A DNA stretch of 64,000 bases from contig OY782041.1 of assembly GCA_963677595.1 (NCBI GenBank), positions 1,152,001 through 1,216,000 of the forward strand. The letters are read 5' to 3'. Of the stretch, positions 1 to 64,000 are shown piece after piece (positions within the stretch are counted from its first letter, which is position 1; each line of letters begins with the position of its first letter). This DNA is from Spirochaetia bacterium. GTDB taxonomy: Bacteria > Spirochaetota > Spirochaetia > CAKZLE01. Under the pieces are notes generated by a model, which ran no database searches, was not told where the DNA came from, and was given only the letters and a program-made list of their open reading frames with translations. A program made the position numbers and the translations under genes.

Positions 1-14
1 TCTATAATATCCAT
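1..14 (-). CDS. 5' end of an unidentified gene running off the window (MDII...)
   Basis: ATG at 14 on the minus strand, preceded by GAAGGAG (SD); only 4 codons visible. Confidence 0.5.
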
Positions 15-150
15 AGTTCTCTCTCCTTCGCATCGCACCTGTATTTCAGCCTCTGCCGAAGGGACAACACGTGTAGCTGCACCATAACAGGTATGGCTCA
101 AAGTTAAAAGGGGAAAGACTGGGAATACGGGAAAGTATAGAGACACACCG

Positions 151-768
151 TTATCGGGAGTGGCGCTCCTTCAGTACCCCGAGCACCTCTTCGAGCGTGT
201 ATCCCTTCTGGGCTAACAGCACCAGGTAGTGGTAGACCAGGTCGGCAGCCTCACCTAAGAAGAGGTCCTTGTTGTCATCCTTCGCCTCGATCACCAGCTC
301 GACGGCCTCCTCACCGACTTTCTGGGCGATCTTATTGACCCCCTTGTTGAAGAGGTGGTTGGTATAGGAACCCTCGACAGGGTTCTCCTTCCGGTCACGG
401 ATGACCCCCTCGAGGTATGCGAGGAACTCGATCCCCTCATGGGCCTTCGGGTCATTGACCTCGGCGAAGCAGGTGTCATCCCCGAGGTGGCAGACCGGGC
501 CTGCCGGCACTGCTGTCACCAGCAGGGTATCGCCATCGCAGTCGACTTTGATATCGCGGAGATTCAGGACGTTCCCAGAGGTCTCCCCCTTCGTCCAGAG
601 CGTCTCCCGGCTCCGTGAGTAGAAGGTGACCAGCTTTGTCTCGAGTGTCTTAGCGAGGGACTCCTCGTTCATATAGGCGACCATCAGTACCTTCATGGTC
701 ACCGCATCCTGCACGACCGCAGGGACTAATCCTTTTGAGAAATCGACTTCTCTGTCTCCAATCTTCAT
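151..768 (-). CDS. hisIE: bifunctional phosphoribosyl-AMP cyclohydrolase / phosphoribosyl-ATP pyrophosphatase
   Basis: [21 protein letters not shown] and CHLG motifs (HisI) followed by [13 protein letters not shown] (HisE); last gene of the his operon. Confidence 0.97.
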
Positions 769-780
769 AGTATGTTCTCC

Positions 781-1533
781 TTAGCGTACGTTCACGCCGT
801 TATTTCGTATATAATCCTTCAGTTCCCTGATATCGATCTCATGGAAGTGGAAGATACTCGCGGCAAGCGCGGCATCGGCCTCCCCCTCGGTGAAGATATC
901 GACGAAGTGGCTCATGGCTCCTGCGCCGCCGGAGGCGATCACGGGGATGGTAACCGCCCTGCCGACCTCTCGCGTGAGCTCGACTGCGAACCCGTCCTTC
1001 GTCCCGTCGTGGTCCATCGAGGTCAAGAGGATCTCCCCGGCTCCCCGTGCTTCCACTTCCCTGACCCACTCCAGGGTCTTCAGCCCGGTAGGGGTCCTCC
1101 CCCCATGGACGTAGACTTCCCAGAACTCGCCGTTGAACTTCGTGTCGACGGCGCAGACCACGCACTGGGACCCGAACTCCAGGGCCATGGCATCGATGAT
1201 GCCGGGGTTCCTCACCGCCTCGCTGTTGATCGATATCTTGTCTGCACCGGAGGAGAGCATGACATTCACGTCCTCTACGGTCCTGATGCCCCCGCCCACG
1301 GTGAACGGTATGTTGATATGCCGCGATATCCTCTTCACCAGTTCCGAGAGGGTCTTGCGCCGTTCGACGGTTGCCGTGATGTCGAGGAAGGTCAGCTCAT
1401 CAGCCCCTGCCTCGGCATAGAGGGCCCCGAGTTCCACCGGGTCACCGGCATCCCTGAGGTCGACGAAATTGACTCCCTTCACGGTCCTGCCGTCCTTGAT
1501 GTCGAGGCAGGGTATGATTCTCTTCGCTAACAT
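781..1533 (-). CDS. hisF: imidazole glycerol phosphate synthase cyclase subunit
   Basis: [40 protein letters not shown]. Confidence 0.98.
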
Positions 1534-1548
1534 GTTCTTTCCTCTCTC

Positions 1549-2298
1549 CTACAGGCAGTGGTGCTTGAAATCTGCAAGCTGCTTGAGGGTGATCCGTCCC
1601 TCGTAGATCGCCTTCCCGACGATGACCCCGGAGAGCCCAAGCTTATAGAGCTTGACCACATCCTTCATGGTGGTCACCCCGCCGCTGGCGATGAGCTCAA
1701 GCTTCGTGTAGCCAGACTCGATCACATACTCGGTGATGTTCCGGTAGAGTTCATATGAGGGTCCTTCGAGCATACCGTCCTTCGAGATCTCGGTGCTGAT
1801 GACCTTCCTGATGCCGTGCTTCATGTATGAGAGGATCAGCTCCTCCCCCCTGACATCCGAGGACTCCATCCAGCCGGAAACAGCCACCAGGCCGTTCTTC
1901 ACATCGGCTCCAAGGATCAGTCGGTCAGGTCCGTAGCGGTCGAACCAGTCAAGGAAGGTCCCAGGTTCCTTCACCGCGATACTCCCGCCGGTGACCATGG
2001 CAGCACCGCTCTCGAAGGCTATCTTTATATCCTCATCCTTCTTGATCCCGCCGCCGAAGTCGATGACCAGGGAGGTCTTGGAGGCTATCCGCTCCAGCAC
2101 GGGATAGTTCACGATCCCGCCGGACTTTGCCCCGTCCAGGTCGACGAGGTGGAGCCGTTTGAGTCCTGCATCCTCGATCTGCTTCGCGAACTCGAGCGGG
2201 TCCTCCCCGTAGACCTTCTTCTGGTCATAGTCTCCCTTGGTCAGGCGGACGCATGACCCGTCGATCAGGTCTATCGCCGGTATGATGTCGTATCCCAT
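1549..2298 (-). CDS. hisA: ProFAR isomerase
   Basis: IIPAIDL..G.CVRL..G, HLVDLDGA, GGGI, ASGGV. Confidence 0.97.
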   Translation of the reverse strand: MGYDIIPAIDLIDGSCVRLTKGDYDQKKVYGEDPLEFAKQIEDAGLKRLHLVDLDGAKSGGIVNYPVLERIASKTSLVIDFGGGIKKDEDIKIAFESGAAMVTGGSIAVKEPGTFLDWFDRYGPDRLILGADVKNGLVAVSGWMESSDVRGEELILSYMKHGIRKVISTEISKDGMLEGPSYELYRNITEYVIESGYTKLELIASGGVTTMKDVVKLYKLGLSGVIVGKAIYEGRITLKQLADFKHHCL

Positions 2299-2310
2299 CT
2301 CTTTAATCTC

Positions 2311-2910
2311 CTACTCGCAGACCCTGATGAAGTTCTCCAGGATCCTGGCCCCCACAGTCCCGCTCTTCTCAGGGTGGAACTGTACCCCGTAATAGTTATC
2401 GCGCTGCAGGGATGCGCTGAACGGCACGCTGTACCCGCAGACTGCAGCAGTATCATCCCCCACGGCAGCGTAGTAGCTGTGGACGAAGTAGACATACTCA
2501 TCGGTCTCGATCCCGTCAAAGAGCGGGGTACGCATAGACTCTAGCGTATTCCAGCCCATATGGGGGACTTTCAGGGTATCAGGGAACCTGCGAACCTGCT
2601 CGGAAAAGATCCCGAGGCATTCGGTATCGTTCTCCTCACTGTAGGAACACATCAGCTGCAGACCGAGGCATACCCCGAGGAACGGCTGCTCCAGCGAGCA
2701 GAGTACCTCATCGAGCCCATGCTCCCTGAGGTACTTCATCGCGGTGCTGGCCTCCCCGACCCCGGGGAAGATGACCTTGTCAGCATTCCGCAGTGCTGCG
2801 GGATCATCGGTGATCACCGGCTCGATCCCGAGCCTGTTCAGGGCACAGGTCATCGAACGGATGTTACCGGCATTGTACTTGACGATAGCGATCTGTGAAC
2901 TCATCAGCAT
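2311..2910 (-). CDS. hisH: imidazole glycerol phosphate synthase glutaminase subunit
   Basis: PGVG, GVCLGLQL (catalytic Cys), VPHMGWN, QFHPEKS. Confidence 0.97.
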   Translation of the reverse strand: MLMSSQIAIVKYNAGNIRSMTCALNRLGIEPVITDDPAALRNADKVIFPGVGEASTAMKYLREHGLDEVLCSLEQPFLGVCLGLQLMCSYSEENDTECLGIFSEQVRRFPDTLKVPHMGWNTLESMRTPLFDGIETDEYVYFVHSYYAAVGDDTAAVCGYSVPFSASLQRDNYYGVQFHPEKSGTVGARILENFIRVCE

Positions 2911-2942
2911 AAAACTCCTTCTCTCTTACAGGGATCCCTGGC

Positions 2943-2977
2943 CTCACTACAGGGACCCCGAGGTCCCCTATAGTGAG
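2943..2977. repeat. imperfect inverted repeat (hairpin) overlapping the hisB stop
   Basis: CTCACTACAGGGACC..GGTCCCCTATAGTGAG; no U-tract. Confidence 0.6.
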
Positions 2978-4104
2978 CCCTTGGTTGACGGCAACCTCAT
3001 GTTATCGAGGTCCCGTGCAACAGCACCCTTGATCGCCCGTGCGAATCCCTTGAAGACCGCCTCGATGATGTGGTGGGAATTGTTCCCATGGGCGGATATA
3101 TTCAGGTTGCACCTCGCCTCATCGCTGAACGACTTGAAGAAATGGTAGAACATCTCCGAGGGGACATCCCCGATCATGTCCCGGGTGAACTCCACATCCC
3201 AGACCAGCCATGGGCGGCCCGAGAAGTCGATCGCCACCTGGGCGAGGGAGTCATCCATGGGCAGGAGGAAGCCGTACCGGCTGATGCCCCGCTTGTCCCC
3301 GAGCGCCTCGAGAAAGACCTTGCCTAACGTGAGGGCGGTATCCTCGACGGTGTGGTGCTCATCGACCTCAAGGTCCCCATCCACGTCGATGTGCAAGTCA
3401 CAGCCGGAATGCCGGGCGACCTGGTCGAGCATGTGGTCGAAGAAGTGGAGGCCGGTGGAGATCTCGGAAGACCCTGTCCCGTCCAGGTTCAGGTCTATGG
3501 ATATCTTCGTCTCCTTGGTCTCCCGCCTGCAGGAAGCAGTACGGGCAAGCAGCTTGCCCTGAAGGAAGCCCAGGACCTCCTTCCAGTCATCCGAAGCAAA
3601 GGCACACACTTCCCGGAGCTCCTCGTCAAGCGATGAGAGCTTCTCGGTTGTGGAGAACCAGACAGCTCTGCAGCCGAGGTTCTTCGCCAGCTGGAGGTCG
3701 GAGGTGCGGTCGCCGATCACGAAGGAGGAGGTCAGATCATAGGTGGTACCGTTCCCCTCGATGTACTCACCGAGCATCCCGGTCCCCGGCTTCCTCGTCC
3801 AGGCATGCTCCTCCGGCATCGTCGGGTCGATATGGATCGCATCGAACTCGAAACCCTCACCCTTCAGGGTCGAGAGCATATGGTTATGGACCGGCCAGAA
3901 GGTATCCTCCGGGAACGAGTCGGTCCCCAGCCCGTCCTGGTTGGTCACCATGACGAAGTGGGCATCGGTAGTCCTCCTCAACTGCGAGAGGGCGCCGATG
4001 ACACCCGGGACGAACGCATACTTGTCGTAGGAATCCACCTGGTAGTCTACCGGGGGCTCCTGGAGGATCACCCCGTCCCGGTCTATGAAGAGTATCGTTC
4101 TCAT
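2968..4104 (-). CDS. hisB: bifunctional histidinol-phosphatase / imidazoleglycerol-phosphate dehydratase (HisNB fusion)
   Basis: N-terminal HAD domain FIDRDG/TNQDG/RKP, then [29 protein letters not shown]. Confidence 0.97.
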
Positions 4105-5177
4105 AGTGTTCCCTCCAGTGACTTCATTGCTGTGAGCAGCTGCGTATTCTCAGCTTCTGAACCGATCGTGATCCTCACGCAGTTGGTGCAGCCGGCTTCA
4201 CGGGTCCGGTTCCGGATGATGATCCCCATCTCCTTGAGGGTCCCGTAGAGTCGGTCGGCATCAGTCACCTTGACCAGCACGAAATTGGCTGCCGACGGAT
4301 AGACCCGCTGGACATAGGGGATGCGTTCAAGCTCGTTCACTAAGCCCTCTCTCGAGGCGATGATCGTCTCGATCCCCTCCCTGACGGCGTCTACCTTGGA
4401 CAAGGCCGCAAGGGCTGTCTCCTGTGCCGGGCCGCTGATGTTGTAGGGGTACTTGATGTTCGTGAGCACCCCGATGAGCTCCTCATGGGCGAAGGCCATC
4501 CCCAGCCGGGCATTGGCAAGGCCCCAGGCTTTCGACAGGGTCCTCAGCACGACGAGGTTCTTGTACTCGCTGAGCAGCCCGAGGGTCGTCTCACGTGATG
4601 AGAAGTCCTGGTAGGCCTCATCCACCACGACGATCCCGGGGAAGAAATCCAGGATCTCCCTGATCGCCCCCAGGTCGATATCATTGGCGGTGGGGTTGTT
4701 CGGGGAACAGATGAAGATCAGCTTCAACGATGGCCCGTAGAGGGCCACGGTGTTCCTCACCCCCTCGACGTCCATCTGGAACTCATCATCGAGATCGACC
4801 GATACCATGGAGACCCCGTTGAGGTTGGCGAAGACCGAATAGACCCCGTAGGTCGGCGGCATGATCACCGCATTGTCCCTCCCCGGCTCGGTGAAGGCCC
4901 GGTAGAGGAGATCGATCGCCTCATCGCTCCCGTTACCGAGGAAGATGTGCTTCTCGTCGATCGAGAAGACCCGGGAGACTTCCCGCTTCACCGACCGCTG
5001 CAGCGGGTCTGGATACCGGTTCCTCCCGGCTCCTCCCACGAAATCCTGGTAGTTCTCGTTGGCGTCGAGGAAGACCTCCGCGGTGCCGGAGAACTCGCTC
5101 CGTGCCGAGGAGTAGGGTTTCATGTCTCGTATGTTGTCTCTCAGGAGTTCTGAGATGCTGAATTCTGTCCTGCTCAT
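4101..5177 (-). CDS. hisC: histidinol-phosphate aminotransferase
   Basis: [41 protein letters not shown]. Confidence 0.97.
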
Positions 5178-6484
5178 TTCACTTCTCCATCCTTCAGGGC
5201 ATCCAGCCGGATAGATACGGCTGCCTTGTGGGCGCCGAGTCCTTCCGCTGAAGCCATCGTCTCTATCGTCGGCCCCAGGTTCCTCAACCCTTCAGGGGTG
5301 ATCCTCTGGAAGGTGACCTTCCTGATGTAGCTGTCGAGGCTCACACCGGAATAGGACCTCGCCCAGCCGGAGGTCGGCAGCGTATGGTTCGTCCCCGAGG
5401 CATAGTCACCTGCAGATTCAGGTGTCCAGGCGCCGATGAAGACCGACCCGGCATGCTCGACCCGGGATAGCCATGCATCCGCATCCGCAATATTGAGGAT
5501 CAGGTGCTCGGGCGCATAGCGGTTCGAGATCCTGAACGCTTCCTCCAGCTCTTCCACGATGATGATGCTGCTGCTTGCCAGGGAAGCTACGGCATACTCC
5601 ACCCGGTTCAGGGCGGTAAGCTGCTGCTCTATCTCCGTGATGACATGGCCTGCCAGGGGTCGGCTGGTCGTCACCAGGAGTACCTGGCTGTCAGCCCCGT
5701 GTTCTGCCTGGCTGAGCAGGTCAGAAGCGACAATCGCGGGGTCTGCGGATTCATCCGCGATGACGAGCACCTCTGAGGGACCTGCCGGCATATCGATGGC
5801 GACCTGGTCAACGGAGACCAGCTGCTTGGCTTTCGTCACGAACTGGTTCCCTGGCCCGAAGATCTTGTCCACGGCAGGGACACTCTCGGTCCCGTAGGCC
5901 ATGGCCGCGATCGCCTGGGCTCCGCCGGAGGCGATGCAGGTGGTCACGCCGCTGATCTTGGCAGCATAGAGGATCGCGGGATTGATCTTCCCGTCAGCCC
6001 CTGCAGGGGATGCAAGCACGATCTCCCGGCATCCTGCGATCGATGCGGGGACCGCCAGCATGAGAACTGTCGAGAACAGCGGAGCCGTCCCGCCGGGTAT
6101 GTAGATCCCTACCCGCTCGACTGGTCGAACCTCTCTCCAGCAGGTCACTCCCACTTCGGTCTCGATCCGTTCTGAAACCGGCACCTGGGCAGCATGGAAA
6201 GCCTGTATATTCCCGTATGCCCGGTCGATAGCGGTCTTGAGGTCATCAGGGATGGCATCGGCTGCTGCGAGCAGCGCCTCCTCAGGGATGAGGACCGACT
6301 CGAGCTGTGCCGAGTCGAACTGCTTGGCGTAGTCCAGCAGTGCAGCATCTCCCTCTGCCCGTACCCGTGTGATGATCTCTTTGACGACCTGCTCGAGCTC
6401 ATCCCGCTCCTTCTGGGGCCGGGAGAGCAGCATCTCCAGTTCCTGCTGGGTCGGGTTCTCGTATATCCTGACAGCTGTGTTCAC
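5174..6484 (-). CDS. hisD: histidinol dehydrogenase
   Basis: YIPGG, GGAQA, KIFGPGN, DMPAGPSE, SQAEH, APEHL, GDYASGTNHTLPT; start placed at GTG 6484 behind GGAGG (ORF track 6496). Confidence 0.97.
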   Translation of the reverse strand: MNTAVRIYENPTQQELEMLLSRPQKERDELEQVVKEIITRVRAEGDAALLDYAKQFDSAQLESVLIPEEALLAAADAIPDDLKTAIDRAYGNIQAFHAAQVPVSERIETEVGVTCWREVRPVERVGIYIPGGTAPLFSTVLMLAVPASIAGCREIVLASPAGADGKINPAILYAAKISGVTTCIASGGAQAIAAMAYGTESVPAVDKIFGPGNQFVTKAKQLVSVDQVAIDMPAGPSEVLVIADESADPAIVASDLLSQAEHGADSQVLLVTTSRPLAGHVITEIEQQLTALNRVEYAVASLASSSIIIVEELEEAFRISNRYAPEHLILNIADADAWLSRVEHAGSVFIGAWTPESAGDYASGTNHTLPTSGWARSYSGVSLDSYIRKVTFQRITPEGLRNLGPTIETMASAEGLGAHKAAVSIRLDALKDGEVK

Positions 6485-6504
6485 GTCTTCCTCCACACCA
6501 GGGG

Positions 6505-7383
6505 CTACAAGGTCATCTGCTCGATGCCGGTGACCAGGATCCCCTGGGCCCCGAGTGCCTTCAATGCCTCGAAGACATCCCAGAAGTCATCCTCCTGCAC
6601 CACGGTCTGGACCGAGCTCCAGCCAGCTTCCAGCAGGGGGGTAACCGTCGGGCTCTTCGCTGCCGATATGATAGCCTGGACTTCCTGTACCTTATCGGTC
6701 GGGAGGTTGAACAGGATGTATTTATAATGACGGGCCCGCATGACCGCATCGATCCTCAAGAGCAGCCGGTCGAGGATGAGCTGCTTCTCGGCACTCTCCT
6801 CAGCCAGTCCCTTCCTCGTGATCATCACGGCTGAGGACTTGTAGAGGACATCGACCTCCTTGAGGCCGTTGCTGATCAGGGTACTGCCCGTGCTCACGAT
6901 ATCGAAGATGGCATCGGTGAGCCCGATGGTCGGGGCGATCTCCACGGACCCGCTGATCTCGTGGATACCCGCGCTCACCCCCTGCTCTGCAAGGCAGTTC
7001 TTCAGGATGTTCGGGTAGGAGGTCGCGATCTGCCGCCCCTCGAGGGCTGAGAGCCCGGTGTACTCGAAACTGTTGGGGACGGCTATGGAGAGCCGGCACT
7101 TGGAGAATCCCAGGTCCCTGACGATCTCGACGTCGTAGCCCTTCTCATCCTTCTCATTCAGTCCCACGATCCCGATGTCGGCGATGCCGTCATAGACGTA
7201 GCCGGGGATGTCATCATCCCGGAGGTAGAGGAACTCTATCGGGAAGTTCTCCGCCTTCGATTTCAGGACCCTCGACCCGTTGTTGAAGTCGATCCCGCAC
7301 TGACTTATGATATCGAGTGATTTCTCACTCAATCTTCCACTCTTCTGTACTGCGACCCGCAGGACGGTATTGCTGGTAAACAT
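6505..7383 (-). CDS. hisG: ATP phosphoribosyltransferase, long form
   Basis: AVQKSGRL, LRDDDIP, IATSYP, SGSVEIAP, DIVSTGSTL and C-terminal regulatory domain; start placed at ATG 7383 behind GGAGG (ORF track 7395). Confidence 0.97.
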   Translation of the reverse strand: MFTSNTVLRVAVQKSGRLSEKSLDIISQCGIDFNNGSRVLKSKAENFPIEFLYLRDDDIPGYVYDGIADIGIVGLNEKDEKGYDVEIVRDLGFSKCRLSIAVPNSFEYTGLSALEGRQIATSYPNILKNCLAEQGVSAGIHEISGSVEIAPTIGLTDAIFDIVSTGSTLISNGLKEVDVLYKSSAVMITRKGLAEESAEKQLILDRLLLRIDAVMRARHYKYILFNLPTDKVQEVQAIISAAKSPTVTPLLEAGWSSVQTVVQEDDFWDVFEALKALGAQGILVTGIEQMTL

Positions 7384-7412
7384 CTGTTCCTCCATATGCT
7401 ACAGGTAAAGCC

Positions 7413-7442
7413 AAAAAAAAATCTCCACATGAATTGCGGAGA
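7413..7442 (-). terminator. his attenuator intrinsic terminator
   Basis: minus strand TCTCCGCA-ATTCA-TGTGGAGA (8-bp stem) followed by T9, just upstream of hisG. Confidence 0.9.
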
Positions 7443-7482
7443 CTTCCCGGTATTAAACCATTATCAAACGCACTTCATGTGT

Positions 7483-7536
7483 TCACGAGAAGAGAGAATG
7501 ATGATGATGGATTCGTTTAACTGTATAATTATTCAT
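7483..7536 (-). CDS. hisL: his operon leader peptide MNNYTVKRIHHHHSLFS
   Basis: hand-translated 17-codon ORF with four tandem CAT codons directly upstream of antiterminator/terminator and hisG; absent from the ORF track. Confidence 0.9.
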   Translation of the reverse strand: MNNYTVKRIHHHHSLFS

Positions 7537-7543
7537 TACGTAT

Positions 7544-7573
7544 ACCATACCTAAATAGGAAGAAGAAAGTCAA
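7544..7573 (-). promoter_or_regulatory. sigma70-type promoter of the his leader
   Basis: TTGACT-18 nt-TATGGT, ending 7 nt before the leader ATG. Confidence 0.6.
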
Positions 7574-7595
7574 GAGATGAAAACCGATAGTATCA

Positions 7596-8150
7596 CTATT
7601 CAGCGGCTTCCCCGCTGTTCACATGGGTTCGTATTGCCTTGATGACCAGGATCAGCCCATAGGCGAAGATGATGAACCCGACGACCCGGATGATGGTCAT
7701 GCCGATCTCCTGGGGCATGGTGAATATAAGGAAGGCAAGCAGCAGGGAGATCACGATCTCGATGATGTATCCCAGGATGGGGTAATCGACCTTCTTCATC
7801 TCTATGGCAAGGTAGGTCTGCAGCCCTGCTGAGCCGAGCAGGCCGACAGCCAGGATATAGAGGGTGAAGGTCCAGGTGATCTTGATGAAGAGGATCGGCA
7901 TCAGGATGGCTACCGCACCGATTCCCAGGGAGACCAAGCCGCGGATGACCATGGCTTTCTTGATGCTGCCGGAGAGGTTCGTCTTGAACGAGGTCACGAC
8001 GACCACGATCCCGTTGACGATCGCATAGATACCGATAGCCACTGCGAGAAACATGGTAAAATCTTTTGTCTGAAAGAAGATGAACGCACCGACTATCATC
8101 GTGCACATACCGATCGTCAGTCTCTGCATCCATGCTTTATCTGTGAACAT
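7596..8150 (-). CDS. HdeD/DUF308-like integral membrane protein
   Basis: about 6 hydrophobic helices with G-rich faces; start placed at ATG 8150 behind GGGGAG (ORF track 8195). Confidence 0.7.
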   Translation of the reverse strand: MFTDKAWMQRLTIGMCTMIVGAFIFFQTKDFTMFLAVAIGIYAIVNGIVVVVTSFKTNLSGSIKKAMVIRGLVSLGIGAVAILMPILFIKITWTFTLYILAVGLLGSAGLQTYLAIEMKKVDYPILGYIIEIVISLLLAFLIFTMPQEIGMTIIRVVGFIIFAYGLILVIKAIRTHVNSGEAAE

Positions 8151-8308
8151 CAGCGAGGCTCCCCATGACTTTGTTTGATTGGACACTACTCCCATACACC
8201 TGATTAAACAAAATACCTGTACGATGGTTTCAAAATACCTGAAAATATTTATAATCTATAAGAGATACAAACTGTTGATTATCAAACGCCCTGTATGAAG
8301 GAGTCTTT

Positions 8309-9007
8309 ATGTCCTATTCCCTGATCATCTACGATGCCGACGGTACCCTCTTCGATTATGATTCCGCGGAGATCTGGGCATTCCGCATGATGTGTGAGGA
8401 CCTCAGGATACCATTCACACCTGAATTGCACCAGTCATACCGGTCAGTCAACCATGCCATCTGGAAGGAGTTCGAACAGGGTACGATAACCAGCGGGGAA
8501 TTGAAACCCGAGCGATTCCGAAGGCTGTTCGCCGTTAACGGGATCGATGCAGACCCCACTGCCGCATCCCCGGCCTACCTGGAGAGGCTCGGGGAGACCT
8601 GGTTCCTCCTTGAAGGGGTCCTCGAGCATCTGGAGAAGGTCTCGAAGCAGTACTCGCTCGCCCTGCTGACCAACGGCCTCGCTGCGACCCAGCGGGGGAG
8701 GCTCAAGGCCTCAGGGATCGGGAGATTCTTTGACCCGGTCATCATCTCCGAGGAGGTCGGCTGCCAGAAGCCCGACCCCAAGATCTTCGAGGTCCTCATG
8801 GGGAAGACCCCTTACTCCAACAAGGACGAAGTCCTGATCATTGGGGACAGCCTCTCTTCCGATATCGCGGGAGGTGTTGCCTACGGGATAGATACCTGTC
8901 TCTACGACCCGGGGAACCTCTATGGAACGATCCCAGAAGGGGCGGCAGTCCCTACCTGCAGGATGGGCAGTTATGGGGAGATCGAGAAGCTGCTGGGGTT
9001 GGACTGA
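8309..9007 (+). CDS. HAD-family hydrolase, YjjG-like pyrimidine nucleotidase
   Basis: DADGTLFD, LTNG, SEEVG.QKP, IGDSLSSDI.GG. Confidence 0.88.
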   Translation: MSYSLIIYDADGTLFDYDSAEIWAFRMMCEDLRIPFTPELHQSYRSVNHAIWKEFEQGTITSGELKPERFRRLFAVNGIDADPTAASPAYLERLGETWFLLEGVLEHLEKVSKQYSLALLTNGLAATQRGRLKASGIGRFFDPVIISEEVGCQKPDPKIFEVLMGKTPYSNKDEVLIIGDSLSSDIAGGVAYGIDTCLYDPGNLYGTIPEGAAVPTCRMGSYGEIEKLLGLD

Positions 9008-9106
9008 TACATGCTGCTGCATGATCATTCACTCTCCCCTTCCCTTATGAGACATTTGCCTATATGATATAAGACTTGAGGGATATATCTGATTAGGAGA
9101 GATGTT

Positions 9107-10739
9107 TTGTTTCCTGTAAAGAGCAAGGCAGCTGCCATGCTGTGCATCCTCATTCTGGCGTTAACCACAGCTGCTGCCGGAGAACACTCCAGAGTGGCAC
9201 CCCCATCTGCCGCCTATGATTCATTGGTCGTCCTCTGCATAGAGACCGGGATAGTTCCACCTCCGGGGGGACACTCCTATCGGCTCAGCTGAACTTGATT
9301 TCTTCCTCCAGAAGATCGACCCTGAACGGCTCTCTGAGTCCAGCAGGGAGCTCTTAGCCTCCCTCAGGGAAGCCTTGGACCGAGAGCCGCTTATACGCTC
9401 TGATGGACCTGCTTCACTGGATATCCACCCTGCATATACGTTCGAGGCGTATGCCCATACGAACAGTGCTGAGTTCACAACAGAAACCGACTGGGCACAG
9501 CGATGGGTCGACAGGGCGCCCATCATATCCATCCCCTTGGAGATCTCCTTCGGGAGGTTCCATGGGTATACCGACTTCATCATCAAACAGCGACTCCTCG
9601 ATTCCCTCACCAGTCCTGTTGGATTATATGAGGTGCCGTTCAGGACGAACAACACAATAACGGATTTCTTCCAGCTCGACCTGAATTGGCCCTATACGGC
9701 ATACGTAGCTGCCAACGGAAAGAACTGGGATCTCAGGATGGGGAGGGACCGTATCAGCTGGGGAAACGGGCATACCGGAAACCTGCTTGTCTCAGACCAC
9801 CAGCCCTTCCATGATATGCTGCTCTTCTCGGCTTGGAGCGACCTGATCGGTTATACTACCGGGCTGATCAGGTTCACCCCGCCGGACTGGGGTGACGGAT
9901 CAGGCCCAGGGCAGACCGAGACATCACTTGATGACTACAAAGCCCTGGTCGCCCATCGTCTGACGCTCCGCATTCCCGACAGCATCCAGCTGACGGTCAC
10001 CGAGGCGATGATGTTCCAATCCGATCACCTTGATATTGCCTTCCTCAATCCGGCGATGATCTACCACCAGTACTTCATGCGATCGATCTCCAACTCGATG
10101 CTCACCTTCGAGCTGGAGTGGGTACCTGTCAACAACCTCATGCTCTATGGCCAGTTCGGCATCGATGAACTGCAGATCCTCGGTGAGAGTACCTCAACGA
10201 CTCCCAATGCCCTCGGCTATCTCCTCGGAGCGGATTATATCCTCCCGCTGTCAGGCTCCCTCCTCAGGTTCTGGGGAGAGTTCGTCCACCTTGATCCCTG
10301 CTTCTACCTGCGGGACGGCGTGAACTTCATCACGCCGATACGGAGCCAGTATCCTGAAGGGAACTTCACCATGGTGGACTACTACCTCGGGTATCCCTGG
10401 GGCGGGGATCTCCAGACTGTCGCCTGCGGGGTTGACTGGGTCCCGGGTTCCGGGACGACAGCCTCCTTGAGCTATACCTACCTGGCCAAGGGCGAGACCT
10501 CACCGTCTTCAGCCTACCCTCCGGTGAATCCCCAGGCGACGGCCCCGAGCGGGATACCGGAGTATCGCTCGATCCTATCACTCGAAGGGGAGTTCCTGCT
10601 CTCCCAGAAGATCATCCCTGGGGCCGACCTGACCCTTGGAGCTGGATTAGCATGGTATGTAGTCCGGAACCGGGACCATGTCATCTCAGGTCCGGAAGCT
10701 GACCTGCAGTCTGTCATATCTGCATCAATACGATTTTAG
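9107..10739 (+). pseudogene. Wzi-like beta-barrel paralog 1, frameshifted at G6 (9265-9270)
   Basis: ORF 9107..9292 carries the signal peptide and N-terminus, ORF 9375..10739 the rest. Removing one G gives GIVPPPGDTPIGSAELDFFLQKID, in register with paralog GLSLPSSSGPWSAAELANMLDKID. GRDRISWGNGHTGNL and AHRL motifs; C-terminal Phe. Confidence 0.8.
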
Positions 10740-10750
10740 GAGAAAGAACT

Positions 10751-12481
10751 ATGAAAAAGATCCTGTACGTACTAATCATCTTCGGCGCAGCACTCTCATG
10801 CCTCCAGGCTGAGAACCTGCAGAAACTGTATGAGATCGGGGATCCTGTGTATACAGAGATGAAAGCGATCTACCTGGATGCAGGGATGGCCCCGCCGTCT
10901 TCGAGCGGCCCCTGGACCAGCGAGGAGATCCTGCAGATGCTTGACAGGATCGACAGGACAGAACTCTCTGACGGCATGAAAGACCTGTTTGACAATGTAC
11001 AGGGACGCCTGGACACCCCCGACATGAGCAAGAGAACATTCCAGGGGAGCCTGAGGGCATACCCGATCCTGGAACTCTATATGCACACAAACCCAGATGA
11101 CTATACGCAAGATGAGGACTGGGTATATGACTATGATGCCAGGCAGCCCCTGGTCGACATTCCCATCGAGACGTACATGACAGACTACATCTATGGGGCG
11201 ACCGACTTTGCTATCCTGAAGAACCGCTTCGGGATTGACGGGCAGGATGATGACATCTTCAGCCCTTCCTTTAGTACGAATTTTCCCTTCGACGAGGCTG
11301 TCGTGAACCACCTGGATCTCAACTTCCCAGAGAGAGCTGTTGCCAGTATCGGGATCGGGCAGCTGAATCTCTCGTTCGGCAGGGACGACCTCTTCTGGGG
11401 AAGCGGGCATACAGGCAGCATGACGGTGGGGGACCATCTCGACTATTATGAGTTCATACGCTTCATGAGCTTCCATGACAACTTCAAGTACACAGCGTTC
11501 TATGCCGGTTTCGACTCTCCGAGCTGGACTGATGCAGACCAGAACTCAACGATGGATGACAACGATACAGTTGGTGCACTTTACGATCCTGAAACTGAGA
11601 CTGTAACAACTACACCTCCACAGGATAATGATAACATCAAGCTCTATGCAGCACACCGGTTCGAGTTCAGGTGGTTCAATGATCGGGTCAACTTCAACCT
11701 CACCGAAGGCATGATCTACCAAGGTTCCACCATCGATTTCAGGTACCTCTCTCCGACCATGTTCTGGCATGACCAATTCATCAGGGGCAATGCGAACTCC
11801 ACCCTGGCCCTGGAACTCGAGGTCAACCCCTGGCGGTATATAAACACCTATGCCACTGTGCTGCTCGATGAGTTCCCCTATCCCGGGGAGGACCAGACCG
11901 CAGCAGGGGCCCATCCGAACGGTATAGGGATCCTCGGCGGGGTAGAGACACTCTATCCCCTCGGCCCGGGAATCCTGACCGGCTGGGTCGAATATGTCCA
12001 TACTGATCCTTACCTCTACCTGCGGGACAATGTCGATTACATCGTGAACCGGAGGATTTTCAATATGGAATATGGCTTCAGCGTCGATCGTAATTTCATG
12101 GGGTATGAGTACGGCAATGATGTCATCGTCCTGGCGGGCGGGTTCGAGTATGACTGGGCAGATATCCTGTCGGCGGAACTCAGCCTGACCTCTATGCAGC
12201 ACGGTGAGTTCTCTATGGATACGGATTGGGAAAAAGGTCCTGATGCCGTGAATGCCACAACACCCTATGATGACCCACTCACCCCGGAAACGATAGAATC
12301 TGCGTTGATCGTCACTGCCGGTTTAAAGCTATTCCCATTCCGCCTGATCGGGTTCGACCCGCTTGACGGCATGGGCCTGAGTGGCTCCTGCTCACTGCTT
12401 TCCCATACCAATAAAGACAACATCGACGGAAACAACACTTTTGACACCCAGATAACTGTCGGTATGAGTTACAGTTATTAG
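10751..12481 (+). CDS. Wzi-like (capsule assembly) outer-membrane beta-barrel paralog 2
   Basis: signal peptide, helical N-domain, GRDDLFWGSGHTGSM, AHRFE, DPYLYLR; C-terminal aromatic residue (SYSY). Confidence 0.7.
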   Translation: MKKILYVLIIFGAALSCLQAENLQKLYEIGDPVYTEMKAIYLDAGMAPPSSSGPWTSEEILQMLDRIDRTELSDGMKDLFDNVQGRLDTPDMSKRTFQGSLRAYPILELYMHTNPDDYTQDEDWVYDYDARQPLVDIPIETYMTDYIYGATDFAILKNRFGIDGQDDDIFSPSFSTNFPFDEAVVNHLDLNFPERAVASIGIGQLNLSFGRDDLFWGSGHTGSMTVGDHLDYYEFIRFMSFHDNFKYTAFYAGFDSPSWTDADQNSTMDDNDTVGALYDPETETVTTTPPQDNDNIKLYAAHRFEFRWFNDRVNFNLTEGMIYQGSTIDFRYLSPTMFWHDQFIRGNANSTLALELEVNPWRYINTYATVLLDEFPYPGEDQTAAGAHPNGIGILGGVETLYPLGPGILTGWVEYVHTDPYLYLRDNVDYIVNRRIFNMEYGFSVDRNFMGYEYGNDVIVLAGGFEYDWADILSAELSLTSMQHGEFSMDTDWEKGPDAVNATTPYDDPLTPETIESALIVTAGLKLFPFRLIGFDPLDGMGLSGSCSLLSHTNKDNIDGNNTFDTQITVGMSYSY

Positions 12482-12516
12482 GATCACAGACTAGGAATCG
12501 TATTCCCTTTGATTGT

Positions 12517-12544
12517 GAGCTGTCCAGAATCATCTGGGCAGCTC
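12517..12544 (+). other. 12-bp hairpin after paralog 2
   Basis: GAGCTGTCCAGA-ATCA-TCTGGGCAGCTC; no U-tract. Confidence 0.5.
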
Positions 12545-12654
12545 CATCCTATCCGGAATGATTTATTTTACTCATTAATAGTAAATACCTCTTGGGTCAT
12601 CCGCACATCAAATGGTACAATGGGAGCAATTGAACATTCAGGAGAGAAATTCCA

Positions 12655-14433
12655 ATGAAAAAACAACTCATCTTTCGACTGTGCGCACTAGCCCTATTCC
12701 TATCCCTGGTCATTGCGCCTCTGGCAGCAGAGAATTACCAGAAAGTGTTCCCGATCGATGCTGAAGAATACGATGCCGTCTGCTACCTGTATACCATACA
12801 GGGCTTGAGCCTCCCCTCGAGTTCCGGTCCCTGGAGTGCGGCGGAGCTTGCGAATATGCTGGACAAGATAGACAGGTCTGACCTCTCAGACGGTCTGAAG
12901 GCAGTCTATGATTTCGTCGATGAATCCATCAATGAAGTGAAAGACCATAGGATGTCCGACTCCCTGGCGATGTCCTATGACAATACACTCTCAGTAGAGG
13001 GGTATTACCATACCAACACGGACTCCTATATCGATGAGGATCTCTGGAGAATGGACTACGAAGCACGGAACGGTCTGTACAAGGGAGAGTTCGAGACCTG
13101 GGCTGCCGATATGTTCTACGGGGACTTCGACCTCGAGCTGAAGATAAACCCGTTCCGTGAGACGAATGACACCAGTGATATGTTCGGGGACTCGGCGATC
13201 ACGACGAACATCCTGATGGTCCCGCCATCAGTCCTCAATGACCTGAACATGAACATCCCCTACCGGGCCTTCGGGTCAGTCGGCGGGGAGAACTGGAACC
13301 TCCAGTTCGGACGAGACAACCTCTCATGGGGATCCGGGGAGACCGGGAACCTCATGCTCGGCGGCCAGCTGAACTACCAGGACTTCATCAAGTTCGCGAC
13401 CTTCCATGACAACTTCAAGTTCACCCAGGTCTACTCGTTCTTCCCGCACTCAATGAATTACCTACCTTCCAGTACTGCAGCTGTCTCCAGCATCACCCCT
13501 CTTGGGCAAGCGGACCCATGGCAGGGCATCAGGATGTTCATCGCCCACAGGCTTGAGTTCAGGATGTTCGACGACCTGCTCAACTTCGCGATCGGTGAAT
13601 CCATGATGTACATGTCAGAAGACAATACCTGGAACCTCGGGCTGCTCAACCCCTTCATGCTCTACCATGATAACTACATCCGGGCAAACTCGAATTCGAT
13701 GCTCTCCATGGAGCTGGAAGCCACACCGATCGACAACTGGAGCCTCTATGGCCAGATGGTCGTCGATGAATTCGCTCTGCCTGGGGAAGATAGTACAGGG
13801 GGGGATGCTCATCCAACTGCTTTTGGATACTTGGGAGGAGTGAAAACCGCCTATCCAATAGGAGATGGGATCTTCTACGGTATACTTGAAGGAGCTAAGA
13901 CGGATCCATATCTCTATTTGCGTGGCGATGGTCTCTCAGACTCAGATCAGGGTTATAATGAATATGGTATAAACTACGTTGTCGGTGTCCGATCATTCTC
14001 ACCGGACGGCAACATCTCGATCGATGAGGACTTCCTCGGCTATGAGTACGGCTGTGATGCCATAGTCTTGAACCTTACCGGTGGATACAAGGTATTCAAG
14101 AAATTCTATGTAGAGGGGACATTCTTCTACATGCTGCATGGAATCAATGACCTGCATACCCTTTGGGATAATGGAGCTGATGGAGAGGATGATCCTTGTC
14201 TTTACACAACCCCGAACACCAATGAAACAAACAATATCCTGATCTCAGGGGAAGCCAAAGACGCTGTCGAGACCACCCTCCTCCTCGAACTCAAGGGAGG
14301 CTACAATATCCTGCCCAACCTCGAGGTCTACGGGCAGCTTGACTGGGTAAGTAAGCAGAACTTCGGCAATGTCGAGACTAACGGCACCCAGACTGATACC
14401 CAGGTATCTATCGGTACCACCTTCTCCTTCTAA
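12655..14433 (+). CDS. Wzi-like beta-barrel paralog 3
   Basis: signal peptide, GRDNLSWGSGETGNL, AHRLE, DPYLYLR; C-terminal TFSF. Confidence 0.7.
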   Translation: MKKQLIFRLCALALFLSLVIAPLAAENYQKVFPIDAEEYDAVCYLYTIQGLSLPSSSGPWSAAELANMLDKIDRSDLSDGLKAVYDFVDESINEVKDHRMSDSLAMSYDNTLSVEGYYHTNTDSYIDEDLWRMDYEARNGLYKGEFETWAADMFYGDFDLELKINPFRETNDTSDMFGDSAITTNILMVPPSVLNDLNMNIPYRAFGSVGGENWNLQFGRDNLSWGSGETGNLMLGGQLNYQDFIKFATFHDNFKFTQVYSFFPHSMNYLPSSTAAVSSITPLGQADPWQGIRMFIAHRLEFRMFDDLLNFAIGESMMYMSEDNTWNLGLLNPFMLYHDNYIRANSNSMLSMELEATPIDNWSLYGQMVVDEFALPGEDSTGGDAHPTAFGYLGGVKTAYPIGDGIFYGILEGAKTDPYLYLRGDGLSDSDQGYNEYGINYVVGVRSFSPDGNISIDEDFLGYEYGCDAIVLNLTGGYKVFKKFYVEGTFFYMLHGINDLHTLWDNGADGEDDPCLYTTPNTNETNNILISGEAKDAVETTLLLELKGGYNILPNLEVYGQLDWVSKQNFGNVETNGTQTDTQVSIGTTFSF

Positions 14434-14457
14434 TACGCTATCAACCATACCAAGTAT

Positions 14458-14496
14458 GACCTGTGGGAATACCCAATTCCCACAGGTCTTCTTTTT
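14458..14496 (+). terminator. intrinsic terminator
   Basis: GACCTGTGGGAAT-ACCCA-ATTCCCACAGGTC (13-bp perfect stem) followed by TTCTTTTT. Confidence 0.9.
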
Positions 14497-14713
14497 GCTT
14501 GAATCACATCGAATAAAAACGTGATGTTTGATCGCAGTGATAAGAGGTTCTTTCGGTGAGCAACTGGCGAACATGGTCAGGAGTTCTTCCTGCAGTGGCT
14601 CTAGAGATACTACCTTGTACCCCGTATGAAACCTTACGGCAACAGGACAAACTAAGATTTCTCTTGCCCCCTACTTCCCATCATATGGTAAGATGGTCTG
14701 GAGTAGGTATGAG

Positions 14714-16207
14714 ATGAAACGAGTTGTGATTGTAGAAGATGAGATATTAGTGCTGATGGGGATCGTATCCCTATTCGACAGTCGGGAAGATTATATTGTT
14801 ACCGGGAAGTATACAAACCCTGTTAAAGCACTGGATGAACTCATGTTCACGAAGCCGGATATCCTGATTACCGATATCAAGATGCCGAAGATGGACGGTC
14901 TCACATTGATCAGAAAGGCAAAGGACGTCTACCCGAACCTGCCGATCATCGTCCTGACCTGTTATGATGATTTCAAGACCGTGAGCAGTGCGTTCAAACT
15001 GGGTGTCCAGGACTATCTTCTTAAACATGAGATTGATGAATCGAATCTGTTCACCCAACTCGATGCCATACAAACTTGTCGGGATAGAGAACCATCCGTA
15101 CCCCAGCAGACATCGCTCGGGTTCACAGATTTCCTTAATCAGAAAGCCCAGTTACCCTATACCCAGGGAGTCTGTATTGTCCTGATCATGTTCAAGAAGA
15201 TCTATAATGACCATGCAGAACCTATACCCTCCTCGATCAACCTCCAATGGGCCCTTAACACGGTTCAGGAGATGATCCCCCCCTCCATTGGTTCAGTATT
15301 CATCTCAGGAAATAAGGATATCATCTGCATCCTCAATGCAGATACGACACTTACAGAAAAGCGCAACAGGATCATCCATGAGTTCCATAGACAATTATCT
15401 ACCGTGATCAACAGGCCTGTGATCATCATACGGAGCAGGAAAGCGACAAGCGACTCAATCTCGGAGGTCTGGTCTGAACTCAGTTCCAAACGGGCATGTA
15501 TCTATTACCGTACCTCAGGGGAGATCCTCGCAGCTGATTCTGACCGCTGCAGGATAACCAGGAGACAGCTTCAATTCCCGGATCCTCTCCTGATGTTCTC
15601 AGAACCAACAGAAGCCTCATGGGTTTCCGGTATGTCAGAACTTCATAGAGTTGCCTGTACTGAGAGAGTGGATCCCTCCATGCTAGCCTTGCAGCTTCTC
15701 CTGTACTGGAATTCTGTCAATACAATCATCTCTTCAGTGATCGACGTCCAGCAGAACGATCAGACCCCATCGATCTATGATTCGATTCAGCGTTACGATG
15801 ATACAGACATGCTCATGACCTGGTATATACGCATGCTCTCACAGCTTATCAGGGATATGCGTTCTTTCTCGGGCAGGAACCATACCATTATACATATCAA
15901 GATATACCTGCACAGACACTATCAGGAACATATTACGCTTGCATCCTTATCCAGGATGTTCAACCTGAATGAAGCATACCTTTCCGAACTCTTCAAACGG
16001 GAAACCGGGATAGGATACCTGGAATTCCTTACCTCCATCCGCCTGGATCATGCCAAGCGATTACTGCGGGAATCTGAAAAGACAGCTGAAGAGATTGGCT
16101 TCCTGACAGGGTTCCCCAATGCAAGCCATTTCTCAAAGACTTTCAAGCGGTTAACGGGAAAAACCATCACCGAATTTCGCGAAATACCCGTCCTACCTGA
16201 AGAATAG
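14714..16207 (+). CDS. YesN-type response regulator (REC + AraC HTH)
   Basis: IVEDE, ITDIKMP, YLLK; C-terminal AraC domain YLSELFKRETG...GF.NASHFSKTFK; start placed at 14714 (ORF track 14693). Confidence 0.92.
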   Translation: MKRVVIVEDEILVLMGIVSLFDSREDYIVTGKYTNPVKALDELMFTKPDILITDIKMPKMDGLTLIRKAKDVYPNLPIIVLTCYDDFKTVSSAFKLGVQDYLLKHEIDESNLFTQLDAIQTCRDREPSVPQQTSLGFTDFLNQKAQLPYTQGVCIVLIMFKKIYNDHAEPIPSSINLQWALNTVQEMIPPSIGSVFISGNKDIICILNADTTLTEKRNRIIHEFHRQLSTVINRPVIIIRSRKATSDSISEVWSELSSKRACIYYRTSGEILAADSDRCRITRRQLQFPDPLLMFSEPTEASWVSGMSELHRVACTERVDPSMLALQLLLYWNSVNTIISSVIDVQQNDQTPSIYDSIQRYDDTDMLMTWYIRMLSQLIRDMRSFSGRNHTIIHIKIYLHRHYQEHITLASLSRMFNLNEAYLSELFKRETGIGYLEFLTSIRLDHAKRLLRESEKTAEEIGFLTGFPNASHFSKTFKRLTGKTITEFREIPVLPEE

Positions 16208-16278
16208 GACAGTATTCCTGAAAATCAGAACATATATGGTTGAGGTGTCCTGAAGAATGGGAAAGAGCATCAGAACAA
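16196..16278 (+). promoter_or_regulatory. phased direct repeats, candidate response-regulator operator
   Basis: CCTGAAGAA (16196), CCTGAAAAT (16217), CCTGAAGAA (16249), TCAGAACAA (16270); spacings 21/32/21 bp. Confidence 0.55.
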
Positions 16279-16354
16279 CCGCTATGGCATGGTATAGGAG
16301 GCAATACTAGACTGTAAAAAAACAGTTCAGTATTGAACAAAAGGAGATTCACGT

Positions 16355-17605
16355 ATGAAAAGATTTCTGACGATCTTCATGGTGCTGCTATGCACGATGG
16401 GAATGCTCTCCGCTATGGCTCAGCAGGAGAGTACCGATACTGCCGAACCCACGGTCATCACGATCTGGGAACATACTCCCCATTTCGAGCTATCACTCAA
16501 GAATACCCTGGAACGATTCATGGAACTCAATCCTGACATCAAGGTTGAGTATGAGATCAAAACACCTGACAATTACCTGTCCCTGCTGACCACTGCTATC
16601 CAGGCCGGGGAAGCACCAGATCTATTCTGGCACCATGGAACAGCCACCAGTGACATGGATAATCTCACAAGTCAGGGAGCTCTCATGGATCTCACTTCCT
16701 ACCTTGACCTCGATGGGTACTCTGAGATGTCCCTCGACAAGGTGCGTGTGAACGGGACAGTATACCAGACTCCTGCTGCCACCATCGACACCCGTGCTAC
16801 GTTCTATGACAAGGACCTGTTCGCTGAGAAGGGATGGGCAGTACCCAAGACGTTCGCCGAGTTTGAGGCACTTCTGCCGAAGATCAAGGCTGCAGGATAC
16901 ACCCCGATCAGCCTAGCCGGCCGGGATAACTGGGATATCCTCTTCCTCTTCGAACCCATCCTTGCCGCTATGCATCCAGACTGGATCCAGGAAGCCGCAA
17001 CCGGTTCAGCCCGCATCAACGACCCGAGGGTGATCGACGCATTGAACAAGATGATCGAATGGGGTAATAAAGGCTACTATGGGAGCAACTTCCTCGGTGT
17101 AGATGATGCAGGTCAGCTGCTTGCATTCTCCAAAGGTCAGGCTGCCATGACGGTTGCTGGATCATGGACGGCAGATACGCTTACCAAGAACAACCCTGAC
17201 ATGAACATAGGGGCATTCCAGATGCCTACTCAGGATGGTCGGTCCCCGATCGTCCTCACCTATGCAGCAGGGTTCTCCGTATATTCAAAGACACAGCATA
17301 AGGATGAGGCTGTTCGGCTTGCACAGTACCTGACAACAAAAGAATCCCAGCAGATCTGGGTAGACGGCCTAGGGGCCATAGCTGGACTGAAGGGTATTAA
17401 CTCAGGAAGCAAATTAGCTGATGAGATCGCAGACGCGAATCTTGAACTGGAGAGCTTCTACAACATCATGGTTCTTTACCATGCTGATGGCCAAGCCCCG
17501 ACAAAGGTCTGGGAGGAGGATAACCCGAAACTCCTTTCAGGTTCACTCACAGCCGAAGCTCTTGTGGAGATGATCGACCCCATGATGGATTATCCAAATC
17601 TGTAA
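16355..17605 (+). CDS. carbohydrate ABC transporter substrate-binding protein
   Basis: signal peptide, NPDIKVE, AGEAPDLF, YDKDLF...VPKTFAEF, GQAAMTVAGSW. Confidence 0.92.
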   Translation: MKRFLTIFMVLLCTMGMLSAMAQQESTDTAEPTVITIWEHTPHFELSLKNTLERFMELNPDIKVEYEIKTPDNYLSLLTTAIQAGEAPDLFWHHGTATSDMDNLTSQGALMDLTSYLDLDGYSEMSLDKVRVNGTVYQTPAATIDTRATFYDKDLFAEKGWAVPKTFAEFEALLPKIKAAGYTPISLAGRDNWDILFLFEPILAAMHPDWIQEAATGSARINDPRVIDALNKMIEWGNKGYYGSNFLGVDDAGQLLAFSKGQAAMTVAGSWTADTLTKNNPDMNIGAFQMPTQDGRSPIVLTYAAGFSVYSKTQHKDEAVRLAQYLTTKESQQIWVDGLGAIAGLKGINSGSKLADEIADANLELESFYNIMVLYHADGQAPTKVWEEDNPKLLSGSLTAEALVEMIDPMMDYPNL

Positions 17606-17616
17606 TGCCCACTGTT

Positions 17617-17644
17617 TCACAGGAGGGAATCTTCCCTCCTGTGA
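17617..17644 (+). other. intercistronic hairpin after the binding-protein gene (mRNA stabiliser or partial terminator)
   Basis: TCACAGGAGGGAA-TC-TTCCCTCCTGTGA perfect inverted repeat; no U-tract. Confidence 0.7.
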
Positions 17645-17678
17645 TAGGATAACTCTAGCTATCTGGAAGGACTGACTT

Positions 17679-18602
17679 ATGCGAAGATCACGTGCATACT
17701 GGGGATTCATCACCCCGGGTTTTCTTATTTACACACTATTCATGATAATCCCTCTCGGTATTGCATTCTATTACAGCTTCTTTTCCTGGTCAGGGATGGG
17801 CAGCATGACATTCATCGGACTGGATAATTTCAGGAAGATATTCCTTGAACCCAGGATGTCCTCAATCTTCTGGAATGCCTTGGGAAATAACTTCACGTAT
17901 CTGCTGGTCGCCGTGTTCATCTTCATCCCGATCCAGATCCTACTCGCCTACCTGATCCATATCGAGATCTCAGGCCATAAACTATTCAAGCTCATGATAT
18001 TCCTTCCCTATGTCATCAGCCCCTCCATCGTGGGTTTCTTCTCCCTGCTGGTATTCGACCCGAATATCGGGATGCTGAACACCCTGTTCTTCAACCTGGG
18101 ACTGAACCAGCTCGCAGGTGCATGGTTCGGTGATCCTGATATAGCCTTTGGCCTTCTCGTATCCATCATAGGCTGGCAGGGAATAGGTGTTGGCATGGTA
18201 ATCATCCTTGCAAACATGAAGAATATCCCCCAGGAGGTCATTGAGGCGAGTATCATAGACGGAGCAGCTTCCTGGAGACGCTTTTGGAGCGTGGAACTCC
18301 CCTTCCTCAAGCCATCCATCTTCAATGTCATTGTCCTCAGCTCGATCTTCGCCCTCACGCAGTTCGACCTGCCATTCGTGATCGGCGGGCTCAACGGCGG
18401 GATAGATGGAAAACTTGATTTCCTGAATCTGGTCTTCTTCCGGTACACATTCGGAGATTCCTATAATGGGGAGACGGCAATAGGCTTCGGGGCGGCTATC
18501 AGTGTCGTCCTGTTCTGCATCATCCTACTGATCTCCCTGACTCAGAGACTTCTCCTTACCAGACTGCTATTCAAACATGATACTGAGACGGGGGCTGCCT
18601 GA
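17679..18602 (+). CDS. carbohydrate ABC permease (MalF/UgpA type)
   Basis: FIGLDNF, EAA loop EASIIDGA...RFWSVELP. Confidence 0.93.
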   Translation: MRRSRAYWGFITPGFLIYTLFMIIPLGIAFYYSFFSWSGMGSMTFIGLDNFRKIFLEPRMSSIFWNALGNNFTYLLVAVFIFIPIQILLAYLIHIEISGHKLFKLMIFLPYVISPSIVGFFSLLVFDPNIGMLNTLFFNLGLNQLAGAWFGDPDIAFGLLVSIIGWQGIGVGMVIILANMKNIPQEVIEASIIDGAASWRRFWSVELPFLKPSIFNVIVLSSIFALTQFDLPFVIGGLNGGIDGKLDFLNLVFFRYTFGDSYNGETAIGFGAAISVVLFCIILLISLTQRLLLTRLLFKHDTETGAA

Positions 18603-19432
18603 TGATCATAAGAAAGAAATCAACCGGCAGAATTATCGCGACTGTCCTGCTGACCCTGTATTGCCTTATCGCAATCATCCTGATCGGGAATATGGTGATC
18701 TCTTCGTTCAAGACCAAGCAGGATCTTCTGTTCAACACGTTCGGCCTTCCCGCGGAGATAACCTTCGGCAATTACCAGAAGGTCATCATCGAAGATGAGT
18801 TCTTCAGGAACTTCTTCAACAGCCTGATCCTAACAGCCCTTTCGATCACGTCGCTTGTCTTCTTTTCCTCAATGACTGCCTATGGGTTGGCTCGCTTCCG
18901 TTTCCGTGCCCGGGGGCTGCTTGAGACCTATTTCCTCCTGGGACTCATGTTCCCGATCCAGATAGCCATCCTGCCGCTATTCATCATCATGAGAACACTC
19001 CACCTGACGAATACGTTTATCGGCATGATCATTCTTTATACAGCCAATATGTCGTTCTCCCTCTTCATATTCAACCAGTTCTTCAAACAGCTGCCTGGAG
19101 CCCTTCATGAGAGTGCATTGATTGACGGTGCTGGTGAATTCACCATCTTCTTCCAGGTCATGATGCCTATATCAAAACCAGTGATCTCGACTGTCGGACT
19201 CATCAGTTTCGTGCAGATATGGAATGACTTCTACCTTCCGCTGGTCTTCCTGACAAAGAAGGCTCTCCATACCATAACCTTGGCTATCTACCAATATCTG
19301 GCAAATTTCCTTGCGTACTGGAACTATGTCTTTGCAGCAGCTTCCATTGCCCTGATTCCTATCATCATTATCTTCTTCATATTCTCAGACCAGATCATCG
19401 CCGGATTGACAGCCGGGTCGATCAAGGAGTGA
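18602..19432 (+). CDS. carbohydrate ABC permease (MalG/UgpE type)
   Basis: SSFKT, ESALIDGA, WNDF..P, GLTAGSIKE. Confidence 0.93.
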   Translation: MIIRKKSTGRIIATVLLTLYCLIAIILIGNMVISSFKTKQDLLFNTFGLPAEITFGNYQKVIIEDEFFRNFFNSLILTALSITSLVFFSSMTAYGLARFRFRARGLLETYFLLGLMFPIQIAILPLFIIMRTLHLTNTFIGMIILYTANMSFSLFIFNQFFKQLPGALHESALIDGAGEFTIFFQVMMPISKPVISTVGLISFVQIWNDFYLPLVFLTKKALHTITLAIYQYLANFLAYWNYVFAAASIALIPIIIIFFIFSDQIIAGLTAGSIKE

Positions 19433-22060
19433 GTGATGCCAGAAGAGAGACTCCAACCAGGCTGGCTTCGCTGTGAGTATCAGGAAGAACCCCTTGGTAT
19501 AGACCAAACGACTCTCCATTTCGGATGGAACAACCATGTAAGGATTATCACACAGAAGTTCTTTCGCATGGAGATAACAGACTCACAGGATCGACTGGTG
19601 TTCGATTCAGGGATTATCGAATCATCGTATCCATGGACTGATGTTGACTGCAGTCCATTCCTCACCTCCTATTCCCGTTATCGATGGAGAGTCACAGCTG
19701 GAGAGGTCCCAGGGAGATCGACCCCTTCACCCTGGGCCTGGTTTGAGACAGCGGACCTTAGAAAGTCTCTCTCCCCTGCCGTATGGATCACCTCGTTACA
19801 GGATTCATGGTATAAGACTTCCTCCTGGGAAAGCGGGACACCGCAAGAGATGACATCCCAGGATATGGCAAGACACTACCATGGCATCTACCTGGGGACG
19901 ACCTTCAGATTGGAACAACCGGTCAGGCAGGTAATCAGGGCTCGATGCTATGTAACGGGTGTCGGCTGCTGCAGCCTTAGTATAAATGGATCAGTATGCA
20001 GTCCAGGCATCCTCTCCCCGGCCCAGACAGACTACCATAAAAGAGTATGGTATGATGTGATCGATATAGACCAAGCGCTCAGGGGTGATAACCAACTGAC
20101 AATCCTCCTTGGGAACGGGAGACATATTGCCTTGTACGGTTTCGGCAAACCGCGTGCAGTCTGTCTTGTACGAATCGAATACCAGGATGGTTCCTTACAG
20201 GTGATCGCGTCTCGAGAAAGCTGGTTCAGCGGATTCGGACCAGTACGTGAAAACAGCATCTTTGATGGGGAACACTATGATGCGAACATTCCCATCACGC
20301 TGAATGATCCAGCTGTCATAGTCGATGGGTATCCCCTGCAAAGCAGTACGCTTCCACCTGTTACCGTTGACAGGGTTGTCAAACCGAAACGTATCAACAG
20401 TACCCCGGATGGGTACATCATCGATTTCGGGCAGAACCTCTCAGGGTATGTTGAGATCTGCGGGGGACAGGCAAAAGGGACTGTTGTCACTATCGAGCAT
20501 GCAGAACTCCTCCATAGGGATGGAACCCTGAACCCAGCTTCCAACCGTGCAGCACAGGCCCTGGACTCCTATACATTTTGCGGGGATGATGAAGAGCGCT
20601 GGCGCCCTTCCTGTACCTACCACGGGTTTCGATATGTCAAGCTCACAGGCTGGGAAGGTTCCTTGGACAGAGACTGCATCGCTGCCCATTTCATCCATAC
20701 CGAAACAGAGAAAATCGGGCAATTTCACTGCAGTAATGAGGATTTCAATGCAGTGCACCAGGCTATCCTCTGGGGACAGCAGTCGAATATGATGGGGATC
20801 CCCACAGACTCGCCCCAACGGGATGAACGGCACGGCTGGCTCGGGGATGCCCATCTGTCCTGTGAGGAAGCACTCCTGAACTTCTCCCCATTCAGGTTCT
20901 ATCGCACCTTCCTTAGGGATATCGCGGACACGCAAGCTGAAGATGGGGCGATCACCGATGTTGCGCCTGCGTTTTGGATGGACAAACCGGCCGACCCTGC
21001 CTGGGGCAGTGCGTTCATCACCATAGGGTATCTTGTGTACTACTATAGCGGCGACATCACCGTTCTGGGAGAATACTACGAACAATTCGCTCAATACATT
21101 GCATTCCTCTCTTCCCATGCGGATAACGGGATCATCAAGGATCTCGGGACCTTCGGTGACTGGTGTGCACCGGGACTGGTGACTTCCAAGAAGACCGGAC
21201 TTGAGTGTATCTCGACACTCTATTTCATACATGACCTGGAGCTTATGGCCAGGATCTCCAACATCCTCGGGATGCGGGATGGGGTTTCCCACTATACACA
21301 GCTAAGATCATTTGTCATAGGCAAGTTCAGGGAGACCTTCTACGATGGAACGGCTATCATCAGCCAGGAAATGAGCCCCTGGGACTTCCCTGATGTGACA
21401 TCACAGGTCCTGGCCCTAGCTTGGAATATTCTGTCTGGAGAGGATCACACCAATCTGGCTGCAGCCCTGGACACCCTGGTTACCAGGACGGCAGGTAACC
21501 ACGTCAATACCGGGATTCATGGGACTGCACACCTCCTGCCCACGCTCTCAGCGGCAGGGTATGAGGAGAAAGCCTATATCATCGCGAACCAGGAGAGCTA
21601 TCCGGGCTGGATCTATATGATCCGAAACGGGGCGACGACCCTATGGGAACGGTGGGAGTTGATCGAATGTGAGGGCATGAACTCACATAACCACATCATG
21701 CTCGGCTCAATAGACACATGGTTCTACCAGTTTATTGCCGGTATCTCCCCGTTAGGACCCGGTTGGGAAAGCATAGGGTTCTATCCAGGATATTTCAAGG
21801 AGATCACACACGCAGAAGCAGGTGCAAGGACACCGTATGGCCCGGCAGCTGTTCAATGGACCCGGGATGACGGGATACTGCAGGTGCATATGACGATACC
21901 ATCTGGTGTCAGGGGCGAATTATATCCCCCTGCCGGTTATACCATCGACAGTTCACTGAAGCCCCTGGACCGGGGTACCTTTCGGAGTCGATCAGCCCAC
22001 CCCGGGTACGTATTGGAACCAGGTACATATGACATCCTACTGCGGGAGTTAACCTTATGA
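19433..22060 (+). CDS. glycoside hydrolase family 78 (alpha-L-rhamnosidase-like)
   Basis: LRCEY..EPLGID, DFGQNLSG, YHGFRYV, PTDSPQRDERHGWLGD, GDW, GATTLWERW, SHNHIMLG. Confidence 0.92.
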   Translation: MMPEERLQPGWLRCEYQEEPLGIDQTTLHFGWNNHVRIITQKFFRMEITDSQDRLVFDSGIIESSYPWTDVDCSPFLTSYSRYRWRVTAGEVPGRSTPSPWAWFETADLRKSLSPAVWITSLQDSWYKTSSWESGTPQEMTSQDMARHYHGIYLGTTFRLEQPVRQVIRARCYVTGVGCCSLSINGSVCSPGILSPAQTDYHKRVWYDVIDIDQALRGDNQLTILLGNGRHIALYGFGKPRAVCLVRIEYQDGSLQVIASRESWFSGFGPVRENSIFDGEHYDANIPITLNDPAVIVDGYPLQSSTLPPVTVDRVVKPKRINSTPDGYIIDFGQNLSGYVEICGGQAKGTVVTIEHAELLHRDGTLNPASNRAAQALDSYTFCGDDEERWRPSCTYHGFRYVKLTGWEGSLDRDCIAAHFIHTETEKIGQFHCSNEDFNAVHQAILWGQQSNMMGIPTDSPQRDERHGWLGDAHLSCEEALLNFSPFRFYRTFLRDIADTQAEDGAITDVAPAFWMDKPADPAWGSAFITIGYLVYYYSGDITVLGEYYEQFAQYIAFLSSHADNGIIKDLGTFGDWCAPGLVTSKKTGLECISTLYFIHDLELMARISNILGMRDGVSHYTQLRSFVIGKFRETFYDGTAIISQEMSPWDFPDVTSQVLALAWNILSGEDHTNLAAALDTLVTRTAGNHVNTGIHGTAHLLPTLSAAGYEEKAYIIANQESYPGWIYMIRNGATTLWERWELIECEGMNSHNHIMLGSIDTWFYQFIAGISPLGPGWESIGFYPGYFKEITHAEAGARTPYGPAAVQWTRDDGILQVHMTIPSGVRGELYPPAGYTIDSSLKPLDRGTFRSRSAHPGYVLEPGTYDILLRELTL

Positions 22061-23124
22061 CATCGAAAGAACGGGTCCAAGCAGCCTTGAACCACCAGAT
22101 ACCTGATCGTGTACCTATCAACTACCTTGCGAATCCAGGTATCGATACGGCCCTGAAGCAGTCCTTCAAGCTCGGGGCACAGGATACGGACCTGCTGCTA
22201 GAGAAGCTGCAGGTTGATATCAGGGAAGTGGCACTCCCCTATTTGGGCCCCCCGCTTCATGCACCTAGGCCTGGCCGCAGTGTAGATGAACAATGGGGTA
22301 TCATCAAGCGATGGGTTGAACATGAGACCGGAGGGTATTGGGATTATTGTGACTTCCCGCTGCACATACTGGATGAGGAGAAAGCTGAGTCCTGGCCTAT
22401 GCCGGAACCTGATGATTTTGCTTATTCAGCCATCCTTGATCAAGTCGACAGGTACAAAGAGAAAGCCCTCTTTCTCGGGAATCCGGGTCTTGCGGACATC
22501 CTCAACACCACAGGGATGTTATGCGGGATGGAAACGGTATACATGGCCCTAGCCCTGCAGGACCCGAACTGGCTGCATCTCGTAGACAGGCGCTTGGATA
22601 TCCAGCTTGAGATCACCCGCAGGGCCCTTGAGACAGCAGGCGGGTCGATCGACTGCCTCTGGATCGGGGAGGACCTCGGTTCCCAGAATGGACCGTTGAT
22701 CTCAACGACCCATTACCGGTCCGTGATTCGCCCGAGGCACCAGAAGTTCGTGGACCTTGCCTCCTCCTTTAACATTCCCGTCATGATACACAGCTGCGGT
22801 TCATCGTCCTGGGCATTTCAGGATTTCATCGAGATGGGAATAGCCGCTGTAGACACCCTGCAGCCTGAAGCTGCCCACATGAAGCCTGAATTCCTGAAAG
22901 GGACCTACGGGAAGGACCTGGCGTTCCATGGCGGGTTCTCCACTGCGGGTTCAGTAGTGGAAGGGACCAGGGAGGAAGTTATTGCCGACCTGGAAGGATT
23001 ATTGGCAACTATGATGCCCGAAAGCGGATACCTCTTTTCCCCTACGCATATGTTTCAGGACAATACATCCCTGGAGAACCTGATCACCGTCTACTCATTG
23101 TTACCCGAACTGGGCAGGTATTGA
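22057..23124 (+). CDS. uroporphyrinogen-decarboxylase-fold protein (MtaA/CmuA-like, function unknown)
   Basis: MTSKERV..ALNH..PDRVP, EDLGSQNGPLIS, HSCG, LQPE, FHGG, SPTH. Confidence 0.85.
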   Translation: MTSKERVQAALNHQIPDRVPINYLANPGIDTALKQSFKLGAQDTDLLLEKLQVDIREVALPYLGPPLHAPRPGRSVDEQWGIIKRWVEHETGGYWDYCDFPLHILDEEKAESWPMPEPDDFAYSAILDQVDRYKEKALFLGNPGLADILNTTGMLCGMETVYMALALQDPNWLHLVDRRLDIQLEITRRALETAGGSIDCLWIGEDLGSQNGPLISTTHYRSVIRPRHQKFVDLASSFNIPVMIHSCGSSSWAFQDFIEMGIAAVDTLQPEAAHMKPEFLKGTYGKDLAFHGGFSTAGSVVEGTREEVIADLEGLLATMMPESGYLFSPTHMFQDNTSLENLITVYSLLPELGRY

Positions 23125-24854
23125 AATCCAGGCTGCCGCATCAGGGGCTGCCTGAACCAGACTGTACAGCCGTCTCCCTCATGTGATGCGATATGAAGGG
23201 CATACTGCTCACCATGATAGAGGCGTAAGCGGTACTGAATGTTCCGCAGTCCGATATGCCCTTCCTGAGCATCGGATGGTTCCGAGTCAATCGACCTGTT
23301 CTGGTCCAGCAACTCCTGTATCTCCAGAAGCGTATCGGGGGGGAACCCAACACCATTATCATTGATAGTAATCACCAGGTCATCAGCGTCCTTACGTACC
23401 GAGATGGTAATCTGCCCAGCTCCCTCCTGCTCACTGAATCCATGGATGATGCTGTTCTCTACGATATTCAGGATCATGAGTTTATGGATCTTTTCCTTTT
23501 TAAGGTACTCAGGGATCTCGTACGTAATTGAGAACTCCCGATACCTGTAGAGCTGGATTGTCGCATAGGCCTCTATGAGGGCTATCTCCTTCTCCAGTGG
23601 GATGAATTCGCTCTCGATATCTGTCAGGCTTTTCAGGTACCCGATCAGAGCTTTCGTGACGGACATGATATTCTCCTGTCCGTTTATCTGTGCCATCCAA
23701 CGAATCGTGTTGAGCGTGTTATAGAGGAAATGTGGAGTCAACTGCAGTTGGAGATTCTGTAGATACGCTCTCCGTTTCTCTTTCTCAGTCCTCCTGATCT
23801 CATCCAGCAATTGCTGCACCCGGTGGGTCATGCTGTTGAACCCCATACTCAGCTGCCGGATCTCATCGATATGGTTCTCCTCGACTGTTATATCGAGATT
23901 ACCGTCCCCGACCTGATTGATTGCATCGGTGAGGTCCTTCAGGGGTTTCCCAAGCTTCTTTGAGACCATGTAAGACAGGTAGAAGAAGAACAGGAAATAA
24001 CAGACCAAGCTGATATAGAATATTCTCTGGATAACTGACAACTCATCCGAGATCTGCCTGGGAGAAAGCGACAAAATTATTATCCAGTCAGAGAGCCTTG
24101 ATCGAGAGGATAGGATCAGGACATCCTCCCCATCTGCCCCGGAAGATGAATATGCACGTGCAGCATGGTAACTGTTCTCAAGCATCTCCTTGTCTAACAG
24201 AGGCTCTGCATCCACACCATTTGATGCGATCAACTTGCCTTCTGACTGATAGATTGAGATACCGTGACTGTTTTCGAAGGGGGTATACTGGAAAAAATCC
24301 GAGAAGAACATCCCGCTGAATCCGAGGCAAAGGGTAGCAATCGGTTTCTCATCCTGTCTAATATGCCTCATTCCGAAGAAATAGCTGTCATTCAAACCGA
24401 AGTTGGTCTTCAGTGGATACGATGTTGTCCAGAGGATTCGTCCATCCTGTTCAATCAGTTTCTCCTGGTAGCTTTCAACAATCTGATCTATCTCACGGAG
24501 GCCATGGCCGCTGTACAAGGAGCCTTTTTCAGTAAACAGGTAGGCTGAGGATATAAGTCGGTTGGCATTGACAAAACTGTCAAGCTGACTCTGCACCGCA
24601 GTACAGTCCAGGATATCAGTCTCGGCAGTTATCTCTTCCATGGCTTCAGCATTCAGGTACAATTCCATGGTCAACTGCTGATAATGGAGGAGCTGCGTGT
24701 CCAGGTTCTTCCGCATCTCGTCAATAAGTTGAGTGTTGGTCGCTATCTGTTTGTTGACAGCATAATTCAGAAAGAAGTTATTTGCCAGAAAGTAGATGAT
24801 ACCGCTTGGTATAACAACGATCAGGACAAACCAAATAAAGATTCGCTTCTGCAT
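23091..24854 (-). CDS. YesM-type sensor histidine kinase
   Basis: two TM segments, periplasmic domain, HAMP, QLTPHFLYNTL H-box, VENSIIHG, DNGVG, HIGLRNI; overlaps the 3' end of the URO-D gene by 34 nt. Confidence 0.93.
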   Translation of the reverse strand: MQKRIFIWFVLIVVIPSGIIYFLANNFFLNYAVNKQIATNTQLIDEMRKNLDTQLLHYQQLTMELYLNAEAMEEITAETDILDCTAVQSQLDSFVNANRLISSAYLFTEKGSLYSGHGLREIDQIVESYQEKLIEQDGRILWTTSYPLKTNFGLNDSYFFGMRHIRQDEKPIATLCLGFSGMFFSDFFQYTPFENSHGISIYQSEGKLIASNGVDAEPLLDKEMLENSYHAARAYSSSGADGEDVLILSSRSRLSDWIIILSLSPRQISDELSVIQRIFYISLVCYFLFFFYLSYMVSKKLGKPLKDLTDAINQVGDGNLDITVEENHIDEIRQLSMGFNSMTHRVQQLLDEIRRTEKEKRRAYLQNLQLQLTPHFLYNTLNTIRWMAQINGQENIMSVTKALIGYLKSLTDIESEFIPLEKEIALIEAYATIQLYRYREFSITYEIPEYLKKEKIHKLMILNIVENSIIHGFSEQEGAGQITISVRKDADDLVITINDNGVGFPPDTLLEIQELLDQNRSIDSEPSDAQEGHIGLRNIQYRLRLYHGEQYALHIASHEGDGCTVWFRQPLMRQPGFQYLPSSGNNE

Positions 24855-25080
24855 AGGTTATTCTACTCGCTCCAAGCTGTAATTGTAAACCATAATACTC
24901 TTCCATACTGTGATGCACACAATTTTCCAAAAATGAGGAACAAGCAAGTACAATTACACACTGATCCTTACTGGTGTGGGGGGAAAGACCGTCAGGTTTT
25001 TCGTCGATCGCAGCATGCTTTTAAATCAAATCGACCTGAATCCTGTTTGTAGTAGATATACGAACACAGGAGGAACCCGC

Positions 25081-26022
25081 ATGTTTAAAGAGATAAAGTA
25101 CGGGAACAGCACCTTACTGCCGCTAACCAGTGACATCGTCTTCAAGGCGATCTTCACCAAAGAAGAGAACAAGGACCTGCTGCTCTCCCTGCTCACCGCC
25201 TACCTCGACATCTCCCCGAAGAGCCCGGAGGACATCACCATCATGACCACGGAGAAGGAACGGGATTACCCCGATGACAAGCTCTTCCGCCTTGACCTGC
25301 GGGTCAAGACCGCAGGCAACGAACACATCGATGTCGAGATCCAGGTCCGCAATGAGTTTGACATCATTCCCCGCAGCCTGCATTACCTTGCCCGCCTCTA
25401 CTCAAGCCAGATCAAGAGGGGAGATCGATATGCAGCCTCAGGAAAAGCCATAACTCTCAACTTTCTGTGCTATAATCTGATAGAGACGGAAGAAGAGAAG
25501 AACGGAGAGAACTACGAAGAGAAGCCGGATACGACAAGGTCCTATATACGGCACATAACCTTCCATGACCGGGAGACGAAAGAAGAGTTCACGGACCTCA
25601 TGGAGATGGTCTTCGTGGAGCTTAAGCGTATGGACCATGATGATCCCGAAAGCCTGAGGGATCAGTGGACGAGGTTCTTCAGGGCTGAAGACTTGGAAGG
25701 GTTGGAAGAACTCTCCCATCAGAACAGGATCTTCGAGGAGGCGATGAAGCAGATGGTACATGTAAGTGCGGATGAAGAGCTCCGGTATGCATATGTCCGG
25801 AAGAGTATGGCGGAACTCGATGAAGCTGCCCGTGAGGCGGCACTCGTAGAGGATACTGCTACTACATACCTGGCTAAAGGCAAAGCTGAAGGAAAAGCTG
25901 AAGGCAAGGAAGAAGAGAAGGAAGCGACAGTCAAGCGGCTTGCGGCTGAATCCGCCGATATATCCATGATCGCACGTGCGACGGACTTAACAGAGTCTGA
26001 AGTCCTGAAGATCCTGGGCTAG
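25081..26022 (+). CDS. Rpn-family / PD-(D/E)XK nuclease ('putative transposase')
   Basis: SDIVFKAIF, RLDL, IDVEIQ, RSLHY.ARLY.SQ, C-terminal GKAEGKAEGK repeats; ATG 25081 behind AGGAGG. Confidence 0.88.
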   Translation: MFKEIKYGNSTLLPLTSDIVFKAIFTKEENKDLLLSLLTAYLDISPKSPEDITIMTTEKERDYPDDKLFRLDLRVKTAGNEHIDVEIQVRNEFDIIPRSLHYLARLYSSQIKRGDRYAASGKAITLNFLCYNLIETEEEKNGENYEEKPDTTRSYIRHITFHDRETKEEFTDLMEMVFVELKRMDHDDPESLRDQWTRFFRAEDLEGLEELSHQNRIFEEAMKQMVHVSADEELRYAYVRKSMAELDEAAREAALVEDTATTYLAKGKAEGKAEGKEEEKEATVKRLAAESADISMIARATDLTESEVLKILG

Positions 26023-26111
26023 AAGCCAGATGCTCAGCTTGTCGGGGGACTAACGAGCTGAGAGCATGATCTTCGAGGAGTCTGTTGAGCAGGGCTTCGT
26101 CATGTATGGAG

Positions 26112-27779
26112 TCACAGGGAGATGGAAGCCCCCACACTGCACTGGAGGTCCTGCTCCCAGTCAGTATAGACTTCCGTACTCTTCGTGTAGTCTCTCCGGT
26201 TAAGCCAATCCACCTGGTACCATAGACCGATCGCCTCGAGTGCGGGAAGTTCCAGCTCCCCAGCCGTCGAGGCAATGACCGTTTGGCTGATGGTATCACC
26301 GCTCGGAGAAAAGGATACGTCCTCATAATCACCAAATTCTTCAACTACCGTGTTTATGTCCTTGTCCCCATGGAGCATCCCGAAGAGGGAGGCGGAGAAA
26401 GAGCCTATGCCCGGCAGACGATACTCGGTCGAGAGCTGCCCCACGATCGCATCACAGCCGTAGGGATAGCCGAGGAAGTCTATATGGGGTGAGAGGTAGT
26501 CGATCGTCTGTCCGATCGCGAAATGCCTCTGGTAGACCTTGAACTCCACTTTGTCTCGAAGGTACATATAGGGGTCAGTATAGGCGAACTCCAGGTTCAT
26601 CGTCAGGATACCGTTACCGGCACTTCCTGTCTGGGTCCCCCCCAGCATGTAGGCGAAGGAGCCCGGTTGGGTCGAAGCTTCAAGCGGGGCCCGAGCCTGG
26701 TCGATCGCGAATTGTGCGTAGAGGTTAAACCCCGGGGTAACCGCAGCATTCAGTTCAGCATAGGCAAGCGCATTGAACATACTCCGGTTGTTGAGGTTGT
26801 GGAAGATGTAAGCCGGGTTCAGATACTTGATGTCAATGAACGACTGCTCGTACATGACATTCTCCGAGAGGGCGAAGCTGAGCCAGTCCAGAGGAGTGAA
26901 CTCGATCCGGTGAGCCAGGTACATATCCATTCCGTTGAATTCGGATTCATTCATATAGGATCCTGCATCCTCGGGATAATCGAAGAACGAATAGAGGATC
27001 TCATACTTGAAATGGTCATGGTAAGAGACGAACCGCAGGGCATCATAGTAGTCGAGGTTGTCGCTTATCGCGAAGTTCCCGGTCTGCCCGGGACCCCAGG
27101 AGAACATGTCACGGCCAAACTGCAGGTTCCAACCGTCACCACCGGCAGAGATGAACGCCCGGTACGGTGTCTCGAAGTTTATATACTGCAGGTCGAAATA
27201 GTTCGTGCTGAAGGTGTCCTTGTAGAGGTAGGAGGCCGTCAGGTTCTGCAGGGTATCTCCGATCTCGGTGTCTTCCGCAGCGAACAGAGCCTTCGCATAC
27301 TCCATCTCGGAGTATGTGTAGAACCAGTCATGGAGCCCCAGCTCGATATAGGCCTTTATGACGGGAGCCCGGTCCTCATAGCCAAAGACCCAGTCATCCT
27401 CCAGGATGAAGTCAGTGGCGTTCGTATGGTAATAGGCTTCCCCGTAAAGGTCGAGACCAAGCCCGAGCTGGTAGCCGTCCTCTACAGGGAACCGAAGGTC
27501 AGTGTCATAGACCCGTTCCCGTAAATCCTCATACAGATTTTTGTAGGCCCCGTGCATACGCTGTTCCGGGATCAGCTCAAACAGGTTCTGGGCTTCCCCG
27601 TAGGACCAGGGTCGTGATGTGGAGGGCAGGGCCCTGCCTCCCGCGATGAACAGGGAGTCCATATCAGCATAGACACTCTCGTCAAGTGGGATGATACTCT
27701 GCAGATTCTCAGCAAAGAGTGTTCCACTGTACAGGAACAGTACCAGGATCAGCATACAGAATACATAAGACTTTTTCAT
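26112..27779 (-). CDS. Wzi-like beta-barrel paralog 4
   Basis: signal peptide, ENLQ..., LPSTSRPWS, GRDMFSWGPGQTGNF, AHRIE, DPYMYLR; start placed at 27779 behind GGGGAG. Confidence 0.7.
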   Translation of the reverse strand: MKKSYVFCMLILVLFLYSGTLFAENLQSIIPLDESVYADMDSLFIAGGRALPSTSRPWSYGEAQNLFELIPEQRMHGAYKNLYEDLRERVYDTDLRFPVEDGYQLGLGLDLYGEAYYHTNATDFILEDDWVFGYEDRAPVIKAYIELGLHDWFYTYSEMEYAKALFAAEDTEIGDTLQNLTASYLYKDTFSTNYFDLQYINFETPYRAFISAGGDGWNLQFGRDMFSWGPGQTGNFAISDNLDYYDALRFVSYHDHFKYEILYSFFDYPEDAGSYMNESEFNGMDMYLAHRIEFTPLDWLSFALSENVMYEQSFIDIKYLNPAYIFHNLNNRSMFNALAYAELNAAVTPGFNLYAQFAIDQARAPLEASTQPGSFAYMLGGTQTGSAGNGILTMNLEFAYTDPYMYLRDKVEFKVYQRHFAIGQTIDYLSPHIDFLGYPYGCDAIVGQLSTEYRLPGIGSFSASLFGMLHGDKDINTVVEEFGDYEDVSFSPSGDTISQTVIASTAGELELPALEAIGLWYQVDWLNRRDYTKSTEVYTDWEQDLQCSVGASISL

Positions 27780-27906
27780 AATTCTCCCCACCACACACGT
27801 GTAACCCCTCACTCATTTCCTGACCATACTACTGGTTCACACCGTGTGTTTCAACCGTTATCACGGACTACTAGAGAGCTTATTGGATTTTTTCTTACTG
27901 CAAGTT

Positions 27907-27934
27907 AAAAAAAGAGGCCATTTCTGACCCCTTT
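27907..27934 (-). terminator. intrinsic terminator after the FKBP gene
   Basis: minus strand GGGGTCA-GAAA-TGGCCTC followed by T7. Confidence 0.75.
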
Positions 27935-27959
27935 CTTTGTTTCCTAAAAAAGAAATGTA

Positions 27960-28733
27960 TTACTCGCCGTCCCCGATACTGAGCAGCTCGACCTCGAAGA
28001 TCAGCAGCTGGCTCGGTCCGATGACCGGTGCAGAACCTGTCTCACCGTAGGCAAGATCAGGATGGAGGAAGAATCGGTACTTGCTTCCTACCGACATCAG
28101 CTGTACACCCTCTACCCAGCCGTCAATCACGCCGCCGAGTGCGAAGGTCGCGGGAGTGCCGCTGTCATAGGAACTCTCGAAGACGTTACCGTCAAGGAAC
28201 GAACCCTTGTAATGGACGGTGACGACATCGTCGGCTGTCGGTTTCTCACCATCACCCTCGACGACGACCTCATACTGGAGACCGCTGTCTGTCGTGGTCA
28301 CCCCGGCCCGGGTCTTATTGGTAGCGAGGAATGTCTCAGCCTCTTCGAGGTTGGCTGCTGAGATCTCTGCCTGTGCAGCCTGCTCCTGCTCCATGAGCAC
28401 CGTCTGGTACTCCATGAGGATCGAGTTGATCTCATCCTGGGAATAGATGCCTGCGTTGCCGGCGATCGCTTCCCTCATACCCTGGATGAAGTAGTCCGCG
28501 TTGAACTCGACACCGTCTGCCATATAGCTCTGGGTGAAGAGATATCCGAATGCATAGCTGAACCGGTCGATCAGCTCTTCAGGCGCATCAAGGGTACCGA
28601 CGGGAGTCTCTATCACTACCTGGTTCTCTGCTTGTGCAGCCTCTTCCAAAGCACTCTTCTCCTTATCCCCACCGGCAAACACCAGGGTTGAGATAAGCAG
28701 GAATGCCATACATAATCCAAGAATCCGTTTCAT
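27960..28733 (-). CDS. fkpA: FKBP-type peptidyl-prolyl isomerase (FkpA/Mip-like)
   Basis: signal peptide, SYAFG dimerisation domain, SGLQY, VHYKG..DG.VFESS, VIDGW.EG, LAYG, LIFEVEL. Confidence 0.88.
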   Translation of the reverse strand: MKRILGLCMAFLLISTLVFAGGDKEKSALEEAAQAENQVVIETPVGTLDAPEELIDRFSYAFGYLFTQSYMADGVEFNADYFIQGMREAIAGNAGIYSQDEINSILMEYQTVLMEQEQAAQAEISAANLEEAETFLATNKTRAGVTTTDSGLQYEVVVEGDGEKPTADDVVTVHYKGSFLDGNVFESSYDSGTPATFALGGVIDGWVEGVQLMSVGSKYRFFLHPDLAYGETGSAPVIGPSQLLIFEVELLSIGDGE

Positions 28734-28858
28734 AAAGGTCCTTCCTTTCTAGCTGTATAAGTACTCAAGTATCAAATATAACAAGATACCCTATAAAAGG
28801 AAAGGTGAAATCAAGAGACGGATTATGGTTTTACATTCTGGTTACAAAGGGGAGCTGC

Positions 28859-29392
28859 TCAGGTGTAGTCCCGGTAGACCGAGCCGCCTGCGGCATCCAT
28901 CGCGACGATGACGGGAAAGTCCTTCACCGTGAGGCGGTAGAGGGCTTCAGGGCCGAGATCCTCGAATGCGATCAGCTCTACTGCCTCGACGCAGTCGGCA
29001 TAGAGTGCGCCGCAGCCGCCGAAAGCAGTGAAGTAGACAGCCTGGTTCCGTTCTACCGCCTTCAAGACCTCGGCAGACCTCGGGCCTTTCCCGATCATCG
29101 CCAGCAGCCCCTCCTCGAGGAGCATCGGCGCGAAGGGGTCCATCCTCGCTGAGGTGGTGGGACCGCAGGAACCTATCACGAAGCCTTCCGGGGCCGGGGC
29201 CGGCCCCATGTAGAAGATCGTCTCCCCGGCAAGATCGACCGGGAGGTCTTTGCCTTCCTTCATCAAGGTCGTCAGCCTCAGGTGGACCTGATCCCGTCCT
29301 ACGAGCATATCGCCAGTCAATGAGACCTCATCGCCTACTCTCAACTCTTTGACGGCTTCCGGGTCAAGCGGCAGTCTCAGATCATATCTCAT
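28859..29392 (-). CDS. class I fumarate hydratase / Fe-S hydro-lyase, beta subunit
   Basis: GRDQVH, GPTTSARMDP, MIGKG, DLGPEA. Confidence 0.92.
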   Translation of the reverse strand: MRYDLRLPLDPEAVKELRVGDEVSLTGDMLVGRDQVHLRLTTLMKEGKDLPVDLAGETIFYMGPAPAPEGFVIGSCGPTTSARMDPFAPMLLEEGLLAMIGKGPRSAEVLKAVERNQAVYFTAFGGCGALYADCVEAVELIAFEDLGPEALYRLTVKDFPVIVAMDAAGGSVYRDYT

Positions 29393-30261
29393 ATGGTATT
29401 CCCCTCGCTGTCGATCTCTATATGAACCTTCCGGTCCGCCCAGCAGTTGATGCTCACAGCTACCGGCAGCCCTGCTATATGGGTGGCCTCTTCTTCGATC
29501 ATCAGGCCCAGAGCAGTGATCTTCCCTCCAAGGCCTCCTGACCCGATCCCGATCCCCTGGACCTTTTCCAGGACTGACCGCTCGAGTTCAGCATACCGCT
29601 CGTCCGGATTGGCTGAGCCGATCTCCCGCAGCAGTGCCCGTTTTGATAGGAGGGCTGCCCGGTCGGATGTGCCCCCGATCCCCACGCCCACGACGATAGG
29701 GGGACAGGGCTTGCCGCCTGCCTTCTTGATGACCGAGAGGATCGCCTCCTCCACCCCGGCAGCCCCGGTGGTCGGGTTGAGCATGGCAAGGCCTGAGCAG
29801 TTCTCACTGCCGAACCCCTTCATGAGGAGGTGTATGGAGATGGTGTTCCCCGGCACTGATTCGATATAGGAGATGAGCGGCAGGTTGTTCCCCGTGTTGA
29901 CCCGTTCGAAGACCGGTTCGGTGACCACTGACTTCCTGAAGGAGCCGTCTTCATAGGCCCTCTCAGCCCCCTTCTCGACTGCCTTCTTGATCCTGCCGAC
30001 CGGGAGGCAGAGGTCCTCCCCGATATCGATGAACGCCATCACCATCCCGGTGTCCTGGCACATCGGCAGGCGGGTTCGCTTTGCGGTCTCGAGGTTCTCG
30101 AGGATGCGCTTCAGTACCACTGCCCCGCTGGCTGCAGGGTCCTCCTGCTGTACAGCAGTCTGCAGTGCCTGCATGACATCACCGGCAAGCTCGACACCGG
30201 CTTCCCGCAATCCCCGGTAGACCACCTCTTCTATTCGTGAACTCATTTCCCTGCTCATCAT
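29389..30261 (-). CDS. class I fumarate hydratase / Fe-S hydro-lyase, alpha subunit
   Basis: PMCQDTG, KGFGSEN, KPCPP, HIAGLPVAV.INCW; start placed at ATG 30261. Confidence 0.92.
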   Translation of the reverse strand: MMSREMSSRIEEVVYRGLREAGVELAGDVMQALQTAVQQEDPAASGAVVLKRILENLETAKRTRLPMCQDTGMVMAFIDIGEDLCLPVGRIKKAVEKGAERAYEDGSFRKSVVTEPVFERVNTGNNLPLISYIESVPGNTISIHLLMKGFGSENCSGLAMLNPTTGAAGVEEAILSVIKKAGGKPCPPIVVGVGIGGTSDRAALLSKRALLREIGSANPDERYAELERSVLEKVQGIGIGSGGLGGKITALGLMIEEEATHIAGLPVAVSINCWADRKVHIEIDSEGNTI

Positions 30262-30368
30262 GCTGTCAATATAACGATTTTCCGCTCCAGGTAAAAGATA
30301 TCTCTTGATGTATTGGACCATTCTTATGATAATAGGGGGTAATCAACCACGGTGAGAGGAGACCCATC

Positions 30369-30713
30369 ATGACCTTACAGGAAGTACTGGATTGCATAGA
30401 CGGAACTGCCGTATGCGGCAGCGAGCAGCTTGACCGGACCGTCCAGCTGGGGTTTGCCTCCGACCTCATGAGCGAGGTACTCACCCTGCTCGACGATGAC
30501 ATCCTGCTGATCACGGGCTTGTCGAACATCCAGTCGATCAGGACCGCCGAGATGTCCGATATATCACAGATCCTCTTCGTCCGCGGGAAGGTCCCGACCC
30601 CGCAGATGGTCAGCCTGGCTGAGGAGAACGGCATCGTACTCATGACCACGAAGTATTCCATGTTCCGTGCCAGCTACCTTCTTCACCATGCGGGGCTGAA
30701 TCCTGTCTACTAG
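30369..30713 (+). CDS. DRTGG-domain protein
   Basis: ASDLMSEVL, LLITGL.N.QSIRTAEMSD, FVRGK. Confidence 0.85.
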   Translation: MTLQEVLDCIDGTAVCGSEQLDRTVQLGFASDLMSEVLTLLDDDILLITGLSNIQSIRTAEMSDISQILFVRGKVPTPQMVSLAEENGIVLMTTKYSMFRASYLLHHAGLNPVY

Positions 30714-30727
30714 GATCAGATGAACCC

Positions 30728-31147
30728 ATGAAGAAGACGTATGCCATACCATCAGGTGATTTCTCCCATGCAGGCCAGGCCTCGAGTGAGATCAAGAGCC
30801 TCCTGAAACAGCTGAACATCCCCCCGAGGATCATCAAGAGGGTCGTCGTGGCCCTCTACGAGGCAGAGGTGAATGTCGTCGCCCACTCGCTCGGCGGAAC
30901 GGTTTCCTGCGAGATCTGCCCAGACCATATCCAGGTCACCGTAGCCGATAGGGGGCCTGGCATCCCCGATGTGGATCTTGCCATGTCCGAGGGCTACTCC
31001 ACCGCATCGCCTGAAGTACGGGAGATGGGGTTCGGGGCTGGGATGGGACTACCGAACATCAAGAACAATACCGATGACCTCACCATCGACACATCGCCTG
31101 AAGGGACGGTCATCTCCATGCACATCTCCTTCTCAGGAGCTGAGTGA
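30728..31147 (+). CDS. anti-sigma-factor-like Ser/Thr kinase (RsbT/RsbW family)
   Basis: YEAEVNVV.H, DRGPGIPDV..AM.EGYST, GFGAGMGLPN. Confidence 0.9.
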   Translation: MKKTYAIPSGDFSHAGQASSEIKSLLKQLNIPPRIIKRVVVALYEAEVNVVAHSLGGTVSCEICPDHIQVTVADRGPGIPDVDLAMSEGYSTASPEVREMGFGAGMGLPNIKNNTDDLTIDTSPEGTVISMHISFSGAE

Positions 31148-32469
31148 TGACCTCCCACCACGTCCTGACAGTCAGGGAGGATATCTGCCGGGGCTGTACC
31201 AGGTGCATGAGGAACTGCCCGACCGAGGCGATCCGCCTCATCCACGGGAAGGCCCATGTCCAACCCGAGAAGTGCATCGACTGCGGGCAGTGCATGGATG
31301 CCTGTCCCTACTCCGCCATCGTCGTGGAACAGGATGACTTCGAGAAGATCCTCGACTACAACTACCGGGTCGTCATCCTCCCCTCAGTCTTCATCGGCCA
31401 GTTCGCCGACGACATCCCGGAACGGTACATCTACCAGTCCCTGATGGACATCGGGTTCAACGAGGTCTACGAGGCCGAGTTCGGCGTCGATATCCTCAAG
31501 ACCATCGGGAACCGGTTCAGCACCTACGCTGATGAGAAACCGGTCATCTCCTCCTACTGCCCGGCGGTCGTGCGACTCATCCAGATCAAGTACCCGACCC
31601 TGGTACGGAACATCAACCTGCTCAGGCCGCCGGTCGAGATCACGGCCATGTACATCAGGAAGAAGCTCATCGACCGCGGGATGGACCCGGAGGAGTTCGG
31701 GATCTTCTATGTGACCCCCTGCGTCGCCAAGATCGCACAGATCAAGTCACCCGAGCAGACCCATAACCGCGACATCTTCAACGGGGTCATCAACCTCGAT
31801 TATATCTATAACCTCGTCCAGCGGAACATCTCGAGGAACCGGAAGAAGCTTGCCGAGACCTCGGCAGAGACACCGATCCCCCCGCTCACACCCGAGGCAG
31901 GGTTATGGAGCCTTACCACCGGGGAGTGCAGCACGGTCTCAGGCAGGACCCTCGCAGTCGACGAGATACACAACGTGATCGAGTTCCTGGAGAAGCTTGA
32001 GAATGATGAGGTATCGAACATCGACTTCCTCGAACTCCGGGCATGTGCCGAGGGGTGTGCAGGAGGGGTATTAAACCCGGGAAACCGGTTCCTGGCCAAG
32101 GAACGGCTGGTCCACAGGTCCGGGAGCATGAAGGAGATCACCAGTGCCCAGGAGAGGCTGATCATGGACAAAGCGCCCCACCTCTCCCGCCTCATCAAGC
32201 GGGACCGTATCGAGGCGAAGCCTGTCTCACAGCTCGATGATGACATCACGAAGGCACTGGAGAAGATGGAGCGGTATGAGAAGATCCTGAAAGCCCTGCC
32301 GGGCATCGACTGCGGTCTCTGCGGCGCACCCTCCTGTTCTGCCCTGGCAGAGGATATCTCAAAGGGGACAGCGGACATGCGGCAATGCGCCGTACTCAGA
32401 CTGAGGAACGTCGTGGACAGACAGACGATCAAGAAGATCTGGGGAGATTCACTGAACCCTTCAGACTAG
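31144..32469 (+). CDS. sensory-type [FeFe]-hydrogenase-like Fe-S protein
   Basis: 2x[4Fe-4S] N-terminus, H-domain motifs SSYCP / TPCVAK / ELRAC.EGC.GG, C-terminal LPGIDCGLCGAPSC Fe-S module. Confidence 0.85.
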   Translation: MMTSHHVLTVREDICRGCTRCMRNCPTEAIRLIHGKAHVQPEKCIDCGQCMDACPYSAIVVEQDDFEKILDYNYRVVILPSVFIGQFADDIPERYIYQSLMDIGFNEVYEAEFGVDILKTIGNRFSTYADEKPVISSYCPAVVRLIQIKYPTLVRNINLLRPPVEITAMYIRKKLIDRGMDPEEFGIFYVTPCVAKIAQIKSPEQTHNRDIFNGVINLDYIYNLVQRNISRNRKKLAETSAETPIPPLTPEAGLWSLTTGECSTVSGRTLAVDEIHNVIEFLEKLENDEVSNIDFLELRACAEGCAGGVLNPGNRFLAKERLVHRSGSMKEITSAQERLIMDKAPHLSRLIKRDRIEAKPVSQLDDDITKALEKMERYEKILKALPGIDCGLCGAPSCSALAEDISKGTADMRQCAVLRLRNVVDRQTIKKIWGDSLNPSD

Positions 32470-32471
32470 CC

Positions 32472-35435
32472 CTACAGCGGGAGTTTCTTCCCCTCGAGCA
32501 GCACCTCCGGCAGATCCCCACGGTCCTTATCGAGCATATCCTGGCTGCAGAGCAGTACGACAGACGAAAGCTCGTCCATCCTGTTCAGCAGGCGCTTCGC
32601 TGCCAGCATGATACTCTGGCCGTCCGCGGCAAGCAGCTGTTCCCGACGCTGCTCCCTCAGTTCGTCTGTCACGCCGTAGATACGTCTCCGGAACCCGATC
32701 ATGCTCTTCTCCGATGGGGAGAGCGGCCTGACGTCCTTGCCGACCAGGGCGATCACCGAGAGTTCCACGAGTTCATCGTCTACCGCACCCTCCGCGATCT
32801 TCACGAGTCCTGAACGGTAATCAGCGAGCGTCTTCGCAAGCCGCGGGTCACGGTAGGAGGAGAAGGAGGCGATATGCTCCATGATATCGACTGAGGCAGA
32901 GGCACCGTAGGCTCCGCCGACCACCCTGATAGAATCCCAGAACAGGCTCGTGCGCAGGATGTGGGTGAGGACTGACTCATGGACCTGCTGGGCTGTACCG
33001 AACGGGGAGGCAGGGATGACCTGTGCCGTGAAGGAGACATGGGCAGGGATGAGGAAGGTCTCCCCGATGAAGGGGCTCTCGTTCTCAGTTTCACCCTCGG
33101 CAGCAGGGATCGCTTCCTCAGAAGATGTGCCCCCTGGGAAGTCCCTGACCATGTTCCCGATCTGTCCCTTGAACGTTTCTACGTACTCTTCCTCGCAGGT
33201 CAGGTTCAGTGTCATCCTGGCCTTTACGATGATATGGTCCCTGATCTCCCCGAGGCTGTCGGCGATCCTGAGCATAGCCTCATCGTCCTTGAGGTCGATC
33301 CCGGTATTGAAGAACCACTGCCCGAACCCTTTCCAGGCATCTTCCTGGGCAGCAGCAGGGCTCATGGCGGCTGCCGCCCGCAGGGATGCATAATGGGAAC
33401 CGGAGGGGATGATGCTCGTGGCGAAGTCACTGCGCTGTTCGAGCAGGATGTCCCGGATCCTCTTCACGTCCTGCAGTTCCGCAGTCAGGAGGATCCTGCT
33501 GACCAGGGAGAGGGCTTCTTCCACATCCTCGGTAAGCATCTTCACCCGGCAGATCAGGAGGCGTTTCGGCAGGTCCGAGACCGCCTCGAGCCTGCAGGAG
33601 AACCCGCCGGTGATCCCCGCCAGCATCCTGGAGACCTCATCATACGAGTGTCCCGGGATCCCGGTCATATAGATGAGGCGGCTGAAGAGGGGGAGCAGCT
33701 CCATGAGCTCTTCCGGGAGCCCGCCTACATCGAAGACCAGGTCGAGGTAGGAGACACCGTTGGTGAACATCACTTGCCGGAAACAGGGTATGGAGTCGAT
33801 CTCATCCTCCACCAACTCGAGCCTGCTGATCTCAAGCGGCAGGTCGTCCCGTATGAGTCTCGGTATCTTCGCAAGATCCTCAGGGGCCTCCTCTGCCTGC
33901 TGGAACTCCTCGAAGAGCCTCTGTTCCTGTGCGAGGGACTTCAGCTCCTTCTTTGACAGCTTCCCCACCATCGCATCTAGCCGCTTCTTCAACTCCTGCT
34001 CGAAGGCCCTGTTATGGTCCTTAGCCGGAGTCACCGTCACGACGGACCGATGGGGGTTTGCCAGGATGTGATCTGTGATCCACTGTTCCAGGTAGCCGGC
34101 GGGCTCCCTGCAGGATGCGATCAGGTCCTTGAGGCGGTGCATGACCGGCTCGAAGACCAGGGTATCCTCAGGGGCGAGCCCATGGAGCCAGCCCCGGACC
34201 AGCCGGGTCATGACCCGCAGTCCCTCCGGGATGCCTCCCCGGATCTCACGCTGCTGGAACTCGATCCGGTGGATTGCCTGGTCGATGAGTTCTCCCGGGA
34301 TCCCTTCTGCGGAGAGTCTCTCAAGCTCGTTCTGTATCAGTGCCTCGAAGGCTTCGCGCTGCTCCGGGTCGGTTCCCCTGATACCCACGGTGAACACGAT
34401 ATTCCTGAAGTCGGAGTCCATCCCGCTGATCGAAGCGATGTCACTGCCGAGTCCCGACTCGATGATCGCCTTGTACAGTGGTGCCCCGGGGTTGCCGAGA
34501 AGGATCTCCACCAGCAGTTCCATCGTCATGACATCCAGGGGGTCCTGGATGGAACAGACGACCGAGTTGATGGTGATCGTAGATTTCCCTTCGGGACTCT
34601 CCTCCTCGAGCAGCGGGCTGGTATACTCATACCGCACCGGCTTGTCCCAGGGTTTCGGGTCTGGAACGGCATGGTTCAGCTTGATAGCCGTGAACTCCTT
34701 GAGGTACCCCTCCTCGAGGAAGAGGAGCTGCTCCTCTACCGGGATGTCCCCGTAGAGGTAGACCTTCCCGTTCGAGGGGTGGTAGAACTCCGCATGGAAG
34801 CCGGTGAACTGCTCATAGGTCAGGTTGACGATCTCCAGGGGATCCCCTCCCGAGTCATACCCGTAGGGCGTGTCGGGAAAGAGCGAGCGGATCGAGTGTT
34901 CTGCGACGATGGAATCATGGTCGGAGTAGGAACCCTTCATCTCGTTGAAGACGATCCCGTCATATGAGAAGTTCCCCTTCTGGTCCTGGGTCACCCTGAT
35001 GCCCTCCTGCTTGAAGGTCCCCTTGCGCAGCAGGGGGAAGAACACCGCATCGGCATAGACGGAGAGGAGGTTGTAGAAATCCTTCTTCACCGGCGAGGCT
35101 GCCGGATAGAGGGTCTTGTCCGGGTAGGTCATGGCATTGAGGAACGTATTGGCACTCCCCTTCATCAGCTCAAGGAAGGGGTCCTTCGTGGGGTATCGCC
35201 GTGATCCCGCGAGTACTGAGTGCTCTATGATGTGGGGCGTCCCGCTGCTGTTCTTGGGCGGTGTCTTGAAGATGAACCCGAAGACGTTCTCCGGATCATC
35301 ATTGGCTATCTTATAGAGCTCCAGGCCAGTCGCGTCATGGCGGAACAGGTACCCTGTTCCATGCTGTTCAGGCAGTTCCTTCTTTGATACCAGGGTGAAA
35401 CCATGCAGATCGTCACCGGTGTTGAGTCCGGACAT
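32472..35435 (-). CDS. M16C (presequence protease / insulinase family) zinc metallopeptidase
   Basis: HIIEH inverzincin motif, FLNAMTYPDKTLYP, GIVFNEMKG, IRVVGGAYG, SYRDP; start placed at 35435 behind GGAGGAGG. Confidence 0.92.
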   Translation of the reverse strand: MSGLNTGDDLHGFTLVSKKELPEQHGTGYLFRHDATGLELYKIANDDPENVFGFIFKTPPKNSSGTPHIIEHSVLAGSRRYPTKDPFLELMKGSANTFLNAMTYPDKTLYPAASPVKKDFYNLLSVYADAVFFPLLRKGTFKQEGIRVTQDQKGNFSYDGIVFNEMKGSYSDHDSIVAEHSIRSLFPDTPYGYDSGGDPLEIVNLTYEQFTGFHAEFYHPSNGKVYLYGDIPVEEQLLFLEEGYLKEFTAIKLNHAVPDPKPWDKPVRYEYTSPLLEEESPEGKSTITINSVVCSIQDPLDVMTMELLVEILLGNPGAPLYKAIIESGLGSDIASISGMDSDFRNIVFTVGIRGTDPEQREAFEALIQNELERLSAEGIPGELIDQAIHRIEFQQREIRGGIPEGLRVMTRLVRGWLHGLAPEDTLVFEPVMHRLKDLIASCREPAGYLEQWITDHILANPHRSVVTVTPAKDHNRAFEQELKKRLDAMVGKLSKKELKSLAQEQRLFEEFQQAEEAPEDLAKIPRLIRDDLPLEISRLELVEDEIDSIPCFRQVMFTNGVSYLDLVFDVGGLPEELMELLPLFSRLIYMTGIPGHSYDEVSRMLAGITGGFSCRLEAVSDLPKRLLICRVKMLTEDVEEALSLVSRILLTAELQDVKRIRDILLEQRSDFATSIIPSGSHYASLRAAAAMSPAAAQEDAWKGFGQWFFNTGIDLKDDEAMLRIADSLGEIRDHIIVKARMTLNLTCEEEYVETFKGQIGNMVRDFPGGTSSEEAIPAAEGETENESPFIGETFLIPAHVSFTAQVIPASPFGTAQQVHESVLTHILRTSLFWDSIRVVGGAYGASASVDIMEHIASFSSYRDPRLAKTLADYRSGLVKIAEGAVDDELVELSVIALVGKDVRPLSPSEKSMIGFRRRIYGVTDELREQRREQLLAADGQSIMLAAKRLLNRMDELSSVVLLCSQDMLDKDRGDLPEVLLEGKKLPL

Positions 35436-35562
35436 AAAACCTCCTCCCAAGACCAATTCAGCTCAGTATATGCGAGTATACCTGCCTTGTACAGAGGCTG
35501 AAGGGGGAATCGGGTACCGGCGACCTTGCGCAAGGGGAAACGGTTCTGGTAGTATGCAGGAC

Positions 35563-36552
35563 ATGGATAGAGAGACCATGCGGGAACGCAGCCGGATGTA
35601 CGGCAGGATACGACAGTTCTTTGACGACCGGGATTACGTGGAGGTGGATACCCCCATCCTCTCGGAGACCCTGATCCCCGAATCGACCATCTCCTGTTTC
35701 GCGACCAGCTTCACGAGCGAGTTCCATCACTCCAGGGACTACTACCTCATACCGTCTCCCGAGATCCATATGAAGCGACTGATCGGTGAAGGCTACGGGA
35801 ACATCTACCAGATCACGAAATGTTTCAGGAATGCCGAGCAGATCGGCAGCCAGCACAACCCGGAGTTCTCCATGCTCGAGTGGTATACGGTAGGCGAAGA
35901 CTCTCATGACGCGATCACGATCACCGAGGAGCTGATACAGGCGGTCTCCACTTCCAACACACCGGAGCACGTGAGGGCCCCCTTCGAACGCATGACGGTC
36001 GCAGAGGCCTTCTTCAGGCATACCGGGATCGATCTGGATACCGTACAGGCCCCTTCTGCGATGCGGGCGGCCCTGAAACATCTCGGCCTTCAGGAGAGCC
36101 GGGTGCCGGAGAGCTGGGAGGATATGTTCAACCGGATCTTCCTTACCCTGGTCGAGCCGAACCTCCCTGCCGACCACCCGGTCGTCCTCACTGAGTACCC
36201 GATACAGATCCGGTGCCTGGCTAAGCCGGTCAAGGGGACTCCCTACCGGGACCGCTGGGAGCTCTATATCGCGGGGGTGGAGCTTGCCAACTGCTACACG
36301 GAGATGACCGACGGCGAGGCGGTGAGGGCCTGCTTCACCGAGGAGTATGCCCGGCTCTCAACCGAGCGGGCCGTGACGGGGGAGACCATCCCCGATATAG
36401 ACGATGCGTATTATTCCATCTTTGACGGATCCTATCCTGAATGTTCCGGGGTCGCGATGGGACTGGACAGGCTTTTCATGGCATTACACTCCATTAAGAC
36501 TATTCAGGGGGTGATTTTATTTCCATTCTCTGATACAATCGGCAGGCGCTAG
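35563..36552 (+). CDS. epmA: EF-P--(R)-beta-lysine ligase
   Basis: LysRS catalytic domain without anticodon domain: EVDTP, PSPEIHMKRL, FRNAE..HNPEFSMLEWY, GVAMGLDRL; next to efp. Confidence 0.92.
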   Translation: MDRETMRERSRMYGRIRQFFDDRDYVEVDTPILSETLIPESTISCFATSFTSEFHHSRDYYLIPSPEIHMKRLIGEGYGNIYQITKCFRNAEQIGSQHNPEFSMLEWYTVGEDSHDAITITEELIQAVSTSNTPEHVRAPFERMTVAEAFFRHTGIDLDTVQAPSAMRAALKHLGLQESRVPESWEDMFNRIFLTLVEPNLPADHPVVLTEYPIQIRCLAKPVKGTPYRDRWELYIAGVELANCYTEMTDGEAVRACFTEEYARLSTERAVTGETIPDIDDAYYSIFDGSYPECSGVAMGLDRLFMALHSIKTIQGVILFPFSDTIGRR

Positions 36553-36673
36553 GTCTTCTACAGTCAACAAGCAGCAGCGTACACACGAATCTCTCATGGA
36601 CTGCTTTTTTAAGGTCCTGTGCCCCTGCGCGGGTAGAATTCGTTAATATTATAAGGTTTTTAAGAGGTGACTA

Positions 36674-37237
36674 ATGATTAAAGCAGGTCAGATTGAGAAA
36701 GGGATGGCACTCCTCGTGAAGGGACAGCCGTTCATCGTCGTAGAACGTGACTTCGTCAATCCCGGAAAGGGATCCGCATTCGCCAGGGTGAAGATGAAGA
36801 GCCCGACTACCGGACAGGTACTCAGGGAGACGATCAAGACCCAGGATTCAGTCGAGGACATCATGGTGGAGGACAAGGACTGCCAGTATCTCTATAATGA
36901 TGGTGAGTCATACCACTTCATGGATAATGACACCTTCGAGCAGTTCGAGATCCCGATGGCATCGTTCCCCGACTACCAGGTGCTCATGAAGGACGGGGAG
37001 ACCTACCGGGTCACTATGTGGGAGTCGAAACCGCTGAACATCGTCATCCCCTACAAAGTCGTCTATGAGGTAGCCGTAGCTGAGGACGCCATCAAGGGTG
37101 ATACCGTCCAGGGAGCATCCAAGGTCGTCGAGACCGAGACCGGCCTGAAGGTCAAGGTACCGATCTTCATCAAGCAGGGAGAGAAGATCCTCGTGAACAC
37201 CGAGACACGGGAGTATCTTGAACGAGTCAACAACTAG
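36674..37237 (+). CDS. efp: translation elongation factor P
   Basis: NPGKGSAF loop (Lys), KGDT, ETG..VKVPIFI..GE. Confidence 0.98.
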   Translation: MIKAGQIEKGMALLVKGQPFIVVERDFVNPGKGSAFARVKMKSPTTGQVLRETIKTQDSVEDIMVEDKDCQYLYNDGESYHFMDNDTFEQFEIPMASFPDYQVLMKDGETYRVTMWESKPLNIVIPYKVVYEVAVAEDAIKGDTVQGASKVVETETGLKVKVPIFIKQGEKILVNTETREYLERVNN

Positions 37238-37240
37238 CAG

Positions 37241-38467
37241 ATGTTAGATACACTTCTGCACAAGGAGGTCCTCTTCCGTACCCACGGGAAGGACCTCTCT
37301 TTTTCCCTGTCGATGGGGCTCTTCAGCAGTAATGACATCGACACGGGATCGATCCTGCTCATCGACGAACTCATCGCACATGCCGATATTGCCGCCATGG
37401 ACCGTGTCCTTGATGCAGGCTGCGGTGTCGGGACCCTCGGGATCACGCTCAAGGCGCTCTATCCAGGCCTTGAGGTGACCGCCACGGACCGGGATGCCCT
37501 GGCCCTCGCCGTGACAGCCCATAACGCGGAGAAGAACGGCACCCCCATCATGACCGCACCGGGCCTCGATACCCTCATCTGGGACGGGGATCACGACGGA
37601 TTCATCGGTAGTGAAGGTTCCTATGACCTGGTCATGACCAACATCCCGGCCAAGGCCGGGGCACCCGTCCTGAAGCGGTTCCTGCAGAACGGGTTGTTCC
37701 AGCTGACAGATACGGGGATCTTCGCCTTCGTCATCGTGGACACCCTTAACAGTTTTGCAGAACAGATGTGCGCAGAACTCTCATGTGAGATCATCCATAA
37801 GCATGACGGACCCCGCCATACCGTCTTCCTTCTCCGTCGAACGGAAGAGACGGTATGCCCGCTTGATACCGGATTCCCCGGAGTCTATGCCAGGTGTACC
37901 GCTGAGTTTTCCGTCGGGAAGAGTTCCTACACCCTGGATACGGCCTACAGCATACCAGGATTCGATACCGTCCCCTATGAGGCAGCTCTCGGCATGGCTA
38001 TGGCAGAGAAGCATGTCGGGACATCCCTGGCTGTATGGAACCCGGGACAGGGCCATGCAGCGGTCGGCCTCCTGAAGGAGGGCGGGGTCAGGGAGGTCTG
38101 CCTGGCAGGCAGGGACCTGCTCGCCCTGCTCATCTCCCGCCACTCTATAGCACGATATGGGAACGGGGCGACGGTATCTATCATACATACACACAGTATA
38201 ACTGAGTTTTTGTCAATATGGCATATGCCGCATTCACAACCGCAGGGATTGCTCGTCATCTTTCCCGACCCTATCCCCCTCGTCCCTTTCAGGTCTCTGG
38301 TAGAGTCCTCGTATCTTGTTGCTGAAAAGAAGGTTAATGCATCCATCATCCTTGCTTCGAAGAGCTCGGTACTCGCTCCCTTTACCAGGGGTCTGCCCGG
38401 TTTCATCCTGAAAGGATCAAAAAAGAAGAACGGGTTTCGGGCAATATTCCTACAGAATCTTTACTAA
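37241..38467 (+). CDS. class I SAM-dependent methyltransferase (RsmC/MTS-like, with degenerate second domain)
   Basis: GLFSS..IDTGS.LL, VLDAGCGVG.LG, TNIP. Confidence 0.8.
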   Translation: MLDTLLHKEVLFRTHGKDLSFSLSMGLFSSNDIDTGSILLIDELIAHADIAAMDRVLDAGCGVGTLGITLKALYPGLEVTATDRDALALAVTAHNAEKNGTPIMTAPGLDTLIWDGDHDGFIGSEGSYDLVMTNIPAKAGAPVLKRFLQNGLFQLTDTGIFAFVIVDTLNSFAEQMCAELSCEIIHKHDGPRHTVFLLRRTEETVCPLDTGFPGVYARCTAEFSVGKSSYTLDTAYSIPGFDTVPYEAALGMAMAEKHVGTSLAVWNPGQGHAAVGLLKEGGVREVCLAGRDLLALLISRHSIARYGNGATVSIIHTHSITEFLSIWHMPHSQPQGLLVIFPDPIPLVPFRSLVESSYLVAEKKVNASIILASKSSVLAPFTRGLPGFILKGSKKKNGFRAIFLQNLY

Positions 38468-38525
38468 CCGGGCTCTTTGCTTTATCATATTACTAATAAT
38501 TGAAAAGACTTAAGGGAGTTTATCC

Positions 38526-38957
38526 ATGAGAATAACCACCAAGGGGCGATATGCTCTCAGAGCGATCCTCTACCTGATCCACTGCAGCGAAGATAAACCC
38601 GTATCCATCAAGACGCTCTCCGAGCATACTCAGTTATCGCCGGAGTTCCTTGAGCAGATCTTCTTCAGGTTGAGGAAGGCGAATATCATCACCTCGACCC
38701 GGGGACCGGGCGGCGGCTTCCGGTTCGAGAAGGCTGCATCCGAGGTCTCCGTCAATGACATCTTCAATGCAGTCGATGAAGGCTACCATGTAGCACCCTG
38801 CACCGAAGAGGACCCGGAGAAGGCCATCAACTGTGAATATGCCGGGGATTGTGTTGCCTGCGACTTCTGGCAGTATACCAACGACATCTTCATCGAGTAC
38901 TTCTCTACCATCTCCCTGCAGGATGTCCTCGACAAGAACTTCCCCAACCTGAGATAA
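38526..38957 (+). CDS. Rrf2-family transcriptional regulator
   Basis: MRITTKGRYALR, FLEQIF, STRGPGGGF; Cys-rich C-terminal segment. Confidence 0.92.
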   Translation: MRITTKGRYALRAILYLIHCSEDKPVSIKTLSEHTQLSPEFLEQIFFRLRKANIITSTRGPGGGFRFEKAASEVSVNDIFNAVDEGYHVAPCTEEDPEKAINCEYAGDCVACDFWQYTNDIFIEYFSTISLQDVLDKNFPNLR

Positions 38958-38963
38958 CCACCT

Positions 38964-40046
38964 CTACAGGTCAGTATACCAGATCTCCTCGCCATCCATG
39001 CTGCGGAAGAGATATCGATTTCCATCCCTCCTGATCAGGGATGGTTCCTGCAGGGTAACCTTGCCGCCGCCATCCGGCAGGTCGACGGCATACCTTGGCA
39101 TCGCGACCCCGGAGAGCCTCCTCCTCAGTGCTGACTCGATCCTGAAGCCCTCCTCGAGGGAGACCCGAAGATGGGAGGTACCGCTGGCCAGGTCTCCCTG
39201 GAACAGGTAATAGGGGGTGACCCGATGCGATACCAGCAGGTTCATCAGCTCCTCGAGGGTATCGGCATCATCGTTGACTCCCCTGAGGAGCACGGTCTGG
39301 TTATAGAGAAGGATCCCATGGTCCGAGAGTCTCCTCAGGGCAGCCGCACTCTCTGAGTCGAGTTCCCTGGGATGGTTGAACTGAGTCATCAGGAGGACCG
39401 GTGCTCCATCAGCGGTCTTCCCAAGGAGCTTGAGGAGGGAATCAGTCACCCGTGAGGGGAGAACGACCGGGACCCTCGTCCCGATCCGCAGGACCAGATC
39501 CGGTCGTGCCGCACGGAAGATGGCGAACATCCTCTCAAGCTGGCTGTCTTCCATGATCAGGGGATCTCCCCCGCTGATGAGCAGTTCACGGACCTCAGGA
39601 AGCCCCTCGAGCACCCGGGCAGCCTCCTCGATCTCATCGGCAGCCGCGATACCCTGGTGCTTTCCGGTGAACCTTCGCCTGAAACAATGGCGGCAGTACA
39701 TGGCACAGGTATCGGTCGCAAGGAAGACGGCCCTGCTCTGGTAGCGGCGGATGAGTCTCCCTGTCAGCAGATGCTGCTCCTCCGCCAGCGGGTCGGGGGT
39801 CTCGCATTCGAGGGAGATAAACTCCCGTGAAGAGGGGACCGCCTGCAGCCTGATCGGGTCGTCCCTGCCTGCAGCAGGGTCGATCAGCCCGAGGTACCGC
39901 TTGGGGAGGCGGAACCCGAGGGTCTCACGCCCTTCTCCGTTGTCGAACCACTCCTCTTCCTCATCGCTCAGCACCAGGTGTCCCGATATACCGTCACGAT
40001 CTGTCACTGCAGCTTTCAGCTGCTTCTTCCACTCTTCACTCGCCAT
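38964..40046 (-). CDS. epmB: KamA-family radical SAM, lysine 2,3-aminomutase for EF-P modification
   Basis: CAMYCRHCFRR, SGGDPL, NHPRE, NQTVLLRGVND, DLPDGGGK; lies near efp and epmA. Confidence 0.85.
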   Translation of the reverse strand: MASEEWKKQLKAAVTDRDGISGHLVLSDEEEEWFDNGEGRETLGFRLPKRYLGLIDPAAGRDDPIRLQAVPSSREFISLECETPDPLAEEQHLLTGRLIRRYQSRAVFLATDTCAMYCRHCFRRRFTGKHQGIAAADEIEEAARVLEGLPEVRELLISGGDPLIMEDSQLERMFAIFRAARPDLVLRIGTRVPVVLPSRVTDSLLKLLGKTADGAPVLLMTQFNHPRELDSESAAALRRLSDHGILLYNQTVLLRGVNDDADTLEELMNLLVSHRVTPYYLFQGDLASGTSHLRVSLEEGFRIESALRRRLSGVAMPRYAVDLPDGGGKVTLQEPSLIRRDGNRYLFRSMDGEEIWYTDL

Positions 40047-40129
40047 GCTCTATCCATACCACACTTGCCCGTGGGATGTCCATGAACTTAAAACTGACGG
40101 AAGCGAAACCCTCTCATAATATTTTCAGG

Positions 40130-40158
40130 TTGACAGGGCGGTTTCCCAGTCGTATGGT
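40130..40158 (+). promoter_or_regulatory. sigma70-type promoter of the MFS gene
   Basis: TTGACA-17 nt-TATGGT. Confidence 0.7.
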
Positions 40159-40187
40159 TGTAGTGATGTGCTACTGAAAGGAGAGAA

Positions 40188-41489
40188 ATGATGAACGAGA
40201 ACAAGCGATCCGCGACCATGAAGGGGTATTACGGTATAACATTCCTCATCGGTCTCGGTTTCTTCACCATGGGCCTGATGGACCCGCTGTATGACACCTA
40301 CATCCCGATATTCCTCAGCAGGTATATAGACTCGAAGAGCTGGATCGGGATCATCATGACCCTGGACAACGTCTTCGCCATCTGCCTGATCCCGATAGTC
40401 TCTGCGCTGTCAGACCGGACCAGGACACGGATAGGCCGTAGGATGCCGTATATCATAACGACGCTGCCATTGACAGCTGTCGCGTTCGGAGTCATCCCCT
40501 TCACCGCATTGAACACCCTGTGGGCTCTCATCATCTCGATCTTCCTGCTCAATGTCTTCAAGCAGTCAGCACGGGGTCCTGTCGTGGCTCTCATGCCGGA
40601 CATCATCCCCGGCGAGCTCCGCTCCGAGGCGAACGGCGTGATCAATACGATGGGAGGGATCGCCTCCATCGTCGGGACCATCGGTCTCGCACAGCTGATG
40701 AACGTCGCGATCGACCTCCCGGGCAGGGGCCCCACGAAGGAGATCCTCGCCTACCCGGTCGCCGGTATCCTCGTGATCATCTCAACACTCCTCCTCTTCC
40801 TCTTCGTCAGGGAGAAGAAGGAGAAGTATGAGGAGAACAAGGAGGAGAAGGGACCAACCATACGAGAATCCCTGAAGCTGATCTTCGCCTCCACCGACAA
40901 GAGCGCCCTGCTGATCCTCCTCTCCCTGCTCTTCTGGTTCATCGGCTACCAGGGAGTCCTCCCCTTCATCGGGCTCTACTCACGCGATGTCCTGCAGACC
41001 TCGTCAGGGACAGCAGCCCTAGCAGCCGGGATGGTCGGGATCGCCTATGCGATCTTCGCCATCCCCTCAGGGGTCTTCGCCCATAAGCGGGGAAGGAAGA
41101 AGACGATCAGGACCGCCCTGGTCGTGCTCTTCTTCATCCTCCTTGGGGTATTCTTCCATGACCCCGTCACCACGGCACTGGGGTTCAGCATCATGGCCAA
41201 GCAGATCTCCTTCTGGATCCTCATGTTCTTCTTCGGGATGTTCTGGGTCGCCATCATCACCAACTCCTTCCCCATGCTCTGGCAGATGGCCACCTATGAG
41301 GATATGGGGATCTATACCGGCCTCTACTACTTCTTCTCCCAGCTCGCGTCGATCGTGGCACCGCCGATCACCGGGGGGTTCATCGACCTCTTCGGCTTCA
41401 GGGCGATCTTCCTCTTTGCCGGGATCTGCATGCTGGCAGCCTTCTTCATCATGGGAGGGGTCCGTCGGGGAGAGATCTCCGGGGAGTAG
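40188..41489 (+). CDS. MFS transporter (GPH/sugar-porter-like)
   Basis: 12 TM segments, SDRTRTRIGRRMPY motif A, ALMPDI. Confidence 0.9.
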   Translation: MMNENKRSATMKGYYGITFLIGLGFFTMGLMDPLYDTYIPIFLSRYIDSKSWIGIIMTLDNVFAICLIPIVSALSDRTRTRIGRRMPYIITTLPLTAVAFGVIPFTALNTLWALIISIFLLNVFKQSARGPVVALMPDIIPGELRSEANGVINTMGGIASIVGTIGLAQLMNVAIDLPGRGPTKEILAYPVAGILVIISTLLLFLFVREKKEKYEENKEEKGPTIRESLKLIFASTDKSALLILLSLLFWFIGYQGVLPFIGLYSRDVLQTSSGTAALAAGMVGIAYAIFAIPSGVFAHKRGRKKTIRTALVVLFFILLGVFFHDPVTTALGFSIMAKQISFWILMFFFGMFWVAIITNSFPMLWQMATYEDMGIYTGLYYFFSQLASIVAPPITGGFIDLFGFRAIFLFAGICMLAAFFIMGGVRRGEISGE

Positions 41490-41532
41490 GCCCGAAATGA
41501 GTTGTCCTGCCTCTGCAACAGACACCATTTGG

Positions 41533-41562
41533 TTGGCAATTTTGCCGGTTAAAGGGTATACT
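41533..41562 (+). promoter_or_regulatory. candidate promoter of pelD-pelA
   Basis: TTGGCA-18 nt-TATACT. Confidence 0.5.
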
Positions 41563-41582
41563 ACAAGAAACAGGGGCAGGAT

Positions 41583-42869
41583 ATGAAGAAGAAACAGTTC
41601 GGATTGAGCCAGAGCATCATCGACCGCGCACTCAGCTTGTCACGGTTCTCCAACCTCTTCAGTACCTTCGGGGGTATGGTGACGGAGTTCATCCTCCTGT
41701 ATGCGCTCTGCATCATGATCTTCCTGCTGATCCCCGATATACAGTATTCCTTCCTCACCATGAACATCCACCCGCTCCTGTTCGTCTCCTGCTTCATCGG
41801 GATCAGGCACGGGTTCCTGGCAGGACTGCTCTCGGCCCTCCTCTCCTCGATGACCTATTTCTTCTCCTACACGTTCCTGAACCTCGACCCCATCCTCTTC
41901 TTCAGGAGCTACGAGTTCTACAAGTTCCCCCTCATCTTCACGCTCGGGGGCTACCTCTCGGGAAGGATCCATGACTCCAACTCGCGGCAGATGCAGGAGA
42001 TGCGGGATGCCAATGCGGAAGTCCTGCAGGAGTACGATGAGCTGGAAAAGACCTACAAGCGAACGATCCAGATGTACAACGAGCTCAAGGAGCAGATCGT
42101 CGGCGCCGAGTACAGTATCTTCTCCCTCTATGATATCGCATCCTCCCTGCAGACCACCAACCCAGAGAAGGTCTATACCGAGGCGATCGGCCTCCTCTAT
42201 AAGTTCATCAAAGCCCGCGCCCTCTCGATCTACACGATCGAGAACGGGGACTTCATGCGCCTGAAGATCCGGTTCGGCGGCAAGGCACACAAGAACAGCC
42301 GGAAGAAGTATACCGATTCCACCATGTACGACCAGCTCTTCAAGACCAGGAAGGCTGTCAGGTGGGCCGCTGATGCAGGCGAGGATGCACCGATCTTCAG
42401 TGCTCCCATCGTGTCCCAGGAGGAGGTCATCGGCATCATCGATATCGAGGAGATCGAGTTCGAGTACGTGACCGAGTACAGCTTCAGCATCTTCCAGGTC
42501 ATCAGTGAATGGATCGCAAAGGCACTCTCCCAGGCCCTCGACATCGACAAGCAGTTCCAGCTCATGGGCATCGACTACTCGAACATGCTGCAGGTCCCGC
42601 AGTTCGAGCTCCAGCTGAAGGAAGAGCAGGTGAGAAAGGAGAAGTACGGGCTGCCGTTCTGCCAGACCACCTACGACCTCGGCTTCCTCGATTCGGATGA
42701 GATCATCCCGAAGCTGCAGCGGACGCTGCGCAACGTCGACTACCTCTGCTATGACCCGGAGCAGAACCTTGCACGGGTACTCCTGCCGGCTACCGATGAG
42801 GAGAACTACATCATCGTCGAGAAGAGGATCTTCTCTTCACTCGGCTTCAGACTGGATCGGGCCATATGA
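41583..42869 (+). CDS. pelD: PelD-like c-di-GMP receptor (TM helices + coiled coil + GAF + degenerate GGDEF)
   Basis: N-terminal TM bundle (GIRHG..AG), coiled coil, GAF (APIV...VIGIIDIEEIEF), RNVD RxxD site, LLPAT; next to pel genes. Confidence 0.75.
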   Translation: MKKKQFGLSQSIIDRALSLSRFSNLFSTFGGMVTEFILLYALCIMIFLLIPDIQYSFLTMNIHPLLFVSCFIGIRHGFLAGLLSALLSSMTYFFSYTFLNLDPILFFRSYEFYKFPLIFTLGGYLSGRIHDSNSRQMQEMRDANAEVLQEYDELEKTYKRTIQMYNELKEQIVGAEYSIFSLYDIASSLQTTNPEKVYTEAIGLLYKFIKARALSIYTIENGDFMRLKIRFGGKAHKNSRKKYTDSTMYDQLFKTRKAVRWAADAGEDAPIFSAPIVSQEEVIGIIDIEEIEFEYVTEYSFSIFQVISEWIAKALSQALDIDKQFQLMGIDYSNMLQVPQFELQLKEEQVRKEKYGLPFCQTTYDLGFLDSDEIIPKLQRTLRNVDYLCYDPEQNLARVLLPATDEENYIIVEKRIFSSLGFRLDRAI

Positions 42870-44719
42870 AAAGAACCACCCTCAGGTACCTGCTGGTCAT
42901 CATCATAGTCATCATCACGGCGATCATCCTCCAGTACCTGAAGGTGATCAACTTCATACCACGGGCCTTCTGGATAAGCACGATCACCCGCCAGGAGATG
43001 ACCGAGCGGCAGACCCGGTTCATCAGTTCTGACACGGTGCCGGATAAGTATGACGGGGTGTTCATCATCTATGAGGGGTCAAGGACCCATGAACGAAACA
43101 GCTACTACCACCTGGCCCAGACCTTCAGGAACGCCCATATCCACCATGAGGATTATGATGTGCTGACCGATGATATCGGGGAGATGCTGGAGGATATCCC
43201 TTTGGGGAGCCACATCATCCTGGCGAATGAGATCTCAGAGCAGCTATCAGATGAGGAGATAGCCCTGCTTGAGCAGCTGGTATATGAAGGTGCTCAACTG
43301 AGCATCGTCGTCCGTTCCTTCGATGCCAGGCTCGGGAAGGTCGCGGGGTTCTCCGGCATAACCAGGTACATCGAGACCACAGGGATCAACTTCGAGGAAC
43401 CCATCTTCCCAGGACTCGATGAGACAGTGACCAACCCGAAAGCCTTCCACTCCTCCTCCCTCGAGCTGTCCCTGTCAGAAGGGACTGAGGTCCTGCTCAC
43501 TTCGGATGATGAGACCCCGCTGGCATGGAAACACCCCTACGGCAGCGGTTCCGTGTTCTATGCGAACACGACCATCTTCCAGGACAAGAAGAACCGGGGG
43601 CTGCTGCTGCAGTACCTCCTTGATAATGCAGACTACGGCTTGGCCACGGTATTCAATAAGAAGATCATGAATATCGACGACTTCCCGGCCCCGCTGCCGG
43701 CGGGGAGGGATGCCGATATCTACGCAGAGTACCATCGTGACATCATCAAGTTCTACAAGGACATCTGGTGGCCCGATATGAGGGACCTCGCGGCAAAGTA
43801 TGACCTGGCTTATACCGGGCTGATCATCGGGACCTATAACGATGATACGACACCGCCGTTCAAGGAACTGACTGAAGGGGACCTGGAGAATATCGAGTTC
43901 TTTGCCAGGAAGCTTGATGAGATCGACGGCGAACTGGGGATCCACGGATACAACCACAACTCGCTCATAACGGAAGGCCTCATAGACTTCGAGGATTACA
44001 GTTATAACCCCTGGGCTTCCAAAGAGGACATGGCCGAGGCACTCACCTACCTCAGGTCCGAGATCGAGGCCCTCGTCGGGGAGATAGAATTCAGGACCTA
44101 TGTTCCCCCATCCAACCTGGCGAACAGGCTGTCGGAGGAGGCTGTCCTGGCTGCCTTCCCTGAACTCAAGGTCTTCGGGGGACTCTATACCGGTTCGCAG
44201 AACGAGAAGGAGACCCTGATCCAGGAATTCGGGCCGAACCCCTATTTTGATGGTGTATATGACTTCCCGCGGTTCAGTTCCGGCTACCTGAATGAGAATG
44301 AGATGTGGTCTATCTACAGCGCGATCGCTGAGCTCGGCGTATTCAACCACTTCATCCACCCTGACGACCTGCTTGACCCAGAACGGTCTTTGAACAATTC
44401 ATGGGAGGTCCTATTCAAGAGTCTCAGCGAGACCTTCGCGGAATTGACCGATCGCTTCCCATACCTCGAATCCGTGACTGATTATGAGGCATACCTCGAC
44501 TACCTGAATTATGAGAAGATGGACATCTTCAGCAGAAAAGAGGGTTCCACCATCGATATATGGGTCGAGGATGCACCACTCCCAACCTATGCCTACCTGA
44601 GAGTCGATGCCCCGATCGTCGATACGGACGGGATCACGCTCCATTCGCTTGACCGGGACGGTCTCTACCTCATCGAGATCCGGAAACCGGAATCCTCTGT
44701 GACACTCTTCTCCAAATAG
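42866..44719 (+). CDS. pelA: DUF2194 / PelA-type polysaccharide deacetylase
   Basis: N-terminal TM, NIDDFPAP (CE4-like DD motif), ELGIHGYNH, YVPPSN, PRFSSG, HFIHPDD. Confidence 0.75.
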   Translation: MKRTTLRYLLVIIIVIITAIILQYLKVINFIPRAFWISTITRQEMTERQTRFISSDTVPDKYDGVFIIYEGSRTHERNSYYHLAQTFRNAHIHHEDYDVLTDDIGEMLEDIPLGSHIILANEISEQLSDEEIALLEQLVYEGAQLSIVVRSFDARLGKVAGFSGITRYIETTGINFEEPIFPGLDETVTNPKAFHSSSLELSLSEGTEVLLTSDDETPLAWKHPYGSGSVFYANTTIFQDKKNRGLLLQYLLDNADYGLATVFNKKIMNIDDFPAPLPAGRDADIYAEYHRDIIKFYKDIWWPDMRDLAAKYDLAYTGLIIGTYNDDTTPPFKELTEGDLENIEFFARKLDEIDGELGIHGYNHNSLITEGLIDFEDYSYNPWASKEDMAEALTYLRSEIEALVGEIEFRTYVPPSNLANRLSEEAVLAAFPELKVFGGLYTGSQNEKETLIQEFGPNPYFDGVYDFPRFSSGYLNENEMWSIYSAIAELGVFNHFIHPDDLLDPERSLNNSWEVLFKSLSETFAELTDRFPYLESVTDYEAYLDYLNYEKMDIFSRKEGSTIDIWVEDAPLPTYAYLRVDAPIVDTDGITLHSLDRDGLYLIEIRKPESSVTLFSK

Positions 44720-44735
44720 GGACGGATGGTGCGCA

Positions 44736-47348
44736 TCAGGTATTGCGTTCATCCTCCTTCTTGAGATAGTTCGATATCATATCCTGCAGGGAGACATGTT
44801 CATCATGTTCTTCGTCCTCTTCCTCTTCCTCTGCATCCAGCACGATTCCGGTGAAGGTCCTGATGAACTGGTCATCCGACTCCTCCGCTTCGGGCTCCTC
44901 ACTGATGAGTTCGGAGGGTATATCTCTAAGCTCATCCCCGTATTCAGCCAGGAGGGACCCGAGCATTGGCATATCTTCCTCCTCAGCCTCGAGGAGCTCG
45001 AGCGGCGTAGGTGCGGTCTCTTCCTGCTCAGTCCCCTCAGGAGCGGGTTCAGCAGCGGACTCCTTGCCCTTGAGGATGTCTTCCAGGACATCATGCAGTT
45101 CGGAGACGGTCTCCTCCCTTGAGACAGGCTCCTCGGTGAGCAGGTGATCGAGGATGTCGCCGATCTGGTCCGGTTCCTCCTCGGCAGGCTCTGTCACCTC
45201 AGGAGCGGGTTCAGCAGCGGCCTCCTTGCCCTTGAGGATGTCTTCCAGGACATCATGCAGTTCGGAGACGGTCTCCTCCCTTGAGACAGGCTCCTCGGTG
45301 AGCAGGTGGTCGAGGATCTCCCCGATCTGGTCCGGTTCCTCTTCGGCAGGCTCTTTCACCTCAGGAGCGGGTTCAGCAGGGGTCTCCTTGCCCTTGAGGA
45401 TCTCTTCCAGGACATCATGCAGTTCGGAGACGTTCTCCTCCCTTGAGACAGACTCCTCGGCGAGCAGGTGGTCGAGGATCTCTCTGAGATGGTCCGGCTT
45501 CTCTTCGGCGGGCTCCTCGAGGATCTCGGTGAGCGTCTCCTTCAGGTGCTCTTCAGTCTCCTGGCGCTTCCTCTTCCTGACCCGGTGCCGTTTCTCCTCC
45601 TTCTCAAGGATCTCCAGCGGTGTGACGATCTCCTCGTCCGCAGGGACCGGCTCCTTCATCTCAGGCTCTGCAGGAGCTTCCGTCTCCGTCTCAGCTTCAG
45701 GGGCTTCCTTGATCAGCCCTGCATCAGCTCCCCCGAAGAGGTTAGCCAGCAGCTGTGCGTCCTTCTCCGATTCCAGCTGGGTACGGTCCTGTACCCCGAA
45801 CAGCTCCTCTTCGGCGTCGGGCAGATTCTCACCACGCTCGATCGCGTCCTTCCGCTTCTTCTCAAGCAGGAGCCGGTCCAGGGCATCCTGGTCCGTCATC
45901 CGTTTGTCGATCCACTCCTCCAGCTTCTCGAAGGTCTTGCTCTTGGTCTTGGTATGCACCGGCTGGGTCCGGTAGGTGTGGCTGATCACATCACGATACC
46001 CCATGATCATCAGGTAGAGCCCGAAGAGCATGGTCACGAAACTTGCCAGGAAGAACCCGAACCCGTAGAAGTTCTCCCCCCAGGAGAGGGAGAGGAGCGT
46101 GAATATGACGTTCGTGACCAGGAAGACCACCATGAGCAGGAGGGTCTTGTTACGTTCACCGATGTAGAGGAGGACCTGCATGAAGATGAGGATGAAGGAG
46201 TTGCAGAAGGCTCCCAGGGCATAGATCATGAAGATCTGCCGGGAGCTCTCCGGAACGTTGAGCAGCGGGAAGAGCGAGCGGGAAAGGACGATGATGATGA
46301 TCGTGATGAACAGCTGGATCTCGAAGGTCTGCAGGATGTTCTTGTTCAGGGAGCTCCACATCCGCTCAGCGAAGACCTTCAGCTCAGAGAAGGGGCCATT
46401 CCTCAGGACCGCCAGGAAGAACTCCCGGCACTTCACCGAGAAGTCGGTCTCGATGAGCACCATGAAGAGCATGGTCGAGGGAAGGATCGAAAGATAGGAG
46501 TAGAAGGTGGCGATGTCATAGAAGGGGGCATACCGGAAGGTCCCGAAGAGCTCGATACTGATCGGGGAGAACCACATGATGATGTTATCGATCCAGATTG
46601 CCATGGTATAGATGACGCCGATCGGCCAGAGACTCGGCTCGCTGTGGAAGTAGCGGATGAAATGGAGGACCTTCCCGTTATCCTCCTTCATCTCTGAGAG
46701 CAGCGCGATCAGGAGGAACATCGTGAAGAACACGATCCCCCCGAGGTAGGCCAGCAGGAGGTTCGTCGACCCGCTGAACTCGGAGAACTGCATCGGGTTG
46801 TTCGCGAGGATGAGGATGAGGATGAAGGTGACGAAGGTCCCGAGGATGTTGGACATCGTGACCAGCTTGAAGTTCTTCAGGGTCGACTGGTAGACGATGA
46901 GCATCCAGAGGACTGAGAGTACCACCATCAGGGCGACCGAGAGGTAGAGGAACTCTATCGGGATCTCACTGTTCCGGTAGAACCAGATCCCGAAGGTAAG
47001 CGCGATCAGCGAGACCAGGGCAGAGGAACCCCAGAAGGAAGGTTTTATGTACTCATACTCCTCCTTGTAGATCCTGTCCGCAAGGAACCGGGTGATGACC
47101 ATCTGGAACGGTGCGGTCAGGATCTGCGAGAAGAGGGTGCTGTAGATGATCGCCGAGATGAGCAGTTCCCGTTCGACGAAGGGGAGGTTCCACCTCCTGG
47201 AGAAGGCGAGGATCAGGTTGATGGTGACGATACTGATGATCCAGGGGCCTGCCGAGACGATGGCTGTATGGAACCAGGCATGTACCCGTGTCGAGTAGGC
47301 ATCATCACTCTTGATCATCTTCCTCAGGGAGAAGCCTATACCTGCCAT
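44736..47348 (-). CDS. pelG: PelG exopolysaccharide transporter with long acidic C-terminal extension
   Basis: MAGIGFSLRK, SAGPW, TRFLADRIY, WIDNIIMW, YDIATF, ETDF in the first ~460 aa; ~400-aa E/P-rich tail. Confidence 0.88.
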   Translation of the reverse strand: MAGIGFSLRKMIKSDDAYSTRVHAWFHTAIVSAGPWIISIVTINLILAFSRRWNLPFVERELLISAIIYSTLFSQILTAPFQMVITRFLADRIYKEEYEYIKPSFWGSSALVSLIALTFGIWFYRNSEIPIEFLYLSVALMVVLSVLWMLIVYQSTLKNFKLVTMSNILGTFVTFILILILANNPMQFSEFSGSTNLLLAYLGGIVFFTMFLLIALLSEMKEDNGKVLHFIRYFHSEPSLWPIGVIYTMAIWIDNIIMWFSPISIELFGTFRYAPFYDIATFYSYLSILPSTMLFMVLIETDFSVKCREFFLAVLRNGPFSELKVFAERMWSSLNKNILQTFEIQLFITIIIIVLSRSLFPLLNVPESSRQIFMIYALGAFCNSFILIFMQVLLYIGERNKTLLLMVVFLVTNVIFTLLSLSWGENFYGFGFFLASFVTMLFGLYLMIMGYRDVISHTYRTQPVHTKTKSKTFEKLEEWIDKRMTDQDALDRLLLEKKRKDAIERGENLPDAEEELFGVQDRTQLESEKDAQLLANLFGGADAGLIKEAPEAETETEAPAEPEMKEPVPADEEIVTPLEILEKEEKRHRVRKRKRQETEEHLKETLTEILEEPAEEKPDHLREILDHLLAEESVSREENVSELHDVLEEILKGKETPAEPAPEVKEPAEEEPDQIGEILDHLLTEEPVSREETVSELHDVLEDILKGKEAAAEPAPEVTEPAEEEPDQIGDILDHLLTEEPVSREETVSELHDVLEDILKGKESAAEPAPEGTEQEETAPTPLELLEAEEEDMPMLGSLLAEYGDELRDIPSELISEEPEAEESDDQFIRTFTGIVLDAEEEEEDEEHDEHVSLQDMISNYLKKEDERNT
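45037..45516 (-). repeat. three tandem 162-bp (54-aa) repeats in the pelG tail
   Basis: TCAGGAGCGGGTTCAGCAG at 45037, 45199 and 45361 (162-bp period); unit EPAEEEPDQIGEILDHLLTEEPVSREETVSELHDVLEDILKGKEAAAEPAPEVT. Confidence 0.95.
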
Positions 47349-47349
47349 G

Positions 47350-48921
47350 TCAGTTCAGCTCCTCTACATGCAGGCCGATCTGCACATCCTTGCCCTGGGA
47401 ACTCTGGAGGGAGATCCGGTAGATCTCATCATAGGCCTCGAAGACTGCCTGCCTGCTGTAGATGACCCTGGTGCGTTCGAGGCCGTTGAGTCCGTACTGC
47501 TTCCCCATCTCCCGGTCCTCATAGAGCTGGATGATCGCATCTGCCGTCTCTCTCGGGGAGACCGGCTTGGTGATGATGCCCCCGTGGCCGAACCCGTCAC
47601 CGACCCCCTCGACCAGGTCCCGGCAGGAGCCGACATCGGAGGAGACCACCGGGGTCGCACAGGCATACGACTCGAGGATGACCAGCGGCTGGGCCTCGGA
47701 GATCGAGGTCAGGACGATGACGTCAAGGATCGGCATGTACTCCTTGATGTTCACCCGCCCCGTGAAGATGATCTGCTCCTCGAGTCCCAGTTCCTTGACC
47801 AGGTCCCGGCACTCCCTCGCATACTCCTCCTCCTCATCATCCGGCCCGATGACATAGAGCAGCGTATCCTGGTACTTGGCATAGACGTAACTGAAAGCCT
47901 TGATCAGCGTCTTCACATCCTTGATGGGGACCACCCGGAGGATCGCCCCGATGTTATAGGTCTCATGCGGGTCCTTATGTCTCGGGAACCCCTCGATATC
48001 GACACCGTTGGGGATGACATAGGCCCGTTCCGGGTCGACACCGAGTTCCTGCTGTATCCCGCTGTTGTGGGCGAAGAGGGCTATCGCTATATCGCAGGTC
48101 TGGTAGGCCCCCCGGGAGAGAAAATAGAAGTAATCGATCCAGAGCTTCTTGTAGGGACCCTTTACCCAGTCGACCTTGAGTATTTCCTCCTCACGTTCCC
48201 GCGCATAGATACCGTGCTCGGTGAGGACGAACGGTTTGCCGTAGGTGAACTTCCCGATCAGCCCGATCAGCCCGGCATACCCCGTGGAGATCGCATGGTA
48301 AACATCGGCATCAGGCAGCGGCTGCTGCATGATGGAGATCAGGGTAGCCAACATGGAACGGAAGGTCCAGAAGAAGAGGTTGAATCCCTCATCCGGGTAA
48401 TTGGCCTCATAGAGCTCGACCAGGCTGTCAAAGAAGTGCCTGCTCATGAGGTAGTCGATCGTATTGCCGATCTTCGCCGGATCGCAGACCAGACGGGTGA
48501 TCAGCTCCCAGTCGATGGTGGAATCGAAGAAGGTGAACTTGCGCAGCTGCTCCTTCTCCTCCCGGGACAGGCGCATCCCGCGCTTCATCGTCTGGTCGAG
48601 GTTCAGGAAATCATACATGTAGATCGTCCTGAACTCGATGACATTCTCGGGGAAGGTATACTTCAGCTCCTTGACCTGGTCTTCGGAAGCCATGATGGTG
48701 AGTATCTTGAACCGGTAGTCCTTCATGATGTTCAGCAGCTGGTTCACCCAGGAGGAGACCCCCCCTGCGATATAGGGGTAGGCGCCTTCCAGGATCAGAC
48801 AGATAGTCTTCCCGTCCGGCTCGAGGGACGCACCATGGCGGCCCCAGTCCCGGGGACGCCGGCTGTCGAGTTCACCCCTAAAGAGTTTGACCTGCTGCTT
48901 CTTCGCTCGTCTCAGTTTCAT
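47350..48921 (-). CDS. pelF: PelF GT4 glycosyltransferase
   Basis: ICLILEGAYPY..GGVSSW, HAISTGYAG, TEHGIYARER, RVVPIKD, SISEAQPLVILE. Confidence 0.92.
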   Translation of the reverse strand: MKLRRAKKQQVKLFRGELDSRRPRDWGRHGASLEPDGKTICLILEGAYPYIAGGVSSWVNQLLNIMKDYRFKILTIMASEDQVKELKYTFPENVIEFRTIYMYDFLNLDQTMKRGMRLSREEKEQLRKFTFFDSTIDWELITRLVCDPAKIGNTIDYLMSRHFFDSLVELYEANYPDEGFNLFFWTFRSMLATLISIMQQPLPDADVYHAISTGYAGLIGLIGKFTYGKPFVLTEHGIYAREREEEILKVDWVKGPYKKLWIDYFYFLSRGAYQTCDIAIALFAHNSGIQQELGVDPERAYVIPNGVDIEGFPRHKDPHETYNIGAILRVVPIKDVKTLIKAFSYVYAKYQDTLLYVIGPDDEEEEYARECRDLVKELGLEEQIIFTGRVNIKEYMPILDVIVLTSISEAQPLVILESYACATPVVSSDVGSCRDLVEGVGDGFGHGGIITKPVSPRETADAIIQLYEDREMGKQYGLNGLERTRVIYSRQAVFEAYDEIYRISLQSSQGKDVQIGLHVEELN

Positions 48922-49966
48922 CCTGTATCCAAAATGCCAGGCGTTCAGACTGCTCCTTCGTGAGTTTGCTGCCCATCCTGCTTATGATCCTCGCCAGGTT
49001 CTTGACCTGGGGAAGATCACCCTGCTTGTAGAAACAGCTCATCAGCGTGAACTGTATGCCAACGTCCTCTGGATTGTTCTTCGCGACCTCCTTGAGGAGC
49101 TCACAGGTCTCATCCGCCCTTCCCTGCTCCATATAACTGTAGGCCAGGTGCTTCACGATCGAGAGATCGGAACCGAAGGTCTGCACCTGCAGCTCAAGGA
49201 TTTCGATGACCTTCTTTCGGTAGATCGGGATGATGTCATCATCGAGCAGCCCGGAATCGACATAGTTCTCATAGAGGGTGATCAGGTTCTCGAGGTTCTC
49301 CTTCGTCAGGTCCTCGGCAGCCTTGTCCCTGCCGTCCCTGATAGCCTGCTCGAACCGATTCTCCAGGTAGTTCAGGGTCGTCGCCGTATAATGGACGACC
49401 TCCGGGTCCTCATCCTCCAGCCCCTGCTTGAGTGTCCTGCAGTTCTGCACGACATCGGCGGAGAGCAGGTCTACGATCACTCCCTTCTTGTTGATCGCAT
49501 CGGAATAGGTGAAGACCCCGGACATATCCATGAGCTTCGCCACCTGTGCGAAATCGACGGTCTCCTTCTGCTCGTACTTCATCTCGGCCTCTTCGGCATA
49601 TGCGTGCTTGAACTCCTGCTGGACGAGCTTCATGCCGACGAAATAGAGGACGATATAAGAGATGCTGTAGATCAGCCCCCCCATTCCGGGGATGACGAGG
49701 AAGAGGACGGGGGAGATGTTCCGCGTCTGCGGGGAGGAGCGCTTGCGGATGACCAGGATCCCGCCGAAGAGGGCGGCATGGACCAGGAGCAGCACGGCGA
49801 TGCTTGAGTCGACCTGCTGCACGAAGGTGAAGTAGTAGTAGAAGATGATGAGCATGAGGTCGACGAGCCCGATGCATACGATGATCAGGGGATAGATCCA
49901 GGGGTTGCTCGTATAGGTGAAGTAGAGTTTCTGTATCTCATCCCGGTTCATCGCAGTGTCGGCCAT
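48878..49966 (-). CDS. pelE: PelE-like membrane protein with HEAT/TPR-like region
   Basis: N-terminal TMs (PGMGG), LKQGLEDEDPEVVHY.A, YVDSGLL, TPR-like C-terminus; directly upstream of pelF. Confidence 0.7.
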   Translation of the reverse strand: MADTAMNRDEIQKLYFTYTSNPWIYPLIIVCIGLVDLMLIIFYYYFTFVQQVDSSIAVLLLVHAALFGGILVIRKRSSPQTRNISPVLFLVIPGMGGLIYSISYIVLYFVGMKLVQQEFKHAYAEEAEMKYEQKETVDFAQVAKLMDMSGVFTYSDAINKKGVIVDLLSADVVQNCRTLKQGLEDEDPEVVHYTATTLNYLENRFEQAIRDGRDKAAEDLTKENLENLITLYENYVDSGLLDDDIIPIYRKKVIEILELQVQTFGSDLSIVKHLAYSYMEQGRADETCELLKEVAKNNPEDVGIQFTLMSCFYKQGDLPQVKNLARIISRMGSKLTKEQSERLAFWIQDETETSEEAAGQTL

Positions 49967-50002
49967 ACGTACCCCTCTGTGTATTCATCTCCCGTTGTAA
50001 TG

Positions 50003-50031
50003 ACTATACCATACAACACTACGGTGAGCAA
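50003..50031 (-). promoter_or_regulatory. promoter of pelE-F-G
   Basis: TTGCTC-17 nt-TATAGT with extended TG. Confidence 0.6.
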
Positions 50032-50077
50032 TCAATTGACTCTTTTCATCTTCCCCGGAATGGGGTAGAATCCCTCC

Positions 50078-50581
50078 ATGGACTACTCGATACGGTATGC
50101 TGAGATCAGGGATGCAGAAGCCCTCAGGGATCTCTATAACCACTATATACGGACCTCTATCGCCACCTTCGACCTGAAGGAGAAGACGACAGAGGAACGC
50201 GTCTCGTGGATCATTGACCATGACCCGTCCAGCCGCCACAAGCTCATCGTAGGCGAGGAGGCAGGGACCGGGGCGATCGTCGGGTTCAGCGCCAGCAGCT
50301 CCTTCAGGCCGAAGGCAGCCTATGACACATCGGTCGAGACCAGCATCTATGTACACCCTGAGTACTACGGGCACAAGATCGGCTTCACCCTCTACTCACG
50401 GCTCTTCGAGCTCCTCGCGCAAGAGGATGTGCATCGGGCATATGCCTGCCTCGCAGTCCCCAACGAACCCTCCCTGAAGCTCCACAAGCGGCTCGGGTTC
50501 ATCGAGGTCGGGTACTTCACCGAGTCAGGCTATAAGCTCGGGGCCTTTCGCGATATCCAGTGGCTTGAGAAACGTCTTTGA
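50078..50581 (+). CDS. GNAT N-acetyltransferase (Pat/YncA family)
   Basis: YNHYI..S.ATFD, FRPKAAYD.SVE.SIYV, PNEPS.KLH..LGF. Confidence 0.9.
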   Translation: MDYSIRYAEIRDAEALRDLYNHYIRTSIATFDLKEKTTEERVSWIIDHDPSSRHKLIVGEEAGTGAIVGFSASSSFRPKAAYDTSVETSIYVHPEYYGHKIGFTLYSRLFELLAQEDVHRAYACLAVPNEPSLKLHKRLGFIEVGYFTESGYKLGAFRDIQWLEKRL

Positions 50582-50588
50582 CTTTTTC

Positions 50589-50617
50589 TTGACATAACCG
50601 CCCCTGTTACGTAGTCT
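50589..50617 (+). promoter_or_regulatory. promoter of small ORF-APC operon
   Basis: TTGACA-17 nt-TAGTCT. Confidence 0.65.
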
Positions 50618-50669
50618 GTAAAACATAGTATACATACGGCTTTCACACATGAGGGGAAAGGGTACACAT

Positions 50670-50822
50670 ATGGGAACACATGAGATCATCGGGGTCGTGA
50701 CGACTATCGTATCGGCGATCGTCATCATCATCCTTGCAGCCACCAGTATTTCACGGGTCAATCAGATAGACAGGAACAACTATTCGAACATCCGCCAGCT
50801 CTACAAGAGGTCCCCTAGATGA
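50670..50822 (+). CDS. unannotated 50-aa single-pass membrane protein
   Basis: MGTHEIIGVVTTIVSAIVIIILAATSISRVNQIDRNNYSNIRQLYKRSPR; purine-rich RBS region; stop overlaps the next start (ATGA). Confidence 0.7.
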   Translation: MGTHEIIGVVTTIVSAIVIIILAATSISRVNQIDRNNYSNIRQLYKRSPR

Positions 50823-53086
50823 GCGGCCCGCAGCATGAGATCAAGACCGAGTTATCACGGGAACTGACCCTCTTCCAGCTGACCATGATGGGCCTCGGGA
50901 TGATGATCGGGGCAGGGGTGTTCCTCGGGATCGGGAATGCCATCTACCATTCCGGGCCTGGGGGTGTCATGCTCACCTTCGGCCTCAACGGGGTCCTTGC
51001 CCTCTTCACCGCCATGTCCTATGCCGAGCTCAGTTCGGCCATCCCGCGGGCAGGTGGCGCATTCAACTTCGCCCGGCTCGCATTCGGGAACGGGACGAGC
51101 TTCATCGCCGGATGGATGGAGTGGTTCGCCTCGAGCATCGCCGGCAGCATGTATGCCATCACCTTCTCCATCTACACCCTCCGGTATTTCGAGACCCTCG
51201 GCTGGCTTCCCCCAGAGGTCTCGGCACTCCTGACGAAACCGGTGGCAGTCGTCGTTGCCCTCCTCTTCCTCTATATCAACTTCAGGGGGGTGTCAGAGAC
51301 GGGGAAGATCGGGGCGATCATGACCCTCGGGCAGACCCTGTTCCTGGTCTTCATCGCAGCAGCCGGGGTGTTCGTCGCGATCAAGGACCCCTCCAGGCTG
51401 GCAAACTTCACCCCCTACCTCCCCAACGGGTGGGGTAAACTCCTGGTCACCATGGGCTTCACCTATGTGGCCTTCGAGGGCTATGAGGTCATAGCCCAGG
51501 CAGGGGATGAGGCAATCGAGCCGAGGAAGAACCTCCCGAAGGCGATGATCCTCTCAGTCACGATCGCGGCCCTCACCTACATCGGTGTCTCCTTCGCCGC
51601 CGTGGTCGCCATCAAGGCAGGCTCGGAGGGGATCGAGATCCCCTGGGTCTGGATCGGTTCGTTCGGGGAGAAGGGGTTCGGCGAGGCTGTCGCCCGCCTG
51701 ATCCCGGCAGGGAACATCCTGCTTACCATCGCCGTCATATTCGCCTCGACCTCGGCACTGAATTCCACGATCTTCTCTGCCACACGGGCCTCCTATGCCC
51801 TCGGCAGGGACCAGATGCTGCCTCCCTTCTTCGCGAAGATCTCGGCGAAGCGGAAGACTCCGGTCGGAGCCCTCGTCTGCACGGCAGGCATCATCATCGT
51901 CGTGGCGGCGTTCCTGCCGACCATGGATGTCGCATCCTCGGCAAGCATCATGTTCCTCTTCCTCTTCTTCCTCGTCAACCTCTGCGTGATCAGGGTCAGG
52001 AACAACATGGGAGATGAGTTGAAGTACGGGTTCATCACCCCGCTCTTCCCCCTCTTCCCGATCCTGGCGGTCATCATGCAGGCAGTACTTGCGGTCTGGC
52101 TGGTCCATATGAGCCTGATCGCCTGGATAGTAGGACCTGCATGGATCCTCGCAGGGATCGTCTTCTACCAGGTCTACGCGAAGCACCATATCACGCTCAC
52201 CGAGGATGACATACACGTCCTCTACGAGGAGACCCCGCCGCAGACCCAGGAGCGGCGCTTCATCGAGCGTATCATGATCCCGATCGCCAACCCGAACAAT
52301 GTCCCGAAGCTCGTGGACATGGCCCAGAAGCTGAGTTCCGATGAGGAGAATACTACCATCGAACTGCTCCATATGGTCTCCGTACCGGACCAGCTGGCAC
52401 TGGCTGAGGCAGACCGGTACATGGCTGACGGACAGGAGGGGCTGCTCGCGGCATCCCAGCTGCTGGAGAAGTTCGTGACCTCGTCAACCATCAGGTACTG
52501 CAGGAACATCGCACGGGGTATCATCTCCACAGCTAAGGAGAACCGGGCGACCATGATCGTCATGGGCTGGCACGGAAGGCACCAGAACAGCCTCTTCACC
52601 ATCGGGAGCACCCTCGACCCCGTCATCTGCCGGGCACCCTGCAACGTGATCATCACCAAGGATGATATCACGAAGCGGACCTATACGAAGATTCTCGTAC
52701 CGCTCTTCGGGAACGTCAATGACGCATTGGCCATGAAGACGGCTGAGTACCTCCTGCCGAAGGAGGGAGGGGTGATCACGGCCCTCTACTTCAATGCTGC
52801 CAGGATGCGGCCGGGTCATATCCACAACATCCTCCACAGGATCATTGACAACCCGGGCATCAGGATCGAGGAGCAAGCCTCGAACAGCAGGCACCGTGAG
52901 CAGGACAAGACGATCCTCGAGGCTACTGCCGGCCATGACCTGATGATCCTCGGCATCAAGGAACCGAGGATGCACCGGCTCGGGCGACCCTCATCCTCCG
53001 AGCGGATCGCACGGAGCTGCAGATCCCCCTTCCTCCTCGTGAAGGCGAACAACCCGATCAGGCGGCTGACGAAACGCTGGCTGTAG
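50819..53086 (+). CDS. APC-family amino-acid permease with C-terminal USP-like domains
   Basis: GMMIGAGVF, YAELSSAIPRAGG, FEGYE, EP.KNLP; cytoplasmic IMIPIANP...IVMGWHG...APCNV. Confidence 0.9.
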   Translation: MSGPQHEIKTELSRELTLFQLTMMGLGMMIGAGVFLGIGNAIYHSGPGGVMLTFGLNGVLALFTAMSYAELSSAIPRAGGAFNFARLAFGNGTSFIAGWMEWFASSIAGSMYAITFSIYTLRYFETLGWLPPEVSALLTKPVAVVVALLFLYINFRGVSETGKIGAIMTLGQTLFLVFIAAAGVFVAIKDPSRLANFTPYLPNGWGKLLVTMGFTYVAFEGYEVIAQAGDEAIEPRKNLPKAMILSVTIAALTYIGVSFAAVVAIKAGSEGIEIPWVWIGSFGEKGFGEAVARLIPAGNILLTIAVIFASTSALNSTIFSATRASYALGRDQMLPPFFAKISAKRKTPVGALVCTAGIIIVVAAFLPTMDVASSASIMFLFLFFLVNLCVIRVRNNMGDELKYGFITPLFPLFPILAVIMQAVLAVWLVHMSLIAWIVGPAWILAGIVFYQVYAKHHITLTEDDIHVLYEETPPQTQERRFIERIMIPIANPNNVPKLVDMAQKLSSDEENTTIELLHMVSVPDQLALAEADRYMADGQEGLLAASQLLEKFVTSSTIRYCRNIARGIISTAKENRATMIVMGWHGRHQNSLFTIGSTLDPVICRAPCNVIITKDDITKRTYTKILVPLFGNVNDALAMKTAEYLLPKEGGVITALYFNAARMRPGHIHNILHRIIDNPGIRIEEQASNSRHREQDKTILEATAGHDLMILGIKEPRMHRLGRPSSSERIARSCRSPFLLVKANNPIRRLTKRWL

Positions 53087-53108
53087 CTGTATGGCACTGG
53101 ATAAACCA

Positions 53109-53140
53109 AGGGGTCGACTCATACCAGTCGACCCCTCTTT
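53109..53140. terminator. terminator hairpin between convergent genes
   Basis: AGGGGTCGACT-CATACC-AGTCGACCCCT (11-bp perfect stem) followed by CTTT. Confidence 0.8.
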
Positions 53141-53160
53141 GATCTCTATTACTTTCCTTA

Positions 53161-53772
53161 TTACCTGTTCAGCATGATCTTGACACCCACCTCATCAGTG
53201 AGGAATGCGATCTGGCTCATCCGGTCGGCATCGGCCTGCCCTGCTGAGAAATCAGCATAGGGTCCGGTGAGGACCTCGAAGGAACCACCCTCCTCGACCA
53301 CCTCGGTGGTGATCTCAAGCTCCTGCAGCTGTGAAGAGAGGGCATCGGCAGCTGCCTGGGAGTCCTCGGTTCCCAACAGGACCCAGTAGAAAGCATCCGG
53401 TTGGGCAGCACCAGCTTCTGGTTGGGCAGCCGGTTCCGGCTCCGGTGCCGGCGCTGGTTCCGGCCCTGCAGCAGTCGTACTCGAAGCGGCGGGCTTCACG
53501 ACTTCCGCAGGTTTCGCGGTCTCCGCGACCGCAGGTGTTTCTTCAGCCGCAGTGTCATCGCCCGGAGGCTCGGCAGCCTCTGTTCCATCAGGTACAGCTG
53601 GTGCGGCAGCAGCTGCCGCGGGGGTCTCAATCGGTTCGTCCGCTGCCTGGACAGCAGAGGCCTGCCGGTCTCCCATCATCTCCAGGTAGGCGATAGCACC
53701 GCCGGAGAGGACAGCGAACAGCAGGGTGAGGACGAACAGGAACCAAAGGAATTTACTTCTCGCCATCATCAA
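53161..53772 (-). CDS. bitopic protein with Ala/Pro/Glu linker and SPOR-like C-terminal domain
   Basis: N-terminal TM, low-complexity linker, YWVLLG...AADAL...FEVLTGPY. Confidence 0.7.
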   Translation of the reverse strand: MMMARSKFLWFLFVLTLLFAVLSGGAIAYLEMMGDRQASAVQAADEPIETPAAAAAAPAVPDGTEAAEPPGDDTAAEETPAVAETAKPAEVVKPAASSTTAAGPEPAPAPEPEPAAQPEAGAAQPDAFYWVLLGTEDSQAAADALSSQLQELEITTEVVEEGGSFEVLTGPYADFSAGQADADRMSQIAFLTDEVGVKIMLNR

Positions 53773-54377
53773 TCTCCTAGCTCAATTCCCCGATCCCGGT
53801 AGAAAGCCGCTAACTGTCTCCTCAGGATCGAGTCTCCATGATTGTTCATTATAACATACAAAGGCTTCCCGTCGAAAAAGTATTTGGGGGCGATACTCCG
53901 CTGGACCCTGTTCCTCCGTATGAAATCAAGGACCGGCATACCCCTGGAACTCGTAGCCCTGATGAACCTGATGAGAGTCGATGCCTGTACATAGAGGACT
54001 GCGTCACAGGCAAGGTTGAGGCGCATCTTATGCAGGATAGCAGCATTGAGCACCGTTCCCATCGGGTAGCGGTCCGTGTCGCGGCCCTCGATCAGTTCAT
54101 GGCACATCCGCACCATCTCCGGGTGGAGCACCGATTCCAGGAATGCCAGGTTGGCAGGGTCGTTGAAGACCCGTTCGGCGAGCTTCCTCCTGCTGATCCT
54201 CCCGCCGGGCTCCTTGCGGATTCCCTCCCCGAAGAACTCCAGCAGGGGTTCACTCGCATGCTTGAGCGCAGCATGGCCGAGGTGGTCCACATCGATCACA
54301 TCCCAGCCCTGCTGCGACATGATCCCGCCTACCCGGTTCTTCCCCGTGCAGAACTTGCCAGTCAGCCCTACGATCAT
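53769..54377 (-). CDS. coaE: dephospho-CoA kinase
   Basis: IVGLTG..CTGK P-loop, IDVD.LGH, RRKL..VF, LES.LHP; follows polA. Confidence 0.9.
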   Translation of the reverse strand: MIVGLTGKFCTGKNRVGGIMSQQGWDVIDVDHLGHAALKHASEPLLEFFGEGIRKEPGGRISRRKLAERVFNDPANLAFLESVLHPEMVRMCHELIEGRDTDRYPMGTVLNAAILHKMRLNLACDAVLYVQASTLIRFIRATSSRGMPVLDFIRRNRVQRSIAPKYFFDGKPLYVIMNNHGDSILRRQLAAFYRDRGIELGD

Positions 54378-57091
54378 CAGTGCATGTCTCCCCAGCTCTC
54401 CCCGAACTCAATGCTGACCCGCAGCGGGACAGAGAGGGTCATGACCTGCTCCATACAGCCCCTCACCAGCTTCTCCATGAGCTCCGTCTCCTCTTCGGGG
54501 ACCTCGAAGATCAATTCATCATGCACCTGCAGGATCATCCTCGAACGGACTCCCTGCCCCTTCATCTCCCTGCTCACAGCGATCATGGCGCTCTTCATGA
54601 TGTCAGCAGCAGTACCCTGGATGGGGGTGTTCACCGCGATCCGCTCCGCCCCGGCCTTCTCGGTCCTGTTCCTGCTCCTGATCCCGGGGATCGCCCGCTC
54701 ATGGCCGCTCAGCGTCTTCACGACCCCGGTTGCCTCGGCATCCTCGACGACCCGTTCCATGAACTTCCTGATACCGGAATACCGGGAGAAGTAGGCCTTG
54801 ATGAACTCATCCGCCTGCTTCCTCGGGATGTCGAGCTCCCGTGAGAGGCGGAAGGCCGACATGCCGTACATGACCCCGAAGTTGATCGTCTTCGCGATCC
54901 TCCGCTGCTCATCAGTCACCTCCTGTGAGGGCACATCGAAGATGAGGGACCCGGTATACCGGTGTACATCGGTGCCTGAACGGAAGGCCTCCTTGAGACC
55001 GGCATCATCAGCAAAATGGGCGAGCACCACCAGTTCGATCTGGGAGTAGTCCGCGGACATGAACCGGTACCCCTCGGAGGGGATGAAGGCTGAACGGATC
55101 CGCCGGCCGTCCTCGCTCCTGATCGGGATGTTCTGCAGGTTCGGGTTCTTGCTCGACAGCCTGCCGGTCGCCGTGCCCGTCTGGACGAGGCTGGTGTGGA
55201 TCCTCTTCGTGCGGGGGTCGATCATGGTCGGGAGGGAGTCGACATAGGTGTTCTTCAGCTTCACGAGACCCCGGTGCTCCAGGATCCAGGAGGGCACCAC
55301 ATCGACCTTGGCCAGCTCCTCCAGCACCGAGGTGTCGGTAGAGTACCCGGTCTTCGTCTTCTTGATCGGGGTAAGCCCCCGCTCATCGAAGAGGATCGCC
55401 TGCAGCTGCTTGGGGGAGTTCATGTTGAAGGTCTTCCCGCACTCCTCGAACACGAGCTGCTCGATGGAACGGATCCGCTCTTCGAGCTCCTTCCCGAAGG
55501 TACTCAGGTTCTCAGGCAGCAGGTACATCCCCTGGAACTCCATATCGGCGATGATGCGCAGCAGCGGCATCTCCATGGAGAAGAAGAGCCCGTCGAGTCC
55601 CCGTGCTCGGAGGGCCTCCGAGAGCACCACATAGAGCCGGTAGGTGATGTCGGCATCCTCAGCGGCGTACTCCGACGCGGTCGAGAGGTCGATCTCCGGG
55701 AAGAGGGAGCCCTTCGGCACGATATCGGAGAACTTGGTGGTCTTGTAGCCGAGATAGGCCTCGGCAAGTCGGTCCATGTTGTAGGTGTTCGCACTCGAGT
55801 CGAGCATCCAGGCGGCGATCATCGTATCGAAGTAGAGGTTGGCGATCTCGATACCCCACCGCCGGAGCACGGTGAAGTCATACTTGATGTTCTGCCCGAT
55901 CACCTGCACCGCAGGATCCTCTAAGAGTGGCCGCAGCATGGCCTTGACCTCATCAGCATCAAGGATCTCCTTACTTCCTGCGACCAGCGGGATGTACCAG
56001 GCTTCCTTCTCGGCATAGCTGACGGAGAACCCCACCGGGACGGCAACCATCGAGTCGATGTCATCCGTCTCGATATCGAAGGCGACCAGCCGGCTGTCCC
56101 GGGCCTTCATGAGCACCTTCCTGAGGGTATCGCTGTCGGTGACCGTCTGAAGCTTCCCCTCACCTGAGAGGGATCGCTTCGCAGTCTCCTTGGTCCGGTC
56201 GGTCGCTCCGACCTCCCCGCGGTCCCCGCCGGCCAGGGTCACCAGGGCCTTGGACCCGATCTTCTGGAAGTGCGGGATCATCTTCGTGTAGTCGCACTGG
56301 GAAGCCAGGAGGTCCTCGATCCCATACTCGATCTCCGCTTCATCATCGAGGACGACCAGCCGCTTGCTCAGCAGCGCAGTCTCGTGATGCTCGAGCAGTT
56401 TCTTCCTGACCGAGGGAGAGGTCTCCCCGACATGCTCATAGACACCCTCCAGGGTCCCATAGGCAGTGAGCAGCTTGACGGCCCCCTTCGGCCCGATACC
56501 CCTGACTCCCGGCACATTGTCCGAGCTGTCCCCGATGAGGGAGAGGTAGTCCACGATCTGTTCAGGCCAGATCCCGAACTCCTCGAACACGGTATCCCGG
56601 TCATACGGGGCCATCTCCCCCTTCTTCGGGCGGATCGCTGAGATACTCCCACCCACGAGCTGCAGCAGGTCCTTGTCGCTGGAGACGATGACGCTGTGCA
56701 GCTGCCGGCGTTCTGCCTTCCGCGCGATCGTGGCAATCAGGTCATCCGCCTCGAACCCGTTCTTCCGGAGGACGGGGACGCCCGCGGCGAGGAGGATCTC
56801 CTCGATCATGGGTATCTGGGCCCGCAGGTCGTCAGGGGTCTTCTCCCGGTTCGCCTTGTACTCACCGTAGAGCTCATGGCGAAAGGTCGGTCCGATCGAG
56901 TCCATCGTCACCACCAGGTGTGACGGCTGCTCGTTCTTTAAGATCGAGAAGAACATCCGGAAGAACCCGAACACTGCGGAGATGTTCTCCCCGTCCTTGT
57001 TCGTCATCGGCCGGTTCATGAAGGCGAAGTATGCCCGGTAGATGAGGCCGTAGCCGTCCATGATCAGTACGCGTTTCTCAGAATCCATCAT
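54377..57091 (-). CDS. polA: DNA polymerase I
   Basis: 5'-3' exonuclease (EADD, GDSSDNVPGV), 3'-5' exonuclease (DIET), TGRLSS.NPNLQNIP, DYSQIEL, KTINFG..YG, QVHDEL. Confidence 0.98.
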   Translation of the reverse strand: MMDSEKRVLIMDGYGLIYRAYFAFMNRPMTNKDGENISAVFGFFRMFFSILKNEQPSHLVVTMDSIGPTFRHELYGEYKANREKTPDDLRAQIPMIEEILLAAGVPVLRKNGFEADDLIATIARKAERRQLHSVIVSSDKDLLQLVGGSISAIRPKKGEMAPYDRDTVFEEFGIWPEQIVDYLSLIGDSSDNVPGVRGIGPKGAVKLLTAYGTLEGVYEHVGETSPSVRKKLLEHHETALLSKRLVVLDDEAEIEYGIEDLLASQCDYTKMIPHFQKIGSKALVTLAGGDRGEVGATDRTKETAKRSLSGEGKLQTVTDSDTLRKVLMKARDSRLVAFDIETDDIDSMVAVPVGFSVSYAEKEAWYIPLVAGSKEILDADEVKAMLRPLLEDPAVQVIGQNIKYDFTVLRRWGIEIANLYFDTMIAAWMLDSSANTYNMDRLAEAYLGYKTTKFSDIVPKGSLFPEIDLSTASEYAAEDADITYRLYVVLSEALRARGLDGLFFSMEMPLLRIIADMEFQGMYLLPENLSTFGKELEERIRSIEQLVFEECGKTFNMNSPKQLQAILFDERGLTPIKKTKTGYSTDTSVLEELAKVDVVPSWILEHRGLVKLKNTYVDSLPTMIDPRTKRIHTSLVQTGTATGRLSSKNPNLQNIPIRSEDGRRIRSAFIPSEGYRFMSADYSQIELVVLAHFADDAGLKEAFRSGTDVHRYTGSLIFDVPSQEVTDEQRRIAKTINFGVMYGMSAFRLSRELDIPRKQADEFIKAYFSRYSGIRKFMERVVEDAEATGVVKTLSGHERAIPGIRSRNRTEKAGAERIAVNTPIQGTAADIMKSAMIAVSREMKGQGVRSRMILQVHDELIFEVPEEETELMEKLVRGCMEQVMTLSVPLRVSIEFGESWGDMH

Positions 57092-57855
57092 TCCTCCCAG
57101 GGTATTTCGATATGCATGCCGTCGTAAGCCGGGGAGATCCCTTCGGGAAGCTCCCGCTCAAGCGCTGCATGTTCCAGGTTGTGGCACATATGGGTCAGGT
57201 ACGCCCCTCCCGGGGCGATCCTCCGTATGGCACCCACCGCCTCCCTCACCGAGTAGTGGGTCGGGTGCGGTTCATGCCTGAGTGCCCCGATGATCAGCAC
57301 ATCGAGGCCGGCAAGCAGCGGGTAACTCGATTCCGGGATACCGCTGCAGTCGGTCAGGTAGGCGAAGCTGCCGAACCGGTACCCGTAGATGAGCCTCTTC
57401 CCGTGGTAGATGGGTACGGGGATGATCGGCAGCCCGTCGATGACGATCCCCTCATCACCGAGTGTCCGGAGGTCAAGCGAGGGGACCCCTCCGCCGGGGA
57501 TCTCCGATGCGAAGATGTAGGAGAACCGGGTGCGGATCTGCCCCAGCACGTCCTCAGCCCCGTAGACCGGCAGGGGCTCATCCCGGGAGAAGACCCGCAG
57601 GTCATCGATCCCGAAGAGGTGGTCAGCATGGTCGTGGGTGTAGAAGACCGCATCGAGCGATGTGACCGCCTCCCGGATCGCCTGGAGCCTGAACTCCTGC
57701 CCGGTATCGACGACGAATCGGTGATCTCCGTGCTCGATCATGACCGAGGACCGGGTCCTCGTGTTCCTCGGGTCTGCAGAGGTGCAGACCGAACATCGGC
57801 AGCCGATGACCGGGATACCGTGCGACGTCCCCGTTCCCAGGCAGGTCACTCTCAT
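57088..57855 (-). CDS. MBL-fold hydrolase (PhnP-like)
   Basis: LGTGTS.GIP.IGC.C..C, THDHADH, AYLTD, THMCH. Confidence 0.9.
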   Translation of the reverse strand: MRVTCLGTGTSHGIPVIGCRCSVCTSADPRNTRTRSSVMIEHGDHRFVVDTGQEFRLQAIREAVTSLDAVFYTHDHADHLFGIDDLRVFSRDEPLPVYGAEDVLGQIRTRFSYIFASEIPGGGVPSLDLRTLGDEGIVIDGLPIIPVPIYHGKRLIYGYRFGSFAYLTDCSGIPESSYPLLAGLDVLIIGALRHEPHPTHYSVREAVGAIRRIAPGGAYLTHMCHNLEHAALERELPEGISPAYDGMHIEIPWEE

Positions 57856-57857
57856 GG

Positions 57858-58364
57858 CTATTGGCTGACCAGGTCCTTGAGGACAGTCTCGAGCCCGTCG
57901 AAACCGCTCTGGAGATACTGCCTGATGATGCTCATGGCATCCTCGAAATCGACATCGGTCATGACGGTATGGAGTTGGTTCTTCAGGATGTTCGTATCGA
58001 GTTCCCCGAAGTCGACGGTCCCCTCAAGGGTATCGACGAAGGCCTCGACGGCGTTCGCCCCGGACTTGATCGCCTGGCTCGAGGCCTCGATCAGATCCTC
58101 TTTGCTGATCTGGTTGAGCACGTACTCGATCTCGTCGGCTGTGGCCCCGGACCGCTCATAGCTGTTCTTAATATTGTAGAGGAGCTCGTTCAGCCGCTCT
58201 TCCTGCTCGGCCTTGCTCATTGTATAGTTCGTGGTGTCCCAGCTGATGGTGAAGAGTCTCTCAGACAGCTCAGGCATGAAGAAATAGATGAAGCTCACGA
58301 TCACCACGGCTATAGTGAGAAGTGTGACAAATTTCGCAAACAGCGTAGTTCTCTTCTTCGCCAT
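57858..58364 (-). CDS. hypothetical membrane-anchored helical protein
   Basis: basic N-terminus + TM + acidic helical region; AAGGAG SD; abuts the next gene. Confidence 0.75.
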   Translation of the reverse strand: MAKKRTTLFAKFVTLLTIAVVIVSFIYFFMPELSERLFTISWDTTNYTMSKAEQEERLNELLYNIKNSYERSGATADEIEYVLNQISKEDLIEASSQAIKSGANAVEAFVDTLEGTVDFGELDTNILKNQLHTVMTDVDFEDAMSIIRQYLQSGFDGLETVLKDLVSQ

Positions 58365-58406
58365 ACGTACTCCTTGTGCTCAGAATACTCATAATTCAGG
58401 CGGAGT

Positions 58407-59315
58407 TCAACAGTATGCGGTACGTATCGCCATCAACACGGAATAATACCTGGTGATCTCAGGATCCGACCTGGAATTGAGTACGATCGGGGCTTTCAAG
58501 CCCACGAGGATACCGGCAGACCGAGTCCCGGGGGTGAAGGAGAAAAGCTTCAGGACCGCATTGGCAGCATCCAGGCTGGGACAGACGAGGAGGTCGGCAT
58601 CACCTGCGACCCTCGAATCCATCCCCTTGATCTTCGCAGCCTCTTCCGACAGCGCGATATCGATGGCCATCGGCCCTTCGACCACCGCATCGGAGAAGAG
58701 TCCCGTCTCCCGGTGCTCGGCAGTGATGGAGGCTGCATCGACGGTGGAGAGGATCTTCTCGCTGACCGTCTCCACCGGGGTGATGAGGGCGATCTTTGGG
58801 GTCTTGAGCCCCAGTCTCCGCATGACCTGGAGGCTGTTGCTGATGATGACCTTCTTCTTCCCTGCATCCGGGTAGATGTTCACCGCGGCATCGGTGATGA
58901 AGAGGGGCTTCCGCATGTAGGGGACCTCGAAGAGCCCGAGATGGCTGAGCAGCACACCGGGTTCGATCAGGCCGGCTTCCTTATTCAGGATCGCCCTGGC
59001 GAACTCGGAGGTATGGACGAGCCCCTTCATGAGGATATGGGCCCTGCCTGAAGCCACGGCAGCGACTGCCTGGTCGCAGGCTTCCTGGTGGTCGGGGCAA
59101 TGGAAGATGCAGTCGGGATCTGCCCACAGGCCGACGAGCCTGCAAAGACGGAGGATACGCTCCCGGTCACCGAAGAGCAGCGGCTTGATCTTCCTGACCC
59201 GGTTCGCATGCCGTATCGCATCGAGGGTAGCCTCGTGGTCGGCACCGGCCACCGCAATCGAGAAACTCTCGCCCTTGATCCCCTTGATATCGATCAGGTC
59301 ATCGAATGCACTCAT
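58407..59315 (-). CDS. ptb: phosphate butyryltransferase
   Basis: ILMKG.VHT, LLSH, ITDAAVNIYP, VEGP.A.D.A.S, SRSD; start placed at ATG 59315 (MSAFDD; ORF track 59495); next to buk. Confidence 0.88.
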   Translation of the reverse strand: MSAFDDLIDIKGIKGESFSIAVAGADHEATLDAIRHANRVRKIKPLLFGDRERILRLCRLVGLWADPDCIFHCPDHQEACDQAVAAVASGRAHILMKGLVHTSEFARAILNKEAGLIEPGVLLSHLGLFEVPYMRKPLFITDAAVNIYPDAGKKKVIISNSLQVMRRLGLKTPKIALITPVETVSEKILSTVDAASITAEHRETGLFSDAVVEGPMAIDIALSEEAAKIKGMDSRVAGDADLLVCPSLDAANAVLKLFSFTPGTRSAGILVGLKAPIVLNSRSDPEITRYYSVLMAIRTAYC

Positions 59316-60383
59316 AACTCCTTGCCTCCCGTTCTCCGTTATAGACTGCCAGGGCATTCTCTGCAAGGGAGAACATCTCACGCTCCCCGGGAATGACATG
59401 GACCGGGGCGATGAACGAGACCCTTGCCTTGAGCTGCTCCACGATGAGGTCGCTGTGCGCCAGCCCCCCGGTAAGGACCACGGCATCCACATCACCGAGC
59501 AGGACTGCCGCGAGGGAGCTGATCTCCTTCGAGACCTGGTAGATCATGGCACGCAGGTAGAATGCGGAATCCCCATCCCCGGTGAGGGCATGCTCACAGA
59601 TTGCCCTCACATCACTCGTCCCGAGGTAGGCAGCCAGCCCGCCGTTCCCGCAGATGCGCTTCTGCAGCCCCTCAGAGGAGAAGGTGCCGGATAGGGCAAG
59701 CCTGACCAGGTCGCCTGCCGGCAGAGTCCCCGACCGCTCCGGGCTGAACGGGCCCTCCCCGTCGAGTGCGTTGTTCACGTCAATGATCCTGCCGTCCTCA
59801 TGGGCCCCTATCGAGATGCCGCCCCCGAGGTGGGCCACGATGAGCCGTGAGGAGCCATAGGGCTTGCCGAGCTCCCTGCAGACCTCCCGTGCGGCGATCT
59901 TCTGGTTCAATGCATGGAAGATGCTCCGGCGTTCGATCTCCGGTATCCCCGAGACCCTCGCCTCGCCGATCAGTTCATCCACCACGACCGGGTCGGCGAT
60001 GTATGCCCTGCAGCCGGCCATGCCGGCTGCCCTGTGAGCCAGGGGTGCTCCCAGGTTGCTGGAATGCTCCCCGTACCGGGCGTTCGCGAGGTCAGTGAGC
60101 ATGTCTTCCGTGATGTTGTAGACCCCGCCGGCCACGGGGTGAAGCAGGCCTCCCCGCCCCATGATGATGGAGAACCCGTTGATGGGGTAGCCAGCCTCCC
60201 CGAGCCACTCCTGCAGCAGGGAGAACCGGTAGTCGAGCTGGGCGTGGACGGTGGGGAAGGCGGAGAGCTCATCCCGGTCATGTTCGATGACACGGGAGGT
60301 CCTCTCCTCCAGCCCCTCATACACTGCGATCTTGGTGGTTGTGGACCCCGGATTGATCACCAGGGTCAACGGTTCCTGTGGCA

Positions 60384-60387
<4 letters not shown>
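59299..60387 (-). CDS. buk: butyrate kinase
   Basis: INPGSTTTK, GRGG, HSSNLG, DPVVVDE, HALNQK, HLGGGIS, GPFSPER. Confidence 0.95.
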
Positions 60388-61816
<1,429 letters not shown>

Positions 61817-61820
<4 letters not shown>

Positions 61821-62881
61821 CTTGCACCTCCTGCCTGCAGGTCGTCCTGGACCTTGCCCACGATCTCCTCGACCGTCGGGACGACCCCGCCAAGCCAGCA
61901 GTACCGCAGCAATCTCTGGGAATCCTCGATCGCGAGCTGGATGTCATCAGCCATCATCCCCTCGTTCATCTCCACGGAGATGAACCTGCGTGAAGCATCA
62001 GCTGCCAGTTCAGCCAGCCGTCGGGACGGGAAGGGATAGAGGGTCTTCGGCCTGAAAAGACCGGCCTTGATCCCCTGTTTCCTGAGCCGGTTCACGGCAC
62101 TCATGCTGATCCTCGAGCAGATCCCGAATGCCACGAGGATGACTTCAGCATCCTCTACCGAGAACTCCTCATACTCGACGCAGGTCTCCTTGATCTCCCG
62201 GTATTTACTCTGGAGCTTCTCGTTGTGCTCCTGCTGGAGCTTCGAGTCCATGAGGATTGAGGAGATCAGGTTCTCCCGGCTCTCGGCATCCCCGTACACG
62301 GCCCAGTCATGCCGCTCCCCGACCGTGACTTCCCCCTTGATGTCGATGGCTTCCATCATCTGTCCGACATAGGCATCACTGAGGATGATGACGGTGATCC
62401 GGAACCGGTCTGCCAGGTCGAATGCCTTCCTGGTGAACTCATACATCTCAAGGGCGGAGTTCGGTGCCAGAACGATGGAGTGGTAGTTCCCGTGACCGCC
62501 GCCCTTGACCACCATGTTGTAGTCGCTCTGCTCGGGCCAGATGTTCCCCAGCCCGGGACCTGCACGCTGCACATCTACCACGACACAGGGGAGTTCAGCA
62601 CCGGCGATGTAGGAGAGCCCCTCCCCCATGAGGGAGATCCCGGGACCGGAAGAGGCGGTCATCACCCGTGCACCGGCCGAGGCGGCCCCGTAGAGCATAT
62701 TGATCGCACTGACCTCAGACTCTGCCTGCAGGAAGACCCTGCCGGAACCGGTGAAGTACTGGGCCGCAGCATGGGCGACCTCGCTTGCCGGGGTGATCGG
62801 GTACCCGAAGAAATGGGTAGCCCCGCCCATGAGTGCCCCGTGAATGATAGCTTCATTACCCTTCATCAGCTGCTTGCTCAT
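61817..62881 (-). CDS. 2-oxoacid:ferredoxin oxidoreductase alpha subunit (VorB-like)
   Basis: MKGNEA, GYPITP, QAESE, SSGPGISL, RAGPGLG, VEMN. Confidence 0.92.
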
Positions 62882-63114
62882 CGCTCACCTCCTTCAGGCT
62901 CATCCTTAAAGACGGTGATAGCCCCTGGTTCGGGGCAGGAGAAGAAGCAGAGCCCGCAGGCCGTGCAGGTATCATAGCCATGGAAGACCGCATACTGGTA
63001 GCCGAGCCTGTTTATCTGAGTCCCGATCATCAGGCAGTGATTCGGGCACGTGTTGACACACACGCGGCAGCCTTTGCATTCATCGGCTGCAATCCTGACA
63101 TAGTTCATAGTCAA
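62878..63114 (-). CDS. 2x[4Fe-4S] ferredoxin-like delta subunit
   Basis: CKGCRVCVNTCP and CTACGLCFFSCPE. Confidence 0.92.
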   Translation of the reverse strand: MTMNYVRIAADECKGCRVCVNTCPNHCLMIGTQINRLGYQYAVFHGYDTCTACGLCFFSCPEPGAITVFKDEPEGGER

Positions 63115-63644
63115 TCTCCAAAGATCTCAAACGCACCAACACCGAAGTAGTTGATCGCACTTATCGAATCGACAACCTCCAGGGGGATGTCGACAATATC
63201 TAAATGGTGACCGGGGCAGTCCAGGCGGGCACAGACATGGACCCTGTTCTCGCTGCCGGGCAGGTAGAGCATGATCCCCTCTGTCGAGTCACAGCCGGGT
63301 TCCCTGCAGGGAAAGGCCTCCATGAGGGATTCCCCGCAGTAGGGACAGTATGCCGTGACCATCTCAGCATCACTGAGACGGGACGGCAGGAAGCTGTACA
63401 GCTTCGCATGGGAGCCCCAGAAGGCATCCACGAAGACCGTACCGGTCTGTCCGCCGATCGTGACATGCAGTTTTATGGAAGGTTCGCCATGGATCCTGAC
63501 ACTGTCAACCATGAGATTATGGCCATGTCTGCAGAAAATGGATTCAACGATGAGGTATTCGAAATTACCACGCCGCTCAAGCCGGAATCCGGGCGGAACC
63601 GTCTGTCTGAGCTCGTGAGGAATATGTGTGATCTTCAACTCCAT
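63111..63644 (-). CDS. hypothetical Cys/His-rich metal-binding protein
   Basis: CRHGH, CPYC, CREPGC, CARLDCPGH; AGGAG SD; overlaps the delta-subunit gene by 4 nt. Confidence 0.8.
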   Translation of the reverse strand: MELKITHIPHELRQTVPPGFRLERRGNFEYLIVESIFCRHGHNLMVDSVRIHGEPSIKLHVTIGGQTGTVFVDAFWGSHAKLYSFLPSRLSDAEMVTAYCPYCGESLMEAFPCREPGCDSTEGIMLYLPGSENRVHVCARLDCPGHHLDIVDIPLEVVDSISAINYFGVGAFEIFGD

Positions 63645-63703
63645 ACGTACTCCTGAGGTCTTGTACTTGGAGGTAAAGAACGTTCTTATTAACTACCATC
63701 TAC

Positions 63704-63732
63704 ATAGTACCGCTGCTCTACGTTTATGTCAA
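63704..63732 (-). promoter_or_regulatory. promoter of the VOR-buk-ptb operon
   Basis: TTGACA-17 nt-TACTAT. Confidence 0.7.
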
Positions 63733-63830
63733 ACATACAATCTGGAAAGTTATGGATGTTCTCGCCGAAATTCATCGATTTCTCACGAATCCATCATACA
63801 CCCTTAGCAGGGGGCCGGTATCCTCTGACC

Positions 63831-64000
63831 ATGGACAGAAAGATCATCGGCATTGCCTGTAACGGCGAGGGGTTCGGGCATGCCGCACGGGCGGCAGCCC
63901 TCTATCCCCACCTCCAGGAACACCATGACGTCATATTCTTCGCACCGCAGACGATCGCACCATTCATCAGGCAGCATGTGGAGGAAGCGGCTGTGGTCGA
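63831..64000 (+). CDS. 5' part of a GT-B glycosyltransferase (truncated by window edge)
   Basis: MDRKIIGIACNGEGFGHAARA: GxGxGHxxR motif. Confidence 0.75.
   Translation, partial: MDRKIIGIACNGEGFGHAARAAALYPHLQEHHDVIFFAPQTIAPFIRQHVEEAAVV

What the first reader, a model, noticed from the sequence alone, without database searches (positions are those of the whole stretch)
41583..49966. Monoderm-type Pel exopolysaccharide system in an apparent spirochaete, split into two convergent units, with no outer-membrane exporter nearby
Seen: pelD-like and DUF2194 deacetylase genes on +, meeting pelE-pelF-pelG on - with an 16-bp gap; each unit has its own candidate promoter; no PelB (TPR/porin), PelC or hydrolase-fused PelA in the window. 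Established: Gram-positive loci are a single pelD-E-A(DA)-F-G operon, while Pseudomonas-type diderm loci add pelA/B/C for export. Inference: a Firmicutes-type Pel machine was acquired and rearranged so that the c-di-GMP receptor and deacetylase are regulated separately from the synthase core. In a diderm host the polymer must either stay periplasmic (possibly an envelope role) or use an unknown exit route.
Basis: partly seen in the sequence, partly recalled or inferred. Interest (0 to 1): 0.75.

Follow-up and report, generated by a model that had tools for sequence, protein, structure and literature searches.

The report
Exporter-less Pel in wall-reduced spirochaetes
A two-membraned spirochaete with no flagellin and a minimal wall-building kit carries an intact Gram-positive-type Pel sugar-polymer machine with no recognisable outer-membrane exit pore, unlike its swimming relatives, so the polymer likely stays in the cell envelope instead of forming ordinary biofilm slime.

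Summary
Confirmed. pelD and pelA(DUF2194) on + meet pelE-F-G on - across a 16-bp gap; families verified; PelD I-site and PelA catalytic residues intact. The single-contig genome has BamA but no PelB, PelC, bifunctional PelA or PgaA-type barrel, with positive controls.

New context: the host has no flagellin or MreB, one PBP, one SEDS. The convergent layout occurs in 10 genomes of three orders, inherited vertically, best read as one inversion of a D-A-E-F-G operon. Flagellated spirochaetes carry a separate Pel lineage, always with a TPR/PgaA-like barrel (11 of 11 versus 0 of 7). Other diderms with this Pel type add their own barrels.

Best reading: a c-di-GMP-gated polymer kept in the envelope (0.5); rival: unlinked exit (0.35). 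Firmicute donor and separate regulation are not shown. The scan noted related loci before (dead-deacetylase sister order, type-2 spirochaete, Negativicutes). New variant; interest 0.55.

The parts
41533..41562 (+). candidate sigma-70 promoter of pelD-pelA (TTGGCA-18-TATACT)
   Evidence: same spacing and near-identical hexamers in 5 of 5 host-family genomes
41583..42869 (+). PelD: N-terminal TM helices, coiled coil, GAF, short degenerate GGDEF-like domain with I-site R383-x-x-D386 and R415
   Evidence: R383 and D386 invariant in 35 of 35 aligned homologues, R415 in at least 90%; 32-residue R-R spacing equals B. cereus R363/R395
42866..44719 (+). PelA_DA (DUF2194, CE26-type de-N-acetylase), one N-terminal TM anchor, motifs D271 D272 H360 H364 R469 H498 D500 D501 intact
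   Evidence: (PDB 9zau, E 1e-88); residue roles from PMC13254593 passages
44720..44735 (.). 16-bp convergent junction, no intrinsic terminator called
   Evidence: gap -4 to 144 bp in 10 genomes
44736..47348 (-). PelG inner-membrane exporter (residues 1-459) plus ~390-aa acidic, repeat-containing tail (about 44739-45911; 33% D+E)
   Evidence: tail 89-390 aa among 7 orthologues, acidic in the host family, basic in 2 sister-order genomes
47350..48921 (-). PelF GT4 glycosyltransferase
   Evidence: NF038011
48878..49966 (-). PelE-like membrane/TPR protein
50003..50031 (-). candidate extended -10 promoter of pelE-F-G (TTGCTC-17-TATAGT with TG)
   Evidence: below the scan threshold; conserved in 5 of 5 host-family genomes, including two where the neighbouring gene differs

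Best explanation
This is an intact Gram-positive-type Pel synthase in a two-membraned spirochaete with no flagellin and one PBP, predicted to make a c-di-GMP-controlled, partly deacetylated N-acetylgalactosamine polymer that likely stays between the membranes because no dedicated exit pore is found in the genome. Steps: diguanylate cyclases supply c-di-GMP (genes shown); PelD binds it at R383/D386/R415 (residues shown, binding inferred from B. cereus); PelF polymerises UDP-GalNAc, supplied by an unlinked GalE-like epimerase (gene shown, substrate inferred); PelG passes the chain across the inner membrane to TM-anchored PelA_DA (inferred from B. cereus); the cationic polymer accumulates in the periplasm as a wall-associated layer, reaching the outside only by leakage, vesicles or lysis (inferred, untested). 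The two-unit layout is an old inversion and probably neutral.
For: Absence of PelB, PelC, bifunctional PelA with a held-out Ralstonia control at E 2.5e-261, 1.6e-57 and 0; of PgaA barrel with E. coli control; of the spirochaete TPR-barrel; of the fusobacterial and Mcinerneyibacterium-type barrels. Internal control: the barrel profile finds 11 of 11 type-2 genomes (2 held out), 0 of 7 type-1 and 1 fragment in 43 others; its model matches PgaA (TM 0.70). Fusobacterium, Cetobacterium, Mcinerneyibacterium and L042 place a predicted barrel gene in the operon, so diderms with this Pel type commonly show a linked pore. Type-1 carriers: 7 of 7 flagellin-negative with one PBP; type-2: 11 of 11 flagellin-positive with 3 or more. 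Host lacks MreB and LpxC. Locus kept vertically, in 9 of 10 genomes at least 85% complete of the two main orders, GC like the genome, in a housekeeping neighbourhood. 34 GGDEF matches. The deacetylase has decayed in the sister order, which fits a polymer that need not be charged for export.
Against: Absence of a homologue does not show absence of a route: the genome holds several unassigned barrels, 4 Wzi-like proteins and one OPX, and my barrel inventory was poorly calibrated. The carriers are one clade, so the link to wall reduction is a single event, not a correlation. Pel is not general among wall-reduced spirochaetes: 7 of 13 in the first sample, 0 of 27 in family f12 and 0 of 3 in f19 in the larger one, so it is no universal wall substitute. 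c-di-GMP control is typical of biofilm matrix. No location, chemistry or expression datum exists for this organism. B. cereus needs PelA_DA catalysis to make Pel, so the dead enzyme in the sister order could also mean decay.
Confidence: 0.5

Rival explanations
1. The polymer is an ordinary surface or biofilm Pel that leaves through an unlinked, non-homologous route: an unassigned beta-barrel, the lone OPX protein, a Wzi-like barrel, or outer-membrane vesicles.
For: Other diderms replace PelB with unrelated barrels, so replacement is easy. All 4 Wzi-like genes of the genome lie 14-32 kb from pel. One Poly_export/SLBB protein exists. The regulatory site is intact and c-di-GMP genes are many.
Against: Wzi-like genes occur in 39 of 61 relatives regardless of pel, are not found in type-1 genome G056 and are not beside pel in the sister order; Wzi anchors capsule and does not export it (PMC9601211 passages). 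The OPX gene has no polysaccharide genes beside it. No barrel gene flanks pel in the 9 full type-1 loci.
Confidence: 0.35
2. The envelope is functionally leaky or incomplete (LPS-free, loose outer sheath), so the monoderm-type machine works as in Gram-positives without any pore.
For: No LpxC, no MreB, one PBP and one SEDS; Sphaerochaeta has a non-rigid wall (PMC3372971 passages).
Against: BamA, TamB and many barrels are kept; most spirochaetes lack LPS yet have a closed outer membrane (PMC12236494 passage on LPS; the rest recalled).
Confidence: 0.1
3. The locus is decaying or makes only a short oligosaccharide.
For: Dead deacetylase motifs in the sister order, pelE split in G003, variable PelG tails, loss in G004 and most of f19.
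Against: All five frames and all checked motifs are intact in the window; 62-84% identity to same-genus orthologues; conserved promoters.
Confidence: 0.05

Closest known systems
Bacillus cereus ATCC 10987 pelDEA_DAFG (PMC7112168; PelA_DA structure PDB 9zau, PMC13254593)
   Same: Same five genes, TM-anchored DUF2194 deacetylase with the same catalytic motifs, PelD I-site triad with the same spacing, no PelB/PelC.
   Different: Host has an outer membrane; order D-A then inverted E-F-G in two convergent units; no linked hydrolase or galE; PelG has a long acidic tail.
Pseudomonas aeruginosa pelABCDEFG with the PelBC export complex (PMC12141448, PDB 9h80)
   Same: PelD fold, PelF, PelG, diderm host.
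   Different: No PelB, PelC or bifunctional PelA anywhere in the genome.
Colinear D-A-E-F-G loci of Tepidibacter, Peptoclostridium, Ca. Mcinerneyibacterium, Cetobacterium and Fusobacterium (F. nucleatum pelF/pelG listed in a PMC7112194 supplement)
   Same: Nearest sequence relatives and the same D-A, E-F-G blocks.
   Different: Single orientation; the diderm members carry a predicted barrel gene and a GH114 gene in the operon, which the window's clade lacks.
Type-2 Pel of flagellated Spirochaetia
   Same: Same class; PelD, small PelE, PelF, PelG; DUF2194 PelA beside it in 3 of 11 loci.
   Different: Separate lineage; always with a ~1250-aa TPR plus PgaA-like barrel; PelD with a longer GGDEF domain.

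Membership tests
Monoderm-type Pel (pelDEA_DAFG) | PelF GT4 synthase | tested here: met
   NF038011 376.8 bits, DUF3492 E 2e-76
Monoderm-type Pel (pelDEA_DAFG) | PelG exporter | tested here: met
   PF16933 E 4.5e-117 over 1-452 of 452
Monoderm-type Pel (pelDEA_DAFG) | PelD with TM, GAF and degenerate GGDEF, RxxD plus second Arg | tested here: met
   Pfam PelD_GGDEF itself not hit
Monoderm-type Pel (pelDEA_DAFG) | TM-anchored deacetylase-only PelA with catalytic motifs | tested here: met
Monoderm-type Pel (pelDEA_DAFG) | PelE membrane/TPR protein | tested here: met
   TM plus weak TPR, profile hits the syntenic gene in Bacillus-type loci
Monoderm-type Pel (pelDEA_DAFG) | Single colinear D-E-A-F-G operon | tested here: not met
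   two convergent units, in 10 genomes
Monoderm-type Pel (pelDEA_DAFG) | Host without outer membrane | tested here: not met
   BamA, TamB and barrels; envelope not imaged
Monoderm-type Pel (pelDEA_DAFG) | Makes a GalNAc/GalN polymer under c-di-GMP control | not testable with these tools
   needs biochemistry
Pseudomonas-type pelABCDEFG | PelB TPR plus beta-barrel | tested here: not met
   no control rang; control rang; PF24604 hits the control protein at E 8.5e-76
Pseudomonas-type pelABCDEFG | PelC lipoprotein | tested here: not met
   4-sequence profile; control E 1.6e-57, best genome hit E 0.037 is a vWA lipoprotein
Pseudomonas-type pelABCDEFG | Bifunctional hydrolase-deacetylase PelA | tested here: not met
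   only a stand-alone GH114 about 0.9 Mb away
Type-2 spirochaete Pel | ~1250-aa TPR plus PgaA-like barrel, and membership of that PelF/PelG clade | tested here: not met

The most novel reading that the evidence does not exclude
An uncultured spirochaete clade that lost flagella and most of its peptidoglycan machinery took up a Gram-positive-type Pel synthase and turned a biofilm polymer into a c-di-GMP-tuned periplasmic wall layer: a synthase-dependent exopolysaccharide used as envelope material with no export step.
Probability: 0.25. Interest if true: 0.85.

Novelty: new variant of a known kind. Interest (0 to 1): 0.55.

Why it matters
In the diderm Pel, PNAG and cellulose systems described in the papers read, a TPR/barrel pore carries the polymer out. 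Here a diderm clade has kept the synthase across three orders with no recognisable pore, while flagellated relatives never separate their Pel from one. Either Pel can serve inside the envelope, which would be a new role and bears on how wall-reduced spirochaetes hold their shape, or an unknown export route exists. The natural variants (live versus dead deacetylase, with versus without barrel, split transcription) also test whether deacetylation and operon order are needed for synthesis. No spirochaete pel locus turned up in searches or in the supplement files searched.

Tried and rejected
PF24604 and PF16963 genome searches had no ringing control, so absence was re-tested with own profiles. 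GH114 lipoprotein as a dispersed sixth gene: found in 3 of 7 type-1 genomes, only the host genus, and in 14 others; rejected as a core part. Wzi-like barrels as the dedicated exit: not linked outside the host genus. Pel as universal peptidoglycan substitute: rejected. Common origin with Sphaerochaetaceae Pel: AU p 0.012. Recent transfer: GC and GC3 match the genome. Riboswitch: no Rfam hit in the window. Expression: no RNA holder listed; not evidence. PDB sequence search with PelD gave nothing useful; the VIA second look was filled by GAF domains. The beta-barrel heuristic scored known barrels poorly, so no full barrel inventory exists. Independence of flagellar loss from Sphaerochaetaceae is not settled: one marker, long branches, no AU test. 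Complex prediction was not used. First notes search returned nothing.
Full report
Observation. The five ORFs are at the stated coordinates and the stop codons of pelA and pelG are 16 bp apart. PelA hits DUF2194 (E 3.5e-101), PelG hits PF16933 (E 4.5e-117), PelF hits DUF3492 and NCBIfam PelF. The first gene misses Pfam PelD_GGDEF, but an AlphaFold model from a 35-row alignment (pLDDT 81.8, pTM 0.52) returns P. aeruginosa PelD as the top eight Foldseek hits. R383 and D386 are invariant and R415 nearly so in 35 homologues, matching B. cereus R363, D366, R395 (PMC7112168 passages). PelA matches PDB 9zau at E 1e-88 and keeps the catalytic motifs. PelG carries an extra ~390-aa acidic tail of variable length among orthologues.

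Host. The genome is one contig of 4,325,376 bases, 95.4% complete, 6.28% contaminated. Close homologues come from records titled Spirochaetales or Spirochaetia. It has BamA next to TamB, 34 GGDEF matches, a GalE-like epimerase and one OPX. It has no flagellin, no LpxC, no MreB, one transpeptidase PBP and one SEDS protein; controls rang in each search. A non-motile, probably coccoid cell is inferred; no image exists.

Is the exporter elsewhere? Profiles built from 4-5 proteobacterial PelA, PelB and PelC proteins hit a held-out Ralstonia locus strongly and nothing comparable among the genome's 14,911 six-frame ORFs. PgaA_barrel is absent with E. coli ringing. A GH114 lipoprotein lies about 0.9 Mb away and is limited to the host genus among carriers.

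Two Pel systems in Spirochaetia. PelG occurs in 18 of 61 genomes. Seven have the window's layout (type 1); eleven have colinear pelD-E-F-G (type 2), nine of them with an adjacent ~1250-aa TPR protein in view. Its C-terminal domain resembles PgaA and BcsC barrels by features (0.94) and by predicted fold (pLDDT 82.9; TM 0.70 to 4y25). A profile of that domain finds all 11 type-2 genomes, two of them held out, none of the 7 type-1 genomes, and one fragment among 43 others. All 7 type-1 genomes lack flagellin and have one PBP; all 11 type-2 genomes have flagellin and three or more. These are related genomes, so this is a contrast between lineages and not a statistical test.

History. Three more type-1 loci were found (G061, cut by its contig end inside pelA; G064; G066), giving 10 genomes in three orders with the convergent junction; flagellin was not tested in these three. 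On RpoB (41 of the 61 genomes, quick tree) families f1, f19 and f20 form one clade (100), and the type-1 PelF tree has the same branching, which indicates vertical descent. In 301 class genomes at least 85% complete, strong type-1 PelD hits were limited to f1 (5 of 6 with the host) and f20 (4 of 4); 27 further hits were weak, E 1e-13 to 1e-28. Type 1 nests in the monoderm-type clade; joining it with type 2 is rejected on PelF+PelG (35 rows, p 0.0007) though not on PelF alone (36 rows, p 0.116). Its sister group (support 91) mixes Tepidibacter, Peptoclostridium, Halanaerobiales, Ca. Mcinerneyibacterium and Sphaerochaetaceae, so the donor is open. The nearest five-gene relatives read D-A-E-F-G, so one inversion of E-F-G gives the observed layout.

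Other diderms. Fusobacterium and Cetobacterium have a ~310-aa protein with a barrel-type C-terminus right after pelG (OMP_b-brl E 1.4e-6 for one of the two); Ca. Mcinerneyibacterium and L042 have a ~400-aa one upstream (barrel call from sequence pattern only). None has a homologue in the host. Six Sphaerochaetaceae-titled loci have D-E-F-G without DUF2194 and with four upstream genes that I read as the CotH-type accessory set from PMC7112168 section 6 (not scanned). Published tables already list Fusobacterium pelF/pelG (6 of 18 files not searched) and Selenomonas (9 figure files unreadable); no spirochaete appeared in the files searched.

Regulation. The promoter scan is at chance, but sigma-70-like sites are conserved upstream of pelD and of pelE in 5 of 5 host-family genomes. 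No shared operator was evident by eye, no Rfam element, no junction terminator. Separate transcription is likely; separate regulation is not shown.

Mechanism. Shown: intact genes and motifs, diderm markers, no known exporter, a reduced wall kit. Inferred: c-di-GMP activation, GalNAc polymer, hand-over from PelG to PelA (B. cereus model), and retention in the periplasm (0.5). The main rival is exit through an unlinked pore (0.35): unassigned barrels exist, and the four Wzi-like genes lie near pel in this genome, but that family is in 39 of 61 relatives and not found in G056, and Wzi is described as an anchor, not an exporter. Against an essential wall role: only 7 of 13 flagellin-negative genomes with at most one PBP carry pel. 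In the sister order PelA has lost catalytic residues in G024 and G056 and apparently G064 and G066 (motif search).

Papers seen: PMC7890745 parts 1-2 of 4; PMC7112168 passages, section 6, supplement search; PMC7112194 passages, supplement search; passages only of PMC13254593, PMC3372971, 10.1101/356287, PMC9848294, PMC12345266, PMC12236494, PMC12141448, PMC9601211; listing only of PMC9603273.

Verdict. Real; a new variant of the known Pel system. The parts are textbook. What is new is a clade-wide, exporter-less, inverted form in wall-reduced spirochaetes, set against a barrel-bearing form in flagellated ones. Interest 0.55.

Noticed in passing
L215:3269-6164, L216:3338-6664, L217:2718-4861 (G001, G003, G056): Most relatives in the flagellin-negative, one-PBP clade carry two or three divergent MreB paralogues, mostly in tandem and below the TIGR00904 cut-off, while the host has none at the syntenic place. 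Several MreBs without a second PBP recall Spiroplasma (recalled).
   Followed up: partly
G000, G001-G005, G023, G024, G056: Families f1, f19 and f20 form a flagellin-negative, one-PBP clade that sits apart from f12 (likely Sphaerochaetaceae) in the RpoB tree; a preprint reports a single loss of spiral shape among cultured species (PMC12236494 passages). A second loss is possible but untested.
   Followed up: partly
L029-L039, e.g. L032:5369-9025: Type-2 spirochaete Pel with a ~1250-aa N-terminal domain + TPR + PgaA-like barrel, often beside an HDOD gene and a lipoprotein; no PelC-sized gene seen in these loci.
   Followed up: yes
L023:11023-12879, L026:10157-12025, L174:6001-7872, L175:12405-14252: Full-length PelA_DA without its catalytic His/Asp residues in the sister order.
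   Followed up: partly
L121:13418-16687, L120:13409-16433: Fusobacterial PelG has an extra hydrophobic segment and Gly/Tyr/Asn-rich repeats, followed by a predicted outer-membrane barrel gene.
   Followed up: partly
L042:1-1281, L074:3863-5062: Related ~400-aa predicted barrels (27% identical) upstream of GH114-pelD-A-E-F-G.
   Followed up: partly
window 9375-14433 and 26112-27812: All four Wzi-like barrel genes of the genome; a Spirochaetota-wide family, up to 8 matches per genome.
   Followed up: partly
window 35395-40046: epmA-like, efp, methyltransferase, Rrf2 regulator and epmB-like genes clustered next to pel and conserved in relatives.
   Followed up: no
L028:10055-11140: pelE is in two ORFs in G003; frameshift or assembly error.
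   Followed up: no
L055, L057 and others (Paenibacillus-type loci): PelG of ~1035 aa where related loci have PelG plus a separate ~575-aa gene; likely a fusion.
   Followed up: no
P0129; L116: A type-1-like PelD labelled Bacteroidetes and a Bacillus-type locus labelled Chitinophagales; probably mis-binned records.
   Followed up: no
window 24976-26022: PD-(D/E)XK nuclease family transposase in a lower-GC stretch.
   Followed up: no

Follow-up and report, generated by a model that had tools for sequence, protein, structure and literature searches.

PelG of a Spirochaetia bacterium bears a lineage-specific acidic tail with conserved end motifs

In the window, by which I mean the whole 64,000-nucleotide stretch that was analysed, PelG, the predicted exporter of the biofilm sugar Pel, carries a real, lineage-specific C-terminal extension with conserved motifs at its end. 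I propose that this PelG has acquired a long acidic, predicted disordered cytoplasmic tail that would act as a flexible tether, and that two conserved end motifs would dock on a folded partner, a subunit of the Pel synthase, most likely one such as PelF; that the motifs bind, and what they bind, I infer. Three 54-aa repeats within the tail would be mostly linker expansion, recent and produced by slippage or unequal exchange, serving for the most part as spacer, and the two amphipathic helices in each unit may add weak extra contacts. The proposal is tentative, and I put its probability at roughly 45%. A tether with terminal binding sites is suggested because short, fixed motifs sit in an acidic linker that changes fast and varies in length.

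By every test run, the protein is PelG. Its open reading frame (44736-47348, minus strand) has 870 codons for 870 aa with no internal stop, and the PF16933 profile matches it at full length, spanning residues 1-459 (profile positions 1-452; E 4.5e-117; 392 bits against a cut-off of 29) and leaving 411 residues beyond. The AF2 model, from an alignment of 18 sequences, shows 12 long helices, the last ending at residue 461. Foldseek, given the core, places MATE, MurJ, and WzxE at the top of its matches (E from 6e-6), a likeness that agrees with the available text of PMC13254593. A search of PDB sequences (E<=1) returned no chain for PelG itself and only two weak matches to the tail. The parts of the protein are as follows, all encoded on the minus strand:

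45972..47348, minus strand: membrane domain, residues 1-459, with 12 predicted membrane helices and a MATE/MurJ-like (MOP) fold (PF16933, AF2 model, Foldseek)
45894..45971, minus strand: usual C-terminal helix of PelG, residues 460-485 (QP..F..LE.W), seen in most of 104 homologues and outside the novelty
45849..45893, minus strand: clade-specific helix extension A2, residues 486-500 (D.DALD.L.LEK), from the alignment and the pN of residues 460-500
45735..45797, minus strand: motif B, residues 518-538 (E.EKD..LL..LF), common to the acidic-tail family in alignments
45564..45593, minus strand: basic patch inside the acidic tail, residues 586-595, from the sequence; sister species have a basic stretch at a similar position
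45354..45515, minus strand: repeat unit 1, residues 612-665, with two predicted amphipathic acidic helices and a Pro/Glu linker (TRF, unit alignment, AF2)
45192..45353, minus strand: repeat unit 2, residues 666-719 (TRF, unit alignment)
45030..45191, minus strand: repeat unit 3, residues 720-773 (TRF, unit alignment)
44841..44864, minus strand: motif C, residues 829-836 (I.T[FY]TGI[VI]), in 7/10 acidic-tail PelGs
44757..44789, minus strand: motif D, residues 854-864 (L..[ILMV][ILV]..YL[KRQ]), in 10/10 acidic-tail PelGs, a predicted amphipathic helix

Since the first 26 or so residues past the domain (460-485) are the usual PelG helix, the new part amounts to about 385 aa. The initial annotation had described an acidic tail of about 400 aa. 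The 411 residues are indeed 23.8% glutamate and 6.8% proline, with a net charge of -86; what has to be amended is that the ordinary helix belongs to this count, that residues 460-500 are neutral, and that residues 586-595 are basic. The acidity is no accident, because, when the proteins of 200 aa or more predicted for the 4.33-Mb single-contig genome are ranked by their most negative 200-residue window (2593 proteins, from rough gene calls made for this analysis), the tail comes second. Two antisense reading frames over the tail (45154-45975 and 44796-45122) are taken as shadows of the Glu-rich codons.

The tail is predicted to be disordered with isolated short helices, as the initial annotation had supposed: AF2 gives it isolated helices, mostly at pLDDT <50. 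A feature search of the ESM Atlas with residues 486-870 gave no usable match. MATE proteins have both termini in the cytoplasm, and the tail is likely cytoplasmic as well, because the core has the MATE-like 12-helix fold, because there is no hydrophobic segment in the tail (maximum 0.65), and because in other PelGs (P0097 and P0179) a cytoplasmic GT4 or HATPase domain is attached at the C-terminus with no additional membrane helix.

It is on the motifs after the repeats, not on the repeats, that the weight of the evidence lies. Motif D occurs in 10/10 proteins with acidic tails as against 0/9 of the other clade proteins, where the patterns for C and D were written after inspecting the sequences. 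A profile made from five shorter-tail relatives, its training windows still cut with the common motif pattern, finds the C-terminal helix as the top window in 4/4 proteins of this genus, a score that 0-0.5% of 2000 shuffles reach. Between the sister species G001 and G002, the 25 codons of motifs C and D, windows picked for their conservation, differ by 8 synonymous changes and no non-synonymous one. In the same comparison pN is 0.03 in the PelG core and 0.04 over residues 460-500, as against 0.38 in the tail linker, where synonymous sites are saturated. Across two genera whose synonymous sites are close to saturation, motifs A2, B, C, and D are retained both in sequence and in order; the linker between B and C cannot be aligned across genera. 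Five of the six shorter-tail proteins end in an additional IDYDD-like motif, absent from the PelG of the window. The short segments to which the initial annotation drew attention (EILDHLL, ELHDVLEDIL, and LQDMISNYLKK) are present in the tail, and its suggestion that the tail recruits partners finds support in the conserved short motifs, which point to partner binding.

How widespread is such a tail? PelG was found in five of the six genomes of the family, at lengths of 870, 838, 788, 659, and 633 aa (the genome without a match is 89% complete). When 104 homologues of 478-1523 aa were compared, nine (P0002-P0010) proved to have an acidic tail, 174-409 residues long, so that with the PelG of the window the range is 174 to 411. 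The tail is older than the triplication. Over the whole class, 97 of 401 genomes matched PelG, ten of them in this clade (at least 58% identity). Outside the clade, 26 of 27 distinct loci, the best-scoring and long-open-frame ones from 87 genomes, end no more than 43 residues past the core, and the frame of the remaining one crosses an assembly gap. In the sister lineage the tails are basic or neutral, measure 110-249 residues, and carry another terminal helix, the PelG of G122 has an acidic tail of 6-residue repeats without the motifs, and in P0014/P0275, within the acidic-tail clade, a small beta-rich domain replaces motifs B-D.

The claim that ordinary PelGs have no tail of this kind is borne out by their lengths. 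For the best 150 among 1422 representatives of the family the median is 467 aa, with 131 at 440-530 aa and 15 at 560 aa or more. These 15 include two of this clade and two with unrelated acidic Ala/Pro/Glu tails, P0127 (Planctomycetota, 831 aa), whose tail contains repeats, and P0122; others have an added membrane helix with LysM, CotH, or YDxxG repeats, and one has a HATPase domain. Unlike the tail studied here, many of the other extensions bring a membrane helix together with a domain on the outside (LysM, CotH, YDxxG repeats), and those of P0127, P0122, P0179, P0097, P0113, P0186, and P0042 have no sequence likeness to it. A long acidic tail on PelG is thus rare, not unique, and acidic tails have arisen separately elsewhere. 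A quick tree built from 61 PelG cores joins the 21 rows of the clade with support of 100; they lie amid clostridial and fusobacterial-type PelGs, away from the four usual spirochaete PelGs included. Branch support is SH-aLRT alone, and I claim from the tree neither a donor nor an order of events. No PelG tail of such a kind, nor any spirochaete pel operon, is described in the available text of PMC7112194, 10.1101/768473, PMC7890745, and PMC8892547, whose supplementary tables of homologues could list long forms.

The neighbours of pelG in the operon are:

47350..48921, minus strand: pelF glycosyltransferase, candidate partner (NF038011 E 1.9e-112; alignment, AF2)
48878..49966, minus strand: pelE-like membrane protein with a TPR region, candidate partner (weak TPR matches, position, alignment)
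41583..42869, plus strand: pelD-like protein with membrane part, GAF domain, and degenerate GGDEF-like end with RxxD (RNVD) (GAF_3 E 1.7e-4)
42866..44719, plus strand: pelA_DA-like deacetylase (DUF2194), with DD, HxxxH, and H..D intact (PF09960 E 3.5e-101)

The gene set is that of the Gram-positive type, with pelD, pelE, pelA_DA, and pelF beside pelG, where pelD and pelE are identified from weak domain matches, position, and conservation. Its order differs: pelE-pelF-pelG on the minus strand, with pelG closing the run, faces pelD-pelA_DA on the plus strand, and the convergent layout of the two halves recurs in all five genomes of the family and in those sister loci that were read. Compared with pelDEA_DAFG of Bacillus cereus ATCC 10987, as far as that operon is described in the available text of bioRxiv 10.1101/768473 and PMC13254593, the operon of the window is split into convergent halves and lies in a spirochaete host, its PelG is about 385 residues longer, and its PelE and PelF have extra terminal segments. 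RxxD is present in 13/13 PelD sequences listed, and the catalytic motifs of pelA_DA (DD, HxxxH, and the MT5 His, as listed in the available text of PMC13254593) are intact in 5/5 family loci, so that the operon looks intact as judged by these kept motifs. In the basic-tail loci the deacetylase motifs are lost (5/5).

The nearest folded surfaces for the motifs would be PelD, PelE, and PelF, all three candidates; together with PelG, these are reported in the available text of PMC13254593 to form one complex in P. aeruginosa. PelF itself has a clade-specific N-terminal extension of about 35 aa and a family-specific C-terminal one of about 15 aa. The latter is found in 5/5 family genomes and 0/7 related loci outside the family (pLDDT 26-44 when PelF is modelled alone), and the former in the two lineages with helix A2 and not in G122 and G380. 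The match between the tail of PelG and the ends of PelF is only a lead, since it represents one event per lineage and not independent evidence. A scan of PelD/E/F/A for swapped charges between the acidic-tail and basic-tail clades found many differences and no pointer to a partner, and none of the sequencing runs listed is an RNA run with the locus.

Alternatively, the motifs and the repeat helices may bind a partner outside the operon, a landmark of the pole or cytoskeleton or perhaps a diguanylate cyclase, and the tail would then be, in line with the initial annotation, a scaffold that places or activates the synthase. I consider this unlikely, though it fares best among the alternatives. 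In its favor, conserved motifs call for a partner without specifying which, the genome encodes 21 predicted proteins with GG[DE]EF, and in P0179 a HATPase regulatory domain is joined to PelG through an acidic linker. Even so, no LysM or FimV domain was found, neither with Pfam in the PelG of the window nor with NCBIfam, which includes FimV models, in five tail-bearing proteins (E<=1), and no gene that could encode a partner accompanies the locus: among the genes queried, an MFS gene is the sole constant neighbour.

The absence of LysM matters, in that polar anchoring by HubP depends on it, and LysM and the FimV domain are named as features that HubP and FimV share (available text of PMC12918733). 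The initial annotation had likened the tail to the acidic scaffolds of FimV/HubP. As a description of layout this holds, and it matches the cytoplasmic part of HubP as presented in the available text of PMC12918733: an anchor in the membrane, a long acidic unstructured cytoplasmic region with short helices (here predicted), and imperfect repeats that vary among close species. As a relationship it fails. The tail has neither LysM nor the single-pass layout, neither a C-terminal FimV/TPR domain nor a sequence match to the family (E<=1), and unlike HubP and FimV it is attached to a polysaccharide exporter and has short motifs at its end, with AF2 predicting one terminal helix. Membership in the family is ruled out by the missing LysM and FimV domains, and the likeness is one of layout and not of descent.

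A less favored idea dispenses with a partner altogether. The reading frame would have extended into the space ahead of the convergent pelA gene and grown by slippage, a neutral appendage whose end motifs are kept for stability or against proteolysis. Here the repeats are to the point. The initial annotation had the frame continuing past the membrane domain into a 162-bp triplication, and so it does, through 870 open codons: TRF finds a single array (45026-45515; period 162, 3.0 copies, 93% matches, no indels). It had also called the units near-identical, which is right for units 2 and 3 (51/54 aa and 155/162 nt) and overstated for unit 1, which matches the other two at 43/54 and 41/54 aa (148 and 143/162 nt); in all, the units are pairwise 76-94% identical in amino acid sequence. 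The DNA of the repeats has no second copy elsewhere in the 4.33-Mb genome. When residues 590-870 were used as query, P0002 was the sole match among 7988 candidates of 478-1523 aa, and there was none among 7994 proteins of 30-477 aa, hence no stand-alone form. Among the proteins searched (30-1523 aa), the 54-aa unit turned up in this species alone, and with it the triplication, in keeping with the recent expansion that had been supposed. Matches of the repeats to Paratox (PF24313) were set aside, with 25.2 bits summed over three repeats against a cut-off of 27 and no single stretch passing, as were matches to PHROG 535/2133 and MAD6, below cut-off and compositional.

The dN/dS values of the repeat units are 1.12, 0.84, and 0.22, from few sites, and the triplication looks recent and largely neutral. 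Near-neutral repeats are what the appendage idea would have, and there is more that suits it: a tail of anything from 174 to 411 residues with an unalignable linker, unrelated acidic repeat tails in P0127, P0122, and G122 that share no motifs, and the close spacing of the two stops, since pelA_DA converges on pelG with stops 16 bp apart in the window and from -4 to 35 bp apart in 5/5 family genomes (no more than 144 bp in sister loci). A scan turned up no terminator-like site between the convergent genes, a result of little weight because the scan gave 1 site as against 5.2 expected by chance. It is difficult, however, to see why an appendage of this sort would conserve motifs A2, B, C, and D in order and sequence across two genera, and a neutral tail should accumulate stops and frameshifts. 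I judge it improbable.

Less probable again is a more ambitious version of binding, in which motif D and six look-alike repeat helices would all grip synthase subunits, so that one PelG gathers several glycosyltransferases or links synthases into arrays, much as BcsH does with cellulose, and repeat shuffling tunes the amount or place of Pel. The repeat helices do resemble motif D, with the same hydrophobic spacing, a likeness that is suggestive and weak: scored with the motif D profile, the six take places between 2 and 8, one of them (1/6) exceeds the 95th percentile of the shuffled scores, and 410 of the genome's 3198 proteins contain a window scoring at least 14. BcsH (CcpA), as described in the available text of PMC9757748, is a disordered, proline-rich element of cellulose secretion whose short helices at the C-terminus fit into hydrophobic pockets on a partner, and it is the nearest precedent for the docking mechanism that I propose. 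It differs in being a separate soluble protein, not based on acidic repeats, that has BcsD as its partner and forms filaments (same source), while the tail is fused to PelG.

No more probable than that is the idea that the end motifs fold back onto the cytoplasmic face of their own PelG, or of a second PelG, as a plug or a strap for oligomerisation. There is a precedent in BcsC, whose C-terminal tail folds back into its own channel (available text of PMC8892547). No second gene is required, and the conservation of helix A2 comes close to that of the core. Against this, the AF2 monomer, from its 18-row alignment, shows no confident packing of motifs C and D, with pLDDT of about 30 and about 54.

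Can the tail be believed at all? P0002, encoded in a second strain on a different contig (4,356,794 bases), is 95% identical as a protein and has the same tail with three units; because of this, the tail is not a misassembly. The two proteins differ at 8 of 459 core residues and at 21 of 162 repeat residues. Unit 1 of P0002 is nearer to unit 2 of the window (49/54) than to unit 1 (42/54), and the repeat units exchange sequence while their count stays at three. The copy-number variation that the initial annotation had envisaged is therefore not what was found: both assembled strains have three units, and it is the variants of the units that are shuffled. Contigs of four public runs, from at most three samples, one of which (X1) may be the origin of the window itself, cover parts of the tail with every indel keeping the frame (the listed ones comprise three 6-base indels and a -1/+1 pair separated by four bases). 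They list no skip of 162 bp, where the contigs cover the array in part only and the count of three rests on the two assemblies. Strain differences numbered 71, of which 40 were shown; the 22 between 44769 and 45014 were classed, leaving out those of the array and of one unrelated contig, and 4/4 inside motifs C and D are silent while 11/18 outside change a residue. In L029/L031 (99.3-99.4% identical to G003), a one-base deletion ends the protein before motif D, a deletion that is likely a sequencing error, as L031 has a second frameshift. That the tail is an artefact of assembly or annotation is barely credible: tandem repeats misassemble easily and the contigs seen cover the array in part, but a second strain has the three-unit tail and four other genomes of the family have long ones.

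To return to the flexible tether with docking motifs, some observations speak against its being needed. Most PelGs work with no tail, and the sister clade has a short basic one. P0014/P0275 do without motifs B-D, motif C is absent in 3/10 acidic-tail proteins, and there is the deletion in L029/L031. As to the reach of the finding, the organisms appear to be uncultured, and low-complexity tails are common in bacteria.

The C-terminus of PelG accepts many add-ons, acidic tails, a glycosyltransferase, a HATPase domain, LysM, and CotH among them, none of which is described in the literature searched. Were the tail to grip several subunits at once through motif D and the repeat helices, the C-terminus of PelG would be a general plug-in site for the control of Pel synthesis. 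The terminal segments gained together on PelG, PelF, and PelE offer short, testable handles on the PelDEFG assembly.

The C-terminus of PelG carries many fusions: a GT4 glycosyltransferase (of non-PelF type, from a cluster of 753 members), HATPase_c_2, LysM, CotH, YDxxG repeats, and acidic tails unrelated to the one under study.

PelG homologues with C-terminal fusions
Part 1: P0097, P0179, P0113, P0186, P0071, P0042-P0044, P0119
Part 2: P0141, P0144, P0114, P0254, P0127, P0122

Even within the acidic-tail clade, two homologues, P0014 and P0275, end instead in a beta-rich domain of about 58 residues (residues ~509-641), present once in P0014 and twice, with a period of 75, in P0275. This domain matched no family, and no copy of it was found in G000, the source genome; it may be reminiscent of the small Cren7-like/DUF5679 domains. 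The 90% cluster containing the 870-aa PelG of the window has a real size of two, not four, because P0106 and P0107, which share it, are short unrelated fragments.

The most acidic 200-residue stretch of the genome belongs to a 483-aa membrane-anchored protein encoded outside the window (G000:C1:2481866-2483317), which contains a very long (PE)n run. Within the window, a gene for a SPOR-domain protein with an Ala/Pro linker (53161-53772) has a 12-bp triple repeat at 53429-53464.

The pel operon of the window (41583-49966) consists of two convergent halves, pelD-pelA_DA facing pelE-pelF-pelG, whose stops are separated by 16 bp.

Genes of the pel operon and their terminal extensions
41583-42869, forward strand: pelD-like gene
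42866-44719, forward strand: pelA_DA-like gene, deacetylase
44736-47348, reverse strand: pelG
47350-48921, reverse strand: pelF
47350-47400 (pelF end): PelF C-terminal extension, ~15 aa, acidic-tail family only
48810-48921 (pelF start): PelF N-terminal extension, ~35 aa, clade-specific
48878-49966, reverse strand: pelE-like gene
49900-49966 (pelE start): PelE N-terminal segment, clade-specific

No terminator-like site was found in the stop-to-stop gap, by a scan that is weakly informative (one site against 5.2 expected by chance). The split, convergent arrangement and the adjoining MFS gene recur in the family and sister loci that were read. Here and in locus L017, the MFS gene and the pel operon have directly upstream of them a group of genes (35395-40046) resembling epmA, efp and lysine 2,3-aminomutase, presumably an EF-P modification cluster, as named from sequence.

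In L029 and L031, records nearly identical to family member G003, pelG is truncated by one-base deletions, and pelE (L019 10055-11140) is split in G003 and intact in L029. Both the truncations and the split are likely sequencing errors.

In the sister lineage with basic PelG tails, the HxxxH and MT5 residues of the deacetylase pelA_DA are gone from five of five loci (L021, L030, L064, L065, L066); they are retained in the acidic-tail family and in G122, a related locus outside it.
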